DNA of 64,000 nucleotides from an uncultured Gemmatimonadaceae bacterium. Its GTDB lineage: Bacteria > Gemmatimonadota > Gemmatimonadetes > Gemmatimonadales > Gemmatimonadaceae. Under the pieces are notes generated by a model. That model searched no databases, was not told the DNA's origin, and worked only from the letters and a program-made list of their open reading frames with translations. Made by a program: the position numbers and the translations under genes. Below, one piece after another: positions 1 to 64,000 of the stretch (within the stretch, counting starts at the first letter, position 1; each line of letters begins with the position of its first letter). The stretch covers positions 672,001-736,000 of the forward strand of contig CAVXGK010000001.1 of NCBI GenBank assembly GCA_963761305.1, written 5' to 3'.

Positions 1-1
1 C

Positions 2-955
2 TTCAGAGGAAAAATCGCCGAAGAACTCACCGGTGATCTCAACAGCGACACGAGCGCCCTGAAAGACAAGACGTTCGACGTCGTCATCGACAATCCGACG
101 ACGCTTCCACTCTGGGTAAAGAACGGCGCGCAATACCTCAAGGGAAACACCAAGCACTACATCTTCATCTCGACGACGTCGGTCTATCGGGATGAGAGCC
201 AGATCGGTATCGACGAGGATAGTCCCACGGTGCCGATGCCCGCCGGCCTCGATCCATATCAGCCGGACCAGCGCAACCCGGCGCAGCTGGCAGCATCGGC
301 CAACCCGGCGAACTACGGCGCGTTCAAGGCTCGCGCCGAAGTCGAAGTGCAGAGTCAATATCCGGGCATCAACACGATCATCCGGCCCTGCCTCATCGTC
401 GGCCCCCTCGACCGGACGGATCGTTTCACGTATTGGCCCGCGCGCATCGACAAGGGTGGCGAGGTGCTCGCCCCGGACAAGCCCGAGGATCCCTGCCAGT
501 TCATCGACTCGCGCGACCTGGCGGAATGGACGATTCGGATGGCGGAAGCACGCCAGTTTGGCACGTTCAACGCCATCGGGCCCGAGAAACCGCTGACCAT
601 CGCCGAGATGCTCTATGGCGTGAAGGCGATCACGACGGCCGGCGCGCAGTTCACGTGGGTGCCGTGGGAGTTCTTGCGCGACCACGGTGTTCGTCCGTGG
701 CGCCACATGACGGTGTGGCAACCGCCCTACGGCGCAACGGCCGGCTATCAGCGGCGCAACGCATCGAAGGCGATCGCCAACGGCTTGACCTTTCGGCCAC
801 TCGCCGTGACCGCCAAGGACACGCTAGACTGGCACAAGACGCGTCCCGAGAAGGACCAACTGGCGACGCTCAACGGTGAAATCAACGGACTGCCAATGAC
901 GAAAGAGGCGGAAGTGCTCGCGGCATGGAAAGCCGCACGTGCCGGAGACGCCTGA
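2..955 (+). CDS. NAD-dependent epimerase/dehydratase family protein (atypical SDR), 5' truncated by window edge
   Basis: Frame open from base 2 (FDVVIDNP...HYIFISTTSVY), YGAFK (YxxxK), IIRPCLIVGP, QFIDSRDLA. Confidence 0.85.
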   Translation, partial: FRGKIAEELTGDLNSDTSALKDKTFDVVIDNPTTLPLWVKNGAQYLKGNTKHYIFISTTSVYRDESQIGIDEDSPTVPMPAGLDPYQPDQRNPAQLAASANPANYGAFKARAEVEVQSQYPGINTIIRPCLIVGPLDRTDRFTYWPARIDKGGEVLAPDKPEDPCQFIDSRDLAEWTIRMAEARQFGTFNAIGPEKPLTIAEMLYGVKAITTAGAQFTWVPWEFLRDHGVRPWRHMTVWQPPYGATAGYQRRNASKAIANGLTFRPLAVTAKDTLDWHKTRPEKDQLATLNGEINGLPMTKEAEVLAAWKAARAGDA

Positions 956-1341
956 TGGCGGTTCCCGGATTCGTCAAAAACCACAAGCTGGCGTCCGCGC
1001 TCACGATCGTGATCGTCGTCCCGATCGTGGCCGTGACCGTGTGGACCTTGGCAGCGCTGAACTACACGTATTCGAGCGGCGAGCGCGCCGGGTTCCTTCA
1101 AAAAATCTCGAAGAAGGGGTGGATCTGCAAAACGTGGGAAGGCGAGATTCAGCTCAGCGCCATCCCTGGATCAGTCCCGGAGAAGTTCGACTTCACGGTT
1201 CGGTCGGATTCCATCGCCGCCGTGTTGAACAAGATGAACGGCGAACGCGTCGTCCTGAACTACGAGCAACACAAAGGTCTGCCGACGTCGTGCTTCGGCG
1301 AAACCGAATATTTTGTGACGGGAGCGCGACCCGTTCAGTGA
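955..1341 (+). CDS. Conserved hypothetical membrane-anchored protein
   Basis: ATG overlaps upstream TGA; N-terminal TM helix; YSSGERAG...KKGWICKTWEGE motif. Confidence 0.7.
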   Translation: MAVPGFVKNHKLASALTIVIVVPIVAVTVWTLAALNYTYSSGERAGFLQKISKKGWICKTWEGEIQLSAIPGSVPEKFDFTVRSDSIAAVLNKMNGERVVLNYEQHKGLPTSCFGETEYFVTGARPVQ

Positions 1342-1350
1342 GCGGGTCGC

Positions 1351-2778
1351 TCAGTTCCTCGCGAAGAGGAACTCCTGAATTTTTCCGTCCGGCGTTCGGT
1401 ACATCAGGCCGCGCGACGTCGCCTTGCCGACATCGAATACGACGGTCGCGACCTCCATGCCGCCGCGCTCGGACGTTCCGGCGACATGGATGTTGGTGAT
1501 TTTGCCCAGCGCGTTGAGCGCCGACTGTCCCTTTCGCACCTTGTCGGCGCTCAGGAAGTCGTTGAAGTCCTCGCCGAGTGTCGATCGGTCGACCGTGCCG
1601 CGTTCGAGCTCCATGAGGAATTTCGTCGCGGCGTCGAGGGCGGTGCGCCCCGCCACCGCCGGAACGTCGGGACTCCTGGGCATCAGCTTGGCGAGGAGCT
1701 CCTGATTCAGCGCGCCGATCGGCGAGAAATCCGTGTTGGAGAGCAGCACGACCGCCGAGTGGGTCGCCGGAATCACCGTGTTCGACGCCACGAACCCGCT
1801 CACCGCTCCCCCGTGTGACAGCACCACCGCCGGACCGCGGTCGTTGATCCCCTCACCGCATCCGTAACCGCTCGAGCGGCCGTCGGTCAGGCGCTGCGGT
1901 GTGACCATCACCTTGTAAGAGTCCTGCGATATGAGCTTGTGATCGATCAGCGCCAGGTCCCACGTCAGCAGGTCCGACGGCGTCGACCAGATGGCGCCGG
2001 CGGCGCCGGCCCAGCCGGCGGCCTCGGGCTCGACGGAGATCGGTTCGGACAAGCCGAACGACGTGTACCCTTTCGCCATGTCCGGGCGGCCGGCGGGTTC
2101 GAACGCCGTGCGGGTGAGCTTCAGCGGCGTCAGGATTCGATCCGACAGGAATTTCGCGTACGGCTCGCCGCTCACTTTCCCGATGACGCCGCCGAGGATG
2201 AGAAAACCGGTATTGCTGTACGAGTATCGCGAGCGCGGCTCGAAATCCAGCGGGCGCGTTGCGTATTCGTCGATGATCGCGTCGGCCGGTTGCGCCTTCT
2301 GCATCTCGCGATCCACGAAATCGAGCGGATAGTAGTCGCGATAGCCGGAGAGGTGCCCGCCGAGATCGATGAGCGTGATGTCCTTGGCGCGCGTGAGCCG
2401 CGGATAGTACTTCACGACGGGGTCGGTCAACGACAGCCGGTGCTCCTCGGCCAGCATGAGCAGGAGCGAGCAGGTGAACTGCTTGGTCACCGATCCGATG
2501 GCGAACATCGTGCGCGGCGTCACGGTGTCCTTCGTCGCGCGGTCCCGGACGCCGTAACCCTTGGCGAGGATCACGCGGCCGTTCTGCATCACCCCGACCG
2601 ACAGGCCGACGATTCCCTTCTCGGCCACGGCGCGCCGCACGATGCTGTCGATCTGCGTCGCACTGACGTCCTGCGCGCCGAGCGGCACGGCGAAAGGCGC
2701 GGCGAGGGCGCCGACGATGACCGAGCGAATCGCAAAACGGCGCGTCGCGACACGCGCCCGGCCCGTCGCGGCCATCAA
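1351..2778 (-). CDS. Serine hydrolase, beta-lactamase class C-like / D-aminopeptidase family
   Basis: FAIGSVTK (SxxK), YSYSN (YxN), HGG motif; signal peptide. Confidence 0.9.
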   Translation of the reverse strand: MMAATGRARVATRRFAIRSVIVGALAAPFAVPLGAQDVSATQIDSIVRRAVAEKGIVGLSVGVMQNGRVILAKGYGVRDRATKDTVTPRTMFAIGSVTKQFTCSLLLMLAEEHRLSLTDPVVKYYPRLTRAKDITLIDLGGHLSGYRDYYPLDFVDREMQKAQPADAIIDEYATRPLDFEPRSRYSYSNTGFLILGGVIGKVSGEPYAKFLSDRILTPLKLTRTAFEPAGRPDMAKGYTSFGLSEPISVEPEAAGWAGAAGAIWSTPSDLLTWDLALIDHKLISQDSYKVMVTPQRLTDGRSSGYGCGEGINDRGPAVVLSHGGAVSGFVASNTVIPATHSAVVLLSNTDFSPIGALNQELLAKLMPRSPDVPAVAGRTALDAATKFLMELERGTVDRSTLGEDFNDFLSADKVRKGQSALNALGKITNIHVAGTSERGGMEVATVVFDVGKATSRGLMYRTPDGKIQEFLFARN

Positions 2779-3014
2779 CGGCGCGACTTGAGAAGATTCC
2801 CGATCCAGAGCAGCACGACCGCGCCGACCGACGCGAACACGATCGACCCGATGATGCCGGTGGCGTAGATGCCCAGCAGTCCGAACAGGAAACGGCCGAC
2901 GACGCCGCCCGCGATCCCGAGGATGAGATCCATGAAGAGGCCGTAGCCAGATCCCTTCATGAACTGCCCGGCGATGAACCCCGCGACGATTCCAACGATG
3001 ATGGCGATGATCAT
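2775..3014 (-). CDS. GlsB/YeaQ/YmgE (transglycosylase-associated) small membrane protein
   Basis: 79 aa, Gly-rich hydrophobic helices, GIVAGFIAG...DLILGIAGGVVG pattern. Confidence 0.85.
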   Translation of the reverse strand: MIIAIIVGIVAGFIAGQFMKGSGYGLFMDLILGIAGGVVGRFLFGLLGIYATGIIGSIVFASVGAVVLLWIGNLLKSRR

Positions 3015-3048
3015 GGCGCTCTAATTGAATGGTTCGAGGGTTGGCGCG

Positions 3049-4131
3049 CTACTCGCCTTTCAACTTCGTGAACTTGTCGTCGACGTCAGCCGAGACCAGC
3101 AGCGAATCGGAGATGCCGGCGATCTCCTCCGCTTCGCGCCACGCCGCCTCGAGGGACGCGAGCTCGCCGTGAAGCGCCGCCCGCTCGGCCTCTTCGTGGA
3201 GGGCCATCTCCAGCGCCAGACGCTGCACCGGATCGAGGGCAAAGATGCCGGTGTTCCAGTTGTTGGCGGAGTTCTTTTTCACGAACCGCGAGATGCGCCG
3301 TCCCGAACCGCGCGGCGTCCAGTCGCCGACGTCGGTCAAGCCGACGCGCGTGAGCACCCGCGACATCGAGGCGATGCGCTCCAAGAACTGCTCCGAGCCG
3401 CCGGCGTTCTCGATCTTCGACACCGCTTCGGCCACCGTTTTCTTCGAGCCGCCGAAACGATTCGCGGCGGGAATGATGCGCGACGCGACGTGCATCGCCT
3501 GTTCACCCTCGAACCGGGCCTGGCCGTTCTTGTAGCGAAGCGTTATCGCGAGCGGGGAGGTCTCGCCGCGCTCGATCGACGTCTCGAGCAGGTGGCGTCG
3601 CCGAACTTCCATCGGGTTGCCATTTGGGCCTTTGATGCGAGCGACGATCTGTTCCGATCTGCCGCGCACGAGGCCTTTCCCGGCGTTGCCGATCATCCAC
3701 GCGAAGCTGCCCACGCCGACGCCGACCATCGCGCCGCCCGCTATGACCGCCCCCAGCGCGCCCAGCCCCGCACCAACGATCGCGATCTGACGCACGCGGC
3801 GGCGCCCGAACTGGTCGCCATACCGCCACGCCGCGAATTCCGGTCGCAGCGGTTCGCCGATCCGAACGATCGTCGTTCCGTCGCGCATCTTCGCGAGACC
3901 GATGTTGTCGGTCGCCACGCGGCGGCGTGTGTCCCGGTACAACCGCTCGGCCTCTTCGATCGCCTCCCAGCGCTCCTCGAGGGGCGACAGGTTCCAGCGC
4001 TCGCAGTGGCGGCAGACCACCCACAGTCGGCCCTTCGCAGCATCGAACGCGAGGCGCCGGCCAACCGGGAACGTCTCGAACGTCTCGTTGCGGCCCAGGT
4101 CTTTCTGGCAGAAGAGACAGGTCGCGTACAT
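3049..4131 (-). CDS. Hypothetical protein with N-terminal Zn-ribbon-like motif and central TM segment
   Basis: CLFC and CRHC pairs; hydrophobic stretch IAIVGAGLGALGAVIAGG; acidic C-terminal helix. Confidence 0.7.
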   Translation of the reverse strand: MYATCLFCQKDLGRNETFETFPVGRRLAFDAAKGRLWVVCRHCERWNLSPLEERWEAIEEAERLYRDTRRRVATDNIGLAKMRDGTTIVRIGEPLRPEFAAWRYGDQFGRRRVRQIAIVGAGLGALGAVIAGGAMVGVGVGSFAWMIGNAGKGLVRGRSEQIVARIKGPNGNPMEVRRRHLLETSIERGETSPLAITLRYKNGQARFEGEQAMHVASRIIPAANRFGGSKKTVAEAVSKIENAGGSEQFLERIASMSRVLTRVGLTDVGDWTPRGSGRRISRFVKKNSANNWNTGIFALDPVQRLALEMALHEEAERAALHGELASLEAAWREAEEIAGISDSLLVSADVDDKFTKLKGE

Positions 4132-4237
4132 AGCTCGGTGAAACCTATCGCGGGAACGGCCACCGAAGTTTCAATCAAGCAACGAGGCGGTAGACCAGTA
4201 GTGGCCTGCCGCCTCGCAGTCGACCGTGGAGAAACGC

Positions 4238-6151
4238 TTAGCGCACGTGCACCGGCACCGTGATGGTGGCTGGCGGCGGCGGAAAGTTGGGCGGCGGTGG
4301 CGGCGAGCCCGGCGGTGGCAGGAACGGCCCGAACCTGAGCGACATCTCTCCCGCCTTCTCCGGCGTGAACTCGAAGTCGTAGATCTCGCCGGGATCAAAG
4401 AGCAGTTTCGCCGCGCGGTTCGTCGCCTGCCCGGCCGGCAGGGTGGCTCCGTCCTTGGCGACCGCACGCCACTGGGCCAGCGCCTTGCCGTCATTGAGAC
4501 TCACCAACAGCGGTCCGTCGTCGCTGATGTTGATGAGGCGGAAGCGGTACCGGGTCCCTGCCTTGAGCGTCATCGGGCCCGGCTGTTTCTGCCCGTTCAT
4601 GAGATAGTCCGGAAACGGACCGACGACGACGTTGGTCGCGGGCCCGGCAACGCCAAACATGAGCACTCGATCGGTCTCGGGATCGTATTTCTGACCGGAG
4701 TCGAGCACGATGATCGGTCCGTAAAGTCCGGCCGTAATCTGTGTCGCCTCGTCGAAGTGCGAGTGATACATGAACGTTCCGGCGCGCGGCGGCGTGAATC
4801 GAACGGTGATCGAGTCGCCGGGAGGCACCGAAGGCAGCATGTGTCCGGTCGTTCCGGACCAATCGGGCACGCCGTCCGGATAGCTCTCCAGCTCGATGCC
4901 GTGCCAATGCACGGCCGCGCGTTCGTGCGCGCGGTTCACGAGCGTAATCGCAACCGGCTGATTTCGTTGGAGCACAAGCGCCGGTCCGGGCACCGGCATC
5001 GCCGACGAGTTGGCATCGTCCGGTGTTCCGCCCATCACGAACGAGAAGCCGGGGTGCTTCCCGTAGACGTTCGCCTTCTCTCGAATCGTCAACCGAATCG
5101 CGCGCGCGTTCGTCGGCGCGGTAGGCTGCGGGCCTCGCGGCGCGACGGTAAGGCCGAGCACGAGGCCGAACATCTGGTGCGGCCGGTCGGACATGTGGTG
5201 CGACAACATCGACGCGTCGAGCATGCCCTTGTCGGTATCGAGCTCAGCGTCCTGCGACAGGTGCGATGCGTAGTGGCAGTGGAAGATCCAGTTGCCGGGA
5301 CGCGACGGCAGCCACGCCAACGAAATCGTCTCGAACGGGTTCACGATCTGCGTCACCGCCATCCGTTGATCGGCCGTGCGGAACAGCGAGTCGGTGACGC
5401 CATTGCCCTTCGACGTCAGGCGGAAGTAGAACCCGTGCAGGTGCATCGGGTGATCGGCTTCCGTCAGGTTGATCACACGCCACCGCACGGAATCGCCCTG
5501 CGTGAGATCGATGCGCTCGGTGTGCGGCCACGAAAGCCCGTTGATCGCCATCGTCGAGCGGCCAAGTCCGGTCTTGCTCGTCGAGTCTACCGTGAACCAC
5601 CACGAGATCACGAACACGCGGTCCGTCGGCGTCGCGTTCGGCGGATCGACGACAACCGCGCCGTTGAGCTCGAAGTCACCGTCCGGCCGAGTTCCGAACG
5701 GTCCCACACCGCGGCGGCCGACGTAGTAGTAGGTGCCGGGAGTCGCCGCGGTGAACGAGACATTCACGCGACCGTTCGCAGGCACGATCACGCTGTCCGA
5801 CATGCCGCGCGTCTTCCCCAAGCCCGAAACGATCAGCGGCTTGGCGAGCGTGTTGTGAATCGTCGCGCGCACTTCGGTGCCGACAGGCACCCGGATCAAC
5901 GGCCCGGGATTCGTGAGCGGCTTTCCTTCCTCGGCGAACGCGGCGACCGGAATGGCTCGGCCATTCTCACCCTCGGGGCGCCACAGACCTTCGCGCGCCT
6001 CGAGCTTGACGGTGAACACTTTTCCGGCGAGGGATCCGGCGACATGCCGGTTGTCGTTCGCCGCGATGGATTCCGGCGCCCGCGACATAGCGGACGTGAC
6101 GGCCAGCAGCGCAAGAAACGGGGTGAGCCGGTACAGCGTGGTTCTCAGCAT
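4238..6151 (-). CDS. Secreted multicopper oxidase (four cupredoxin-like domains, permuted order)
   Basis: HPMHLHG, WIFHCHYASH, VHWHG, FMYHSH copper motifs; signal peptide; Pro-rich C-terminal tail. Confidence 0.9.
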   Translation of the reverse strand: MLRTTLYRLTPFLALLAVTSAMSRAPESIAANDNRHVAGSLAGKVFTVKLEAREGLWRPEGENGRAIPVAAFAEEGKPLTNPGPLIRVPVGTEVRATIHNTLAKPLIVSGLGKTRGMSDSVIVPANGRVNVSFTAATPGTYYYVGRRGVGPFGTRPDGDFELNGAVVVDPPNATPTDRVFVISWWFTVDSTSKTGLGRSTMAINGLSWPHTERIDLTQGDSVRWRVINLTEADHPMHLHGFYFRLTSKGNGVTDSLFRTADQRMAVTQIVNPFETISLAWLPSRPGNWIFHCHYASHLSQDAELDTDKGMLDASMLSHHMSDRPHQMFGLVLGLTVAPRGPQPTAPTNARAIRLTIREKANVYGKHPGFSFVMGGTPDDANSSAMPVPGPALVLQRNQPVAITLVNRAHERAAVHWHGIELESYPDGVPDWSGTTGHMLPSVPPGDSITVRFTPPRAGTFMYHSHFDEATQITAGLYGPIIVLDSGQKYDPETDRVLMFGVAGPATNVVVGPFPDYLMNGQKQPGPMTLKAGTRYRFRLINISDDGPLLVSLNDGKALAQWRAVAKDGATLPAGQATNRAAKLLFDPGEIYDFEFTPEKAGEMSLRFGPFLPPPGSPPPPPNFPPPPATITVPVHVR

Positions 6152-6427
6152 GATCGATCTCGCGCCTGTGGACAGGGGGACGAGCGCGGGGGGGGAGCCG
6201 CGTGAACGTATTTGGATTCAGGCGGCCACGCCAGTCGAGATCGGCGCTCCCGCGCGATACGAAGCTAGCTCGCGCGAACTGGCCGTACCCCGGTTCGACC
6301 CGTCTCGCGAACGGACCGACCCTCGGCCGACGTTCGAGTTTTGTGAAGTTTGTCGAGGTCCGGTATGGCCACTGGCACCGGCTCGCGGTCGCCGCGCAAA
6401 TACACGCATCCACTTTCCGGAGTCCGC

Positions 6428-7030
6428 GTGTCCACCACCTCTCGTATCGCGCGTCGGCGAATCACCCTAGTCGTCTCCGCCGCCGCCGTCCTCGCGATCG
6501 CCGTTCCGTCGAGCGTTCGCGCGCAACAACAGCAAGCGGAACAGGTCCTCGACGTCAAATCAGCGACGCACCTGCGCGCCGAGTACCTCGCGGACCTCGA
6601 CACGCTGCACGACAAGTTCGTCCAGCTGGCGAAGGCGATCCCGGCCGACAAGTACGAGTGGCGTCCGTCCGCCGATGTTCGCACGGTGGCACAAGTGCTC
6701 ATGCACGTCGCAACGGAGTACTACTTCTACACGCCGAGGTCGATCGGCGGGCAGCCGCCGGCCGACTACGGCACGCCGCGCGAAAAGAACGAAGCGCTCG
6801 AGAAGGTCACCGCCAAGGCGGAGGTGATCGATCACCTCGAAAAATCGTGGGCGCACGCCAAATCCCAGTTCGCCGCATCCGACGCTGTCAAGCTCACCGG
6901 CAGCTACCAGCCGTGGAACATGCCGCTCGATCGCGCCGCGTTCAGCATGGACGGCGACCTGCACGAGCACCTCGGCCAGCTGATCGCGTATGCGCGATCA
7001 GTTGGCGTGAAGCCCCCGTGGACGAAGTAG
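6428..7030 (+). CDS. Secreted DinB family protein
   Basis: WRPSADVRTVAQVLMHVA and HEHLGQLIAYARSVGVKPPW motifs; start uncertain (GTG 6428). Confidence 0.8.
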   Translation: MSTTSRIARRRITLVVSAAAVLAIAVPSSVRAQQQQAEQVLDVKSATHLRAEYLADLDTLHDKFVQLAKAIPADKYEWRPSADVRTVAQVLMHVATEYYFYTPRSIGGQPPADYGTPREKNEALEKVTAKAEVIDHLEKSWAHAKSQFAASDAVKLTGSYQPWNMPLDRAAFSMDGDLHEHLGQLIAYARSVGVKPPWTK

Positions 7031-7032
7031 TG

Positions 7033-8556
7033 CTACTTCGCGAGTAGGCGATCCGTGAGCGCGTCGACGATGCGCTTCACGTCGGCGTTGTCGTCGGTCG
7101 TCAACACGACGATGGTCGCGTGCCGGTCGGGCAGGCGCACGAACGCCGAGCGCTTGCCTCCGGCCACCGCAAACGCCGAAAGACGAGCCGCACCGGCACG
7201 GTTGTCGGTCTCCCAGCCGGCTGAGAGATCCACCGTGTGCGACGCGCCGCCGTCGCCCGTCGTCGTGTCGCGCGCGAACGTTCGAGGATTCTCATAGCCG
7301 AGCGATACGCGATAGAGCTCGTCGGCATCCGATTGAACCTGGCCGTCGCGGCCTATCGTCGTCTTGTGCAGGCCGACGGGTGTCGCGAACCGGCGCGTGA
7401 AACAGTTCTGAAGCGCCGTCGGCGGCGTCTGATTCGCCGCGCCACCGCGCCCGCCGCGTCCGCGATTGCCCGAATCGGCCGGCATCTGCGCGCATAGCGC
7501 CGTGAACACGCGCGCAATCTCGCCGAGCTGGAACTGTGGCACCGTCGTCGTCGGCATGTACTTGGCCTGATCCGCGATCCCGTACGATCGGTCGACGAAT
7601 ACCTTGCCGTCCTGGGCGACCAGCACCGTCGCGCCCCCCGCGGACGGATCGGCGAACGGCTTGAACAGCGAGTCGATGAAGGCGACCGACAACTTCGATT
7701 CGCTCGCCGCACGATGCATCACTTGCCGCGTCGCGAGGTTGTAGCGATCGCCCGGATACAGCGTGAGGAACGGCTTGCCTCGATCTGTCGCGTCCTTACC
7801 GCCATAGACGAACGCCTTGTCGCGTCCGATGATCGTCGCCGTGTCGCCCCTCACGACCCACGCCGTGCCTTCGTCCTCCGACATACCGAGGAGGTTCGGG
7901 TACTTCGGCATGATCGAGTCGGCGAGATCGGCGAGACGCTCGCGCGCGACCACGTGCTGGTCGATCCCGACGCCGCGAAGGAATGCGAAACCCTTCTCGT
8001 AACCGGGAGAATCCATGACGAAGTTGTCGTTCGACGGCGCGCCGCGGACGAGGAAATCGCCGAGGATCGATGCGCCCGCCGACGATCCGCCGATGACGCC
8101 GCCGCGCGCGAGCACGTCGTGGAAGCCGGCCTCCGTCTTCGTACCGGCGTACGAGTCGACGAGGTGAAACTGGCGCCCACCCTCGAACCACACACCGCCT
8201 GCCTTCTTCAAGATCGCGGCAAAGCTGTCGGAGTCGGCGAGCTTCTTGTTGTTCGTGTGCAGCACGTAGACGTTCTTCGCGCCCGCCTGCTTCCAACCTC
8301 GAGTTCCCGGCGCGTCCTGCGTGTACGCCGTGTCCCCTCCGGCCGTCGGAACATCCACGATCAAGGCGTCAGGTCCGCCCGCCGCTTTGATGAACGCCGA
8401 ATAGACCTCGGGCCCCATGGCCCCGCCGCCGACGACGATGACCGTGCCGTGCTCCGGACCGACACGCGTCGTCGAGCCCTGTTGAGAAGGCGATCGGCCC
8501 TGCGCGACAAGCGCGGCCGGAATCACTACGAGCGAGAACGAGATCAAGCGGCGCAT
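7033..8556 (-). CDS. Secreted cyanophycinase-like peptidase (S51) fused to a degenerate beta-lactamase-like domain
   Basis: GVWFEGGRQ, GSSAGA (nucleophile Ser), IDQH, SEDE; C-terminal GATVLVAQDGKV...SYG...FQLGEIARVFTA. Confidence 0.8.
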   Translation of the reverse strand: MRRLISFSLVVIPAALVAQGRSPSQQGSTTRVGPEHGTVIVVGGGAMGPEVYSAFIKAAGGPDALIVDVPTAGGDTAYTQDAPGTRGWKQAGAKNVYVLHTNNKKLADSDSFAAILKKAGGVWFEGGRQFHLVDSYAGTKTEAGFHDVLARGGVIGGSSAGASILGDFLVRGAPSNDNFVMDSPGYEKGFAFLRGVGIDQHVVARERLADLADSIMPKYPNLLGMSEDEGTAWVVRGDTATIIGRDKAFVYGGKDATDRGKPFLTLYPGDRYNLATRQVMHRAASESKLSVAFIDSLFKPFADPSAGGATVLVAQDGKVFVDRSYGIADQAKYMPTTTVPQFQLGEIARVFTALCAQMPADSGNRGRGGRGGAANQTPPTALQNCFTRRFATPVGLHKTTIGRDGQVQSDADELYRVSLGYENPRTFARDTTTGDGGASHTVDLSAGWETDNRAGAARLSAFAVAGGKRSAFVRLPDRHATIVVLTTDDNADVKRIVDALTDRLLAK

Positions 8557-8664
8557 GGAGCTCCTCGGCTATCGAATTTCGGAAAATGAAGATACACGGC
8601 AGTCGCCCCACCGCGATTTCGAGCGGGTTTTGCCCGACGGGGCGACGACCGTTTGATTTACGGA

Positions 8665-9765
8665 ATGCCTCGCTACCTCGTTTACGCGCAGGATCAGTTC
8701 GGTACCCCTTCGGCCAAGACCGCGCACTCGGTGATCCGTTATTCGGCCGCCCACGTGGCTGCCGTGCTCGACCGCAGCCGCGCCGGGGCGCGTGTTCACG
8801 ACGTGCTCGGATTTGGGGGTGCCATCCCGATCGTCGATACGGTCGCCGACGGTGTGATTTGCGGCGCGGACGCCCTGCTGGTGGGGATCGCGCTCGTGGG
8901 CGACGGCCTGCCTGCTGAGCTTCGCCTCGCGATCGCGCAGGCGATGGAGCACCGCCTGGAGATCTGGAACGGGCTTCACGGGTTCGTGTCCGACGACCCG
9001 GAGCTCGGCCCGCTCGCCGCGCGTCTTGGGGTTCGGGTGCACGACGTCCGACGTCCGCCCGAGGACTTGCCGGTGGGAGCGGGCCGGGTTCGAGAGCTCG
9101 ACCAGACCGTCGTGCTGGCGGTGGGGACCGACGCCAACATCGGCAAGATGACGGTGATGCTTCAGTTGCGCGACGTGCTCGCGTCGCGGGGCGTGCGCGC
9201 CGCATTCGCGCCAACCGGCCAGACGGGGATCTTCATCGAGGGTTGGGGCATTTGTGTCGACGCGGTGATCGCCGATTTCATCGCCGGCGCGGCGGAGGCG
9301 GTGACGATTCGTGCCGCTCGCGACGCCGACATCATTCTCGTCGAAGGTCAGGGCTCCATTCTCCATCCAGGCTACTCGGGCGTGTCACTCGGGCTCCTTC
9401 ACGGCAGCCTGCCGCACGCTCTGATCGCGTGTCACCAGCCAAGTCGCACGACGTTCCGGCACAACCCGTGGCTGTCGATTCCGCCGCTCACGTCGGTAAT
9501 CGCGCTGCACGAAGCCATCGCGAACCCGCTGCGACGGACGAAGACGATCGGGATTTCGCTGAACACGGCCGACCTGAGCGACCGCGACGCTCGCGCGGCG
9601 ATCGATCGGGCGTCGGCTGAGACCGGCCTTCCCGCCGTGGATCCAGTGCGCTTCGATCCCGCGCCCCTCGTGGACGCGGTCATCGCGTTCGACACACAGC
9701 GTCGGGCCGGCCAGCCGCCCTCGCAAAGCAACGGCGCGCATGGCGCGAAGCGAGTCGTCTCTTGA
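8665..9765 (+). CDS. DUF1611 family protein (DgcN-like P-loop protein, possible D-glutamate N-acetyltransferase)
   Basis: GTDANIGKM P-loop, PTGQTG, DFIAGAAE, VEGQGSILHPGYSGVSLGLLHGS. Confidence 0.85.
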   Translation: MPRYLVYAQDQFGTPSAKTAHSVIRYSAAHVAAVLDRSRAGARVHDVLGFGGAIPIVDTVADGVICGADALLVGIALVGDGLPAELRLAIAQAMEHRLEIWNGLHGFVSDDPELGPLAARLGVRVHDVRRPPEDLPVGAGRVRELDQTVVLAVGTDANIGKMTVMLQLRDVLASRGVRAAFAPTGQTGIFIEGWGICVDAVIADFIAGAAEAVTIRAARDADIILVEGQGSILHPGYSGVSLGLLHGSLPHALIACHQPSRTTFRHNPWLSIPPLTSVIALHEAIANPLRRTKTIGISLNTADLSDRDARAAIDRASAETGLPAVDPVRFDPAPLVDAVIAFDTQRRAGQPPSQSNGAHGAKRVVS

Positions 9766-10379
9766 ACAACGCTCGCCGTTTTGTGCTCATCGCCGCGTGC
9801 GTGTTCGGGGCATCGTGTGGCCATCGCGACTCACTGGCCGGTCTTCACGGCGTGCTGCTCACGCCGCCGCAGGCCAAGCCTGACTTCGTGTTGACCGATA
9901 CACAAGGCCGCCCCTTCGACTTCCGCACCGAGACCCGCGGCGTGGCCACGCTGCTCTACTTCGGCTACACGAACTGTCCGGATGTTTGTCCGACGCACAT
10001 GGCGAACATCGCCGCCGCGCTGCGACGGCTTCCGGCCGCTGATCAAGCTCGCGTGCGGGTGGTGTTCGTGACGACGGACCCCGCCCGCGACACCGCCGCG
10101 CGCCTCCGCGGCTGGCTGAACAACTTCGACAGGCGCTTCGTGGGGCTCAGCGGCTCAGCCGACTCGGTGAATGCGATTCAGCAGCGGCTCGGTCTTCCGC
10201 CGGCGACGATGGAGATGATCGATGCCAAGGGGAGCGGCCCGCGCGCCGCCTACGGAATGGGCCACGCCGCTCAGGTCCTCGCGTTCACCCCCGACGACAG
10301 TCTCCGCGCCGAATACCCGAACGGGTTCAACGTCGACGATTGGGCAAACGACATTCCAAAACTCATAAGGCGGCGGTAA
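9762..10379 (+). CDS. SCO family copper chaperone lipoprotein
   Basis: FGYTNCPDVCP (CxxxC), TTDPARD, conserved His (MGH); lipobox-like GASC. Confidence 0.9.
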   Translation: MNNARRFVLIAACVFGASCGHRDSLAGLHGVLLTPPQAKPDFVLTDTQGRPFDFRTETRGVATLLYFGYTNCPDVCPTHMANIAAALRRLPAADQARVRVVFVTTDPARDTAARLRGWLNNFDRRFVGLSGSADSVNAIQQRLGLPPATMEMIDAKGSGPRAAYGMGHAAQVLAFTPDDSLRAEYPNGFNVDDWANDIPKLIRRR

Positions 10380-11376
10380 GAGACGCCAGGAGCGCGAAGG
10401 TCGCGAGCCAGTGCTCTCCCGCGTAGTCTCCCGCGACGTGCGGCAGGCTGGCTGCCATGTGCCGCTCGGCCGTCTCGAGCGCGAGGGTGCGGCGTGGATC
10501 GTCGGCGGGCCATCGCGCGGCGAGACTTCTCCAGCACCACGCTCGGCTCAGATTGAGGCCGTCGAGATGCGCGATCTTGCCGTCGGACCGGTCACTGACG
10601 CTCGCGGGCTCGAACAGGGTGCGCGGATGACGATTCGCGATGCGCGGAAGAAAGCGGTCCATCCATCCGGTCCACTCCGAGCGCGGCATCAAGCGGCCCA
10701 TACACTCGGCCTCGATCAGCGCCGACGACAGAAAGTCGTCGCCGCCGGGCTCCCACGCCTGGCAGTCGGCATCCTCGCCGTACCAGACGAGGGCGCGATC
10801 GCGCAGCAGCGACATGAGCGAGTCATCGCGCACGACCTCCGCGTACTCGTGCGCCAGCGCCATCGCGAACGCCGTGTTGAAGTGCGTGCCGACGCGAATC
10901 GGGTACGTCGCTCGCGGCAGAAACGCACGAAAGCGATCGGCAAAAGCGCGCCCCAAGGGCGCGATCGCCTCGGACCAGCGGCGACCGCTCGGCGTCTCGT
11001 GTCGCCGAAGTTCGGCGGTGAGCATCAGCAGCCATGCCCAGCCGTACGGTCGCTCGAAGGTGCCTCGAGCGGGATCGCGCAGGTAGTCCGCTTCGCCGGC
11101 GACGGTTTCCAGCGTGAGCCGCCGGTCGAAAAGCGACTCGATGAGGCGGCGTCCCTTCAGATCCGGGAAGAGTCGCAGCACCGTCGCGAGCAGCCAGTAT
11201 CCGTGAACGTTCGAGTGCCAGTCGAAGCTGCCGTAGAAGACGGGATGAAGGTCGCGCGGCGAGCGCACATCGTCCGCACTGCGGAGCACGTGGTCGAGCT
11301 TGTTCGGATATTCGCGCTCGACATGCGCGAGGGCGATGCTCGCGAAGCCCGACGCGGTGGATCGGTCGAGAGTCAT
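10363..11376 (-). CDS. DUF2891 family protein
   Basis: REYPNKLDH, HPVFYGSFDWHS, FERPYGWAW, HLDGLNLSRAW, YAGEHWLATFA; ATG 11376 overlaps the DUF979 stop. Confidence 0.9.
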   Translation of the reverse strand: MTLDRSTASGFASIALAHVEREYPNKLDHVLRSADDVRSPRDLHPVFYGSFDWHSNVHGYWLLATVLRLFPDLKGRRLIESLFDRRLTLETVAGEADYLRDPARGTFERPYGWAWLLMLTAELRRHETPSGRRWSEAIAPLGRAFADRFRAFLPRATYPIRVGTHFNTAFAMALAHEYAEVVRDDSLMSLLRDRALVWYGEDADCQAWEPGGDDFLSSALIEAECMGRLMPRSEWTGWMDRFLPRIANRHPRTLFEPASVSDRSDGKIAHLDGLNLSRAWCWRSLAARWPADDPRRTLALETAERHMAASLPHVAGDYAGEHWLATFALLASLTAAL

Positions 11377-12326
11377 CGGAACACGAAGGCGTACATGATT
11401 GCGGTGTTGGCGGCGAGCAGCAGCAGCGCCGTGGGAATCTGCACTTTGATCACCGCGTGCTGATCGGGCAGTTCGAGCAGCGCGACGGGGACGATGTTGA
11501 AGTTGGCGGCCATCGGCGTGGTGAGCGTCCCGCAAAATCCCGAGAGCATGCCGACGGCCGCCATCACGACGACGTCGCCGCCAAAGCGGTGTACGATGAG
11601 CGGCAGGCCGATGCCGGCGGTCATCACCGGAAATGCCGCGAACGCGTTCCCCATGATGGCCGTGAAGACCGCCATGCCGATTGTATACGTCGCGACGACG
11701 ACGAGCGGTGAATTCAGGGGAATCCATCGCTCGATCAGCTTGGCGACGATCGGGCCGACACCGGCCAGCGCGAACATCGCGCCGAGGGCGGCGAGCATCT
11801 GCGGCAGCACGGCCGCCCAACTCACCGCGTCCAACAGACGTCGTGCTTCGACGATCGGCACCGACAGCCTCGGGCGGATCATCGCCATGCCGACCACCAG
11901 CGCCGCGAGGATGCCGAGCGCCAGCGCGACGAGCGTGACCTGGCGCGCGTCGACGAGCGGATTCCGGTGCCACGTCAGCCCCTTGAGACCGAACGTTCCG
12001 GCCAACGCGATCGCCGGGATCGTCAGCGCCGGAATGAACAGACGATTTCCCCAGTGGCGGGCGCTCGCCTCGCGCTCCGCCGGACCGGCCGCCTCGGTCG
12101 GTGGCGCGCCGAGTCCTCGGAACGCCGCGACGAAAACCATCAACAGCACGAGCACACCGTTCACCACGTCGGGTAGTTTCGTTCCGACGAGAAACGTGAT
12201 CGCGTAGGCGCCCCAGAAGACGGCGTTGCTGAATCGTCGCCGGCTCGCGCGATCCCGCGCGCAGACGACTGCCACGCCGGCAAGCATCGCGCCCATCAGC
12301 ACGTACACGAACTCGAGCGAAATCAC
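11373..12326 (-). CDS. DUF979 family membrane protein (putative 5-oxoproline transporter subunit)
   Basis: LPQMLAALG, MGNAFAAFPVMTAGIGLP, GTLTTPMAANFNIVP; multiple TM helices. Confidence 0.9.
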   Translation of the reverse strand: MISLEFVYVLMGAMLAGVAVVCARDRASRRRFSNAVFWGAYAITFLVGTKLPDVVNGVLVLLMVFVAAFRGLGAPPTEAAGPAEREASARHWGNRLFIPALTIPAIALAGTFGLKGLTWHRNPLVDARQVTLVALALGILAALVVGMAMIRPRLSVPIVEARRLLDAVSWAAVLPQMLAALGAMFALAGVGPIVAKLIERWIPLNSPLVVVATYTIGMAVFTAIMGNAFAAFPVMTAGIGLPLIVHRFGGDVVVMAAVGMLSGFCGTLTTPMAANFNIVPVALLELPDQHAVIKVQIPTALLLLAANTAIMYAFVFR

Positions 12327-13015
12327 GTCGGCGTTTCACCGGTCGCGTCGCGCGCCGCATCACGATTCAGCGAGCGATCGAACAGGAGAAGGCGCGCGCC
12401 GTGAATCACGAAGGCGCAGATCGCCGTGGGAACCGCCCACGCGGCGAGACTCGTCGCTTGCACGTGAACGCTGTTCTGCTCGAGATAGCTGCGAATCAGC
12501 AGAATCGACCCGATGGCGATGAAGATGTCCTCGCCGAAGAACACGCCGATGTTGTCGGCGGCGGCGGCGTGCGCGCGAATGCGGTTGCGCGTTCTATCCG
12601 ACAGCACGCCGAAACGGTTCTCGGCCGCGGCCTCGCTCATCGGCGCGATGAGCGGCCGCACCATCTGCGCATGTCCGCCGAGCGACGTGAGGCCGAGCGC
12701 CGCCGTGATCTGCCGCAGCGCGAGATAGGCGAGCAGCAAGCGCCCCGTCGTCGCGACCTTCATGCGCGAGATGAGTGCGCGCGCCTGCTCCTTGAGCCCG
12801 GCGCGCTCCAGCATTCCGATGACCGGAAGCGCCAACCACACGATCGCCACCGAGCGACTGTCGACGAACGCCTTGCCGAACGCCGCGACGACTTCGACGA
12901 TCGACTTGTGGGCGGCAAGTCCGGTGGCGAGGGCCGCGACGGTGACGACGAGAACCGGGTTCACGCGAAGCGCGAACCCGGCGACGACGACCAGAATGCC
13001 GATGAGTGGAAGCAG
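12323..13015 (-). CDS. DUF969 family membrane protein (putative 5-oxoproline transporter subunit)
   Basis: NPVLVV, LPVIGMLERAGLKE, GGHAQMVRPL, DNIGVFFGEDIF; family-like sequence extends upstream of GTG 12964 to a CTG at 13015. Confidence 0.85.
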   Translation of the reverse strand: MLPLIGILVVVAGFALRVNPVLVVTVAALATGLAAHKSIVEVVAAFGKAFVDSRSVAIVWLALPVIGMLERAGLKEQARALISRMKVATTGRLLLAYLALRQITAALGLTSLGGHAQMVRPLIAPMSEAAAENRFGVLSDRTRNRIRAHAAAADNIGVFFGEDIFIAIGSILLIRSYLEQNSVHVQATSLAAWAVPTAICAFVIHGARLLLFDRSLNRDAARDATGETPT

Positions 13016-13071
13016 GCGGCGCGCGGAAGAAGACGCCTGAAGCTACGCGTCCCCCGCGCGACGCACTACGG

Positions 13072-14016
13072 CTACATCTGCTCGATCGAGTAGCCTTTCG
13101 CCTTCAACATCGCGACGACGCCCTGCTTGCCGACGAGGTGGCCGGCGCCGACGACGACGAGCGCATCGTCGCGTCCCCGAATCATCGCTTCGATTTTTGG
13201 TACCCAAGCGCGGTTCCGGCTGCCGATCATCGCGTCGTACAACGCGGACGCATCGCCCAGCTGAGAGTTGAGCAGACTGTCCAGACCCGCCGCGTCACCG
13301 TGACTCCAGGCGTCGCGAATCGCCGCGAGCTGCTTGGCGGCGACGTCGGGGGCGTCGCTCTGGAGGAGCATGCGTTCCTGATCGGCCGGCGCCAACCCGT
13401 CGAGCAAGCCCAGTTGAAAGTCGACGCTCTCGAGGCCGAGCACCGGTTTCGCGGCCTGTTTTGCACGCGAATTCAGCTGCATGTCGACGCCGTACTGCGA
13501 TTGGAAGTTCAGTTTCTGCATCGCCACCTGCGCCATGAGCATCGACACGAGCCACGGCTTGAAGCCGTTCACCTGATCGATCGACAGGCCGTACATGTGT
13601 AGCACGGAGTCGACCTTGGCCGCGGCGGCCGGCGACAACGAGCCGCGCAGCGTCTTGCCGTCGGCGAATCGTCCGCGCGCCAACAGCTCCGGACCGCGCA
13701 TCATCGCCGAGTCGAGACTCGTCTCGAGCGTGAGCGACCGCGCGTGCGCGAACGCCGAATCGACTTCGGGCGGAAGCGTCGCCGCGTCAGCCGACAGCAG
13801 GTGAACGGACCCGAGCAGATAGACCGTGGCGCCCTCCGGACCGCGCACTCGATAGAGAATGTGCTTGGACGCCGGCGACGCGATGGCCGGCGAACCGTGA
13901 CCGGTGGCGACCGCGGACGCGACCTGTGCGTTCGAAGCCTGCGAGACGCCAGCGAGGGCCGCGCCGCTCGTGAGAGCGAGCCTGACCAGGATTCTTATGG
14001 TATTCATGGTATTCAT
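13072..14016 (-). CDS. TraB/GumN family protein
   Basis: YLLGSVH, GLESVDFQ, RNRAW, VVVGAGHLVG; signal peptide; start uncertain. Confidence 0.9.
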   Translation of the reverse strand: MNTMNTIRILVRLALTSGAALAGVSQASNAQVASAVATGHGSPAIASPASKHILYRVRGPEGATVYLLGSVHLLSADAATLPPEVDSAFAHARSLTLETSLDSAMMRGPELLARGRFADGKTLRGSLSPAAAAKVDSVLHMYGLSIDQVNGFKPWLVSMLMAQVAMQKLNFQSQYGVDMQLNSRAKQAAKPVLGLESVDFQLGLLDGLAPADQERMLLQSDAPDVAAKQLAAIRDAWSHGDAAGLDSLLNSQLGDASALYDAMIGSRNRAWVPKIEAMIRGRDDALVVVGAGHLVGKQGVVAMLKAKGYSIEQM

Positions 14017-14121
14017 GGACGATGCGCCGCCGCGGGCGGTTACGGCGCGGACGGGCATGCTGCGGCGCGACCGTCAGGCGGGCGTCATGCCGGCACAACT
14101 GTTACAAATTGTGCCAGTGCC

Positions 14122-15849
14122 CTACTTCGCTTTGATCTTCGCCCAGGTATCGCGCAGCGTGACCGTCCGATTGAACACCAGCGCGCCGGCTGACGAATCG
14201 GGGTCCATCGCGAAGTAGCCCGTTCGCTCGAACTGATAGCGCGACTCGGCCGGATCCTGCGCCACGCTTGGCTCGATCTTAGCGCCTCGAACGACGACGA
14301 GCGACTCGCGGTTCACGACGCTGAGAAAATCCTTGCCTTCCTCGACGTCGTCCGGATCGGGAACGGTGAACAGCTTGTCGTACAGACGGAGCTCACAGTC
14401 GAGCGCGTGCGCGGCCGACGCCCAGTGGATTGTCCCCTGCACTTTGCGGCCGTCCGGCGCGTCGCCGCCCTTCGTCGCCGGATCGTACGTGCAGCGCAGC
14501 TCGACGACGGCGCCCGACGCATCCTTGGTGACGTCGGTGCACGTCACGAAGTAGCCGTAACGCAGGCGAACCTCCCGGCCCGGCGCCAGCCGGAAGAATT
14601 TCTTCGGCGGGTCTTCCATGAAATCGTCGCGCTCGATGTACAGCTCGCGCGAGAACGGGATTCTCCGCGACCCGGTCTTCGGCACGTCGTGCGGATAATA
14701 CGACGCGTCGAGCCACTCGGTCTGTGCGTCCGGATAGTTCGTGATCACGACCTTGAGCGGATTCACGACGCACATCACGCGGGGCACGCGCATGTTGAGA
14801 TCGTCGCGCACGGCCGCTTCCAGCGTCGCGAGCTCGGTGCGTTGCGGTTTGCGGGTGACACCGGCGGTCTCGACGAATGCGCGCAATCCCTCGGGCGTCA
14901 CGCCGCGGCGGCGCAGACCGGAGATCGTCGGCATCCGCGGATCGTCCCATCCCGTCACGATGCCGTCGTTCACCAGGCGAAGCAGCTTGCGTTTGCTCAT
15001 GACCGTGTACTCGAGCGAGAGCCGCGAGAACTCCGTCTGTTCCGGCGGGCGCGCGAATCCGCACTCGTGCACCAGCCATTTGTAGATGTCGTTGTTGTCC
15101 TTGAACTCGAGCGAACAGAGCGAGTGCGTGATGTTCTCGATCGCGTCGGACAACGGGTGCGCGAAGTCGTAAAGCGGGTAGATGCACCACGCGTCGCCCT
15201 GACGATAGTGATGCGCGTGCTTGATGCGCAGCAGAATCGGATCGCGCATCAACATGTTCGGATGCGCCATGTCGATCTTGCCGCGGAGGACGTGCGCGCC
15301 GTCCGGAAACTCGCCGGCCTTCATGCGGCGGAGGAGGTCGAGATTCTCCTCGGCCGACCGGTTCCGGTGCGGGCTGTTGGTGCCCGGCGTGGTGACCGTG
15401 CCCCGCGTCTCGCGAATCTCGACGTCGCTCTGCGAATCGACGTACGCGCTGCCCTTCTTCACGAGCAGCTCACCGAACTGATACAGCTCCTCGAAATAGT
15501 CGCTGGCGTAGAGCTCCGCGTCCCACTCGAAACCGAGCCATCGGATGTCGTTCTTGAACGCTTCGACGTACTTGACGTCCTCGGCCGCCGGATTCGTGTC
15601 GTCGAACCGGAGATTGCACCGCCCGCCGAATTCGCGCGCCACGCCGAAGTTCACGCAGATCGCCTTGACGTGGCCGATGTGCGGAAAGCCGTTCGGCTCG
15701 GGCGGAAAGCGCGTCGCGATCCCGCGGCCGAACCGGTTGGTCGCCACGTCCTCGGCGACCATGTCGCGGATGAAATCGCGGCGCGGCGGAGCCGGCGGCG
15801 TCGGATGAACGTCGGCCGTTGGCGGCTGAGTAATCGGAGGGTTCGGCAC
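14122..15849 (-). CDS. glnS: Glutamine--tRNA ligase
   Basis: TRFPPEPNGFPHIGH (HIGH), LRFDDTNP, MSKRKL, WDDPRMPT, FFRLAPG, QFERTGYF; start approximate. Confidence 0.97.
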   Translation of the reverse strand: MPNPPITQPPTADVHPTPPAPPRRDFIRDMVAEDVATNRFGRGIATRFPPEPNGFPHIGHVKAICVNFGVAREFGGRCNLRFDDTNPAAEDVKYVEAFKNDIRWLGFEWDAELYASDYFEELYQFGELLVKKGSAYVDSQSDVEIRETRGTVTTPGTNSPHRNRSAEENLDLLRRMKAGEFPDGAHVLRGKIDMAHPNMLMRDPILLRIKHAHHYRQGDAWCIYPLYDFAHPLSDAIENITHSLCSLEFKDNNDIYKWLVHECGFARPPEQTEFSRLSLEYTVMSKRKLLRLVNDGIVTGWDDPRMPTISGLRRRGVTPEGLRAFVETAGVTRKPQRTELATLEAAVRDDLNMRVPRVMCVVNPLKVVITNYPDAQTEWLDASYYPHDVPKTGSRRIPFSRELYIERDDFMEDPPKKFFRLAPGREVRLRYGYFVTCTDVTKDASGAVVELRCTYDPATKGGDAPDGRKVQGTIHWASAAHALDCELRLYDKLFTVPDPDDVEEGKDFLSVVNRESLVVVRGAKIEPSVAQDPAESRYQFERTGYFAMDPDSSAGALVFNRTVTLRDTWAKIKAK

Positions 15850-15946
15850 GACGGATCGGGGCGGTGGCGGCGTTCGCGCGAGGCGACGAAGGCGAACCCG
15901 AAAGATACAACCCGACTTCGCGGCGCCGTCGGCGGCGCCGTTCGAG

Positions 15947-17005
15947 CTACGCCTGGGGCAACTCGAGGCGGAACGAGAACCGCGTGCCCTCTTCGACCGC
16001 CGTGTCGACGAGCAGCGAGCTACCCATCTTCTCGAGCAGGTTGCGGCAGATGGCGAGCCCGAGTCCCGCGCTCGAGAAGCGCATGCCGACCGAGCCCGGT
16101 CGGAATCCGTCGAACAGCATCGCCAGGACATTGTCCGGAATGCCGCGGCCGGTGTCCTCGATCCAGAATTCCACCATGGTCGGCGAGTGCTCGGTGCAGC
16201 CGACCGATACCGAACCGTGCTCGGTGTAGCGCAGCGCGTTCGTGGACAAGTTCAACAGCACGCGGCTCAGCGCGGACGGATAGCCCTGCCGGCCGTCGAC
16301 CTGCGGGAACGTCGTGTTGAGCACGAGGTTCTTCTCTTCGGCGAGCGGGCGAACGATGGCACACACGCCGAGCAGAACTTCGGTGATCGAGAACGGCGTC
16401 CGCCGACCGTCGACCAGGCGATCGCCGTTGATGGCGTCCACGACGTCGGACGCGAGCGTGCTGAGGCCGAGCGCGGCGCCGTAGACGAGACCGAGCTGAC
16501 GCTCCTGCACCTGCGTCACCGTACCGCTCTGACCGCGGCGAATCGTGTCCACGAGGAAGAGGATCGAACCCAGCGGCGAGCGCATGTCGTGCGCCATTTC
16601 GACCACGGCGCGGAGCGCGTCCGGGCTCGACAGCCGCTCGGTGAATTCGTTGGCCACCGGCGGCGCTTGCCTGGACGCGAGCTCTTCGAGCGCCGAGAGA
16701 ACGCGCGCCAGGTCACGACCGTCGATCGGCGCCGTTTCAGCAGCAGCGCGCTGGAGAACCCGCGCGCGGAATGCGTTGATGTGATCGCGGCTCAGGCCCG
16801 AGACGAGGATCGACATGCCGTTGCCGGATTCGGTGCTGAGGCGCGCCGCGAGCTCGCGCAGCCGCAGGCGCAGCTCCGCCAACGCGGTGTCCGGCATCGG
16901 GCCAAGCTCCTCGACGGCGGCTTCGGCCGCGTTGGCGAGGAGCCAACGCAGCGGCGCAGCATCGACGCGGCCGCTGGCTTCCGGTCTGGAAACCGCCGCG
17001 CTCAA
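15947..17005 (-). CDS. Cytoplasmic sensor histidine kinase (HisKA + HATPase)
   Basis: H-box AHDMRSPL, N-box LLNLSTNALRYT, DTGRGI, GLGLAIC; no TM segment seen. Confidence 0.9.
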   Translation of the reverse strand: MSAAVSRPEASGRVDAAPLRWLLANAAEAAVEELGPMPDTALAELRLRLRELAARLSTESGNGMSILVSGLSRDHINAFRARVLQRAAAETAPIDGRDLARVLSALEELASRQAPPVANEFTERLSSPDALRAVVEMAHDMRSPLGSILFLVDTIRRGQSGTVTQVQERQLGLVYGAALGLSTLASDVVDAINGDRLVDGRRTPFSITEVLLGVCAIVRPLAEEKNLVLNTTFPQVDGRQGYPSALSRVLLNLSTNALRYTEHGSVSVGCTEHSPTMVEFWIEDTGRGIPDNVLAMLFDGFRPGSVGMRFSSAGLGLAICRNLLEKMGSSLLVDTAVEEGTRFSFRLELPQA

Positions 17006-17086
17006 GCCGGCATCCGCGTGTCGTGGCCCGCGAAGGCGTCGGGCGTGGGAACGGCTCTCACGAGAGATAGGTCAAGAACCTCTGTC

Positions 17087-18661
17087 TCAAGTCTGCGACG
17101 AGTTCATGCCATCACGGCGGAACCCGTGCCGCTCGAGCAGCCGATACAGCGTCGTGCGATCGACATTCGCGAGCCGCGCCGCTCGCGACATGTTGCCTGC
17201 AGCGCGCGCCACCAACCTAGTCACGTACTCCTTCTCGAACGTGGCCAGCACCTGTTCCTTCGCCGTGTGGTACGCGTCGTTGTGCAACGCGGTCATGTTC
17301 ATCGTTTCAGCGGGCTGAGTCCAATCCTGGTGGACGGGGATCTCGCCTGGCTGGATTTCCGAACCCGGCTGGGCCAGCACGACCACGTGCTCGATGACGT
17401 TCTGAAGCTCGCGAACATTCCCGCGCCACGGCCGCGACATGAGGAAGTCGAACGCCGCGTCGCCGAAGTGAGGGGGTTCGTCCTTCGCCGGATGATGGCG
17501 CACCCAAAAACGTTCCAGGAAGAACGTCGCGAGAATGGGAACGTCCTCGACACGATCGCGTAACGGCGGAAGCGTGATCGGGAAGACGTTGAGCCGGAAG
17601 TACAGGTCCTCGCGCAGATGGCGGCTGCGAATCGCTTCGCCCGGATCGCGGTTCGTCGCCGAGATGAAACGGACGTCGACGACCGCATCCTGCTGTTCGC
17701 TGCCCACGCGGCGCAGCACACCGTCCTGCACGACGCGCAACAGCTTCGCCTGCAACGGCACAGTCATCTCGGTCAGCTCGTCGAGGAAGAACGTGCCGCC
17801 GTTCGCCATCTCGAGCAGTCCGATCTTGTCGCGATCGGCGCCCGTGAACGCGCCCTTGCGGTGGCCGAACATCTCGGACTCGAGGAGATGTTCCGGTAGC
17901 GCCGCGCAGTTGAGCGGCACGAGGGGTTGCGCCGCGCGGTTGCTGTGCCGGTGCACGAACTGCGCGATCATTTCCTTCCCCGTTCCGCTTTCGCCGACGA
18001 GCATGACCGACGCATTGGTCGTCGCGACCTTGCGCGCGAGATCGACCACGCGGCGAAACGCCGACGACGTGCCGAGCAGTGTGAGCTTGTCGCTGTTCCC
18101 ATTGCGCTTCCGCGACTCGACCTGCGTCGATTCACGGTCGCGGGTCGCGAGCACCGCGTGCGCCGCTCGGCCGAGCAGCACCTGCAGGTGCGTTCCGGAA
18201 AACGGCTTCGGCAGGTAGTCCCACGCGCCGCTGCGAAGCGCCTCCATGCTCGAGGCGACGCTCGGATTGCCCGTCATCACCAGCACGATGGTGCCGGGAC
18301 GAATCGTGAGAACGGCTTTGAGGATCTCCAGGCCGGGAACCGGCGTCATGTAGAGATCCACCATCACAATGTCGTAGTGCGCGCGCCGAACCATGTCGAG
18401 CGCTTCGTCGCCACGACCGCACGTGGTGACGCTGTAGCCTTCCACCTGGAGGACGCTCGCGCAGCCCTCGCGAAGCGTCCGGTCGTCGTCGACGATCAGG
18501 ATGCGGATGGTGCCGCGGTCCTCGACGGAGATACCGGCTCCGTCCGCCAACCCTGGTTGTTCCTCCGAGTTCACGATGGGCATTTCAGACTCGACGGCAG
18601 CAGGCGCCGAGGACGGCGTAGAAGGCAAGTACACGTTGAAGTCGCTGTACTTCGTCTTCAT
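17087..18661 (-). CDS. Sigma-54-dependent response regulator (REC-AAA+-HTH, NtrC/AtoC family)
   Basis: ILIVDDD, VDLYM, YLPKPF, GESGTGKE, GAFTGA, FFLDE, WRGNVRELQN, C-terminal HTH; start could be 18583. Confidence 0.95.
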   Translation of the reverse strand: MKTKYSDFNVYLPSTPSSAPAAVESEMPIVNSEEQPGLADGAGISVEDRGTIRILIVDDDRTLREGCASVLQVEGYSVTTCGRGDEALDMVRRAHYDIVMVDLYMTPVPGLEILKAVLTIRPGTIVLVMTGNPSVASSMEALRSGAWDYLPKPFSGTHLQVLLGRAAHAVLATRDRESTQVESRKRNGNSDKLTLLGTSSAFRRVVDLARKVATTNASVMLVGESGTGKEMIAQFVHRHSNRAAQPLVPLNCAALPEHLLESEMFGHRKGAFTGADRDKIGLLEMANGGTFFLDELTEMTVPLQAKLLRVVQDGVLRRVGSEQQDAVVDVRFISATNRDPGEAIRSRHLREDLYFRLNVFPITLPPLRDRVEDVPILATFFLERFWVRHHPAKDEPPHFGDAAFDFLMSRPWRGNVRELQNVIEHVVVLAQPGSEIQPGEIPVHQDWTQPAETMNMTALHNDAYHTAKEQVLATFEKEYVTRLVARAAGNMSRAARLANVDRTTLYRLLERHGFRRDGMNSSQT

Positions 18662-18677
18662 CGGGGAGGCCGAATGC

Positions 18678-18695
18678 TGTGGAGACTGCGCAACA
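18678..18695. promoter_or_regulatory. Candidate activator-binding palindrome (TGTKGC-N6-GCAACA type)
   Basis: TGTGGAGACTGCGCAACA; similar 18-mers at 18871, 25821 and 29384. Confidence 0.4.
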
Positions 18696-18819
18696 GGATT
18701 GGTGCATGAGTGACGCGGCTCACAAAATGGCGTTGATGGATCCCCTGTCAAGCCTTGACAGAGTATCGGCCCGCATGGCGCGATGATACACCGACATGGG
18801 CCAAGTTGTCCTATCGCCA

Positions 18820-18834
18820 ACAACGTGCATGCCA
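18820..18834 (-). promoter_or_regulatory. Possible sigma-54 -24/-12 promoter
   Basis: Minus strand TGGCATGCACGTTGT matches TGGC-N7-TTGC except at the last base; upstream of the activator gene. Confidence 0.3.
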
Positions 18835-18950
18835 CACCCCAAGCGGACACCCGTCGGCACGTGTCGGTTGCGTAGCGCTTGCGCCACACCGAGCCGCGTA
18901 ACCGACCGGGCTGTTGTCGGTTCCGCGGCTGGCAGCCTTCAAAAGCTATT

Positions 18951-19913
18951 TTATACGGTTATTCGATCGTAATTCAAAGGCGCTCGGTCAAGAACCGGCG
19001 TCCGTACATGGTCGAGGGCGACCTCGGCCCGGCGAAGGAGCTCGGTCGGCTCCAATCCCGCCGCGGACAGGTCGGCGATGGCGCAGTAGCCGGCACTCAA
19101 CGAGGCGACATGGCGGCCCGCACCGATGTTCCCGGTTCGCTCCAGGCTCGCGGACAAGCGGTTCACGAACTGCTCGGCACCGCCGGCGTCGGTGTCGGGC
19201 GCCAAAATGGCGAGCCGCGAACTGCCGAGGTACCCCAACACGTCCGACCGGCGACTCTGCTCCCGGCAGACGTCCAGGATCTGCAGCAACGCGTCGTGGC
19301 CGACGATCTCGCGCGTGATCTCCTCACTCGCGTACTCGCCGCTGGACCAGACCCGCATCTCGCCGCCCGGGTTCGGCCGGACCGCGACGCACGCCAGCGG
19401 CTCGTGGTTCCGAATGGCCCGCGCGCCGAGATGTCGTACCCACTGCTCGAGACCATGGCTGCTATACACCCCCGTGGCCGCGTCGAGCAGTCCGCCGCCG
19501 CGCGCATCCCGCACGGAATCCGCCGCGCGGACGAACGTCGCAAGCTTGAGCATCAGCGTTTCGACATCGAACGGCTGGCTGCAATACTCCCACGCGCCCG
19601 CCGCGAACGCCGCCGTGCCGGCGCGATACCCGCCGGCCACGGAGCTGGTCACGATGATCGGCGTCGAATGATCGAATAGCGGGTCGTCCCGCAGGGCCCG
19701 GCAGACCTCGACGCCGCCCATGTCGGTCGTAGCCGCATCGAGGAACAGCGCGTCGAGGGGCGTGCGTCGCGCGAGCTCCAAGGCCCGCCGACCGCGTTCG
19801 ACGCGCACGACGCTGTAACCGTTCAACTCGAGAACGCTCTCGAGCGAACGACCAGCCCATTCGCCGTCACTGGCGATCAACACCAGGCGTCCGCGCTTCT
19901 GTGGCTCGGCCAT
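18951..19913 (-). CDS. Pseudo-receiver plus degenerate GGDEF domain protein (possible c-di-GMP receptor)
   Basis: REC fold (ALFLD, GVEVCRAL, AGAWEYCSQPF); DAATGVYS; RRSD-VLGYL-GSSRL in place of RxxD-x5-GGDEF; LSAGYC. Confidence 0.8.
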   Translation of the reverse strand: MAEPQKRGRLVLIASDGEWAGRSLESVLELNGYSVVRVERGRRALELARRTPLDALFLDAATTDMGGVEVCRALRDDPLFDHSTPIIVTSSVAGGYRAGTAAFAAGAWEYCSQPFDVETLMLKLATFVRAADSVRDARGGGLLDAATGVYSSHGLEQWVRHLGARAIRNHEPLACVAVRPNPGGEMRVWSSGEYASEEITREIVGHDALLQILDVCREQSRRSDVLGYLGSSRLAILAPDTDAGGAEQFVNRLSASLERTGNIGAGRHVASLSAGYCAIADLSAAGLEPTELLRRAEVALDHVRTPVLDRAPLNYDRITV

Positions 19914-20317
19914 TTGGGTTCTTGAACGTTCGGAGTCTGACCGCGAAATCGAATGCTGGGTGCATCGTTTCGTTACAGCGCTCGTCGTCCGCCATCGCTC
20001 CCCAACGTCCGAAGAGCGAATCAAAATGATGAAGCCGCTAGCAATCGTCACCGCCAAAACATGGTTCCAGCGCGCGAATCAGTAGCAGCCTCTTCAATGA
20101 ACCCGAGTCATCCGAGCCCAGTGTGGCCGTCGAGCGGCCACGCGAAAAGGCATCTTCCGTTCCGGCATAGAATTGCCGGGGTTGTCGCTTAACCGATTCA
20201 TTACTAACAGTTTGGCCTGCGGCAAGCAAGCAGACCACCGACCCTCACCGGATCGAACTGTCGCGGCGGCGCGTCAATAGTGTCGTTTCCGGCCGCCAAG
20301 TAACCGGTCAGCGCACG

Positions 20318-23300
20318 CTACGGTGTCAGCGAGATTTGGAGGCCGAAGCTGCGAACCGTGGGCAACTGGCCAAGCTCGACACCCTGGAAGCTCGTCGAGC
20401 TCAGAGCGGTCTCCGGGTCGATGTTTGGCGCCTTGCTCCACATCGCCAAGTTCCGGCCGATCAGCGACACGCGGACGCTCTGGCCCGAGAGCGGCGTGAC
20501 CGCTCGGAGCGGCCACGAGAAGCTGACCCGAAGATCCCTCAGCTTCACGAAGCTCGCGTCGTAGACCCACGCCTCTTGGATCGGGGCCAGGGCCTGGTAA
20601 TACGCCTGGGTTGTCGCGCGAACAGTATTCGCCTTTCCGGTCGCGGCATCGACGCCGGCGAACGCTTGGCCACTGTCGGGACGCGACGCGGTCTCGGCGA
20701 AGGTGCCGGTCGTCATTCCGACCAGGTTCGTTGTGCTGAAAATGCTGCCACCCATCCTCGCGTCGACGAGCCCGGACACGTCAAACCATCCGACGTGCAG
20801 GTTCGAGGAAACGCCGCCGGTCCAACTCGGCGCCATCACACCGAGCACTCGTTGCTGCCCGTCCGACACCGGCAGCCCGTTTTGCAGAATCATCGCGCCC
20901 GACGCGTCGCGTTTGAACCCGCTGCCCACCAACGCGCCGAGCGCGTAGCCCTTGCGTGCCTCGACGGTGAGTCCGTAGACCGACGGACCAAGCGGAATCG
21001 CCGTCGCACCGTTGCTCAAGTCGTCGAGCGAATTCGTGTTCTTCGCCCATCGCGCGTCGACGGTCCAGAGCGTGCCGCTCGACGTACGGAGCGGAACCAG
21101 CGAGGCCTGCAGCTCGATGCCCTTGTTCGACAGCGTGCCAAGGTTGCTCGCCAGAATCGACGTCGAACCCGCCACCGCGCCGAGAATGACGCCGGTGGTC
21201 TGATCGTCATACAGCGTCACGTCGACGCCGAGCCGATTGCGCATGAACGACAGCGCTCCGCCGATCTCGAGCGACGTCGTGATCTCGGGGCTCAACCCGG
21301 CGCTCGCCGCGACCGTGGCAGCGGAATCAGCTGCCGGTATGAAGACGTTGTTGAGCAGCAGTGGTGATACTTCGTTCCCGGTCCGCGACCAGCCGGCGTG
21401 CACGATCGCCGAGTTCAGATTGTCGCCGTGAACCCCGGCGGCGCGCGCGAGATCGATCCGACCGACGACTGACGGGTAGAAAGCCGAGTTGCTTCCCGAT
21501 GCAAGGAGCGAATACCACTCGTTGCGCGCCGTCGCGGTGAGTGACGTATAGCTGTTCACCGCCCACTCGCCAGTCGCGAGAACGGAGTTCGTGGAAGTGT
21601 TGCTGTTCAAGATCGCCGGCGTGCCGGCGGTCGCCGTGCCGGTGTCGGGATGCTGGTCGGAACCGGCGGTGGACACGTTGAAGTTGCTGGATCGGTGCGA
21701 ATAGCCGCCCGTGAGTTTGAACGAGCTCGTCGATGCACCGGTTGCCGGATGGCCACCGAGGTCCGCCGAGAGCAGCAGATCTGCGTTCGTCTCCGACGCC
21801 GTGATATCCTGTCGCTGGAATCCACCCTTCGAGAAATCGCCGCGACCGTCCTCGAACGGGAACCCGCCCATCCATGACGACGCGATGTCGAAATTCCGCG
21901 ACTGGTCGTGGTGATCGGTTCCGAGGCGAGCCAGTGCGGTGAGATCGGGCGTCAACACGTACGACGCCGAACCGGCGGCGATCCAGCGCGTCCGGTCGTC
22001 GCGATTGCTGTTCTCCTGCTGCGCGAAGTACGGATTGTTGATTCCCGAGTAGATCCAGTTGATCTCGTTCAGGAAGGGGTCGTCCGTCGTGGTGTGTGCC
22101 TTCAGCGCGCTGAAGTCGACCTGCCGTCCGGTCTGCGCGAAGTCGGCGATCGAGTTCGACAAGTCGTAGCCCGTCGCGGGACGGTCCTCCGCGACATCGC
22201 TGTTCACCTGGACGTGGGCGTCCACACTGAGCGACGACGTCGGCTCGGCGCCGGCGCGTAGCGACGCGCCCTGTCGAGTCAGCGAGCTTCCGGGAACGAA
22301 ACCGCTGGAACTCCGCCTGTCGATCGACAACCGATAGTTCTCGTTCGCGCCGGCCTGCTGCGCGGCGGCGATCGTCGTCAGCGTCAATCCGCTGCCGAAG
22401 AAATCCGCGACATTGTTCGGCCGAGGGAGCCACAGACGCACGTCGCCGAGCCGCGGAACGGTGAGGCTCGCCTGAGCGATCGCCTGGCCCGACAGCGCCG
22501 GCCCCCAGTTCTGCGCGACCCCGTCATTGGTGCCGCCGCCCGCCCCGTCGAAGAACGAATACTGACCGTTCAGCCCTTGGCCATAAGCATTCTGAAATGA
22601 CGGCAGCCTGAGCGCCGTCTCGCTCGACGCGGTTTGGCTCGCCGAGACCTCGAACCCGGAGAATCCGCTCCCGCCGCGCGTGGTAATGAGGATCACGCCA
22701 TTCGCGCCCCTCCCGCCCCAGATCGCGGCAGCGGGTCCCCGCAGAACCTGCACGGACGCAATCTCCCCCGGTTCGATGCTCTGAATCGGATTGCCGTAGT
22801 CGAAGCCGCCCGTTCCGAACGGCTGCCCCGGCGCCACGAAGCTCGTGTTCTCGATGGGTACACCGTCGACCACAAAAAGCGGCTGCGTGTTGCCGAGGAC
22901 CGAGCGATAGCCGCGCAGAATTGCGACGGACGATCCGCCGACAGCCGATCCGCTCGTCACGTCGAGCCCGACGACGCGCCCCGCGAGAGCGCTCACCACG
23001 TCCGTGGGTCCCGGCAACTGCTCGAAGGCGGTGCTGTCGAGCGTAGGGCGCGGGGCGATAACGGCCGCTCGCGGCCCTGGCGCGGTGGCGTTCTGCCCGG
23101 CCGACTGCGGGTCGACCGTTCCACGCGAATCGCCGACCGGGAAAAGCTCGAAGTCCTGGGTCAGCGTCCCGCCCGTCAGCACGATGGGAATGCTCGCCGG
23201 ATTATAGCGCACCTGCCTGGCCTCGAGCGCCACCGTCTGCCCCCGCACACTCGATGACCGCACGATGAACGTGAAGCGGCCGTCCGCGTTGGTCGTCGTG

Positions 23301-23476
23301 CCGATCCCCAACTCGCGAATTCGCACCGTCGCCCCCTGCACGGGCCGGCCGCCCGCCGAGACGTGCCCCGTGATGGACTCTGGCTCCTGCGCGAGCGCCG
23401 ACGGCGCGGCGCGGTGCGCCACGGATGCGAGCGCCAGAAACAAGGCGAAGGACTTCCAACCGCGGAGGACCGTCAT
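20318..23476 (-). CDS. SusC/RagA-family TonB-dependent outer membrane receptor
   Basis: N-terminal carboxypeptidase-regulatory-like domain, QPLFVVDGVPI, VLRGPAAAIWGGRGANGVILITT plug motif, DASFVKLRDL, terminal beta-strand. Confidence 0.92.
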   Translation of the reverse strand: MTVLRGWKSFALFLALASVAHRAAPSALAQEPESITGHVSAGGRPVQGATVRIRELGIGTTTNADGRFTFIVRSSSVRGQTVALEARQVRYNPASIPIVLTGGTLTQDFELFPVGDSRGTVDPQSAGQNATAPGPRAAVIAPRPTLDSTAFEQLPGPTDVVSALAGRVVGLDVTSGSAVGGSSVAILRGYRSVLGNTQPLFVVDGVPIENTSFVAPGQPFGTGGFDYGNPIQSIEPGEIASVQVLRGPAAAIWGGRGANGVILITTRGGSGFSGFEVSASQTASSETALRLPSFQNAYGQGLNGQYSFFDGAGGGTNDGVAQNWGPALSGQAIAQASLTVPRLGDVRLWLPRPNNVADFFGSGLTLTTIAAAQQAGANENYRLSIDRRSSSGFVPGSSLTRQGASLRAGAEPTSSLSVDAHVQVNSDVAEDRPATGYDLSNSIADFAQTGRQVDFSALKAHTTTDDPFLNEINWIYSGINNPYFAQQENSNRDDRTRWIAAGSASYVLTPDLTALARLGTDHHDQSRNFDIASSWMGGFPFEDGRGDFSKGGFQRQDITASETNADLLLSADLGGHPATGASTSSFKLTGGYSHRSSNFNVSTAGSDQHPDTGTATAGTPAILNSNTSTNSVLATGEWAVNSYTSLTATARNEWYSLLASGSNSAFYPSVVGRIDLARAAGVHGDNLNSAIVHAGWSRTGNEVSPLLLNNVFIPAADSAATVAASAGLSPEITTSLEIGGALSFMRNRLGVDVTLYDDQTTGVILGAVAGSTSILASNLGTLSNKGIELQASLVPLRTSSGTLWTVDARWAKNTNSLDDLSNGATAIPLGPSVYGLTVEARKGYALGALVGSGFKRDASGAMILQNGLPVSDGQQRVLGVMAPSWTGGVSSNLHVGWFDVSGLVDARMGGSIFSTTNLVGMTTGTFAETASRPDSGQAFAGVDAATGKANTVRATTQAYYQALAPIQEAWVYDASFVKLRDLRVSFSWPLRAVTPLSGQSVRVSLIGRNLAMWSKAPNIDPETALSSTSFQGVELGQLPTVRSFGLQISLTP

Positions 23477-23551
23477 GAGACCTCTAGAAATTAGAAGCTG
23501 TCGAAGGCGGCCATTCAGACGGGCGACGCCGCCGGGCCCCGACCAGATGGA

Positions 23552-25591
23552 CTACGGCGTGACTCCCAGGATGACGAAGCGCGGAATGCTCCGCGTCGCC
23601 ACCGTCTTATCACCCAACTCGCCGGCCAAGTTGTCCCCCCAACACGCGAGCGATCCATCCGTCGTGAGACCGCAGGAGTGCGCGACCCCCGTGAAGATGG
23701 ACTTGAACTTGAGTCCGCCGACGACCGGCGTCGGGTCGGTACGACTGACGTTCGTGCTGTCGCCGAGCTGGCCGAACTGGTTGTTCCCCCAGCAATACGC
23801 CGACCCATCGCCCGTCAGCGCGCACGCGTGCCCGCTGCCGACCGCCAACGACACGAAAACCGGGGCACCGACGTACTGGTGCGGAACCGCGACCGCGCCG
23901 ATTCCCTGCACCGCGCCCCAGCAGTATGCCTGTCCGCTGGTCGTCAGCCCGCACGTCCACGGATCTCCGCCGCCGATGGCCTGGAAAGACAGACCGCCGG
24001 CGACGAGCGTCGGCGCCACGCGGTTGATCCCCGTGCCGTCTCCGAGCTGCCCGAATTGGTTCGATCCCCAGCACAGCGCGTCGTGCGACACCGTGAGCGC
24101 ACACGCGTGGTTCAGACCCGCGGCAATGGTGGAGAACTTGAAGCCGCCGAACACCGCCGTCGGAGCGAATCGCGAGGTTGTGTCGCCGCGCGTCCCGAGC
24201 TGACCGAGCTGGTTCGATCCCCAGCAGTACGCGTCCTGAGTCGTCGTGATCGCGCAGGTGTGCGAAGCACCGGGGGCGACCTGCGCCCACGCGAGCGCGC
24301 TGGGAAGCTGCGTCGGCACGGTCGCGAGCCCGGCGTTCTTGCCGGTCGTGTCGACGAGCGCGTTGATGCCCCAACACGAGATCGTATTGCCGGTCGCGAC
24401 GCCGCAGAAGTGCGTGGAGCTTCCGGCGATCGACTGCAGGGAAACGGCCGCTCCAACCTGGGTCGGGGTCGACTTGTTGACCGTGTCGCCGCCGCCGATC
24501 TGCGGCTCCTGGCCCATGCAACTCGGCACGCCGCCGGCGTCGAGACCGCACGTCGAGAAACCGCCGAGCGCCACGTGCACGGGAGTGTAGTGGATCGCCG
24601 TCCCCGTGCTGGTCGCCTGAAGCTTGAGCGTTCCACTTTCGACACGCGCTATGAGATTTTGAACGCCAGAGATGTCACCAAGCGTCCAGGTCCCGGGCGA
24701 AGCGACGCCGTCGGCTCCAGTGGACACCGTTGGAAACGGCACCCTGCCGCCACCCGTCGCCGAGAACGTGATCGGCACGCCGGCCCGCGGTTTTCCGAGG
24801 GAATCGACGAGTTTCACGGACGGCGCAATCGGGAGGTCGGAAAGGATCTGACCCGTTTGATGGTCGCCGGCTATCGCGGCGAGCGCTGCGTAGGACGTCA
24901 CTCCGAACGACACCGGGTTGCCGCCGACGAACGCGAGAGGCTGATTCGTCGTGTCGACGACCGCCGCCGTGATCGAGTTGAAGTTCGGGTTCGCGCCGAG
25001 CGTCCATTGTGTCGCCGCCAATCCGTTGGAGCTCGACGTCGTCACGGTCTGCGAAACCGAACCACCGCCGCCCGTCACCGCGAACAACACACGCGCCCCG
25101 CCAACCGGCGCGCCGGACTTGTTCGTGACGAACACGCGAATCGAGTCGGAGACGATCGCCCCCGGCGTCGCCGCGTTGGGCGGCGTCCAGGCGAACCGCG
25201 CGATGGTGGCGGCGCCGTTCCAAACCACGACGACCGTCACCGGCTTCGAGGTAAATCCGAGCGTCGAAGCAGTGACGACCGTCGCTCCGGTATCGACAGC
25301 CGTCAAGACGCCCTTGGAGTCAAAGGTCGCGGCGTTGTCGTTGCTGCTCTGCCAGACCACCGGCACGCTGATCGCGCGATCGAGTTGATCGTTCACGACG
25401 GCGGAGAACTGTTGTCGAGTCCCACGCTCGAGTGTCGCCGAAGGCGGGTCGATCGTGATCGAACCGACTTTCTGCACCTGCGTCAACGTGCCGTCGCTGC
25501 TGCACGAGAGGCACGCCAGCGCGCACACGATTGTGGCGCCAAGCGCGATGAGCGAACCAACCCCTTTTTCGCGTGTTCTACCCGGCTGCAA
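23552..25591 (-). CDS. Putative lipoprotein with Ig-like domains and RCC1 (beta-propeller) repeats
   Basis: Lipobox-like ALACLSC; Big-like segments (VWQSSN, TQWTLG); repeated HTC...AYCWGxNxxGQLG. Confidence 0.88.
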   Translation of the reverse strand: MQPGRTREKGVGSLIALGATIVCALACLSCSSDGTLTQVQKVGSITIDPPSATLERGTRQQFSAVVNDQLDRAISVPVVWQSSNDNAATFDSKGVLTAVDTGATVVTASTLGFTSKPVTVVVVWNGAATIARFAWTPPNAATPGAIVSDSIRVFVTNKSGAPVGGARVLFAVTGGGGSVSQTVTTSSSNGLAATQWTLGANPNFNSITAAVVDTTNQPLAFVGGNPVSFGVTSYAALAAIAGDHQTGQILSDLPIAPSVKLVDSLGKPRAGVPITFSATGGGRVPFPTVSTGADGVASPGTWTLGDISGVQNLIARVESGTLKLQATSTGTAIHYTPVHVALGGFSTCGLDAGGVPSCMGQEPQIGGGDTVNKSTPTQVGAAVSLQSIAGSSTHFCGVATGNTISCWGINALVDTTGKNAGLATVPTQLPSALAWAQVAPGASHTCAITTTQDAYCWGSNQLGQLGTRGDTTSRFAPTAVFGGFKFSTIAAGLNHACALTVSHDALCWGSNQFGQLGDGTGINRVAPTLVAGGLSFQAIGGGDPWTCGLTTSGQAYCWGAVQGIGAVAVPHQYVGAPVFVSLAVGSGHACALTGDGSAYCWGNNQFGQLGDSTNVSRTDPTPVVGGLKFKSIFTGVAHSCGLTTDGSLACWGDNLAGELGDKTVATRSIPRFVILGVTP

Positions 25592-25799
25592 GCGGCGTTT
25601 CCGTTTCGGAGATGTTGGTGAGGCTCGGCTGGGACGCGGCGAGTTACGTGATTATCACTGCAAAGGGACGATCGACGCACAGCGTGGCGACATCACGAGG
25701 GCAGCACGCGAGAAATCTGCCGTTCTGGCCGAACAGTATTGCGCCGCCCAATAACCGGCAACTTGCGATTTCGTTAAGCTCGCTAACCGAACCTTGACC

Positions 25800-25838
25800 T
25801 GTTGCGCGTATCCCGTGACCCGTTGCCGGGTTGCAACA
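25800..25838. promoter_or_regulatory. Tandem candidate activator sites in the divergent RCC1/wza promoter region
   Basis: TGTTGC at 25800 and CGTTGCCGGGTTGCAACA at 25821. Confidence 0.4.
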
Positions 25839-26030
25839 ACACTCGTCCGGACACATACTTGCCCTCTCCGCTAAACCACGCTAGCCGGGGTCGCGCCGTC
25901 CCGTGCTTCGGGATCGTCTCAATCCGACGGTGGTACGGTGAGTGCTAGTCCTCAGGGACCGCAAAACGTTGCACGGTCTAACCGCCGGAGAGGGCCGAAA
26001 CCCACCGATGCATCCAAACAACGCGACTTC

Positions 26031-26807
26031 ATGTCCTGCCATCCAGCAATGCTAAGGGTTGTCGTCGGAACGACTGTCGGCCTGTTAGCGCTCGGCAATC
26101 CTTGCCGAGCGCAGGACGGCGCTGCGAATCCGCCGACCCGGCGGGAGTTCGAAAGTCGCGCGGAACTCGAGGCTCAGGCGAAGACGGCGGAGGCCCAACA
26201 TCGAACCGGCGAAGCTTGGCTGCTTCGCCAGCGGTTAGAAAAAGGCGACTTCCAGGACGGCGATCGCATTGTCATCGTGATGCAAGGCAACGCGTTGATG
26301 CCAAAGGATTTCACAGGTATTCCGGACACGAACATCGTTCGCGCGGGGCGCCGACTCCAGTTCCAGCGGATGGCAGACCTCAGCCTGGACGGCGTGCTTC
26401 GCTCGGAGCTCAACGACAAGTTGACCGAGTATTTCTCGGTTTATTTCAGATCGCCCTCGGTAAGGAGCACACCCCTCCTGCGGATTGCGGTGCTCGGCAC
26501 CGTGGGTAAGCCGGGGTATGTCTATACCCTTGCCGACGCCCCCCTGAGTGATCTCATCATGCAGGCGGGAGGACCAGGCAGCAGCGCGAACATGGCCGGA
26601 ATTGAGATTCGACGAGGCGCCGATGTGATCTGGAACGATCAGGACACCCGCGCCGCGTTGGCCGACGGCATGTCTCTCGACCGTTTACATCTGCGCGCCG
26701 GGGACGAGGTCTTCATTCCGGCGCAGCGAGACATATCGTGGCTGGCTGTTATTTCGGTAGCGGTCTCGACTGCCGCATTTCTGATTACGATTTTGCACTT
26801 CAGGTAA
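26031..26807 (+). CDS. Polysaccharide export protein (Wza/OPX-like, SLBB domain)
   Basis: VLGTVGKPG, LIMQAGG, LRAGDEVFIP; directly upstream of wzc; start uncertain. Confidence 0.75.
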   Translation: MSCHPAMLRVVVGTTVGLLALGNPCRAQDGAANPPTRREFESRAELEAQAKTAEAQHRTGEAWLLRQRLEKGDFQDGDRIVIVMQGNALMPKDFTGIPDTNIVRAGRRLQFQRMADLSLDGVLRSELNDKLTEYFSVYFRSPSVRSTPLLRIAVLGTVGKPGYVYTLADAPLSDLIMQAGGPGSSANMAGIEIRRGADVIWNDQDTRAALADGMSLDRLHLRAGDEVFIPAQRDISWLAVISVAVSTAAFLITILHFR

Positions 26808-26869
26808 ATAATCTTTCCGACGGGGTCGATCCTTAGTTTCCGATGACTCGCCGCCTTTCCGATAATTCC

Positions 26870-29254
26870 ATGTCCGACGAAGCCGCCCCACTGCAACTCG
26901 TTCACTCGCCGGAATCGACCGCGATCGAGCTGTCGGATCACGCGCCGTCGCTGTCGGCTTTGCCAAGTCAGCCGTTTGAACGCGCGCGCGGCGCGCTCCG
27001 GCGATACAAGTGGCTGATGTTGGTGGTGGTCGTGTTGGCGGTTGGAGGCGGCTTTGCCGCGACGCGGTTCGTGAAGCCGCTGTACGACGTCAGCGCGACA
27101 ATCTTGATTCAGTCCGAGACGCCGATGTCGAGGAACGGCGGCGCGTTCAAGGCCGAAGAGCTTTTGAGCTCCGGCGCGTGGGTCGATCTCCTCAAGAGCC
27201 CGCGGGTCGCCGACGCCGTGGTGAAGAACCTGGGACTCTATGTCCGACCCGACAACCCAGGCGATTCGACGGCGATGCGCGGATTCGCCATCGCCGAGCG
27301 TTTTGCCAAGGGCCGGTACCAATTGGCTATCGATCGCGATCGGAAGACGTGGCGGCTTCAGCTGGCCTCAGGCAATGCCGTCGACAGCGGCACGGTCAGC
27401 GACTCGGTCGGAAGGGCTCTCGGCTTCAAGTGGCTCCTTCCCGCCGTCCTGTTCGACGGATCCGGCACGAAGAAGGTGCCGTTCACGGTATCGACGCCGC
27501 GCGAGACGGCGCTGGACTACATTGGCCGCCTCAGCGCGACGCTGCCCGACCGCGGCACGTTCATGACGCTTACGATGCGCGACGACGATCCGCAGTTGAG
27601 CGCGCGGACGATGAACGCATGGATGCATGAATACGTCGACGTCGCGGAGCAGCTCAAAAAGCAGAACGTCGTCGAGTACTCGGCGATCCTGTCCGGACAG
27701 TTGGCGACCGCCGAGAAGAGCCTGCACGACGCCGAGAACGCGCTCGAAGCGTTTCGGGTCCAGACGATCACCATCACGCCCCCCGCCGGGGCCCTCCAGC
27801 CCGGTGTCGCCGAGACGACCGACCCGGCAATCAAGAACTACTTCACACGGAAATTCGAGTACGACGATCTCAAACACGACCGCGAGGCGCTCGAGAGGAT
27901 TCTCTCGAATCCGTCGGACAGCGTGTCCGTCGAGGCGGCGCTGCTGATTCCAAGCGTGAGCCAGAGCCCGAGTGCCGGGGCGCTTCGCGACGCGTTCAAT
28001 GATCTGAACAAATCTCAGGCGGCACTCGCGACGGCACGGCAGGCCTACACGGACGAATACGCCACCGTCAAGGATCTCAAGGCCAACATCGAACAGATTC
28101 AGACGCAAACAATTCCGCGTCTGGCGCAGGCGCTGTTGACCCAGCTCAGGGACCGCGAAGGGCAGTTCCAGCAGCGCATCAGCGGCGAATCGCAAGAGCT
28201 GCAGAAAATCCCGGAGCGCACGATCGAGGAAATGCGGCTCAGCCGCCAGGTGGCTGTCCAGGAACAGGTATACAACACGGTCAAGACGACGTACACGCAA
28301 GCGCAAATGTCCGAGGCGAGCACGACACCCGACGTCCGGATTCTGGACACGGCCATCGCCCCGTTGTATCCGTCGAAGAACACGAAGCCGCGCCTGATGG
28401 CGATGGCGCTGCTGGCCGGCATTGGCGGTGCGATCGCCCTCGCGCTCTTGCTCGACACCTTCGATCGCCGCATTCGCTATCCGGAACAGGTGACGAATGA
28501 GCTCGGGCTCAACATCGCCGCGGCGATTCCGAAGTTCCCGCGGGGAACGGTGAACACGCGCTCGCCGGAGCAGATCGCACATCTCGTCGAGGCTTTCCGC
28601 TCGCTCCGAATGCACGTCCGGCACGCCGGCCTCACTCCTATCACACTCGCCATCTCCAGCCCCCAACCTGGCGACGGGAAATCGTTCGTGTCGGCGAACC
28701 TCGCGATGTCGTTCGCGGACGCCGGCTACCGGACGATTCTCGTCGACGGCGATACGCGGCGAGGCATGGCGCACGAAGTATTCGGCTTGTCGATGGACAA
28801 CGGACTCACTGACTACCTGTCAGGGTCGGCCGACGTCTCGCAGATCATCAGGCCGACCGCGCACGAACGTCTCGCCTTCGCACCGTGCGGCCGGCGGCGA
28901 CCCAACAGCCCGGAACTGCTCACCTCGTCGGCGCTACCGAGGCTCGTGGCCGAGCTTCGAAATCGGTACGACGTCGTGTTGTTCGACACGCCGCCGCTGA
29001 ACGCAGGCATCGATGCCTACGCCATCAGCTCGGCCGTCGCCAACATGGTTGTGGTCCTTCGTGCAGGCAAAACCGAACGGCGCCTCGCCGCCGCGAAACT
29101 CTTGCTGGCTGACCGGCTGCCGATCAACATCCTCGGCGCGGTACTCAACGCGGTGCAGCTCGACGGCGAATTCCAGTACTATGGCTACGCGTCCGGTTAC
29201 GACTACACGGATGATGAATCGACGTCGGATTCCACGTCACTCCAAAAAACATGA
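26870..29254 (+). CDS. wzc: Wzc-type polysaccharide co-polymerase / tyrosine autokinase
   Basis: Two TM helices flanking a coiled coil; Walker A PGDGKS, LVDGDTRR, FDTPP; C-terminal Tyr cluster QYYGYASGYDY. Confidence 0.92.
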   Translation: MSDEAAPLQLVHSPESTAIELSDHAPSLSALPSQPFERARGALRRYKWLMLVVVVLAVGGGFAATRFVKPLYDVSATILIQSETPMSRNGGAFKAEELLSSGAWVDLLKSPRVADAVVKNLGLYVRPDNPGDSTAMRGFAIAERFAKGRYQLAIDRDRKTWRLQLASGNAVDSGTVSDSVGRALGFKWLLPAVLFDGSGTKKVPFTVSTPRETALDYIGRLSATLPDRGTFMTLTMRDDDPQLSARTMNAWMHEYVDVAEQLKKQNVVEYSAILSGQLATAEKSLHDAENALEAFRVQTITITPPAGALQPGVAETTDPAIKNYFTRKFEYDDLKHDREALERILSNPSDSVSVEAALLIPSVSQSPSAGALRDAFNDLNKSQAALATARQAYTDEYATVKDLKANIEQIQTQTIPRLAQALLTQLRDREGQFQQRISGESQELQKIPERTIEEMRLSRQVAVQEQVYNTVKTTYTQAQMSEASTTPDVRILDTAIAPLYPSKNTKPRLMAMALLAGIGGAIALALLLDTFDRRIRYPEQVTNELGLNIAAAIPKFPRGTVNTRSPEQIAHLVEAFRSLRMHVRHAGLTPITLAISSPQPGDGKSFVSANLAMSFADAGYRTILVDGDTRRGMAHEVFGLSMDNGLTDYLSGSADVSQIIRPTAHERLAFAPCGRRRPNSPELLTSSALPRLVAELRNRYDVVLFDTPPLNAGIDAYAISSAVANMVVVLRAGKTERRLAAAKLLLADRLPINILGAVLNAVQLDGEFQYYGYASGYDYTDDESTSDSTSLQKT

Positions 29255-29363
29255 CGAGCGCCGCGGGCGAAACGAGCTCGTTGGCCCACGTTGTGAATCA
29301 GATGCAGGACCCTGGTGGTCCTGCATTTTTTTGTGGCTTGGCAGGCGAACTTGCGTACGCTTT

Positions 29364-29401
29364 TGTTGCAGCAAAACAAAACCTGTGGGACGGTCGCAAC
29401 A
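29364..29401. promoter_or_regulatory. Tandem candidate activator sites upstream of the priming transferase
   Basis: TGTTGC at 29364 and TGTGGGACGGTCGCAACA at 29384, in an AT-rich intergenic region. Confidence 0.4.
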
Positions 29402-29601
29402 CGTTCCGTCACTCGACGAAGCATGGTAGGCGCGTCTGTTTTAGCTAAACTACTATGCGTTATTGACTTACGATTGTTGACGCCGTGACGACGCGCGAGC
29501 ACGCAGGGTGCATGAGGTTCCTGGACCGTTGCCCTTGACGAAGGAGTCGGGGGGGTTTGACTTCTTGTTCTCAGACGATCGTCTGGAGGGATTTTCCCCC
29601 C

Positions 29602-30432
29602 ATGCAGGGTTTGCAGGCAACCTTTTCTCGTCCTTTGGGTGTGCGACCTGCTGCTCCGGCCGACGCCGCGCACGGGCGCACGAGTTCGATGCGCCCAGCT
29701 CTCGTCCTCGATAGGGAGCGCACTATTACGTCGACAGCGTACGCCGACGTCGGTTTCGCTCTTGGATCGCAAGGCGAGGTCGCTCCTCGCGAACGCGACG
29801 AGGTCATGTCGCGCGCTCTGAACGTGGTGATCGCGGGACTCGCGCTCATCGTCTTGGCTCCGTTGATCGGGCTCATCGCGTTGGCGGTCAGGCTGACGTC
29901 GCGCGGTCCCGTGCTCTACTCCCAGATCCGAGTCGGCGTGGACCGCCGATGGCGCTTCGCGCGGAATTGTGACCGGCGTCTCTATGACTACGGCGGCCGC
30001 TTGTTCACGATGTACAAGTTCCGCACGATGCAGGTCAATGCCGAGCCCGACGGCCGCGCGGTGTGGGCGTCCAAGCTGGATCCGCGTGTGACGCTCATCG
30101 GGCGTTTCCTGCGCGGCACGCGTCTCGACGAGCTGCCGCAGCTGTGGAACGTCCTTCGCGGCGACATGAATATCGTAGGCCCGCGGCCGGAGCGCCCGAC
30201 GATCTTCGCCGAGCTCCGTCGCCACATTCCTGAGTACCAGCAGCGCCAGCGCGTCAAACCGGGCATCACCGGGTGGGCGCAGGTCAACCAGTCGTACGAC
30301 GCGTGCCTCGACGACGTGCGGCAGAAGGTGCAGCTCGACCTCGAGTACGTGCGCCGGCAGGGCATCATGGAAGACCTTCGCATCATGTCGATGACGGTCC
30401 CCGTTATTCTCTTCCGAAAGGGCGGTTGGTAG
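29602..30432 (+). CDS. Priming sugar transferase (undecaprenyl-phosphate glycosylphosphotransferase, Bac_transf)
   Basis: KFRTM, DPRVT, LDELPQLWNVLRGDMNIVGPRPE, VKPGITGWAQV; start uncertain. Confidence 0.93.
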   Translation: MQGLQATFSRPLGVRPAAPADAAHGRTSSMRPALVLDRERTITSTAYADVGFALGSQGEVAPRERDEVMSRALNVVIAGLALIVLAPLIGLIALAVRLTSRGPVLYSQIRVGVDRRWRFARNCDRRLYDYGGRLFTMYKFRTMQVNAEPDGRAVWASKLDPRVTLIGRFLRGTRLDELPQLWNVLRGDMNIVGPRPERPTIFAELRRHIPEYQQRQRVKPGITGWAQVNQSYDACLDDVRQKVQLDLEYVRRQGIMEDLRIMSMTVPVILFRKGGW

Positions 30433-30455
30433 GTAGCCAGCTTAGTGGGGGAAGC

Positions 30456-30491
30456 ACAAACGGCCGGCCTCGAACGAGGCCGGCCGTTTGT
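30456..30491. terminator. Probable bidirectional intrinsic terminator
   Basis: Perfect inverted repeat ACAAACGGCCGGCCTCG-AA-CGAGGCCGGCCGTTTGT between convergent genes. Confidence 0.8.
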
Positions 30492-30501
30492 TTACCGGAC
30501 G

Positions 30502-31107
30502 TCAGCCGGTCGCTCGGCGCGGGCGAACGCGTACAATCAGGGCGTCGACGCCAGACGAGACGCGATCGTAGATCGCCGCTATCGCGTCAGCATCGAGCGT
30601 GTACGGGTCGGGAATCGACGGTCCGAGCGGCTGCCGCTTCTCGACGCCACCGAGCAGAATCGTTTTACGAGCCGACCGCGGAAACCGTGCGACGACCTCA
30701 GCTTCGTTTCGGTAATCCATGACGCAGATCAGATCGGCCCGATTGACCATCAATCGGCTGATCATCTGAGATCTGTGGGTCGCGAGCGAGATGCCGAGCC
30801 GAGTACCGGCGGCGACGGCACGGGGATCGGCAGCGCGTCCATTGGTCGTCCAGGTGCCCGCTGACGCGACTGCGAACTCTGGGCTCGCCGATCCCAGACG
30901 CGCGCGAAAGAGCTCGGCCGCCACGGGGCTGCGCATGACATTCCCGTGACAGATGAACAGAAACGAACGCGGCGACCGACCTAGCTTGCTCCGGTCGGAA
31001 CGAAGCCCGAGCCAGCGCGCGACTCGCAGGCGCACGTACGTGAGCAGCATGACCGGCGGCATCCCCTCGCAATCCCTGATCGCGCCGACGATGAAGTTCG
31101 GCAGCAC
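30502..31107 (-). CDS. Low-molecular-weight protein tyrosine phosphatase (Wzb-like)
   Basis: LFICHGNVMRS (Cx5R), SAGT, ADLICVMD, IPDPY; start uncertain (frame open to 31302). Confidence 0.85.
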   Translation of the reverse strand: MLPNFIVGAIRDCEGMPPVMLLTYVRLRVARWLGLRSDRSKLGRSPRSFLFICHGNVMRSPVAAELFRARLGSASPEFAVASAGTWTTNGRAADPRAVAAGTRLGISLATHRSQMISRLMVNRADLICVMDYRNEAEVVARFPRSARKTILLGGVEKRQPLGPSIPDPYTLDADAIAAIYDRVSSGVDALIVRVRPRRATG

Positions 31108-31207
31108 GCGTTTGAGGCGAGCGCGGAGGTCTGAGCGATTCGACTGAATCGAGGTGGTCGGAGGGGGGACTGCGACGGTGTTGGCGACTCCGGGATGGTA
31201 TTCTCCG

Positions 31208-32389
31208 TCAAACGGTAGGGGCGACGACCTCTCGTCGCGTCGGCTCCCAGATCTTGTCTTCGCGAGCGCGCAGGAGTCGAGCGACGGCGTGAACGACGGC
31301 AACGTTAGCTGCGATTCCGAAGGCTATCACGCTGATCGGTCGAGGCATCGGCCTTGCTTCCGGCCAGAGCGCGCCCACCGCGGCGACGATCCCCACGAGC
31401 AACGCGCCGGCGGCGAGCCAAGCGGCCCACGCGTGCGTGGGTGCGAGAGTCAACAACGCGAAAAACGCCGGAATCCCACAGACCGGGACGAGCCAGCGGC
31501 ACACCTTGTGACTGATCAGCTTCCAGGCGAACGAACCGTAGCGCATCGGGTCCATCATGAAGCGCACGCGGTACAACGTCTCCATGCCCCGCGAAATCGT
31601 CCGGACTTTTCGAACGTACTCGCGGCGGAGCGAGGGCGTTCGAGGAACGTAGGCGATGGCGTCGTACACCGAGACGGACCTGAAGCCGTGCTCGCGCGCG
31701 GTCAACGGCGCAGAGAAGTCGCGACTGAGGTCCGCCGGAATGGGGAGTCTGTGAAGCTCGCTTCGAATCGCATAGCAGCAGCCCGATGCGCCGACGATTC
31801 CGCCGGCCCGCGTCTCGAGATCGCGCAACCGCATCTCGTAGCCGACATACCCGGCCTCCACGGAGTTGGCGGAGGCGTGGGCCACGGCGGTGCTGACGTC
31901 GCGCCCCGAGGCGACGCCCACGCCGGGATCCTCGAGGCTCGCCACAAGCTGTCGGACCGCGCTTCGGTGCAGCCGAGTCGATGCGTCCGAATTGACGACG
32001 ATCTCACCCCGGATGGCCTCACAGGCGGCGTTCTCGATGGCGGTCTTACCGCTGCGCACCGGCATGCGCAACAGCTCCACCCCCTGCGGGGCGTACGAGC
32101 GGACGATAGAGTCGGTGGCGTCGGTGGACGCATCGGAGACGACGATGATTTGGCGCCGGTCGGCCGGATAGTCCTGGGCGAGCAGCGCCTCGATCGCCCC
32201 GGCGATCTGTCGCTCTTCGTTGTACGCTGGTACGACAACGGTTACGGTGGGCTGAATTCCTCCCGGAACGGCTCGAGTCCTACCCTCGCGGCCCTTGGCC
32301 ATGAACCACAAGAAGGCCGGGTAGACGCCGTAGCCGTACAGCATCAGGCACGGAGGCAAGAGCACGAGCGTGTACGCGACGGCGATCAT
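31208..32389 (-). CDS. Glycosyltransferase family 2 (CESA-like, membrane-bound)
   Basis: VVVPAYNEE, VSDASTD, NSDAS, TM helices at both ends. Confidence 0.9.
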   Translation of the reverse strand: MIAVAYTLVLLPPCLMLYGYGVYPAFLWFMAKGREGRTRAVPGGIQPTVTVVVPAYNEERQIAGAIEALLAQDYPADRRQIIVVSDASTDATDSIVRSYAPQGVELLRMPVRSGKTAIENAACEAIRGEIVVNSDASTRLHRSAVRQLVASLEDPGVGVASGRDVSTAVAHASANSVEAGYVGYEMRLRDLETRAGGIVGASGCCYAIRSELHRLPIPADLSRDFSAPLTAREHGFRSVSVYDAIAYVPRTPSLRREYVRKVRTISRGMETLYRVRFMMDPMRYGSFAWKLISHKVCRWLVPVCGIPAFFALLTLAPTHAWAAWLAAGALLVGIVAAVGALWPEARPMPRPISVIAFGIAANVAVVHAVARLLRAREDKIWEPTRREVVAPTV

Positions 32390-32618
32390 CTGGGAACTGG
32401 TTCGGCGAGGGTGTGGGGATCGGCGGGCGGCTTCGGAGTCCGGCGAGACAGGGACCGCCGGCGATGTGTCAAGGTCATTTGGTCTAACAGGCTGTTCCAG
32501 GCAAGAAAGGTTGCTTGTCTAATCAAGCCTCGTCGATAGCTTAACATGTTGTGCCTCAAAGGCCTCGGGACACGCCCAGAGGCCGCTGCAACGCCAGACG
32601 CCGCCGAGCTCCGCCCGC

Positions 32619-34070
32619 ATGGCCACTCCGCTTAGACGTCCGCCAGTTCGACGTCCGCCGATTCAGGGACCGGGGCGACCGCCCGTGCGGGCAGGACGGT
32701 TCGCGGCCTCGCGCCCACGTGATGGCAATACCGCGGCGGCGGCCGCCCACAAAGCGACGAGCTTCTTCAAGGATCCGTTTCGAATCGGCATCTCCCTTCT
32801 CCTGATCGACACGATCAGCAAGACGAGCGGAGAGATTCCCGCCGCGGCGTCGATACGCCCGGGCCTTCTGCTCTTTGTGGGTTGCGCGTTCTACGCCGTG
32901 CTCAATTCGAAGAAGGTGCTCAACCTGCACGTATTTCAATACCGCGTGCCGCAAATGATCGCCGGTCAGGCGCTGATCGCGTGTGGATCGGCGCTTTTTG
33001 GAATCTCGCTGGGCCACTCCGCCGTCTACATCATCACGACCTACTGGAAGACACTCGCGCTCGCGTTTCTGCTCCTCGTGAGTCTTCGAACGATCGATGA
33101 TGTTCGCCGGATGGTGTGGGCGACGGCGGCCGGCGGCCTGCTGCTGGCGTTCGTCTCGGTCTTCGTCAATCACGTGTCGAAGACGCGAGGCGGCGCGGTG
33201 TACGACGCGAACGACATCGGCACGATCGTGGTAATGACGCTGCCGCTGGTCATATTCGCCGCTCAGATGAGCAAGGGCCTCGTACGCATGCTCTGCATCG
33301 CGGGGCTCCTCATGATCGCGGCGTGCATCGTGCTTTCTGAATCCCGCGGCGCGTTCGTCGGCACGCTATTCGTCGGGGCCGCGATTCTGTTGTTCCTGCC
33401 AGGGATTTCCGCCGTCAAGCGAATCATGTACGTCGCGGCGATCGGTACCACGCTGGCCGTGTTCGCGCCAGCGGGCTACTGGGATACGATCATCAACACC
33501 TTCACGAATCCGACGGCCGACTACAACTGGGATGCTGGCCAGGGGCGACGTCAGCTCGCCAAGCGCGGCATCGGCTACATGATGGACTATCCGATCTTCG
33601 GATTGGGCATCGACAATTTCGAGATGGAGGAAGGGTTGTTGTCCGATTACGCGCTGTCCCAAACGGCGCGTGGCATCGGGGTGAAATGGTCGGCCCCGCA
33701 CAACTCGTGGGTGGAGGCCGGGGCGGAGACGGGAATTCCCGGCGTACTGTTGTGGGCGGCGCTAGTGGTGGGCAGTTCCGTGTCGCTGATCAAACTTCGG
33801 AAGCGGATGCCGAAGTCGTGGGCCAGCGACGGAACACCCGATCAACGCTTCGTCTATCTCGCGACGCTGTACGTACCCATCGCCCTGCTGGGCTTCGTCG
33901 TCTGCGCCACCTTCGTGTCGTTCGCGTGGAGCGATCAATCTTACGTGCTGCCGGCGATCGCGATGGGAGTCCAGATGGTCTGCGAGAAACAGTTCGGCCT
34001 CAGCCTACGAGCTCCCGCGCCGCGCGTTACGCGCGCGGGTCGCGGCGCGCTGAGACCCAGCGCTCTCTAG
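32619..34070 (+). CDS. O-antigen ligase / Wzy-like polymerase family membrane protein
   Basis: Many TM helices, DANDIG, SESRGAF, PIFGLGIDNF, APHNSW. Confidence 0.85.
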   Translation: MATPLRRPPVRRPPIQGPGRPPVRAGRFAASRPRDGNTAAAAAHKATSFFKDPFRIGISLLLIDTISKTSGEIPAAASIRPGLLLFVGCAFYAVLNSKKVLNLHVFQYRVPQMIAGQALIACGSALFGISLGHSAVYIITTYWKTLALAFLLLVSLRTIDDVRRMVWATAAGGLLLAFVSVFVNHVSKTRGGAVYDANDIGTIVVMTLPLVIFAAQMSKGLVRMLCIAGLLMIAACIVLSESRGAFVGTLFVGAAILLFLPGISAVKRIMYVAAIGTTLAVFAPAGYWDTIINTFTNPTADYNWDAGQGRRQLAKRGIGYMMDYPIFGLGIDNFEMEEGLLSDYALSQTARGIGVKWSAPHNSWVEAGAETGIPGVLLWAALVVGSSVSLIKLRKRMPKSWASDGTPDQRFVYLATLYVPIALLGFVVCATFVSFAWSDQSYVLPAIAMGVQMVCEKQFGLSLRAPAPRVTRAGRGALRPSAL

Positions 34071-34098
34071 CCTTCGGGCCTTCATTCTGGACCGACGT

Positions 34099-35295
34099 GT
34101 GTCGCCGGACCCCAACGTTGTCCTGGTAACCGACGGCGAGCAGCGCGCGGCCCTCGCGGCCGTCCGGTCGCTCGGAGCGTCGGGATTCAGAGTGATCGTC
34201 GCGTCGACCCGAAAGAAGTCGCTCGCCGGCGCATCGCGATTCGCCCATCGCCGAATTCAAGTTCCATCCGCGCTCGACGACTCGGCCGCGTTTTTCGCCG
34301 GAATCGAGACGGCGGTGCACGAGCACTCGGTTGGCCTCCTCATTCCCATCGCGGACGACTCCTTGCTCCCGATCCTCGACGCGCGGCATCGCCTGCCGGG
34401 AGTGACGATTCCGTTCGCCTCCCTCGATCAAGTTCGACGCATCTCGGACAAGGCGACGCTCCTCGACGTCGCGCGCAGCCTCGGGATCGCCGTCCCCGAA
34501 CAGCACACGGTCGAACACGCCGACGCGGTGGACGAAACGGACTTCACCACGCTTCCGTTTCCGCTCGTCCTCAAGCCGTCGCGTTCGGTCGTCGACATCG
34601 GAGACGCGCGGAAGAAGGTGGGCGTCTCGCACGCCAGCGATCCGGCGGAACTGGCCGAGCGGCTGCGCGAGTATCCGAAACAGGCATTCCCCATCTTGCT
34701 GCAGCAGCGAATCGTCGGACCCGGCATCGGCGTGTTTCTGCTCGTCTGGGACGGCGAGACGGTTGCCGCGTTCGGGCATCGGCGAATCCGCGAACATCCG
34801 CCCTCGGGCGGCGTGAGCGTCTACCGCGAGGCAATCGTCCCCGATCGCGAGCTCGTCGCGAAGTCTCGAGCGCTACTCGACTGCTTCGCCTGGCAGGGCG
34901 TCGCCATGGTCGAGTACAAACTCGATACGCGCACGGGGGTTCCGTATTTGATGGAGGTGAACGGCCGGTTTTGGGGATCGCTGCAGCTCGCGATCGACGC
35001 GGGCGTCGACTTTCCGACGTTGCTCGCCCGGGTCTCGCAAACCGGTGCGGCGCTGCCCACCGCGACGGGGCACGCCGGGATCAAGAGCCGGTGGGAATGG
35101 GGTGACGCCAACCATCTGTTGGCTCGCCTCAGGAAATCGCGCGAGGAGCTCGCGCTTCCCTCGGACGCGCCGTCGCTCGCCCGCACGATGATGGACATGT
35201 GCACGTGGCGGCGCGGCGACCGGCTGGAGGTTCTGCGGCTGTCCGATCCGGCACCGTTCCTCCGCGAAACGATCGACTGGTTCAGACGGCGATGA
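34099..35295 (+). CDS. ATP-grasp carboxylate-amine ligase
   Basis: SDKA, FPLVLKP, LLQQRIVG, GVAMVEYK, LMEVNGRFWGSL, AGVDFP. Confidence 0.88.
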   Translation: MSPDPNVVLVTDGEQRAALAAVRSLGASGFRVIVASTRKKSLAGASRFAHRRIQVPSALDDSAAFFAGIETAVHEHSVGLLIPIADDSLLPILDARHRLPGVTIPFASLDQVRRISDKATLLDVARSLGIAVPEQHTVEHADAVDETDFTTLPFPLVLKPSRSVVDIGDARKKVGVSHASDPAELAERLREYPKQAFPILLQQRIVGPGIGVFLLVWDGETVAAFGHRRIREHPPSGGVSVYREAIVPDRELVAKSRALLDCFAWQGVAMVEYKLDTRTGVPYLMEVNGRFWGSLQLAIDAGVDFPTLLARVSQTGAALPTATGHAGIKSRWEWGDANHLLARLRKSREELALPSDAPSLARTMMDMCTWRRGDRLEVLRLSDPAPFLRETIDWFRRR

Positions 35296-36446
35296 CGCGG
35301 CAGCGAGTGCGTGTCCTGCACGTCGTGCAGAGCCTCAACTGGGGTGGGATGGAACGCGTCGTCTCCGATTTGATCACACACACGAACGCGGACCGGTTCG
35401 AGCAGCACCTGCTGTGCCTTCAGTACCTCGGGCGTTTCTCCGAGGGATTGGAGAAGGTGGCGACGCTGCACGTCGCCGAGCCGATGTCGCGACTCTCCCT
35501 GGTCAATCCACGCACACTCGCGCGGCAGATCGCTCGCATCGCGCCGGACGTGGTTCACACGCACAGCGGTGTGTGGTACAAGACGTCGCTCGCGGCCCGG
35601 CGTGCCGGCGTCCGGCGGCTCGTCCACACCGAGCATGGGCGGCGGACGCCCGATCCGTGGTCGGACCGCCTGCTCGACGGGGCGGCGGCGCGGCGGACCG
35701 ACGTCGTGGTCGCGGTCTCCGACCGCCTCGCGCGCGCGCTGCCGCGCGCGCTCCGCGTGCGGACAGCCAAGGTGGTATGCATTCCCAATGGCGTCGACAC
35801 GCGGCTGTACCGGCCGGTGCCGGACACGGGCGTTCTTCGGCACGAACTGGGACTCTCGGCGTCGACAGTCGTCATTGGAAGCATCGGGCGGCTCGAACCG
35901 GTGAAGGCGTACGACGGTATGGTGGACGCGTTCGCCGACTTCGCGCGGCGCCCCGCCGGCCGCGAGGCGGTGCTCGTCGTCGCCGGAGAAGGGAGCACGC
36001 GCGACGCGCTCGACGCGCAGATCGCGCGGCGTGGACTATCGGGACGTGTGCACTTGCTGGGTTGGCGAAGCGATATCAACGATCTCTTATCAGCGTTTAC
36101 GATATTCTCGATGTCGTCGATGAGCGAGGGAACGTCGATCAGCCTGCTCGAGGCGATGAGCATGGGGCTTCCGCCGGTGGTCACCGACGTCGGCGGGAAT
36201 GCGGACGTCTTGGGCCCGTCGCTGTCCTCGGGTCTGGTCCCCTTCGGGAATTCCACGGCTTTGGCCGACGCCTGGGAGACGAACCTCGCCGGGCGCGAAA
36301 CGGCGAGCCAGGCGGCGCGCGCGCGCGTGCTCGGAGGATTCGACCTCGACGCGGTCGCCGCGGCGTATGAGCGTGTCTATCTCACGCATGCGGGCGAGCC
36401 AGCCGGCGCCATCGACGCGTCGCCGCGCGCGCGGATGGCGACATGA
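35292..36446 (+). CDS. Glycosyltransferase family 4
   Basis: GGMERV, HTEHG, IPNGVD, GRLEPVK, EGTSISLLEAM; ATGA overlap with the upstream gene. Confidence 0.92.
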   Translation: MTRQRVRVLHVVQSLNWGGMERVVSDLITHTNADRFEQHLLCLQYLGRFSEGLEKVATLHVAEPMSRLSLVNPRTLARQIARIAPDVVHTHSGVWYKTSLAARRAGVRRLVHTEHGRRTPDPWSDRLLDGAAARRTDVVVAVSDRLARALPRALRVRTAKVVCIPNGVDTRLYRPVPDTGVLRHELGLSASTVVIGSIGRLEPVKAYDGMVDAFADFARRPAGREAVLVVAGEGSTRDALDAQIARRGLSGRVHLLGWRSDINDLLSAFTIFSMSSMSEGTSISLLEAMSMGLPPVVTDVGGNADVLGPSLSSGLVPFGNSTALADAWETNLAGRETASQAARARVLGGFDLDAVAAAYERVYLTHAGEPAGAIDASPRARMAT

Positions 36447-37546
36447 AGCTGCTTCACGTCGTCGGGGCGCGCCCGAATTTTCCGAAGCTGGCGCCGGTGC
36501 ATCGCGCGGCGGAGGCGGCCGGCCTCGACCAGTGCGTCGTGCACACGGGACAGCACTACGACGACGCGCTCTCCGCGTCGTTCTTCCGCGACCTCGCGAT
36601 CCGACCGCCCGACGTGAACCTCGAAGTCGGGTCGTCGTCGCATGCCGTGCAGGTGGCGCGAATCATGGAGCGCTTCGAGCCTGTGCTCGAGCGATACGCG
36701 CCGGACTGGGTCGTGGTGTACGGCGACGTCAACTCCACCGCCGCCGCGGCACTCGTCGCGTCGAAGCTCGGGGTTCGCGTGGCGCACGTCGAAGCCGGAC
36801 TTCGCAGCTACGATCGGCGCATGCCGGAAGAGATCAATCGCATCGTGACCGATCGCCTCGCGGATCTGTTGCTCGTGCCGTCGCGCGACGCCGTCGAGAC
36901 GCTCAAATCGGAAGGCGAGCCAGACCACGAGATCGAGTTCGTCGGGAACGTGATGATCGACTCGTTGTTCTTCGCGCTGGACGCCGCGAGACAAACAGCG
37001 TTCGGGCAGTCCATCGGATTGGCTCCCGGCAGCGCGTTCGTCGTCACGCTCCACCGTCCGTCGAATGTCGACGACGACGATCGGCTCGAATCGATCGCCG
37101 GCGTTCTGCGCCGGCTGGCCGAGCACGCGCCCGTCGTCTTCGCGGCGCATCCTCGGACGGCGAAGCGTCTCGCGGCCGCTGGGACATCGCTCGGCAAGAC
37201 ACAGCTGCTCGATCCGCTGCCCTATCCAAAGATGCTGAACCTGGTGGAGGGAGCGCGCGCGGTCATCACCGATTCCGGCGGACTCCAGGAGGAGACGACC
37301 GCGCTCGGCGTTCCCTGCCTCACCGTGCGCGAGAACACGGAGCGCCCGATCACGGTGACCGAGGGCACGAACCGCCTCGTGCCGGATCCGCGCGATCTCT
37401 TCGACGCCGCGATGGCGGCGACGCGCTCGGCGATCCAACAGCGGCCCGAGGGTTGGGACGGGCGGGCGGCGGATCGCGTCGTCGCGGCGTTTTGTTCGCG
37501 CGAGACACCGACTCGCACGATTCACGGTCGGACCGGCGGGGGCTGA
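36443..37546 (+). CDS. wecB: UDP-N-acetylglucosamine 2-epimerase (non-hydrolysing)
   Basis: VGARPNF, HTGQHY, GDVNST, HVEAGLRS, MPEEINR, TDSGGLQEE, RENTERP. Confidence 0.95.
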   Translation: MKLLHVVGARPNFPKLAPVHRAAEAAGLDQCVVHTGQHYDDALSASFFRDLAIRPPDVNLEVGSSSHAVQVARIMERFEPVLERYAPDWVVVYGDVNSTAAAALVASKLGVRVAHVEAGLRSYDRRMPEEINRIVTDRLADLLLVPSRDAVETLKSEGEPDHEIEFVGNVMIDSLFFALDAARQTAFGQSIGLAPGSAFVVTLHRPSNVDDDDRLESIAGVLRRLAEHAPVVFAAHPRTAKRLAAAGTSLGKTQLLDPLPYPKMLNLVEGARAVITDSGGLQEETTALGVPCLTVRENTERPITVTEGTNRLVPDPRDLFDAAMAATRSAIQQRPEGWDGRAADRVVAAFCSRETPTRTIHGRTGGG

Positions 37547-37559
37547 CGCGCAATCATCG

Positions 37560-38984
37560 ATGCCGGGGTCTCTTCCCACACCATTCTTCGAGTCCAACGC
37601 GGGCGACGGTTCGGCCGCGCAGCGGCGTCGCCTGCTGCTCGTCAGTTACCACTTTCCGCCGGACGACGCTGTGGGTGGGCTCCGGTGGGAGCAGATGTCG
37701 AGGTTTTTCGTCGCGGACGGCTGGGCAGTCGACGTGATCATGCGCGACGTCGCCAAACTGCAATCCCCCGACATGCGGCGCCTGCAGCAACTGTCGCCCG
37801 GCATCCGGATCTACTCAGCGACGGAGACCGACCCGTTGCTCGCGCGAATGGAGAGCGGGATGTTGCGCGTGGCGCGATCGCTGCGCGCGCGGCCGCGCGC
37901 CGCGTCGGCGCGTGCGGGCGTCGGTCTCGGGGAAAGGAGAAACGACGCGGCGCCCGTCGCCGGCGCACCAAGGCCAAAGAAAAACCGCTGGCTGGTGCAC
38001 GCGCACGCGGCCGTCGTTCGCGTCGAGCGCGAAAAGGCGTGGGGCCGCGGCGCAATCGCGATCGGTGTCGCGCTCGCCCGCGCCAATCGCTACGACGTCG
38101 TCGTCAGCTCGGGCCCGCCCCACATGGTTCACGACACCGCGAGAACGCTCGCGCTGCGGTGCGGCCTTCCGCTGGTGATGGATCTGCGCGACCCGTGGAG
38201 CGCGTTCGAGCTGGAGCACGGCGACTCGACGAGCCGGGTCTGGTTCGCGATGGCGCGCCACTACGAACGCCGCGCGGTGCGCGCCGCGCGCCTCGTCGCC
38301 ATGAACACGGATCTTGCTCGCGACGAGATGCGGCGCCTTCATCCCGATGCCGCCGCTCGCATCGTCACGGTCGGCAACGGGAGCGACGACGACGCAATTC
38401 CGTCCGTCGACGCGACCGATCGATTCGTCGTCCGATTCGCCGGCTCGATCTACCTGGACCGCGACCCGGGACCGTTCTTCCGAGCCGCGGCGACGGTCGC
38501 GCGACGCCTCAACTTGACGCCAGCGCAGTTCGGCGCCGAGTTCATCGGCCAGGTGCACATGTTCAACGGACAAAGCGTTCGCGAAATGGCCGAGCGCGAG
38601 GGATTCGGCGACTTCTTGACGCTCGAGGGCGCCAGACCGCGCGACGACGCGCTGCGATTCCTCGCCGCCGCGACGATGTTGCTCAACCTGCCCCAGGCCA
38701 CGCATCAGTGCGTCCCGGCGAAGATGTTCGAGTACGTGCGGTTCAACGCGTGGCTCCTGGCGCTGGCCGAGCCCCACAGCGCGACGGCGCAGATGCTTCG
38801 TGGAACGACGGCCGACGTCGTCGCGCCCGGCGACGTCGACGAGATGGCTAACGTGATCGAGCGACGGTATCTCCAGTTCGTCGCCGGTGAGCGACCGATG
38901 CCGATCGGGGGCGACGGCCGCTTCGATCGTCGGCGGCAAGCCGAGATTCTGTTGGAGCACCTCTCGACGATCGTGTCGCGATGA
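37560..38984 (+). CDS. Glycosyltransferase family 4-like
   Basis: SYHFPP..VGGLR, SSGPP, DLRDPW, PAKMFEY. Confidence 0.85.
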   Translation: MPGSLPTPFFESNAGDGSAAQRRRLLLVSYHFPPDDAVGGLRWEQMSRFFVADGWAVDVIMRDVAKLQSPDMRRLQQLSPGIRIYSATETDPLLARMESGMLRVARSLRARPRAASARAGVGLGERRNDAAPVAGAPRPKKNRWLVHAHAAVVRVEREKAWGRGAIAIGVALARANRYDVVVSSGPPHMVHDTARTLALRCGLPLVMDLRDPWSAFELEHGDSTSRVWFAMARHYERRAVRAARLVAMNTDLARDEMRRLHPDAAARIVTVGNGSDDDAIPSVDATDRFVVRFAGSIYLDRDPGPFFRAAATVARRLNLTPAQFGAEFIGQVHMFNGQSVREMAEREGFGDFLTLEGARPRDDALRFLAAATMLLNLPQATHQCVPAKMFEYVRFNAWLLALAEPHSATAQMLRGTTADVVAPGDVDEMANVIERRYLQFVAGERPMPIGGDGRFDRRRQAEILLEHLSTIVSR

Positions 38985-39898
38985 ATCGGCGCCTCCGGGC
39001 GCTCGCGGAAGGCGCCATTCTCGGGAGCGGCATCACGCATCTGACGCGGCGCGCGCATCGCTCCCGGGTGCTGGTGCTCGCGTATCACAACATCGTGCCG
39101 ACGGGCGAAGTGATCGACGGCGATACGAACCTTCACCTGCCGCAGCGCGAGTTCGCGCTGCATCTCGATACGATCCGCCGGACGCACGACGTCGTACCGC
39201 TCACGGCGGTCCTCGAACCGCCGGCCGTGCCGTCGCGTCCGCGCGTCGCCATCACGTTCGACGACGCGTACGCCGGAGCGCTCTCCGCGGGACTCGCGGA
39301 ACTCGCTCGTCGCCAGATGCCCTCGACGATTTTCGTCGCGCCGGGACTTCTCGGGCGCGTCACGTGGTGGGATGCGCTGGCAAAACCCGGCGGCTTCGGT
39401 CTGCCGGAATCCGTTCGCGAGCACGCGCTCGAGCAGTTGGCCGGACGAGGAGAAGGCGTCGTCGAGTGGGCCCGTTCGTCGGGGAACCTGCCGGGCGGTC
39501 TCGAGGCGCGTCCACGCATCGCGCGCCTGGAGGATCTTCAGCGCGCGGCTTCGGCGCCGGGGGTGACGTTCGGTTCGCACACGTGGTCGCACCCGAACCT
39601 TCGCGCGCTGGCGTCGAACGTCGTGCACGAAGAACTCCGGTCGTCGATCGAGTGGCTCAACGCGTGGTTCCCGACGCAGACCATTCCGTGGCTGAGTTAT
39701 CCGTATGGGATTTGGTCGCAGCCGGTTTGCGAAGCGGCGGCGGAGGCGGGTTACACCGCGGCGGTGCGCGTCGACGGCGGGTGGGTCACGCGCGACGGCG
39801 GCGCGTCGCCCTACACGATTCCGCGGCTCAACGTGCCGTTCGGAATGTCCGTCAACGGACTGTCGCTGCGCCTCGCCGGAATCGCGGCAAGCCGCTGA
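38981..39898 (+). CDS. Polysaccharide deacetylase (CE4)
   Basis: LAYH, ITFDDAY, GSHTWSH, SYPYG. Confidence 0.9.
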   Translation: MNRRLRALAEGAILGSGITHLTRRAHRSRVLVLAYHNIVPTGEVIDGDTNLHLPQREFALHLDTIRRTHDVVPLTAVLEPPAVPSRPRVAITFDDAYAGALSAGLAELARRQMPSTIFVAPGLLGRVTWWDALAKPGGFGLPESVREHALEQLAGRGEGVVEWARSSGNLPGGLEARPRIARLEDLQRAASAPGVTFGSHTWSHPNLRALASNVVHEELRSSIEWLNAWFPTQTIPWLSYPYGIWSQPVCEAAAEAGYTAAVRVDGGWVTRDGGASPYTIPRLNVPFGMSVNGLSLRLAGIAASR

Positions 39899-41135
39899 CG
39901 TCGCTGTCCGACGTTTCGAAAATCTCGAGCAAGCGCTTCTCGTCTTCGCGCCAGTTGTACTTCTCGGTCGCGGCCCGACGTCCGTTGTCGGCGAGCCGGC
40001 GCCGCATCGCGTGATCGCGTAGTAGAGCGACCGTCGCCGCGGCGAGCGATGCTTGATCACCCGGCTCGAACAACACGCCGGCCTGCGTTTCGTGCAACAC
40101 GCGTCGCATCGGCGGCAGGTCCGACGCGACGATCGGGAGTCCCGCGGCCATGTAGTCGAACAGCTTGTTGGCCAAGGTGATTTTCACGTGGCGGCCGGCG
40201 AGAAACGGCAGCAAGCCGATGTCGGACGTGGCGTAGAGCTCGGGCAGCGACGCATGCTCTCGCCAGCCGAGCAGCTCGACGCAGGATCCAAGGCCTCGCT
40301 CGGCGATCAATCGCTCGATGCCGCGACGCTCGTCGCCGTCGCCGACGACGATGAGGCGCGTCTTGGGAAACGCGGCGCGAATCGCTGGCAGCGCGCGCAC
40401 GGCGTCGGCCACGCCGCGATCCCACATGAGGATGCCGACGAACAGCAATACAAATTGGTCGAACTCCGGCCGATCGCGAGCGGGGTCCCGTCGCGCGGCG
40501 CGAATCGCCTCCAGGTCGTCGGGCGTGTTCCCAACCTGAATCACGCGATCGCGCGCGACGCCGAGGCCGAGACAGCGCTCGCGCGACTCGTCGGACACGA
40601 CGATGATCTTGTCGGCCCGCCGAAGCACGGCGCGTTCGACGCGGGCGGCGGCGCCGGGGCTTCTCACGATGCGGTCGCTCCACGACGCGCGGTTGAACTC
40701 GACGCGGTCGCGCAAAAACTCCGGATAGACCTCGGCCATGTCGTACGCGACCGGAATGCCGAGCCGCCGGCCGACGGCGAGCGCCGTCAGCGCCAGAGGC
40801 AGATCGCGCACGAGGATATGGTCGGCGCGACAATCGGTGGCGGCGCGCAGGATCGAAAAGAACCAGACCGGATTGACGGGGAACGGAAAGTTGATCAGGC
40901 GGTTGAGCGCGCGAACGCGGACGAATGGCAACCGCCGCACCGTCATCCAGGGCGCCTCTTCCACGCGGACCTGGCAACGGTCGTTTCGCGAGATGAGCAC
41001 GACTCGGTGGCCCGCTGAGGCCAGGCTGCGCGTCTCTTTGGCGACGCGCGTCGCTCGCCACGGCCAGTCGCCGTCGTAGACGTACAGAATCGTGTGTCGC
41101 TCGGACGTTGGTGCGCTCGATTCGGGCGGCGTCAC
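39852..41135 (-). CDS. Glycosyltransferase family 4 (paralog of 56664..57926)
   Basis: LYVYDGDWP, VRDLPLA, ANKLFDYMAAGLPIVASD; GTG overlaps the asnB stop. Confidence 0.9.
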   Translation of the reverse strand: MTPPESSAPTSERHTILYVYDGDWPWRATRVAKETRSLASAGHRVVLISRNDRCQVRVEEAPWMTVRRLPFVRVRALNRLINFPFPVNPVWFFSILRAATDCRADHILVRDLPLALTALAVGRRLGIPVAYDMAEVYPEFLRDRVEFNRASWSDRIVRSPGAAARVERAVLRRADKIIVVSDESRERCLGLGVARDRVIQVGNTPDDLEAIRAARRDPARDRPEFDQFVLLFVGILMWDRGVADAVRALPAIRAAFPKTRLIVVGDGDERRGIERLIAERGLGSCVELLGWREHASLPELYATSDIGLLPFLAGRHVKITLANKLFDYMAAGLPIVASDLPPMRRVLHETQAGVLFEPGDQASLAAATVALLRDHAMRRRLADNGRRAATEKYNWREDEKRLLEIFETSDSDVSGLPRFRRGAATVR

Positions 41136-43078
41136 TGCGCCCAACGCTCCGCCCAGGCCTGGAACATGAGGACGGCCCACAGGCCATGCGCCATTCCGCC
41201 GCGGCCGCGCTGCAGCTCCGTCCACGCGCGGCGAACGCGCGTGGCGTCGAGTCCGTTGTCGCGAAGGCGTTGTTCCGCGAGCAACTGCTCACCCCAATCG
41301 CGCAGACTGCCGCGCAGCCACGCCGCGATCGGCACCTCGAAACCCATCTTCGGCCGATCGACGAGCGACGCCGGCACGTATCGGTTCAGCACCTGACGCA
41401 GGATCCACTTGCCGCGGCCGTCGCGGATCTTCATGGCAAGCGGCAGGCGCCACGCAAATTCGACGACGCGGTGGTCGAGCAACGGCACGCGGACCTCGAG
41501 GCTCACCGCCATGCTCGCGCGGTCCGTCTTCGCGAGCAGATCGTCCGGCAGATACACGCCCTGATCGGCCAGCATCATCCGCTCGATGAGACTCCCGACG
41601 TCCGCGTCGAGCAGGTGCTCGAACTGGCCTGTCGGTTCGGTCTCGCCGCGGACGACGGTTTCCGGGTTCTGCCACGCCGACACCATCGAGCGATAGCGCG
41701 CGGTGGCGTTCGATGCGTCGAGCAGCGCGCCGAAGCTGTCGACCTTGTCTCCGGGCCTTCGAACGCGAAGACTTGCTGGAAGCATGGTTGCGACGCCGCC
41801 GGCGATGGTGTCCAGCGCCGACGGCGGCAGCGAGCGGACCGCGCCGGCGAGGAGGCGTCGCGCCGGGAGCGGCGCTCGGCCGACCAATCCGACGAGACGT
41901 TGTCCGCGGATATAGCGGTGATAGCCGCCGAACAGTTCGTCGCCGCCATCACCGGACAGCGCGACGGTGACCGCGCGGCGCGCGAGCTGGCACACCAGGA
42001 ACGTCGGGATCTGCGACGAGTCGGCGAACGGCTCGTCGAACATCGTCGGAAGGCGCGGCACGACGTCGAGCGCGTCGCGATCGGTGACGATCAGTTGCGT
42101 GTGCTTGGTGCCCAGGTGCTGGGCGACGCCGGCGGCGAACGGCGCCTCGTTGTAGTCGGGATGATCGAATCCGATCGAGAACGTTTCGGCCGGCCGCGTC
42201 GACGCCTTCTGCATCAGCGCCACGACGACCGACGAGTCGACGCCGCCGGACAACAACGCGCCGAGCGGCACGTCCGATTGCATCTGCGACGACACGGCGT
42301 CGGTGAGCAGTGCGTCGAGCTGGTCGATCGCCTCCGCGTCGGACCCGGTAAAGGATTCGGCGAGGCCGCGACGCGCGGCGTCCTCGGCAGACCAATACGG
42401 TTCGGGTGCCGGCAAGGCCGCGGCCGCGTCGGTCACGTGGAGGAGGTGACCCGGCGGAAGCTTGATGACGTGGCGAAAGATCGACCGCGGCGCGGGAACG
42501 TAGAGGAGGCGCAGGTAGGAGGTGAGGGCTTGGCGATCCAGCGTCGCGTCGAAGCTCGGGCCCGCGCGGAGCGCCTTGAGCTCCGAGCCGAACGACACCA
42601 CGCCGTCCTTCGCGTAGACATACAGCGGCTTGATGCCGAGCTGATCGCGCACCAGCGACAGCCGCTTGCGGTGCGCGTCCCAAACGGCGATCGCGAACAT
42701 GCCGACGAAGCGCCGAACCGCCACGTCGATGCCCCACCGTTCGAACGCGGCGAGAATGACCTCGCTGTCCGAATGGCCGCGCCACCGAACGCCCGACTGC
42801 TCCAATTCTTTGCTTAGGCCGCGATAATTATAAATCTCGCCGTTGAACACCATCGTGTAGCGGCCGGTGGCGGACCGCATCGGCTGGTGTCCAGCCTCGC
42901 TGAGGTCGAGGATGGCCAGCCGCCGGAACCCGAGGCCCACTCCGTCGGCGGCGTCGGACCAGATCCCGGCGTCGTCGGGGCCGCGATGCGTGATCGGCAC
43001 GATCATTTTGGCGAGCGTCGCGTCAAGATCGCCCGTCGTCGCGCCGCGGCGAACCAGGAGTCCAGCCAATCCGCACAT
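41132..43078 (-). CDS. asnB: Asparagine synthase-like glutamine-dependent amidotransferase
   Basis: N-terminal MCG, HRGPD, NGEIYN, GIKPLY, LSGGVDSS, SGDGGDELFGGY, DRASMAVSLEVRVP. Confidence 0.93.
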   Translation of the reverse strand: MCGLAGLLVRRGATTGDLDATLAKMIVPITHRGPDDAGIWSDAADGVGLGFRRLAILDLSEAGHQPMRSATGRYTMVFNGEIYNYRGLSKELEQSGVRWRGHSDSEVILAAFERWGIDVAVRRFVGMFAIAVWDAHRKRLSLVRDQLGIKPLYVYAKDGVVSFGSELKALRAGPSFDATLDRQALTSYLRLLYVPAPRSIFRHVIKLPPGHLLHVTDAAAALPAPEPYWSAEDAARRGLAESFTGSDAEAIDQLDALLTDAVSSQMQSDVPLGALLSGGVDSSVVVALMQKASTRPAETFSIGFDHPDYNEAPFAAGVAQHLGTKHTQLIVTDRDALDVVPRLPTMFDEPFADSSQIPTFLVCQLARRAVTVALSGDGGDELFGGYHRYIRGQRLVGLVGRAPLPARRLLAGAVRSLPPSALDTIAGGVATMLPASLRVRRPGDKVDSFGALLDASNATARYRSMVSAWQNPETVVRGETEPTGQFEHLLDADVGSLIERMMLADQGVYLPDDLLAKTDRASMAVSLEVRVPLLDHRVVEFAWRLPLAMKIRDGRGKWILRQVLNRYVPASLVDRPKMGFEVPIAAWLRGSLRDWGEQLLAEQRLRDNGLDATRVRRAWTELQRGRGGMAHGLWAVLMFQAWAERWAQ

Positions 43079-43758
43079 CAGTGCGCCCGCGAGAACAAGG
43101 TCGCCGATGGCCGCCAGTCCGCGACGTCCAGTTCGGGGAAGGGCGAGCCACTTGGTACGTCGACCGCCAACGCCGCGATGCAACCGTCGAACAGATGCAA
43201 GTTCTTGAGACAGTAGCGGCCGACGCGCCCTGCCTCCCGCGGCCTGACCGACACGCTCTTGAGCGGGACACTGAGCCCCTGGCCGAGCGCTTTGAGATAG
43301 GCCTCCTTCAGCGTCCAGTGGGCGTAGAACGAAGCAACCGAGTCCGACGAAGCGCCAACCCGCGCCAGTTCCTCAGGCGTGAGCGAGTCCGAGACGACAT
43401 CCGGCGATACGGCCACTATGCGCTCGAGATCGAGCCCCAAGGGCATCGTCCCTACGGCGATGGCCACGGCGCTTCCCGAATGGGTCACGCTGAAGTGCAG
43501 CGTCTCCATGCCACTCAGGCGCGGTTTTCCCCACCGCTCGTATTCGAATCGCAAGGCGTCGGGCGCCTCGCCCAGATCCCGCGCGAGAATGCAGCGCAGC
43601 GCGATCCGCGCGCAGACGAACGTCTGCCGTGCCGGCTCCGAGACGAATCGGGCCGCCCGCGCACGCTCGTCGTCGCTCAGCACCGCGAGAAGCGATTCCA
43701 GATCGAATACGCTGCAGTCGGCAATTCGCCAGACGGCGACGCGATCAATCGCCGGCAC
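43078..43758 (-). CDS. 4'-phosphopantetheinyl transferase (Sfp type)
   Basis: GKP, FSVTHS, LGLDLE, WTLKEAYLKALGQGL; overlaps both the NRPS end and the asnB start. Confidence 0.9.
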   Translation of the reverse strand: MPAIDRVAVWRIADCSVFDLESLLAVLSDDERARAARFVSEPARQTFVCARIALRCILARDLGEAPDALRFEYERWGKPRLSGMETLHFSVTHSGSAVAIAVGTMPLGLDLERIVAVSPDVVSDSLTPEELARVGASSDSVASFYAHWTLKEAYLKALGQGLSVPLKSVSVRPREAGRVGRYCLKNLHLFDGCIAALAVDVPSGSPFPELDVADWRPSATLFSRAH

Positions 43759-46700
43759 GAGACTCGGTGGCCGGCTCGGATTGAACCGCGTCGATCGCGG
43801 TACGAATGGCCTCCGCCAAACCGAGCGAATATGGAAGTTCGAGCACCGACTCATGGTTGCCGTCGCAGACGTAGACGTCACGACGAGCCGCGACACGTTC
43901 CCAGGCGAGTCTCGGGTCGAGGTCGTCAGCGAGTCCTCGCAGCGATGGATCGTCCGACACGAAGAGCGCGATCGAGCCAGGGTATTTCCCCGCTCGGTAC
44001 CGCTGGAGCACCTCAGCCGTCGCGTCGAGGACGACGCGGAGGTCGCCGGCAGTATCCTTGAAACCGTCGCGCTTCGCAACCTGGACCGCGTTCGCGACCT
44101 GGTCCCGTTCGATCCGATTGGCGCGGGTGGTCTGTCGGCGGTCCTGGAAGAATTGGACGATGCCCTTGCCGTTCGTTCGCGCTTCGCGCAGTTGGTATCG
44201 GAGCCGCTGAGCCTTGAATCGTATCGTTTCGAGGCGCCCTGAGGGGACACCGGGCAGCAGGCAGTTGACCATACCGAGGAGCGCCACCGTTTCGCGTTCC
44301 CGCAGGAGTTGCTGCGCCATCTCGTAGGCGATGAGGCCTCCCGCACAATACCCGACGAAATAGTACGGCCCGTGCGGCTGATGCCGGCGGATGAGCGCGA
44401 GATACTGCGCCGCGCGCTCTTCGACCCGTTCGATGTCCGCCACCGAATCTGGAAAGGCCGAACCAAGGCCGTAGACCGGAAGATCGTCGCCCAGCCCGGC
44501 GACGATGTGTTTCAGCGAGAACATTCCGAGCGCGGCCCCGCCCGGAATCCAGTACAGCGGCGGCCGCGACCCGGCGGCCCGAATCGTCACGAGAGTGTGA
44601 CGCCCCTTCACGTGAGTGTCGTCCTCGATGTGCTTGGCGAGCTGCGCCACGGTGGGCGCTTCGAACAGAGTGTTCAACGGAATCCGTTTGCCAAACACTT
44701 GGGCAGCACGTGACATCAGGCGAACGGCGAGCATCGAGTGACCGCCGAGGTCCCAAAAACTGTCCTCCACGCTGACCCTGGGAATCTCGAAGACTTCGGC
44801 CCACACCTCGGCGAGCTGCTGCTCCACGTAGGTTCGCGCCGCCACGACCACACTCACCGTCGGCACGGCGGCGCCAGTCGGGGCCGGGAGGGCGCGACGG
44901 TCGACCTTGCCGCTTGGCGTCGTCGGTAGCCGATCGAGCTGCACGAACGCCACGGGGATCATGTAATCGGGCAAGCTCACCTTGAGCGCCGCCCGCAGGG
45001 TCGATGGGTCCGCGGCGCCCGCATCGGCGATCACATATGCCACCAAGCGCTTGTCGCCGGGCGTATCCTCCCGCGCGATCACCACCGCCGCACGAATCCC
45101 CGCCTGCGCCGCCAATACACTCTCGATCTCCCCCAACTCGATCCGAAACCCGCGAATCTTCACCTGATGATCCGTGCGGCCCAGGCATTCGATCACGCCG
45201 GCGCGTGAGTAGCGCGCCAAATCCCCCGTCCGGTACAGCCGTTCCCCGGGGAGAAATGGGTCGGCGACGAAACGCTCTGCGGTCAACTCCGGCTGGCCGC
45301 GATAGCCACGGGCCACTCCGGCGCCGCCGATGTAGAGCTCTCCAGTCGCTCCCGGCGGCACGGGACACCGATGCGCGTCGAGAATGTAGGTGGTGGTGTT
45401 CGCCGGCGGCCGTCCGATGTAGATGACCTGATCCCCTTGGCGAATGCGATGAAACGCCGAGTAGATCGTCGTTTCGGTCGGCCCGTAGCCGTTCCACGCC
45501 TCGCTCGACGCCGCGGCGAGGGCCGCACCCAACTCCACCGAAATAGCTTCCCCGCCGCAGATGGTTTTGACCCGGCCATCCCCGCGCCACCCGGTCTCGA
45601 ACAGCATCTTGAACGTCACCGGTGTCGCTTGCACGATCGTCGGCTCGGTCCCCTCGATCAGCGCGCGCAACGCTTCGGGATTGAGCGCCGTTTCGCGAGG
45701 AGCGAGGATGATCCGCGCCCCGGTCGCCAGCGGCATCAGCGTTTCAACTCCAGCGATGTCGAATGATACGGTCGTCACCGCGAGCACTGAATCGCGTGCC
45801 GTCATCCCCGGCACCGCGCGCATCGACCCGAGCAAATTCAGAAAGCCGCCCCGCGTGACCTCCACGCCCTTTGGCCGCCCCGTCGAGCCCGACGTGTACA
45901 ACACGTACGCGAGGTGCTGGGGCCCCACCGCGACCACCGGATTCTCCGCCCGTGCCGCCGCGTCGTGCCCGATCTCCACCGGCACCACGGCCGCGGCGGT
46001 GTCGCGAAACAGCCCCTCGTGCGACGCATTCGTCACGACCGCGCGCAATCCCGCATCCCGCGCCATGTAGACGAGCCGCTCCCGCGGAAAGCCGGGGTCC
46101 AGCGGAACGTATGCACCCCCCGCTTTCACGACGGCGACCAAGGCGATCAGGAGATCAGGCGTGCGCTCCAGACACACACCGACCGGCTCATCGGGGCCGA
46201 CTCCGCACCGGATCAGTTCGTGGGCCAGACGATTCGCCCGCGCGTTCATCTCCGCGTAGGTGACCTCCTCGTCGCCAAACGTGATCGCTGTCCGATTCGG
46301 CCCCGCTTCGACCTGCGCCTCGATCAACTCCGCCAGTGACCGGTCAAGGGGATGGACCGCGTCCGTCTGATTCCAGTCGACCAATACGCGCTGTCGCTCC
46401 TGCGCGGTCAGCATCGGCACCTGCCAGACCGCCGCTCCGGTATCCGACGCCCACGCCGTGAGCATCGTCGTCAGCTGCCCCAGTATTTGGTCCGCCGATT
46501 CGCGGTCGAACAGTTGCGTGTCGTAGTCGAGCTTGAGCGCAAGCGCGTCGCCGCCGTACGCCATCAGCGCGAGCGGGTACCCCGGCTGTTCGCGCAGAGT
46601 GCAAACGCGCCGCTCCCACGCCCCGCCTCGCGCGCGTAGCGCCTCTCCGAATTCGTCGTGCTCGAACATCAGAAACGAGTCGAACAACGATGCCGACGCA

Positions 46701-47767
46701 GGCAAGTCACTCACCTGCTTGATGTCGACCAGGGGCATGTGCTCGTAGCCGCGGAGAGCGACCCATTGTTGGCGTACGCGCTGGAGCCATTCGCGCACGG
46801 GCAACTCGGCGTCGATCGCGATCCGAATCGGGACGGTGGCGAGGAACAGCCCGACCATCGCGTCAGCGTCGGGAATCGTCCCGCGCCGAGTCGTTTTCGT
46901 CACGCCGAACACGACGTCGGATTCGCCGCTATGTCTCGCCAGCAGCAGCGCCCAGGCGGCAATTACGAGAGAATTGAGCGATAGTTGCTCTCGCGTGGCC
47001 AGGGCGCGCAGCTCCTCGGTCACCGCACCGGAAAGGCGCACACGCGCTTCGCCAAAGTGTTCGCTCGTGCCATCGACGTGATCGCCGCGAGCGACGTGCG
47101 GCAGCGGCGTCGTCGCGGTGAATCCGGACAACGCGTCCCGCCAGAAGGCGCGCGCTGCCGACGCGTCTTGCGCCGCTACCCATTCGGCATATTCGCGATA
47201 CGGACGTCTGGCCGCCGCGTCGCCGTTCTCGTTCGCCTCGGCCCCGTCATAGACGGAGAAGACGCGCTCGAGGATCGTCGCGAACGATCGTCCATCGATC
47301 AGGATGTGATGAAACGTCCAGATCATTCGGAAGTCGGCCGCTCCGAGTTGAAGCAGCGACACCCGCATGGCCGGCGCCGTCGCGAGGTCGAACCCCTCGC
47401 GGCGGTCGTCGCGCAAGAACTCCTCGATCCACGCGTCGCGGTCCGACGCGGTCCGCTGGCGCAGATCGTGGGCACGGAACGGCAACGTCACCGTGTCGGC
47501 GCTGTATTGCGCCGGCGACTTCCGATTCTCCCAGACGAACGCCGTCCGCAATGTCGGAAAGTCACGCAGAGCGCGTTGCCAACTTGCCTCGAGGCGCGCC
47601 GCGTCGATCGGCTCGCGCAAATCGGCAACGATCTGTTCGACGTCGGTGCCGGAATGCCGGCCCCGAAGCCAATGAAAGAGCATTCCCGACTGAATCGGAG
47701 TCAGCGGATACAGCGCGGGCCGCGCCGCGCTGGACTCAGGGGGGCGAAGGTCTTCGACCGCCGTCAC
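43745..47767 (-). CDS. Single-module NRPS C-A-T-TE (Gly/small-residue-like A domain, Cys-type TE)
   Basis: HHILIDG; YTSGSTGRPKG; YGPTE; YRTGD; LGGHS; GYCAGG; GNH; specificity code read by eye as DIVQIGGIYK. Confidence 0.95.
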   Translation of the reverse strand: MTAVEDLRPPESSAARPALYPLTPIQSGMLFHWLRGRHSGTDVEQIVADLREPIDAARLEASWQRALRDFPTLRTAFVWENRKSPAQYSADTVTLPFRAHDLRQRTASDRDAWIEEFLRDDRREGFDLATAPAMRVSLLQLGAADFRMIWTFHHILIDGRSFATILERVFSVYDGAEANENGDAAARRPYREYAEWVAAQDASAARAFWRDALSGFTATTPLPHVARGDHVDGTSEHFGEARVRLSGAVTEELRALATREQLSLNSLVIAAWALLLARHSGESDVVFGVTKTTRRGTIPDADAMVGLFLATVPIRIAIDAELPVREWLQRVRQQWVALRGYEHMPLVDIKQVSDLPASASLFDSFLMFEHDEFGEALRARGGAWERRVCTLREQPGYPLALMAYGGDALALKLDYDTQLFDRESADQILGQLTTMLTAWASDTGAAVWQVPMLTAQERQRVLVDWNQTDAVHPLDRSLAELIEAQVEAGPNRTAITFGDEEVTYAEMNARANRLAHELIRCGVGPDEPVGVCLERTPDLLIALVAVVKAGGAYVPLDPGFPRERLVYMARDAGLRAVVTNASHEGLFRDTAAAVVPVEIGHDAAARAENPVVAVGPQHLAYVLYTSGSTGRPKGVEVTRGGFLNLLGSMRAVPGMTARDSVLAVTTVSFDIAGVETLMPLATGARIILAPRETALNPEALRALIEGTEPTIVQATPVTFKMLFETGWRGDGRVKTICGGEAISVELGAALAAASSEAWNGYGPTETTIYSAFHRIRQGDQVIYIGRPPANTTTYILDAHRCPVPPGATGELYIGGAGVARGYRGQPELTAERFVADPFLPGERLYRTGDLARYSRAGVIECLGRTDHQVKIRGFRIELGEIESVLAAQAGIRAAVVIAREDTPGDKRLVAYVIADAGAADPSTLRAALKVSLPDYMIPVAFVQLDRLPTTPSGKVDRRALPAPTGAAVPTVSVVVAARTYVEQQLAEVWAEVFEIPRVSVEDSFWDLGGHSMLAVRLMSRAAQVFGKRIPLNTLFEAPTVAQLAKHIEDDTHVKGRHTLVTIRAAGSRPPLYWIPGGAALGMFSLKHIVAGLGDDLPVYGLGSAFPDSVADIERVEERAAQYLALIRRHQPHGPYYFVGYCAGGLIAYEMAQQLLRERETVALLGMVNCLLPGVPSGRLETIRFKAQRLRYQLREARTNGKGIVQFFQDRRQTTRANRIERDQVANAVQVAKRDGFKDTAGDLRVVLDATAEVLQRYRAGKYPGSIALFVSDDPSLRGLADDLDPRLAWERVAARRDVYVCDGNHESVLELPYSLGLAEAIRTAIDAVQSEPATESRAGD

Positions 47768-48060
47768 GAAGCAACACTCATCTCATCGTCCGCGGGATTC
47801 GCACGCACGGCATCCGATTTCGAGGGTGACCGGCGAATGCGCCAAGTCAGGCGCGTAGGCGTCCGCCGATCAGGCATCTGACCGACAAGTAGGTGGCCCC
47901 GAGGTGACGACGAAATGTCGCACTCGCTCCCGGTTTTCCGAGTCGGCCTCGAACAGGCGGACCATCAAGATTTCTTACCTGGGGAACATAGGCCCGAACG
48001 CACCGACCGGGGCGCCGCCCGGTGTTCAGATAACGCCCACTCGATTGGTCTCGACGCATG

Positions 48061-51000
48061 CTACGGTCGAGACTCGGACAGCTCGGCCCATGCCGACTCG
48101 AGCGCGCTACGAAGCCGCGATGCCAAGCTCAGCGCGTACGGAAGGCCAAGGACCGACTCATGGTTCCCCTCGCACACGTAGACGTCGCGGCGAGTCGCCA
48201 CTCGATCCCACGCGAGGCGCGGATCGAGGTTGGCGCCAACGCCACGCAATGACGGATCGTCGGACACGAAGAGACTCACCGGCCCGGGGTACTGGCGAAC
48301 CTGATACCGTTCGATCGCCCGGTCGGTGAGCTCGAGCACCACGCGATATTGATGCTCGCCGTTGTCCTTGAAGCCCTCCCGCCTCACACGTTCAGTGGCG
48401 CGCGAAACTCGCTCCTGCTCGGCGCGGTGCGCGTTCATCCTCTTCTGCCGGTCGCGGAAATAGCCCACGAAGCCGATGCCTTGCTGCTTGGCCTCCTGAA
48501 GCTGATGCCGGAGCCGCTGGACCTTGAATCGAATTTTCTCGACACGGCCTGATGGCACGCCCGGGAGAGAGCAGTTGATCATCCCCAGCAGCCCGATTTG
48601 CTCGTTCTCGCGTAACAGCAGTTGCGCCATCTCGAACGCGATCACGCCGCCAGCGCAGTAGCCGACGAAGAAGTACGGGCCATGCGGCTGAACCCGCCGG
48701 ATGAGCGAGAGGTATTCCGCGGCGCGCTCTTCGACGCGCTCGACGTCCTCCACCGTATTGGGAAATGCCGATCCGAGCCCGTACACCGGGACGTCGTCGC
48801 CGAGCGCCGGAACGAGATGCTTCAGCGAGAACATTCCGAGCGCCGCGCCACCCGGAATCCAATACAGCGGCGGCCTCGCGCCGGTGACGCGAGCGGGTAC
48901 GAGGGTATGACGACCGTGAACTCTGCTGTCGTCTTCGAGATGTTTCGCGAGCTGCTCTACAGTCGGCGCTTCGAAGAGCGTGTTCAGCGGAATGCGCTTG
49001 CCGAACGCTTGCGCGATCCTCGCCATCAGTCTCACGGCGAGCATCGAGTGTCCGCCCAGATCCCAAAAACTGTCCGTGACGCTGATCGGCGACATCTTGA
49101 AGACGCTCTCCCAAACGTCGGCCATCTGCCGCTCCAAATACGTGCGAGGACCCACGATCGTGCGCTTCACCGTGGCCTCGGCGCCGGTCGGTGCGGGGAG
49201 TGCGCGACGGTCGATCTTGCCGCTCGGCGTCGTGGGGAGGCGTTCGAGTTGCACGAACGCCGACGGCACCATGTACTCGGGCAGACGGGATTTCAACGCC
49301 GCGCGGAGCGCGGAGGCGTCGAGGATGTCGGCCTCGGCGACGACGTAGGCGACCAAGCGCTTGTCACCCGGTGTGTCTTCACGCGCGACGACCACGGCCT
49401 CGCGGACGCCGGCTTGCGCCGCGAGCACGTTCTCGATCTCGCCCAGCTCGATGCGGAAGCCGCGGATCTTGACCTGGTCGTCGTTGCGGCCCAGGTACTC
49501 GATGCTGCCGTCGGCCAGGAAACGGCCGGTGTCGCCCGTCTTGTACATCCTGCCGCCCGCGTGAAACGGGTCGTCGACGAAGCGCTCGGCAGTGAGTTCC
49601 GGCCGGTTCAGGTAGCCGCGGGCCACGCCCGCCCCCCCCACAAACAGCTCGCCTTCCACACCGACGGGCACGGGCTCGCGGTGCGAGTCGAGGATGTAGA
49701 TCTGCAGGTCCGGGATGCGCTTGCCGATCGGACTCGCGCCCGCGCGCAGCGCGTCCACCGGCTGCAGCGGGCGGTAAGTCACGTGCACCGTCGTCTCGGT
49801 GATTCCGTACATGTTCACCAGCTGTGCGGACGCGTTCCGTTCGCGCTCGTACCAGGGCCTCAACGTCGCCATCTCGAGCGCCTCGCCGCCGAAGATCACG
49901 TAACGCAGCGCGTGGCGCTGCTGCTCGCTCTCCTCTTGGGCCGCCACGAGCTGACGGAACGCGCTTGGCGTCTGATTGAGCACCGTCACGCCTTCGTCGC
50001 ACAGCAGCTGGTAGAACTCCTGCGGCGCGCGGGCGGTCTGCTGCGGCACCACGACCAGCCGTCCACCGTAGGCGAACGCGCCCCAGATTTCCCAAACTGA
50101 AAAGTCGAACGCGTATGAGTGAAATAGCGTCCACACATCCTCGGGCCCGAAGTGATACCAGGCTTCGGTGGCGGTCAGCAGACGCGTCACGTTCGCGTGT
50201 TCGACCATCACGCCTTTGGGCGTGCCCGTCGAGCCCGATGTGTAGATGATGTAGGCGAGATTGCGGGACGTACCTCCGTCGCGCGGCGGGTTCGTCGTCG
50301 CTTCCTCGGCCCACGCGGACTCGTCGGCCAGGTCGAGGACCGGAACCGACTCCGTCGCCAGCGACGCTCCGGCTCCGTGCACCAGGACCATCGCCGGCGC
50401 GCTGTCGCGCAGCATGAAGGCCAGCCGCTCGGGCGGATACGCCGGATCCAGCGGTACGTACGCACCGCCGGCCTTGAGCACGGCCAGGAGGCCAACCACC
50501 ATCTCCACGCTGCGCTCCACCGAAACACCGACGAGAACGTCGGGTCCTATGCCGCGACGTCGCAGGTGGTGCGCGAGGCGGTTCGCGCGCTGGTTGAGCT
50601 GCGCGTACGTGAGCGATGTGCCTTCGTGGACCAGCGCCACCGCGTCACCACGCAGGCTCGCTCGTGCCTCGAACAGCTCGTGGATACACGCCGACTGGGG
50701 ATACTGCACCGGTGTGTCGTTCCACTCGTACAACACGCGCCGGCGCTCCGGCTCCGTGAGCATCGGAACCTGCCAGACGGCCCGGTCGGCGTTCGACGCC
50801 CATCCCCCGAGGATCGTCGTCAGGTGCCCGAGGAGACGATGGACGGCTTGGCGATCGAATTGGCGCGTGTCGTAGTCGAGCTTGAGGGTGAGCGCATCGC
50901 CGTCGTAGGCCGTGAGCGCGAGTGGATACCCCGGTTGCCCCGCCGTCGCGACCGACCGCCGCTCCCATGCGCCACCCTTCGATCGCAGCCGCCGGCCGAG

Positions 51001-52101
51001 CTCGTATCGCTCGAGCATGACGAGCGAATCAAACAGCGACGCGGCCGCGGGCACCGGGCTTCCCTGTTTGATGTCGACGAGCGGCACGTGCTCGTGACCG
51101 CGCAACACGACCCACTCGTCGCGCACGCGACGCAACCATTCGACGACCGACAGTTCCTGATCCACGGCAACCCGAATAGGAATGGTGGCGAGGAAGAGCC
51201 CGACCATCTCGTTCGCGCCGGGGATCGTGCGGCCTCGGGTGCTCTCGGCGACGCCGAACACGACCTCCCGCTCGCCGTTGTGCCGCGCCAACAAGAGCGC
51301 CCAGGCGGCGACGACCAGCGATTCGACCGAGAGCTGCTGTCGCGCCGCGAGTGCGCGGAGGTCGTCCGTTGCCGATTCCGACAAACCGACGCGCGCTTCG
51401 TCGAACGGGTCGCTCGCCGGTTCGACCGGTTCGGCGTGCGGAAGCGGCGTCGTGGCGGTGAATCCGGCCAGCTTGGCGCGCCAGAAATCGCGAGCGACTT
51501 CTCCGTTCTGCGCGGCGATCCAATCGACGTACTCTCGATACGGCGTCTCTTTCGCCGGCCCGGTGCCGGTCGCCGAGCCGGAATCGTACGCCGCGAAGAC
51601 GCGATCGAGAATGATCTCGCAGGATCTGGTGTCGAACAGGATGTGGTGAAACGTCCAGACCATCTGGAATTCCGTTTCGCCGAGCTGGAAGAGCGACACG
51701 CGCGTGGCGGGCGCGGCGGCGAGATTGAAGCCCTTGCGGCGGTCGTCGCGGATGAATTCCCGGATCTGGGCGACGCGATCACCGTCGGCCAGGTGACGAA
51801 GGTCGTGAACCTCGAAGGGCAGGCGCGTGCCGTCGTCGATGTACTGCGCCGGCGACGCGAGGCCTTCCCAGGCGAACGCGGTGCGCAACGCCGCGAACTC
51901 CGAGACGACCCGCCGCCAGCTCGCCTCGAGTCGCGCCGGATCGATCGTCTCGTGGAGTTCGGCGACGACCTGCTCGATGTCGGTTCCCGAATGGCGGTCG
52001 CGGAGCCAATGAAAGAGCATCCCCTCCTGAATCGGAGAGAGGGGACACGAGTCGCCGTGCGTGCCGGTCGACGCGAACCGGAAACGGTCCGTCGCCGTCA
52101 C
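48061..52101 (-). CDS. Single-module NRPS C-A-T-TE (Thr-type A domain, Cys-type TE)
   Basis: [18 protein letters not shown]; code DFWNIGMVHK; LGGHS; GYCAGG; GTG start overlaps the capA stop. Confidence 0.95.
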
Positions 52102-53186
52102 TCGGCACCTCCCAACGCCGCGCGAACCTTGTTGCGCACGGTTCGTCCGACGAGTTGGCCGAGGGCCGCAGGGGGCACGCGCCAGATGCGCATCAGGGCG
52201 TAGGGATACACCGCGCGTCGTTGGTCGCGCCACGTTCGCTGGATCTCGCGCTCGTACTCGTCGGCCGAGAGGGCGCGAATTTGTTCGGCGCGGACGAGAC
52301 CTTCCTCGTGGGCGGAAACCGCAGGCTGATAATTCGTATCCAGGCGCGTGCTGCGAACGGTGGCTGCGACGACGGCGCCATCCGAGATCTCGGCGCACAA
52401 CAAGAGACCCCGGCGAAACGGCTCGTACCACACCATGTCGCCGACGCAGTTGCCGAGGCTGTACGCGATCACGCCGTCTCGATAGCGCTCCACGGGTCGA
52501 GCGACGTGCGGATGATGTCCGAGCACGAGCGTTGCGCCGGCGTCGATCACCGATCGCGCAAACGTCGTCTCGTCGACGGATGGAACGGGGACGAACTCCT
52601 CGCCCCAATGCAGCGACACGATCACCACGTCCGCGTCGCGCCGCAGTCTCGAAACGTCGGCGCGAATCTCGTCCGGCGATCCTTCCGCATACGGAGGTTC
52701 GTCCGCGCTGTACTGTCGCGGTCTCAGGCAATACGCGAGAATGCCGACGTGCACTCCTTTGACGACCAGAGTCGCGGGCTCGCTGGCCCACGGCCGCGTG
52801 CCGCGGAGGCCGCACGGCGTGATGCCGGCCGCGCGCAACGACGCGACCGAGGCATCAAACGCGTCGACGCCGTGTTGGGATGCGTGATTGTTGGCGACGT
52901 TCAGGACCGAGAATCCCGCCGCGCGCAGCATCTGCGCAAACCGCGGATCTCCGCGCAGTTGTCGCGACGCCCAACTCGAGGTCGCCGAACTACGCGACGA
53001 GAGCGGCACTTCGAGATTCCCGAAGACGACGTCGCCCTGTTGCAGCGACGGTCGAAGTCCGGCGAGCACGCCATCGAGATCGGAGCCGGAATAGCGACTC
53101 CCAAACCCGAATCCGACCGATGTCGGAGAGTCCCCGAGCTGCAGATCGCCGGCGGCGACGACGCTAAGCGATGTGGCCAGACTCAT
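52098..53186 (-). CDS. CapA/PGA_cap family metallophosphoesterase-fold protein
   Basis: AGD, GNLE, VANNH, SLHWGEE, GHHPHV, YSLGN. Confidence 0.9.
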   Translation of the reverse strand: MSLATSLSVVAAGDLQLGDSPTSVGFGFGSRYSGSDLDGVLAGLRPSLQQGDVVFGNLEVPLSSRSSATSSWASRQLRGDPRFAQMLRAAGFSVLNVANNHASQHGVDAFDASVASLRAAGITPCGLRGTRPWASEPATLVVKGVHVGILAYCLRPRQYSADEPPYAEGSPDEIRADVSRLRRDADVVIVSLHWGEEFVPVPSVDETTFARSVIDAGATLVLGHHPHVARPVERYRDGVIAYSLGNCVGDMVWYEPFRRGLLLCAEISDGAVVAATVRSTRLDTNYQPAVSAHEEGLVRAEQIRALSADEYEREIQRTWRDQRRAVYPYALMRIWRVPPAALGQLVGRTVRNKVRAALGGAE

Positions 53187-53213
53187 CGGACGAGTGCCCC
53201 CCAAAGGCACGTC

Positions 53214-55072
53214 TCACTGGCGTATTGACCCACCAAGGTAATGCTCGGCCCATACGAACACATTACCCAAGAGCCAAAGCGCTTCCCCGCGATCGCGGGT
53301 CCCCCGAACGTGTTCGTCGACCACTCGCTGGAGCGTGGGCCGGTCGAACAGATCCGCGGCCGGGTGGTCCGGATCGCGGAGTTTCGTGAGGAGCGGAGCG
53401 AAGACAGGGGAACGGAACCAAGCGTCGAGCGGAATGCCGAACCCCGACTTCGCACCGCGCGTGATGGCCGGACTGAGATATCGCTCCGCCACCCGCTTTA
53501 CGACTCGTTTGTTTTCTCGGCCCGAGAGCTTGTACCGCCCTGCGACACTCACGCCCCACTCGACGAGCGGGATGTCGAGGAACGGAACGCGGCCCTCGAG
53601 GCTCGTCGCCATCGACATTCGGTCGATGCGGTCAAGCGCGCAGCACAGGTAAGTCAGCAACTCGTATCGAGACAACGTGGCCACGGGTCCGGCGTCCGAT
53701 CGCGCCAGCTCGAGCAGGGAGCGACGCTCGTCGAACGCGGCCCCGATGGGGTTGGCTGAAAGGCGCGCGGCGAGATCCGGGCTCACATACGCGGAGTTGA
53801 GCAGGATCGCGTCATCCAGCCCCTGGCGGAGACTGCTCGCCAGCTTTGCCGGACGGTGCCCGGGCCCGGCCGCGATGGCTCCGGCGAGCGCGGTGCGAAT
53901 CACGCCGGGGAGTGGCTCGGCGACACCGCGCCAGCGCGCGATGTGGTAGCGCGGATAGCCGCAAAACAATTCGTCGGCGCCTTCGCCTGTGAGTATGACC
54001 GTCACGTACTGGCGCGCGAATCGACTCAACTGGTACAGGGGAATCGAGTTCGGATGGCTCAACGGTTCGTCATGATGGCGTACAAGGAAAGGCAACAGCC
54101 CCAGGAACTCGCTCGGTTCGGCGAACGACAGTATGATGGTCGGATTTGATGCGCGCTGCCGTGTCGGCCGCAGGCCCACGCTCGTCCCATGCCGGATCGT
54201 CGAATCCGACGGCGAAGGTCTGAAGCGTGTGTCGCGAGGCAGATGCCGCGTACGCGCTCACGAGCCCGGAGTCGACACCGCCGCTACAAAACGTGCCGAG
54301 CGGCACGTCGCTCATGAGCTGAGACTCGACCGCGCCACGAAGCAGGGGGTCGAGCGCCTCGGCCGCCTCGTCCAGGGATCCCGTCGACTGTTCGTCGGCT
54401 GGCGGGGCCCAATAGCGGGTGGGTGTGACGCGTCCGTGTTCGAAGACGGCGGTATGCGCTGGTGCGAGTCGCCGTATGCCGTCGAAGAACGTATTCGTTC
54501 CGGCGACATATCTGAAACACGAGGTATTCCTGCAGGCTCTCGCGACGCACACCGACGGGCACGCCGGCCGCGAGAATGGCCTTGATCTCGGAACCGAAAT
54601 ACAGCGTCCCGTCGCGAACGCAATAGAACAGCGGCTTGATGCCGAGGTGATCGCGCGCGAGCAGAACGCGGCCCCGCCGCACGTCGTGAAGCGCGAACGC
54701 GAACATCCCGTTGAAGCGACGGCACGAAGCCGTCACCCCACTCCTCGTAGGCGTGAACGAGGACCTCGGTGTCGCAGTGGGTCCGAAAGCAATGGCCCCG
54801 GGCTGACGAGATCGTCGTTGATCCGCGGGAAGTTATAGATCTCCCCGTTGTAGGTGACCCAGACCGTTCCGTCCTCGTTCGACAGCGGCTGCGCTCCACC
54901 GGCGAGGTCGATGATGCTCAGTCGCCGATGCGCGAGCGCGACGCCGCCCTCGACGTGCAGCCCCTCACCGTCGGGACCGCGATGTTCGAATGGCGTCTCG
55001 CATTCGGCGCACGATCGCGAGATCGATCGGCCGCGCCGAGTCGGAATGTGCCAGGCCGCAGATGCCGCACAT
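53214..55072 (-). pseudogene. asnB: Second AsnB-type amidotransferase with about five frameshifts (pseudogene or sequence error)
   Basis: MCGICG at 55072; HRGPD, NGEIYN, DTEV, FNGMFAFA, GIKPL, SGGVDSG, TGEGADELFCGY are spread over successive frames. Confidence 0.8.
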
Positions 55073-55115
55073 TAGCGGGCCTGCTTCTGGCCGTCGGCCG
55101 AGAAGGTCGTTCGTC

Positions 55116-56486
55116 TCATGACGTCGTCTCGTTGACGACCATGCGGAGCTTCCCGCGCTGCGTGCGGGGCATTGCGGTCACGCGCACGACGTCGACGCGC
55201 ATCGTCGGACCGAGCCGGTTGCCGAGCTCCCGGAGAAGGGTCGCGCGTTCGACGTCGGAGACTTCGCTCTCGGCGACATACTCGAGCCGCACGTGGTCGG
55301 CCGCGTCCTGGACGATGCGAGATTCCTGAAACGACGACACCGCTTTGAAGATCGGATCGAGTCGCCCGACTCGCCGGCCATCGGGCGTGATCACCACGTC
55401 GTCGGAGCGACCGACCAGAGTCGCGATGATGGGATAGGCGCGGCCGCATGCGCATCCCTCGTCGCCGAGGACCGCGAGATCTCCCGTTCGGTAGCGGATC
55501 AGCGGCATCACCGGATTGATGAAGCCGGTCGCCGTGATCTCCCCGATCTCGCCAGCGGCCGCCGGCGCGCCGTCGCGAAGCACCTCGACGATGCCGAACT
55601 CCGAGTTGACGTGATACGACCCGCGTTCGCATTGGGAAATGAACGCCGCCATCTCACCTCCTCCGTAGTGGTCGAACACGGGCGCACGAAACGCTTCCAC
55701 GAAGAGTCGACGCACCTCGACGGACAGGGTCTCGGACGACGTGATGACGGCGACGGGGCGAATGCTATCGATCCCGTGAGCGACGACGTGGCGCGCGATT
55801 GGTTCGAGGCTCGACGGGTAGCTGTCGATCAGGGCAGGTTTCCACCGCGACAGGTGCGCAACGTAGTCGGGAATCGTCGCGGCGCCGATGTGATAGGAGG
55901 AATACAAGACGGCGTTGCCGGCGGCGTTGTGCCGCCAGTAGGGCGGCCGCGTTTGATTCGGCCGCACGATCGTGCGTCCGGCGAAGGTCGCGACGCGCGC
56001 GCCGTCGGCCACCCCGGCCCATTCTCGCAAGCGCGCGAAAAAAGCGTAGTTGCGTTGGAGCGTCGGTCGATCGCAATAGACCGTGAGCGGCGTGCCGGTG
56101 GTACCTCCCGTGTGAACCTCGAGCAGCTTTCCTTTCCTGGACGTGTCGGACACAAAATCGGCGAGATGCCGCCGTACCTCGTCCTTGCTCACGGTGGGAA
56201 GTTCGCGGAGCTGCTCCAGATAACGCAGCGCCGATTTTCCCCCCGCGCGGAGCGGTTTGTACCACGGCACTGCCTCGGCGGCCGACTCGAGGGCCGCGTT
56301 GGCTCGGCCGAGCTGTAGTCTTTGAAGATCCGGCGCGGGCAGCCACTGCGTCTGTCGGAGCTCCGCCAGGGCAGCCTGGTGGACTCCCCCGTAACGCCGA
56401 CCACGCAGGGACAGTCCGTAGGCCGACAGGAGCGCGTTCTGCATCCAGACCGGAAGCCCAAAGTAGACTTGAGTCTGGAAACTCAC
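55116..56486 (-). CDS. Phenylacetate-CoA ligase-like / CapK-like adenylate-forming enzyme
   Basis: HTGGTTGTP, TSSE, DHYG..E, MPLIRYRTGD, GRSDD. Confidence 0.88.
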   Translation of the reverse strand: MSFQTQVYFGLPVWMQNALLSAYGLSLRGRRYGGVHQAALAELRQTQWLPAPDLQRLQLGRANAALESAAEAVPWYKPLRAGGKSALRYLEQLRELPTVSKDEVRRHLADFVSDTSRKGKLLEVHTGGTTGTPLTVYCDRPTLQRNYAFFARLREWAGVADGARVATFAGRTIVRPNQTRPPYWRHNAAGNAVLYSSYHIGAATIPDYVAHLSRWKPALIDSYPSSLEPIARHVVAHGIDSIRPVAVITSSETLSVEVRRLFVEAFRAPVFDHYGGGEMAAFISQCERGSYHVNSEFGIVEVLRDGAPAAAGEIGEITATGFINPVMPLIRYRTGDLAVLGDEGCACGRAYPIIATLVGRSDDVVITPDGRRVGRLDPIFKAVSSFQESRIVQDAADHVRLEYVAESEVSDVERATLLRELGNRLGPTMRVDVVRVTAMPRTQRGKLRMVVNETTS

Positions 56487-56663
56487 GGGCTCTTCCTAAC
56501 CGGGCAGGCAATGCGGCGCGGAGAAATCAAGGATGACCAACTCGACGGGTGGGAGGCGGCGCGGAGGGTGCTTGAGTTGACGAAAATGAATAAGCCCAGA
56601 AACGGGATTGTGCAGACCGGCGACGCTCTAAATCTCTCATTTTGCGCCTGATGCGCGCGACGA

Positions 56664-57926
56664 ATGAATCGTTACGACGGTCTTGTGGCCTCGGGCGTTA
56701 GCGAGGCGGTGGCGAATGAGAGGCCGCGCGTCCTGTATGTGTATCAGGGGGACTGGCCGCGCAACGCCACCCGGGTCCGGAAACAGACGCAGGCTTTGGC
56801 CAGCGCCGGTTATCACGTGCGCCTGTTGGCCGGCAATCCCCGCGCCAAGCCGCGACGAGAAGACGTTGGTTGGATGGAGGTTACAAGGCTTCCATCGTTT
56901 GGAAGCGGGCGAACCGGCAAGATGTTGGGGTTCCCCATATTTGCCAATCCCTTTTGGATCTGGCACATCTGGCGCGCCGCCAGACGATTTCAGCCGGACT
57001 GCATGATCGTGCGCGACCTTCCTCTGGCGCCGGCGGTCCTGAAGCTCGGCGAAGTGCTCGGCATCCCGGTCCACTACGAGATGGCGGACGTGTACCCGAT
57101 CGCCCTGCGGGCGAACCGCGCCGATCACCCCGGGCTGGCATCTCGACTGGCTCGGAACGCGACGGTCGCCGAGGCGCTGGACCGGAAGGTGATCCGACGC
57201 GCCGCGTCGGTCTTCGTCGTCTCCGAGGAATCGCGGGAACGTTGCCTGTCCCTCGGGGCGTCGCCCGCCGCCGTGTCCGTAGTGGGCAACACGCCGGCTC
57301 GGCCGACCGACCTGTCGACCGTCCCGCCGGTCCCCGATGACCTGAAAGGCTGGGAGGATCGGGTTGTGGTTCTGTTCCTCGGCAATCTCCTGGCGGACCG
57401 TGGGCTCGCCGTCGCGATCGATGCCATGGCGAGCGCGGTGCGGTCGAGCCCGCGTCTTGCACTCGCGATCGTCGGTGATGGACCCGAGGAGCGCGTGCTC
57501 GCCGAGCGAATCAAGGCACGCGATCTCAGCGACACCGTTCGCATGCTCGGTTGGAAGAGCCACGAGCATCACGAGGCGTACTACCGACACGCGTCGATTG
57601 GTCTGCTTCCATTCCTCAGGACTGAGCACATCGAAATCACGTTGCCGAACAAACTGTTCGACTACATGGGTGCCGCGCTCCCGGTGATCGCGACGGACGT
57701 GGCGCCGTTGCGACGGATCATCGACGAGACCGGCGCCGGCGTCCTCGTGCCCCCCGGCGACGCGGCGGCGCTGGCCGACGCGCTCGTAGGATTGGCCGCC
57801 GATCCCACGCGGCGCGGTGCGCTTGGCGCCGCGGGGCGCGCGGCGATCGAGAGCACCTACTCGTGGGACCGCGATCGTGCTCGAATGCTGCAGCAGATCC
57901 GGCGATCGCTCGGAGCCTGTCGATGA
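56664..57926 (+). CDS. Glycosyltransferase family 4 (paralog of 39852..41135)
   Basis: LYVYQGDWP, VRDLPLA, PNKLFDYMGAALPVIATD. Confidence 0.9.
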   Translation: MNRYDGLVASGVSEAVANERPRVLYVYQGDWPRNATRVRKQTQALASAGYHVRLLAGNPRAKPRREDVGWMEVTRLPSFGSGRTGKMLGFPIFANPFWIWHIWRAARRFQPDCMIVRDLPLAPAVLKLGEVLGIPVHYEMADVYPIALRANRADHPGLASRLARNATVAEALDRKVIRRAASVFVVSEESRERCLSLGASPAAVSVVGNTPARPTDLSTVPPVPDDLKGWEDRVVVLFLGNLLADRGLAVAIDAMASAVRSSPRLALAIVGDGPEERVLAERIKARDLSDTVRMLGWKSHEHHEAYYRHASIGLLPFLRTEHIEITLPNKLFDYMGAALPVIATDVAPLRRIIDETGAGVLVPPGDAAALADALVGLAADPTRRGALGAAGRAAIESTYSWDRDRARMLQQIRRSLGACR

Positions 57927-58726
57927 GCGGCCTCCAGAACGCCATGCCGTCGCGCGGGTTTCGCGTCGCGGTGCTCACGTGCGGCGATCTCGGAGTCGAA
58001 GTCGCGAACACGCTGCTTCACCTGGACGGCATCGAATCGGTCGCGGTGCTCAAGTCGCCGTGGCTTCGACGGCCGCTGACGCTGCGCCAGAAATTCCGAC
58101 ACGTCGTTCGCACGCAGGGACTCGGCGGGCTAGTCCACGTTGCGCGCGCGCGCGTGATTCCCGACCCCGCGCCATCGCACCCCGCGGCACGACCCGATCC
58201 ACGGGTCATGCTCGTCGAGGTCGACGACTTCCACTCGATCGCCGCCCGCGAGGCGTTGCGTCTGTTTCGATCCGACCTCGGCGTGGTGGCCGGTACCTAC
58301 ATCTTGCGCGACGGGGTGTACGACATCCCTCGTTGTGGTTCCATTAATCTGCACTCGGGCAAGGCGCCGCAATACCGCGGCGCGGCGCCGGCATTCTGGG
58401 AGTTGTACAACGGCGAGTCCGAGGTTGGAATCACCATTCATCGCGTGGCGGCGGCGCTCGACGCAGGGGACATGTTCAAACAAGAGACGTTCACGCTGAA
58501 TTCCGCTCCGGAAGGCGATCCGCTCGTGTACATCGATCGATACCGCCGCGAGGTGTTGCGGCCGAACGGGGTGCGGATGCTCGCCGACGTCGTGCGCGAG
58601 ATTGCCGCGGGAACCGCGGTCGCCACGCAGCAGGATCAGGATGCCGCAACCACGTATCGCGCACCGGACCACAAGGCGATCCTCGAGCTTCGATCGCGCG
58701 TCCGCCACCGCAGAGGCGCGGCGTGA
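57923..58726 (+). CDS. N-formyltransferase (Formyl_trans_N family)
   Basis: INLHSGKAPQYRG, GITIH, LDAGD. Confidence 0.85.
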   Translation: MSGLQNAMPSRGFRVAVLTCGDLGVEVANTLLHLDGIESVAVLKSPWLRRPLTLRQKFRHVVRTQGLGGLVHVARARVIPDPAPSHPAARPDPRVMLVEVDDFHSIAAREALRLFRSDLGVVAGTYILRDGVYDIPRCGSINLHSGKAPQYRGAAPAFWELYNGESEVGITIHRVAAALDAGDMFKQETFTLNSAPEGDPLVYIDRYRREVLRPNGVRMLADVVREIAAGTAVATQQDQDAATTYRAPDHKAILELRSRVRHRRGAA

Positions 58727-59499
58727 GTCGTCACATCAAGGCCGTGCTGGGGTTCATCGTTTTCGGGCTCGGACTCCACCGCGTTCTGTTTCGCGGAAAA
58801 GCCGTGATCGTGCTGTTTCACCGCGTCGACGATCGCTACGCGTCGGATGCCATCAGCTGTTCGGTCGACAAGTTCGACCAGTTCTGCACGTTCTTTCGCC
58901 GGTATTTCGAGGTCGTGCCACTCACGGTCCTGGTCGACAAGGTCCGCCGCGGCGAGGATGTCAGCCGACACCTCGTGGTGACCTTCGACGACGGCTATCG
59001 CGACAACCACGTGGTGGCCGCGCCGCGACTCAAGCGCGACGCACTCCCGGCGTGCTTCTTCATCGCCACCGACTTCATCGAAAGCGACCGGGTCCCCTGG
59101 TGGGACCGCGACGCGGGAATCGAGTCGGAGTGGATGAGTTGGGAGCAGGTCCGCGATCTCTCGGCCCAGGGGTTCGAGCTCGGCGCCCACACGTGCAATC
59201 ATGTCGATCTCGGGGTCGTCACGGGCGACGAGGCGCGGCACGAGATCGCGGACTCGGGCGAGCGGCTGACGACCGAAACGGGAAGTCGCGTGAGCCTGTT
59301 CAGCTATCCGTACGGCCGCCAGCATCAGATCACGGAAGCGAATCGACAGACGGTGCGCGACGCGGGATACGCGTGTTGTCTCTCGGCGTACGGCGGAAAC
59401 GTCACGCCAGAGTCGAGCCCGTACGAGCTACGCCGAATCCCGGTGTCGCAGTGGCACCTGAACGCGTATCAGTTCGGGTTCGAGGCGATGACGGCCTGA
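58723..59499 (+). CDS. Polysaccharide deacetylase (CE4)
   Basis: LFHRV, VTFDDGY, MSWEQV, GAHTCNH, FSYPYG. Confidence 0.9.
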   Translation: MSRHIKAVLGFIVFGLGLHRVLFRGKAVIVLFHRVDDRYASDAISCSVDKFDQFCTFFRRYFEVVPLTVLVDKVRRGEDVSRHLVVTFDDGYRDNHVVAAPRLKRDALPACFFIATDFIESDRVPWWDRDAGIESEWMSWEQVRDLSAQGFELGAHTCNHVDLGVVTGDEARHEIADSGERLTTETGSRVSLFSYPYGRQHQITEANRQTVRDAGYACCLSAYGGNVTPESSPYELRRIPVSQWHLNAYQFGFEAMTA

Positions 59500-59519
59500 C
59501 GCGGGTTTCGACGCCAAGC

Positions 59520-60695
59520 TTAGATGCCTAGCGAGCCAACCACGCGGACGAGGTTTTCGATTTGGTGGTCTCGCGTGAGCTGCGTTTCGATGCGCCGGCG
59601 CGCCGCCTGTCCCATGGCGTCGCGACGGGCGGGGTCGTCGACCAGATCGGTGATCGCCGTCCCGAGCCGAATCGAATCACCGGCCGGCACGACGATGCCG
59701 GTTGCCCCGTTCTCGATCGTCTCGGGCACTCCCTGGAGATCGCTCACGACGACTGGCAGACCCACGCCTGCATTTCCAGCGACGACATGGGGAACGAGTC
59801 CCATCCGCTCGACGGAATGCAACCGAGATAGCAGCCAGCCAGGAGCGCGGGGACGTCTGCGTGGTATCCACCGAAGGTGACGTGCCCGTTCGCCTCCGCC
59901 GCGAGATCGCGGAATCGCTCCGATTGGCCCTCTTCCTGGCCGAGAAACAAGAAATGAACGTCCGCCCGGGCCGTATCGCGCACGACGTGTCGGGCGGCTC
60001 GCATCAGCACATGAACGCCTTTGCGTTCGTCGAGATGGCCCATGTACACGACGATTCGGCGGTCTCTTGGAATGTCGAATCGCGAATACACAGCGTCGCG
60101 TGGACCCGCCGCAGGCCGAAACGCCCGCGGATCGACGCCGGTATGGACGATCGTCGTCGATGCACGAGCGAGACCGCGGCCACGGACCCCCAGGGCCTGC
60201 ATCGCTTTCGATTCGAAAATGAACAGACTCTGGTTTCGAGGGCCGCAGCAGCGCGACCTCGAGGGGCTTGAGAGCCAACTTTGGCCCGCGGTTGATCGAG
60301 CTCATTCGGCGCGCGGAATAGCTGATCACGCGTCCAACACCGGCTTGCCGGACCGCGGGCAAGAATGGCGCCTCGGCGTGCAGGTCGAGAGCGAAGACCG
60401 TAGCAATGCCGGAGGCGCGAACGTACGCGGCGAGACGCTCGACGTCGGCCGGCGTGGGATTCACCGAATCGAACTCCACGAATCGATCGAAATCCGGCGG
60501 CAGCGCTGGAGAGCGGCCGTCACGCACCTTGGTAAAGGCGAAGTGCACGCGCGTCGGATCGCCGGTCAGTCGGACGGCCATCTCGTAGAAGACGCCGATC
60601 AATCGGTGGATGGCAAAGCCGATGTTGATCCCGAACGGGATGACGATCAGCACAGGCCGATTCGACGCGTGACCCACCAGCGAGGCGGAGTTCAC
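59520..60695 (-). pseudogene. Glycosyltransferase family 4 with two apparent frameshifts
   Basis: HTGVD/GHLDERKG/DSFPMSSLE lie in one frame; the N-terminus and GLPVVVSD...GVPE lie in another. Confidence 0.75.
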
Positions 60696-61653
60696 GCTCG
60701 CGGCGGCCCGCCATCGCGGCGAAGAAGATAGATCGGCGTGAGAGCGAGGTGCTTGACGAGGGATCCCCACCGAGGCCCTCGTGCCGCGGCGGCCGCGTAG
60801 TGGTCGAGCGCTTCGCGAACGCGCCCTTCGAGCGCGGCTTGGCGTCCCAGGCGGATCAGGCTTCGCGACAGCCGGGCGTTCAGCGCGTGTCGTTGCGACG
60901 GTGTGAGGGACACTCGTCGAGCAGTCGGAGCGCTTCATACATCGCTCCCGGAATCGCCTGCACATTGGAAGTCGCGTTCTTTCCGTGCCGCCGGACGTGG
61001 ACAAGCGGTTCGGCAATGAATGCCACGTCGGCCGCGCGGTACGCGGAGAACGAGTACGGAAGATCCTCGCACAATGAGAGGCGCACGTCGAAGCGCAGCG
61101 GCGCGACCAGACTCGTTCGAAAGCTGACCGCCGGGAGCCATGACGAGCATCTCCAAATCGATCAACGCCGAGAATGCATCGCCGGTGATCACCCTCCCGC
61201 CCGACGTGCCAGCCGGGCGCGTGCGAACGGTCGCCAGCTCGGGATAGAACGTGAACTGATCGTGCGGGAAGAAACGATTCTGATCGAACCGCACAAAATT
61301 GAAAAACAGGGCGCCGACGGTCGGCTCGCTTTCGAACAACGCGACCTCGGTCTTCACCTTGTCGGCGGCCCACCGATCGTCGGCGTCCAGGAAGCACAGC
61401 ACATCGCCGGTCACATGCTCGAGGGCGAGATTGCAGCGCGGGAAACGCCCCCATGGCCGGCGTCCAGGGTTCGCACGCGGCGGTCCTTGATGCGCCCAAG
61501 CCGCTGCGCCGTGTCGTCCGTCGATCCGTCGTCGACGACGAGGATCTCGTGGATGGGATGGCTCTGTTCGAGCGCGCTCCCGATCGCCTCCTCGATGAAA
61601 TGGCCCATGTTGTACGAGGCCATCACCACGCTCACCTTTGTCGACGTTGTCAT
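60692..61653 (-). pseudogene. Glycosyltransferase family 2 with about three apparent frameshifts
   Basis: VSVVMASYN, VVDDGSTD, FLDADD and CED motifs are split over four short ORFs. Confidence 0.75.
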
Positions 61654-61744
61654 CTACGACCGATGTCGTCCTGGCGACGCCAGATCAAAGAGTCCGTGAC
61701 CTGCTGGCCTTGAATGAACGACCGGTCTGTGCACGACGTAACGA

Positions 61745-63543
61745 TCACGGCGGGAGAGGCCGCCGACGCCGAGACGGAAGCCCCTTCCCGTTCGTCCAGC
61801 GATCCGACGTGTCCCGCTTTTCCAAGAGATCGTAGTACGTCCGCGCCGACTCGATGATGTACGAAACGTCACGGAGCCCGAACTGGTAGGCGAGCACGGC
61901 CACGAGCAGGTACGATCGGCGGAGCGCGTCGGCCGGAAAATCTGCGGAGCGAAGCATCGCCCAACCCTTGGCCACCAAATCCTTCTTCCGCTGTCGCCGA
62001 ATGTTACCGTGGAGTGCCGCGTCCCATTGATACGCGAGATTTGTGGGCATCGACAGTGGGCACGGCTCGTGGCCCGGATATGCTTGCCACGGCACCGATC
62101 GCGCCACCGGCGAGAAGGGGCTCGAAGACGCAACGCATGTAGAACGCATGCCGCAGGCCCGGATCCGCCGGGGCCCCCGCAACCACCGACAGGAAGTCCG
62201 AGTCGAAGAACAGCGAGCTGGAATTCGAGACGATGCTGATCGATCGACTCGAAGTGACCGGTCAGATGGCGTCGTTGATCGTTGAACATGAGGAACAGAT
62301 AGAGCGCCTTGGCGCGATCGCGGCAGCGGATCCGATCCAGTTCTTCGATCATGCCGTCGCGCACCATGTCGTCGGAGCGAGTCGCCAGTTACCGCGCGAG
62401 AAGTCGCTCCAGCGGTCGGATCCGTCCTTGGTCGAGGAAGGCCCGCACGCCGCGCATGGTCTCTCCGGCGCGAAGGAGCGACACCACGTCGTCGGTCATG
62501 TAGACGTGACCGAGGCCGACGCTTCCGCCGTCGCCCGACCAGACGAGTCGCGGATGTTCGAGCGCCGCCCCGGCCTGCGACGCGGAGCGGACCAGCGCGT
62601 CGGCCATCATTCGAGACCAATGCGGTGCGCCCGGAATCATGGGGATTTCCTCATGAGTCGTCTCGACGGCGTGGGCGTACTCCTTTCCCAAGACCTGATC
62701 GAGCGTGCCCTCCAGCGCGAAATTGAACGTTCGCACCTCGGCGCCCAGATCGCGAAGCACGGTGACGATGCTGCGCGAGTCGAGACCTCCACTGAGAAAG
62801 GCGGCGGTCGCCTTGTCCTGGCCTAGACGCATCCGAATCGCGTCGACGAAACGGTCATATGCATCCTGGACGATCGCCGGTTCTGGCCGCGGATCAGGTT
62901 CGATACTGTCCCACCGCCAATACTCGGATCGTTCGACCCGATCTCCGTTCACCGCGACGATCTCCGCCGGCCGCAACAGACGCACACCGAGGTACGCCGT
63001 GCGATCGGCGAGGGGAAAACCGAAAGTGGCCAGCTCGGTCATCCCTCGCGGATCGATCCGACGTGGAACGAAACCGGAGCCGAGGAGAACACGAAGACTG
63101 CTGGCAAACAGGACGTGTCGCTCGTCCATCCAGTAGTAGAGCGGTCGAACGGCAAGCTTGTCGGCAACGAGTCGAAGCTCGCTGGTGCCCGCGTCAAATT
63201 GGACTAGCAGAGACTCACCGCGGGCCTGGGTCAGCGTGTCGGTGCGCCGCGTGCGCCAGTCGGTGTGCAGCCGCGCCAAGTCCGCGACTCGATTACGGGC
63301 GCCGATGGCTGGGCTGAGCACCGGATCGCCGGCGAGAACCGACGCGGTGCCATCCGAATCGCGGATGAACGCGCGGCCCTTAAACGCACCGATATCGACT
63401 TTGACGATAAACGCTCGGCTGCTTGAAAGCGCTTCGATGTTGTCGTTCGGTGTGCACGAGATCAGACTCTTGAGCTTTCGCTGGACGAATTCCGGGAGCG
63501 AATCCGTTGGGTGTCGGCAGACAACGCCCGCAAATAGAGTCAT
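61745..63543 (-). pseudogene. Asparagine synthase-like amide ligase lacking the N-terminal Cys, with frameshifts in the 3' third
   Basis: DKLAVRPLYY, FLSGGLDSR (PP-loop), SGDGG; continues as NDQRRHL and WQAYPGHEPCP in other frames. Confidence 0.7.
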
Positions 63544-63566
63544 GGCGGCCCTTAGCTGAGAGGTGA

Positions 63567-63595
63567 CTAGGGGCGAGCGGAACCGCTCACCCTAG
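63567..63595. other. Intergenic GC-rich hairpin
   Basis: CTAGGGGCGAGCGG-AA-CCGCTCACCCTAG, imperfect stem without a clear U-tract. Confidence 0.4.
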
Positions 63596-63605
63596 CCTCT
63601 CAAAG

Positions 63606-63998
63606 CTACTTCGGACGCCACCAAATGAAGTCGTCGATGTCGAGCGTGAAGGACGGGGTGGACGTCGTCAGCACGCTCCCAAACCCCAGCATGTCGATCC
63701 CCTCCGACGCCAATGCATCGACGTCATTCCAGTTACACCAGGTCTTGAATCCACCGGGCGGCGTGATCCCCACGGCCGCCGCGCTCACGTCGATGATCTT
63801 CGTCCCATCCACCCACATCCGCGCGATGCCGTCGCGCGAGCCCGGCGAGGTGTTCGGCCGGTATTGATATGTATACCGGTGCCATTGGCCGTCGAACTTG
63901 TCGCCCGGATACAGGCCCGCGCCGATGGGCTGATTGCCCTGACAGCTGGTGAGCACACTCTTGTCGTAGACCTGCCAGTAGTTGTTGGTATGCGCCCA
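63606..63998 (-). CDS. C-terminal part of a hypothetical protein, concanavalin A / polysaccharide-lyase-like beta-sandwich; 5' end outside the window
   Basis: Frame open to the edge; DGQWHRYT...DGIARMWVDG...IDDFIWW pattern. Confidence 0.6.
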   Translation of the reverse strand, partial: WAHTNNYWQVYDKSVLTSCQGNQPIGAGLYPGDKFDGQWHRYTYQYRPNTSPGSRDGIARMWVDGTKIIDVSAAAVGITPPGGFKTWCNWNDVDALASEGIDMLGFGSVLTTSTPSFTLDIDDFIWWRPK

Positions 63999-64000
63999 TC

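Follow-up and report, generated by a model that had tools for sequence, protein, structure and literature searches.

The window, a 64,000-nucleotide stretch of the genome of an uncultured Gemmatimonadaceae soil bacterium, carries a block of eight minus-strand genes that runs from a CapK/PaaK-like ligase to a GT4 glycosyltransferase and includes two NRPSs. The gene order and strand were confirmed by an ORF re-check and profile scans of the window, and the polysaccharide genes reported in the initial annotation on both flanks of the block are upheld by Pfam and NCBIfam.

25938..39898, plus strand: left flank, with wza-like gene, wzc, priming GT, LMW phosphatase (minus), GT2 (minus), PF04932 polymerase/ligase, ATP-grasp, GT4, wecB, GT4-like gene, deacetylase
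34099-35295: ATP-grasp ligase within the locus, overlooked in the initial annotation
39852..41135, minus strand: GT4 glycosyltransferase
41132..43078, minus strand: asnB-type amidotransferase 2, intact, with N-terminal Cys
43078..43758, minus strand: PPTase, an Sfp/HetI-type phosphopantetheinyl transferase
43745..47767, minus strand: NRPS2, C-A-T-TE, 1340 aa
47768..48060: gap between NRPS1 and NRPS2, 293 nt
48061..52101, minus strand: NRPS1, C-A-T-TE, 1346 aa
52098..53186, minus strand: capA, a cytoplasmic PGA_cap (CapA/MslH-like) metallo-protein
53214..55072, minus strand: asnB-type amidotransferase 1, its frame interrupted in the assembly by some five +1 insertions
55116..56486, minus strand: CapK/PaaK-like ANL ligase (NCBIfam/Pfam), candidate uronate:amine ligase
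56664..63543: right flank, with GT4, formyltransferase and deacetylase (plus), then a frameshifted GT4, a GT2 and a third asnB-like gene (minus)

Re-derivation of coordinates and junctions showed that the four start/stop overlaps claimed for the block are real: capA and NRPS1 overlap by 4 nt (GTGA), NRPS2 and the PPTase gene by 14 nt, and the PPTase/asnB 2 and asnB 2/GT4 junctions read TGATG and GTGA, respectively. The NRPS1-NRPS2 tandem is spanned by an independent short-read contig (47399-48235), and a promoter/terminator scan, which did not rise above chance level, revealed no terminator-like or sigma70-like site in the gap between the two genes. Two asnB genes had been described within the block; the second is intact, and the first is frameshifted and not open in the assembly, with insertions near 54989, 54800, 54713, 54511 and 54123. 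These frameshifts fit assembly error, because one short-read contig lacks one of the insertions (short-read cover is thin at the other four) and because asnB 1 is open from its start codon, at 613-631 aa, in seven of the nine related loci checked. The reported absence of MbtH extends to the whole genome, in whose 93% complete assembly none was found.

The glycan region runs about 17 kb past the window, with a Wzm/Wzt exporter just outside it, DegT, a FemAB/GNAT gene and, at the far end, an MFS gene; Ig-domain surface proteins are encoded in the same region. The description of the locus as Wzy-type holds in part: Wza, Wzc, a priming transferase and a PF04932 polymerase/ligase are present by Pfam and NCBIfam, and the label as such is not established for this genome because no Wzx flippase was found in it with PF13440 or PF01943. 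Nor was Wzx found in any of three same-genus genomes. Wzx adjoins the NRPS in two of the other genomes (G207 and G635).

Both NRPSs have a monomodular C-A-T-TE layout with intact motifs (HHxxxD, GGHS, GxCxG and His) and an adjoining PPTase; the C motif reads HHILFDT in NRPS1 and HHILIDG in NRPS2. The proposed loading of Thr and a Gly-like residue is borne out by the A-domain codes, that of NRPS1 (DFWNIGMVHK) being a Thr code identical to the DhbF2 code given in PMC4169593, and that of NRPS2 (approximately DIVQIGGIYK) a Gly-like variant. A catechol siderophore of the DhbF type (Gly-Thr) was rejected, as no match over cut-off to TIGR02275, the model used for a DHB-AMP ligase, exists in the genome and the two modules are separate, each ending in a TE. 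NRPS1 and NRPS2 have in common a C domain that ranks among D-donor C domains and a cysteine TE, with the A-domain core swapped (Thr versus Gly-like). NRPS2 is the copy with orthologues in other genera, and close relatives have one Gly-like NRPS; the Thr-coded NRPS1 arose by recent duplication, has had its A core exchanged and is seen only in near-identical sequences. Near-identical strains retain the tandem, and a plasmid search returned only generic NRPSs, all below 60% identity.

The TE of NRPS1 has Cys1149 (GYCAGG) as nucleophile, His1314, and Asn at the usual Asp site, and that of NRPS2 is likewise a Cys thioesterase. The Cys and His are invariant in 16/16 close and 14/14 T-TE sequences (the alignment does not reach His1314 in some distant rows). 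Asn replaces the usual Asp in 14 of the 16 close sequences; Asp1282 and the invariant Asp1293, which come after the strand aligned with beta-7, are candidate relocated acids. The code of NRPS1 (Thr) predicts a beta-hydroxy or beta-amino substrate for the last module, whereas those of NRPS2 and its orthologues do not. In the PDB, one of the best matches is the TE of Pks13 (E 1e-10), and the ESM Atlas gave matches only to generic thioesterase clusters. A basic TE lid was considered as a sign of polyanion binding and rejected, distant TEs being equally basic. Next to this TE clade is one made up of stand-alone T-TE proteins, which lie beside wzx, wzy, wza or wzc in 8 of the 13 loci that reach 10 kb. 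Because the clade of the NRPS thioesterases itself contains F-A-T (P0009), FkbH-T-C-A-T (P0006) and a Val-like code (P0005), all three without visible genomic context, it points to a variable N-acyl-amino-acid cargo.

The initial annotation had staked its interpretation on homologues keeping company with polysaccharide genes, and close homologues do occupy glycan loci, across several genera and with several different gene orders. Among 13 distinct close-clade loci outside the window, the fetched spans contain core polysaccharide genes in 7, glycan-tailoring genes in 3 more (one of which, L056, has only a GT4-like fragment) and neither in 3 (L059/L069, L077 and L081, with short flanks), and, when only loci of 10 kb or more are counted, core polysaccharide genes lie near the close-clade NRPS in 6 of 8 versus 4 of 31 for distant thioesterases, these being counts over related, not independent, loci with context HMMs built from the same loci. 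The NRPS occupies at least five different positions in glycan loci, namely the capA-asnB slot, directly after Wzx, between capA and wzy, between a deacetylase and GT4, and after an AT3 acyltransferase, and is accompanied by a PPTase in L054, L055 and L073/L074. In same-genus genomes the capA-asnB slot holds NRPS and PPTase, a glycosyltransferase-like gene (G337) or nothing (G131); because of the latter two states, it behaves as a swappable tailoring slot. Those two genomes keep capK-asnB-capA-asnB-GT4 without any NRPS, and a 20-kb locus, L075, has the NRPS without capA or capK, so the proposal of one eight-gene cassette is not supported. Distribution of the close NRPS is patchy (5 of 401 family genomes). 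All five of these genomes also have a capA orthologue and a capK-like gene; capA occurs in 6 of 251 family genomes and capK in 24 of 251, mostly without a close NRPS, and the four capK-only loci that were fetched are glycan loci too.

How these NRPSs might act on a glycan is suggested by what is observed: their domains and catalytic motifs, the swapped A core, the fixed slot that an NRPS may or may not occupy, and the recurrent location in glycan loci. We give even weight, for and against, to the proposal that each NRPS with the PPTase is a self-contained module in a surface-glycan locus, its TE passing an N-acyl-aminoacyl unit to a cytoplasmic, probably lipid-linked glycan. The A domain would load one amino acid, predicted to be Thr for NRPS1 and glycine-like for NRPS2, and the C domain would cap its amine with a small acyl group, a step we infer because relatives have F or FkbH-T ahead of the same TE. 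Acyl-CoA or acyl-AcpP would be the likeliest acyl donor because no upstream carrier dedicated to the NRPSs is encoded. A general role of D-glyceryl-ACP as donor was rejected, since FkbH and its ACP were not found in this genome; FkbH and ACP occur near the NRPS only in L075. The cysteine TE would then serve as transacylase to an amine or hydroxyl of a glycan intermediate, Cys thioesterases being on record for non-hydrolytic chemistry in ObiF1 and SulM (PMC11298585), a sugar acceptor being suggested by the gene context, and the acceptor may be capsule/EPS or a glycan on the Ig-domain surface proteins of the region. Several observations count against transfer by the TE: no D-amino-acyl donor carrier is encoded for the D-donor-type C domain, the two NRPS T domains being the sole carriers in the region; the short flanks of three close-clade loci are devoid of glycan genes; among the 13 T-TE loci that reach 10 kb, 5 lack any glycan gene, with a P450 neighbour in the four that are annotated; and the nearest outgroup TEs (G311, G272 and G707; about 37% identity) end PKS-NRPS lines in fetched spans without glycan genes. 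A broader proposal, which we advance tentatively and rate somewhat below even, is that the Cys-TE clade comprises glycan transacylases with plug-in loaders (C-A-T, F-A-T, FkbH-T-C-A-T or T alone) that would decorate the surface glycans of Gemmatimonadota and Acidobacteriota with programmable side chains of N-acyl-amino acids, A-domain swaps changing the decoration as glycosyltransferase swaps change serotype.

N-acyl-aminoacyl sugar substituents occur in polysaccharide structures, and to our knowledge the enzymes responsible are often unassigned. If TE transfer to a glycan is correct, it would provide an enzymatic route to such substituents, full NRPS modules would be tailoring enzymes for bacterial surface glycans beyond their role in making small molecules, and some orphan monomodular NRPS 'clusters' in soil genomes would make cell-surface polymers. 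Within one genus, loci with no insert, with a GT insert, with one NRPS and with two form a natural series for comparison, and its small size makes the T-TE didomain amenable to in vitro work. A literature search covering few subscription papers and no supplements returned nothing relevant on polysaccharide-decorating NRPSs.

Carrier-dependent aminoacylation of envelope polymers is known from DltABCD and AlmEFG. The present system resembles these in using ATP to activate an amino acid, in having a phosphopantetheinyl carrier and in the transfer to an envelope glycan that is proposed for it, but Dlt and Alm have free-standing A and carrier proteins, whereas in the present NRPSs A and T share one protein with C and TE, and the cargo is likely N-acylated. 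The scanned window genes include no MBOAT or AlmG-like/lipid A acyltransferase, a G337 MBOAT used as query matches nothing in the genome, and NCBIfam DltA models match the A domains only, below cut-off. Pks13, whose thioesterase releases mycolate onto trehalose (PMC12933137, in the part available), is a precedent for a TE that ends an assembly line by transferring the acyl cargo to a sugar of the cell envelope; it differs in its serine-type TE, polyketide cargo, free disaccharide acceptor and occurrence in Actinobacteria. Clostridioides difficile type B flagellin has a peptidylamido-glycan, a surface glycan in which an amino sugar bears a peptide, and its locus has FemAB, ATP-grasp and aminotransferase genes, the term 'NRPS' appearing nowhere in the text available (PMC5207246).

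The NRPSs may instead make a diffusible small molecule, N-acyl-glycine-like or, for NRPS1, possibly an N-acyl-threonine beta-lactone, co-regulated with the matrix and unattached to glycan, which we regard as unlikely. According to the accessible sections of PMC11298585, ObiF1 and SulM have Cys thioesterases with non-hydrolytic chemistry, which with a relocated acid make beta-lactone and beta-lactam rings. The TEs here share the Cys nucleophile with ObiF1, SulM and Acinetobacter AB3403, the C-A-T-TE layout with ObiF1 and AB3403, and loss of the usual Asp site with ObiF1 and SulM, whereas AB3403 retains it (PMC11298585 and PMC10510592, as far as available). NRPS1 has a Thr code, sister TEs terminate PKS-NRPS lines, and an MFS gene lies at the far end of the region. 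By the same partial sources, ObiF1, SulM and AB3403 cooperate with carriers or modules upstream of them and have small molecules as products, and the Gln-Cys-Asn motif of SulM is absent here, Tyr-Cys-Ala standing in its place. Against a diffusible product, the conserved orthologue is Gly-like and lacks a beta-hydroxyl, the NRPS gene sits at many internal positions of glycan loci, often translationally coupled, and neither an exporter nor a tailoring gene accompanies it.

Decoration of the glycan might also proceed by a route other than TE transfer, with a CapK-activated uronate condensed by the C domain with aminoacyl-S-T and the TE hydrolysing the product, or with free NRPS product ligated by CapK, ATP-grasp or AsnB. 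We consider this doubtful. The D-donor-type C domain could suit a sugar-acid donor, and capA and a capK-like gene are present in 5/5 family genomes with the close NRPS even though capA is rare; yet capK mostly occurs without that NRPS, G131 and G337 keep capK-asnB-capA in its absence, and L075 has the NRPS with neither gene. A PaaK-like fold gene inside a glycan locus is also what is seen for VpsH of Vibrio cholerae, a CapK-like ligase that transfers glycine to lipid-linked GulNAcA, a decoration dispensable for polymer assembly (PMC13463779, in the part available). This favours ligation by CapK, but in the same part VpsH is the sole gene tied to glycine addition and no NRPS is named for the step, which makes it a precedent, at family level, for capK and not for the NRPSs. 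The ligase here resembles the family responsible for glycylating Vibrio polysaccharide, and would act independently of the NRPSs. Very unlikely, in our estimate, is that NRPS and PPTase are passengers in a recombination-prone glycan locus, functionally unlinked to it, or that the locus is decaying. Glycan loci are gene-gain hot spots, and the patchy distribution and the several frameshifted genes in the assembly would fit such a history, but both NRPSs retain all catalytic motifs, the tandem persists in near-identical strains, the association is seen repeatedly, under varied gene orders and also in another clade of TEs, and the short-read and relatives' sequences of asnB 1 speak against decay.

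By analogy with MslH, capA could invert a C-terminal amino acid on the glycan. MslH is a lasso-peptide C-terminal epimerase, and its D91A variant is inactive (PMC10406935, in the portion available). CapA matches MslH with an NCBIfam E of 4e-22 (below cut-off) and a PDB E of 1e-17, and keeps six of eight key MslH residues (Asp11, Glu44, Asn87, His88, Asp91, His259, His261 and His295), the exceptions being Asp91, which is Gln here, and His261, which is Gly. The position of MslH Asp91 is Gln in 10/10 capA orthologues.

The initial annotation had treated eight minus-strand genes (capK-like ligase, asnB1, capA, NRPS1, NRPS2, PPTase, asnB2 and GT4) as one NRPS decoration cassette within a Wzy-type exopolysaccharide locus. 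Re-reading the genes confirms the block and its four overlaps, and Pfam and NCBIfam matches assign the flanks.

15947-20078: histidine kinase, sigma54 response regulator and receiver/GGDEF-like gene upstream of the locus, conserved in genomes G131, G337 and G582; possible regulator of the locus
Left flank: wza-like, wzc, priming GT, LMW phosphatase, GT2, PF04932, ATP-grasp, GT4, wecB, GT4-like, deacetylase
43745-47767, minus strand: NRPS2, C-A-T-TE
48061-52101, minus strand: NRPS1, C-A-T-TE
52098-53186, minus strand: capA, of a rare cytoplasmic PGA_cap subfamily (6/251 family genomes); its locus in the five further genomes always holds asnB and a capK-like gene too
Right flank: GT4, formyltransferase, deacetylase
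59520-63543: GT4, GT2 and a third asnB-like gene, all frameshifted

The single cassette is not supported. Between capA and asnB, G131 has nothing and the same-genus G337 has a 330-aa glycosyltransferase-like gene (PF13524), and capK is commoner than the NRPS: of 251 family genomes, 24 have capK-like genes, 6 have capA orthologues and 3 have the close C domain (at least 53%). The real unit is thus the NRPS with or without the PPTase, with capK-asnB-capA forming a module of its own; the two still occur together in 5/5 family genomes having the NRPS, on different contigs in G569. Two loci (L054, L055) keep the window's order, capA-NRPS-PPTase-asnB-GT4; elsewhere the NRPS comes directly after a Wzx gene (L058, L067), precedes wzy (L057), or lies downstream of a deacetylase in L075 and of an AT3 gene in L076. 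The NRPS-free versions in G337 (L154:5292-11368) and G131 (L155-L156) have an FkbH-ACP-MBOAT-TylF-glyoxalase-GDSL module, another carrier-based tailoring cassette. The G207 NRPS is directly followed by a gene for a 307-aa protein without Pfam matches (L058:10983-11906), a candidate partner transferase.

The source genome comprises 5.2 Mb in two contigs at 93% completeness. GC is 62-69% across the window and shows no step at the NRPSs. Alignment with three relatives shows about five single-base insertions that interrupt asnB1. Since asnB1 is open (613-631 aa) in 7/9 related loci, the insertion at 54989 is absent from one short-read contig (low depth), and further frameshifts occur nearby at 59.5-63.5 kb, in a part of the assembly where indels cluster, all these frameshifts likely reflect local assembly error. 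The third asnB-like gene also lacks an N-terminal Cys. The NRPS1-NRPS2 tandem is spanned by a short-read contig from a separate data set.

NRPS1 and NRPS2 are 57% identical overall, with identities of 63% in C, 31% in the A core, 74% in the C-terminal part of A, 76% in T and 66% in TE, the pattern of a duplication with a later A-core swap. In the TE tree (FastTree), both group with the one NRPS of L054, a same-genus locus (support 1.00). The C domain best matches McyB, PvdL, TycB, BacC and SrfA-C in the PDB, which are D-donor C domains. The D-donor class is defined in PMC10510592 (in excerpt). Within the locus there is no gene for an upstream carrier; the source genome has five carrier matches, two being the NRPS1 and NRPS2 T domains, and G582 has three in total. 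The NRPS1 code, DFWNIGMVHK, is identical to the DhbF2 threonine code, and that of NRPS2 (approximately DIVQIGGIYK, hand-read from a printed segment) is a variant of the glycine code DILQVGLIWK (both PMC4169593, in excerpt). Because NRPS2 and its orthologues, DI(L/A/V)Q-x-(G/T)-x-x-(W/Y)K, vary around the glycine code, their predicted substrate is Gly-like but uncertain. Every close locus shows one NRPS with a Gly-like code; the Thr copy was found only in one 90% cluster of four sequences, the source genome's included. The initial annotation saw no MbtH in the window, and none was found in the genome (93% complete).

Counted over 78 of 79 alignment rows (one omitted), Cys1149 and His1314 are invariant in 16/16 close TE sequences and 14/14 stand-alone T-TE proteins, the usual Asp is Asn in 14/16 close sequences, and Asp1293 does not vary in any of the 30; from these residues we infer a catalytic triad. 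Excerpts of PMC11298585 describe Cys paired with a relocated Asp in ObiF1 and SulM, and with Asp at the usual site in AB3403. In a midpoint-rooted tree of 104 TEs, the close clade (support 0.97) neighbors TEs that end PKS-NRPS lines in G311, G272 and G707, with no glycan neighbors in the fetched spans, and the T-TE clade lies beyond these. Database proteins of the close clade include P0009 (F-A-T-TE), P0006 (FkbH-T-C-A-T-TE), P0002 (a longer line) and P0005 (Val-like code). The T-TE genes, from one Acidoferrales genome (L061) and otherwise metagenome contigs, mostly adjoin wzx, wzy, wza or wzc, and P450 in other cases. At L079:9692-16710 and L084:5325-12404, two T-TE genes flank a class IV aminotransferase, and after them come a TPP enzyme, a free AMP-binding ligase, homoserine succinyltransferase and a Cys/Met PLP enzyme; these sets adjoin wzx/asnB or wza, and L084 has three T domains ahead of the TE.

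A TE match occurred in 33/401 phylum genomes, only G207 standing out (43%), and the TE profile matched 18/401 family genomes, five of them in the close clade (G000, the source; G582; G207; G569; and G635, frameshifted). Among 18 loci from genome contigs and the best 80 of 454 from metagenome contigs, duplicate merging left 13 close loci outside the window. Core polysaccharide genes (wza, wzc, priming GT, wzy, wzx or wecB) were present in seven (L054, L055, L057, L058, L067, L072, L076) and tailoring genes only in three: L074 (AT3 acyltransferases, asnB), L075 (GT4, deacetylase) and L056 (a GT4-like fragment, by BLAST only). The other three (L059/L069, L077, L081), with flanks of ~1-6 kb, had neither. 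Hand-counted over 97/98 loci with one home-built HMM set, core genes were found in 6/8 close, 8/13 T-TE and 4/31 other loci of at least 10 kb; since the HMMs were made from the same loci and related loci are not independent, these counts are a contrast and not a test.

The most likely reading, which we hold with about even confidence, is that the NRPS caps an aminoacyl unit and the Cys TE passes it to a glycan intermediate. The A domain would load T, the C domain would cap the amine with an acyl group taken from a CoA or AcpP thioester, and the TE would move the N-acyl-aminoacyl unit onto a glycan intermediate in the cytoplasm, at an amine or a hydroxyl. Free amines could come from the two deacetylases or DegT. 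The Pks13 TE is able to release onto a sugar (PMC12933137, in excerpt). A diffusible NRPS product is an unlikely reading, and that the NRPS is a passenger seems very unlikely.

Glycan decoration by a CapK/C-domain route is a doubtful prospect. The capK-like protein matches PaaK-type ligases, and V. cholerae CapK-like VpsH, required for glycine on a lipid-linked uronic acid in a step not needed for polymer growth (PMC13463779, in excerpt), is a good model for it. Glycan decoration by either route, TE transfer or CapK/C domain, is probable overall. The capA protein matches MslH; because Gln replaces Asp91, required by MslH (PMC10406935, in excerpt), in 10/10 orthologues, epimerase activity is only a possibility.

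Within the main texts of the part of the literature covered, we found no description of an NRPS module decorating a polysaccharide. Each chemical step has precedent and the combination appears undescribed; the NRPS route would be a variant of carrier-dependent glycan tailoring. Unlike the window locus, the C. difficile flagellin locus, as excerpted from PMC5207246, is without an NRPS. A second, distinct NRPS-glycan pairing occurs in the same family (L162-L164; G077 C3, G377 C95), where multi-module NRPSs, a TauD dioxygenase and GT4 lie beside Wzm/Wzt-type ABC genes. In G215 C7 (L052, L165, L166), two NRPS/PKS genes and an A-ACP-MBOAT set lie within an exosortase-type EPS locus, and in G019 C31 (L051), two NRPS genes and an 83-aa ORF adjoin a Wzx flippase and a PKD/galactose-oxidase-like protein.

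Since PF04932 is present and a search of the source genome found no Wzx flippase, the product of the region could be a protein-linked glycan. The glycan region runs on to ~753 kb and carries genes for Ig-domain proteins, Wzm/Wzt, DegT, FemAB/GNAT and an MFS protein; the stretch past the window (L172:2103-18410; G000 C1 738-754 kb) has Big_2 Ig-domain proteins and also includes RmlD-like, PF02719 and DUF3473 deacetylase genes. An exosortase gene sits elsewhere in the genome.
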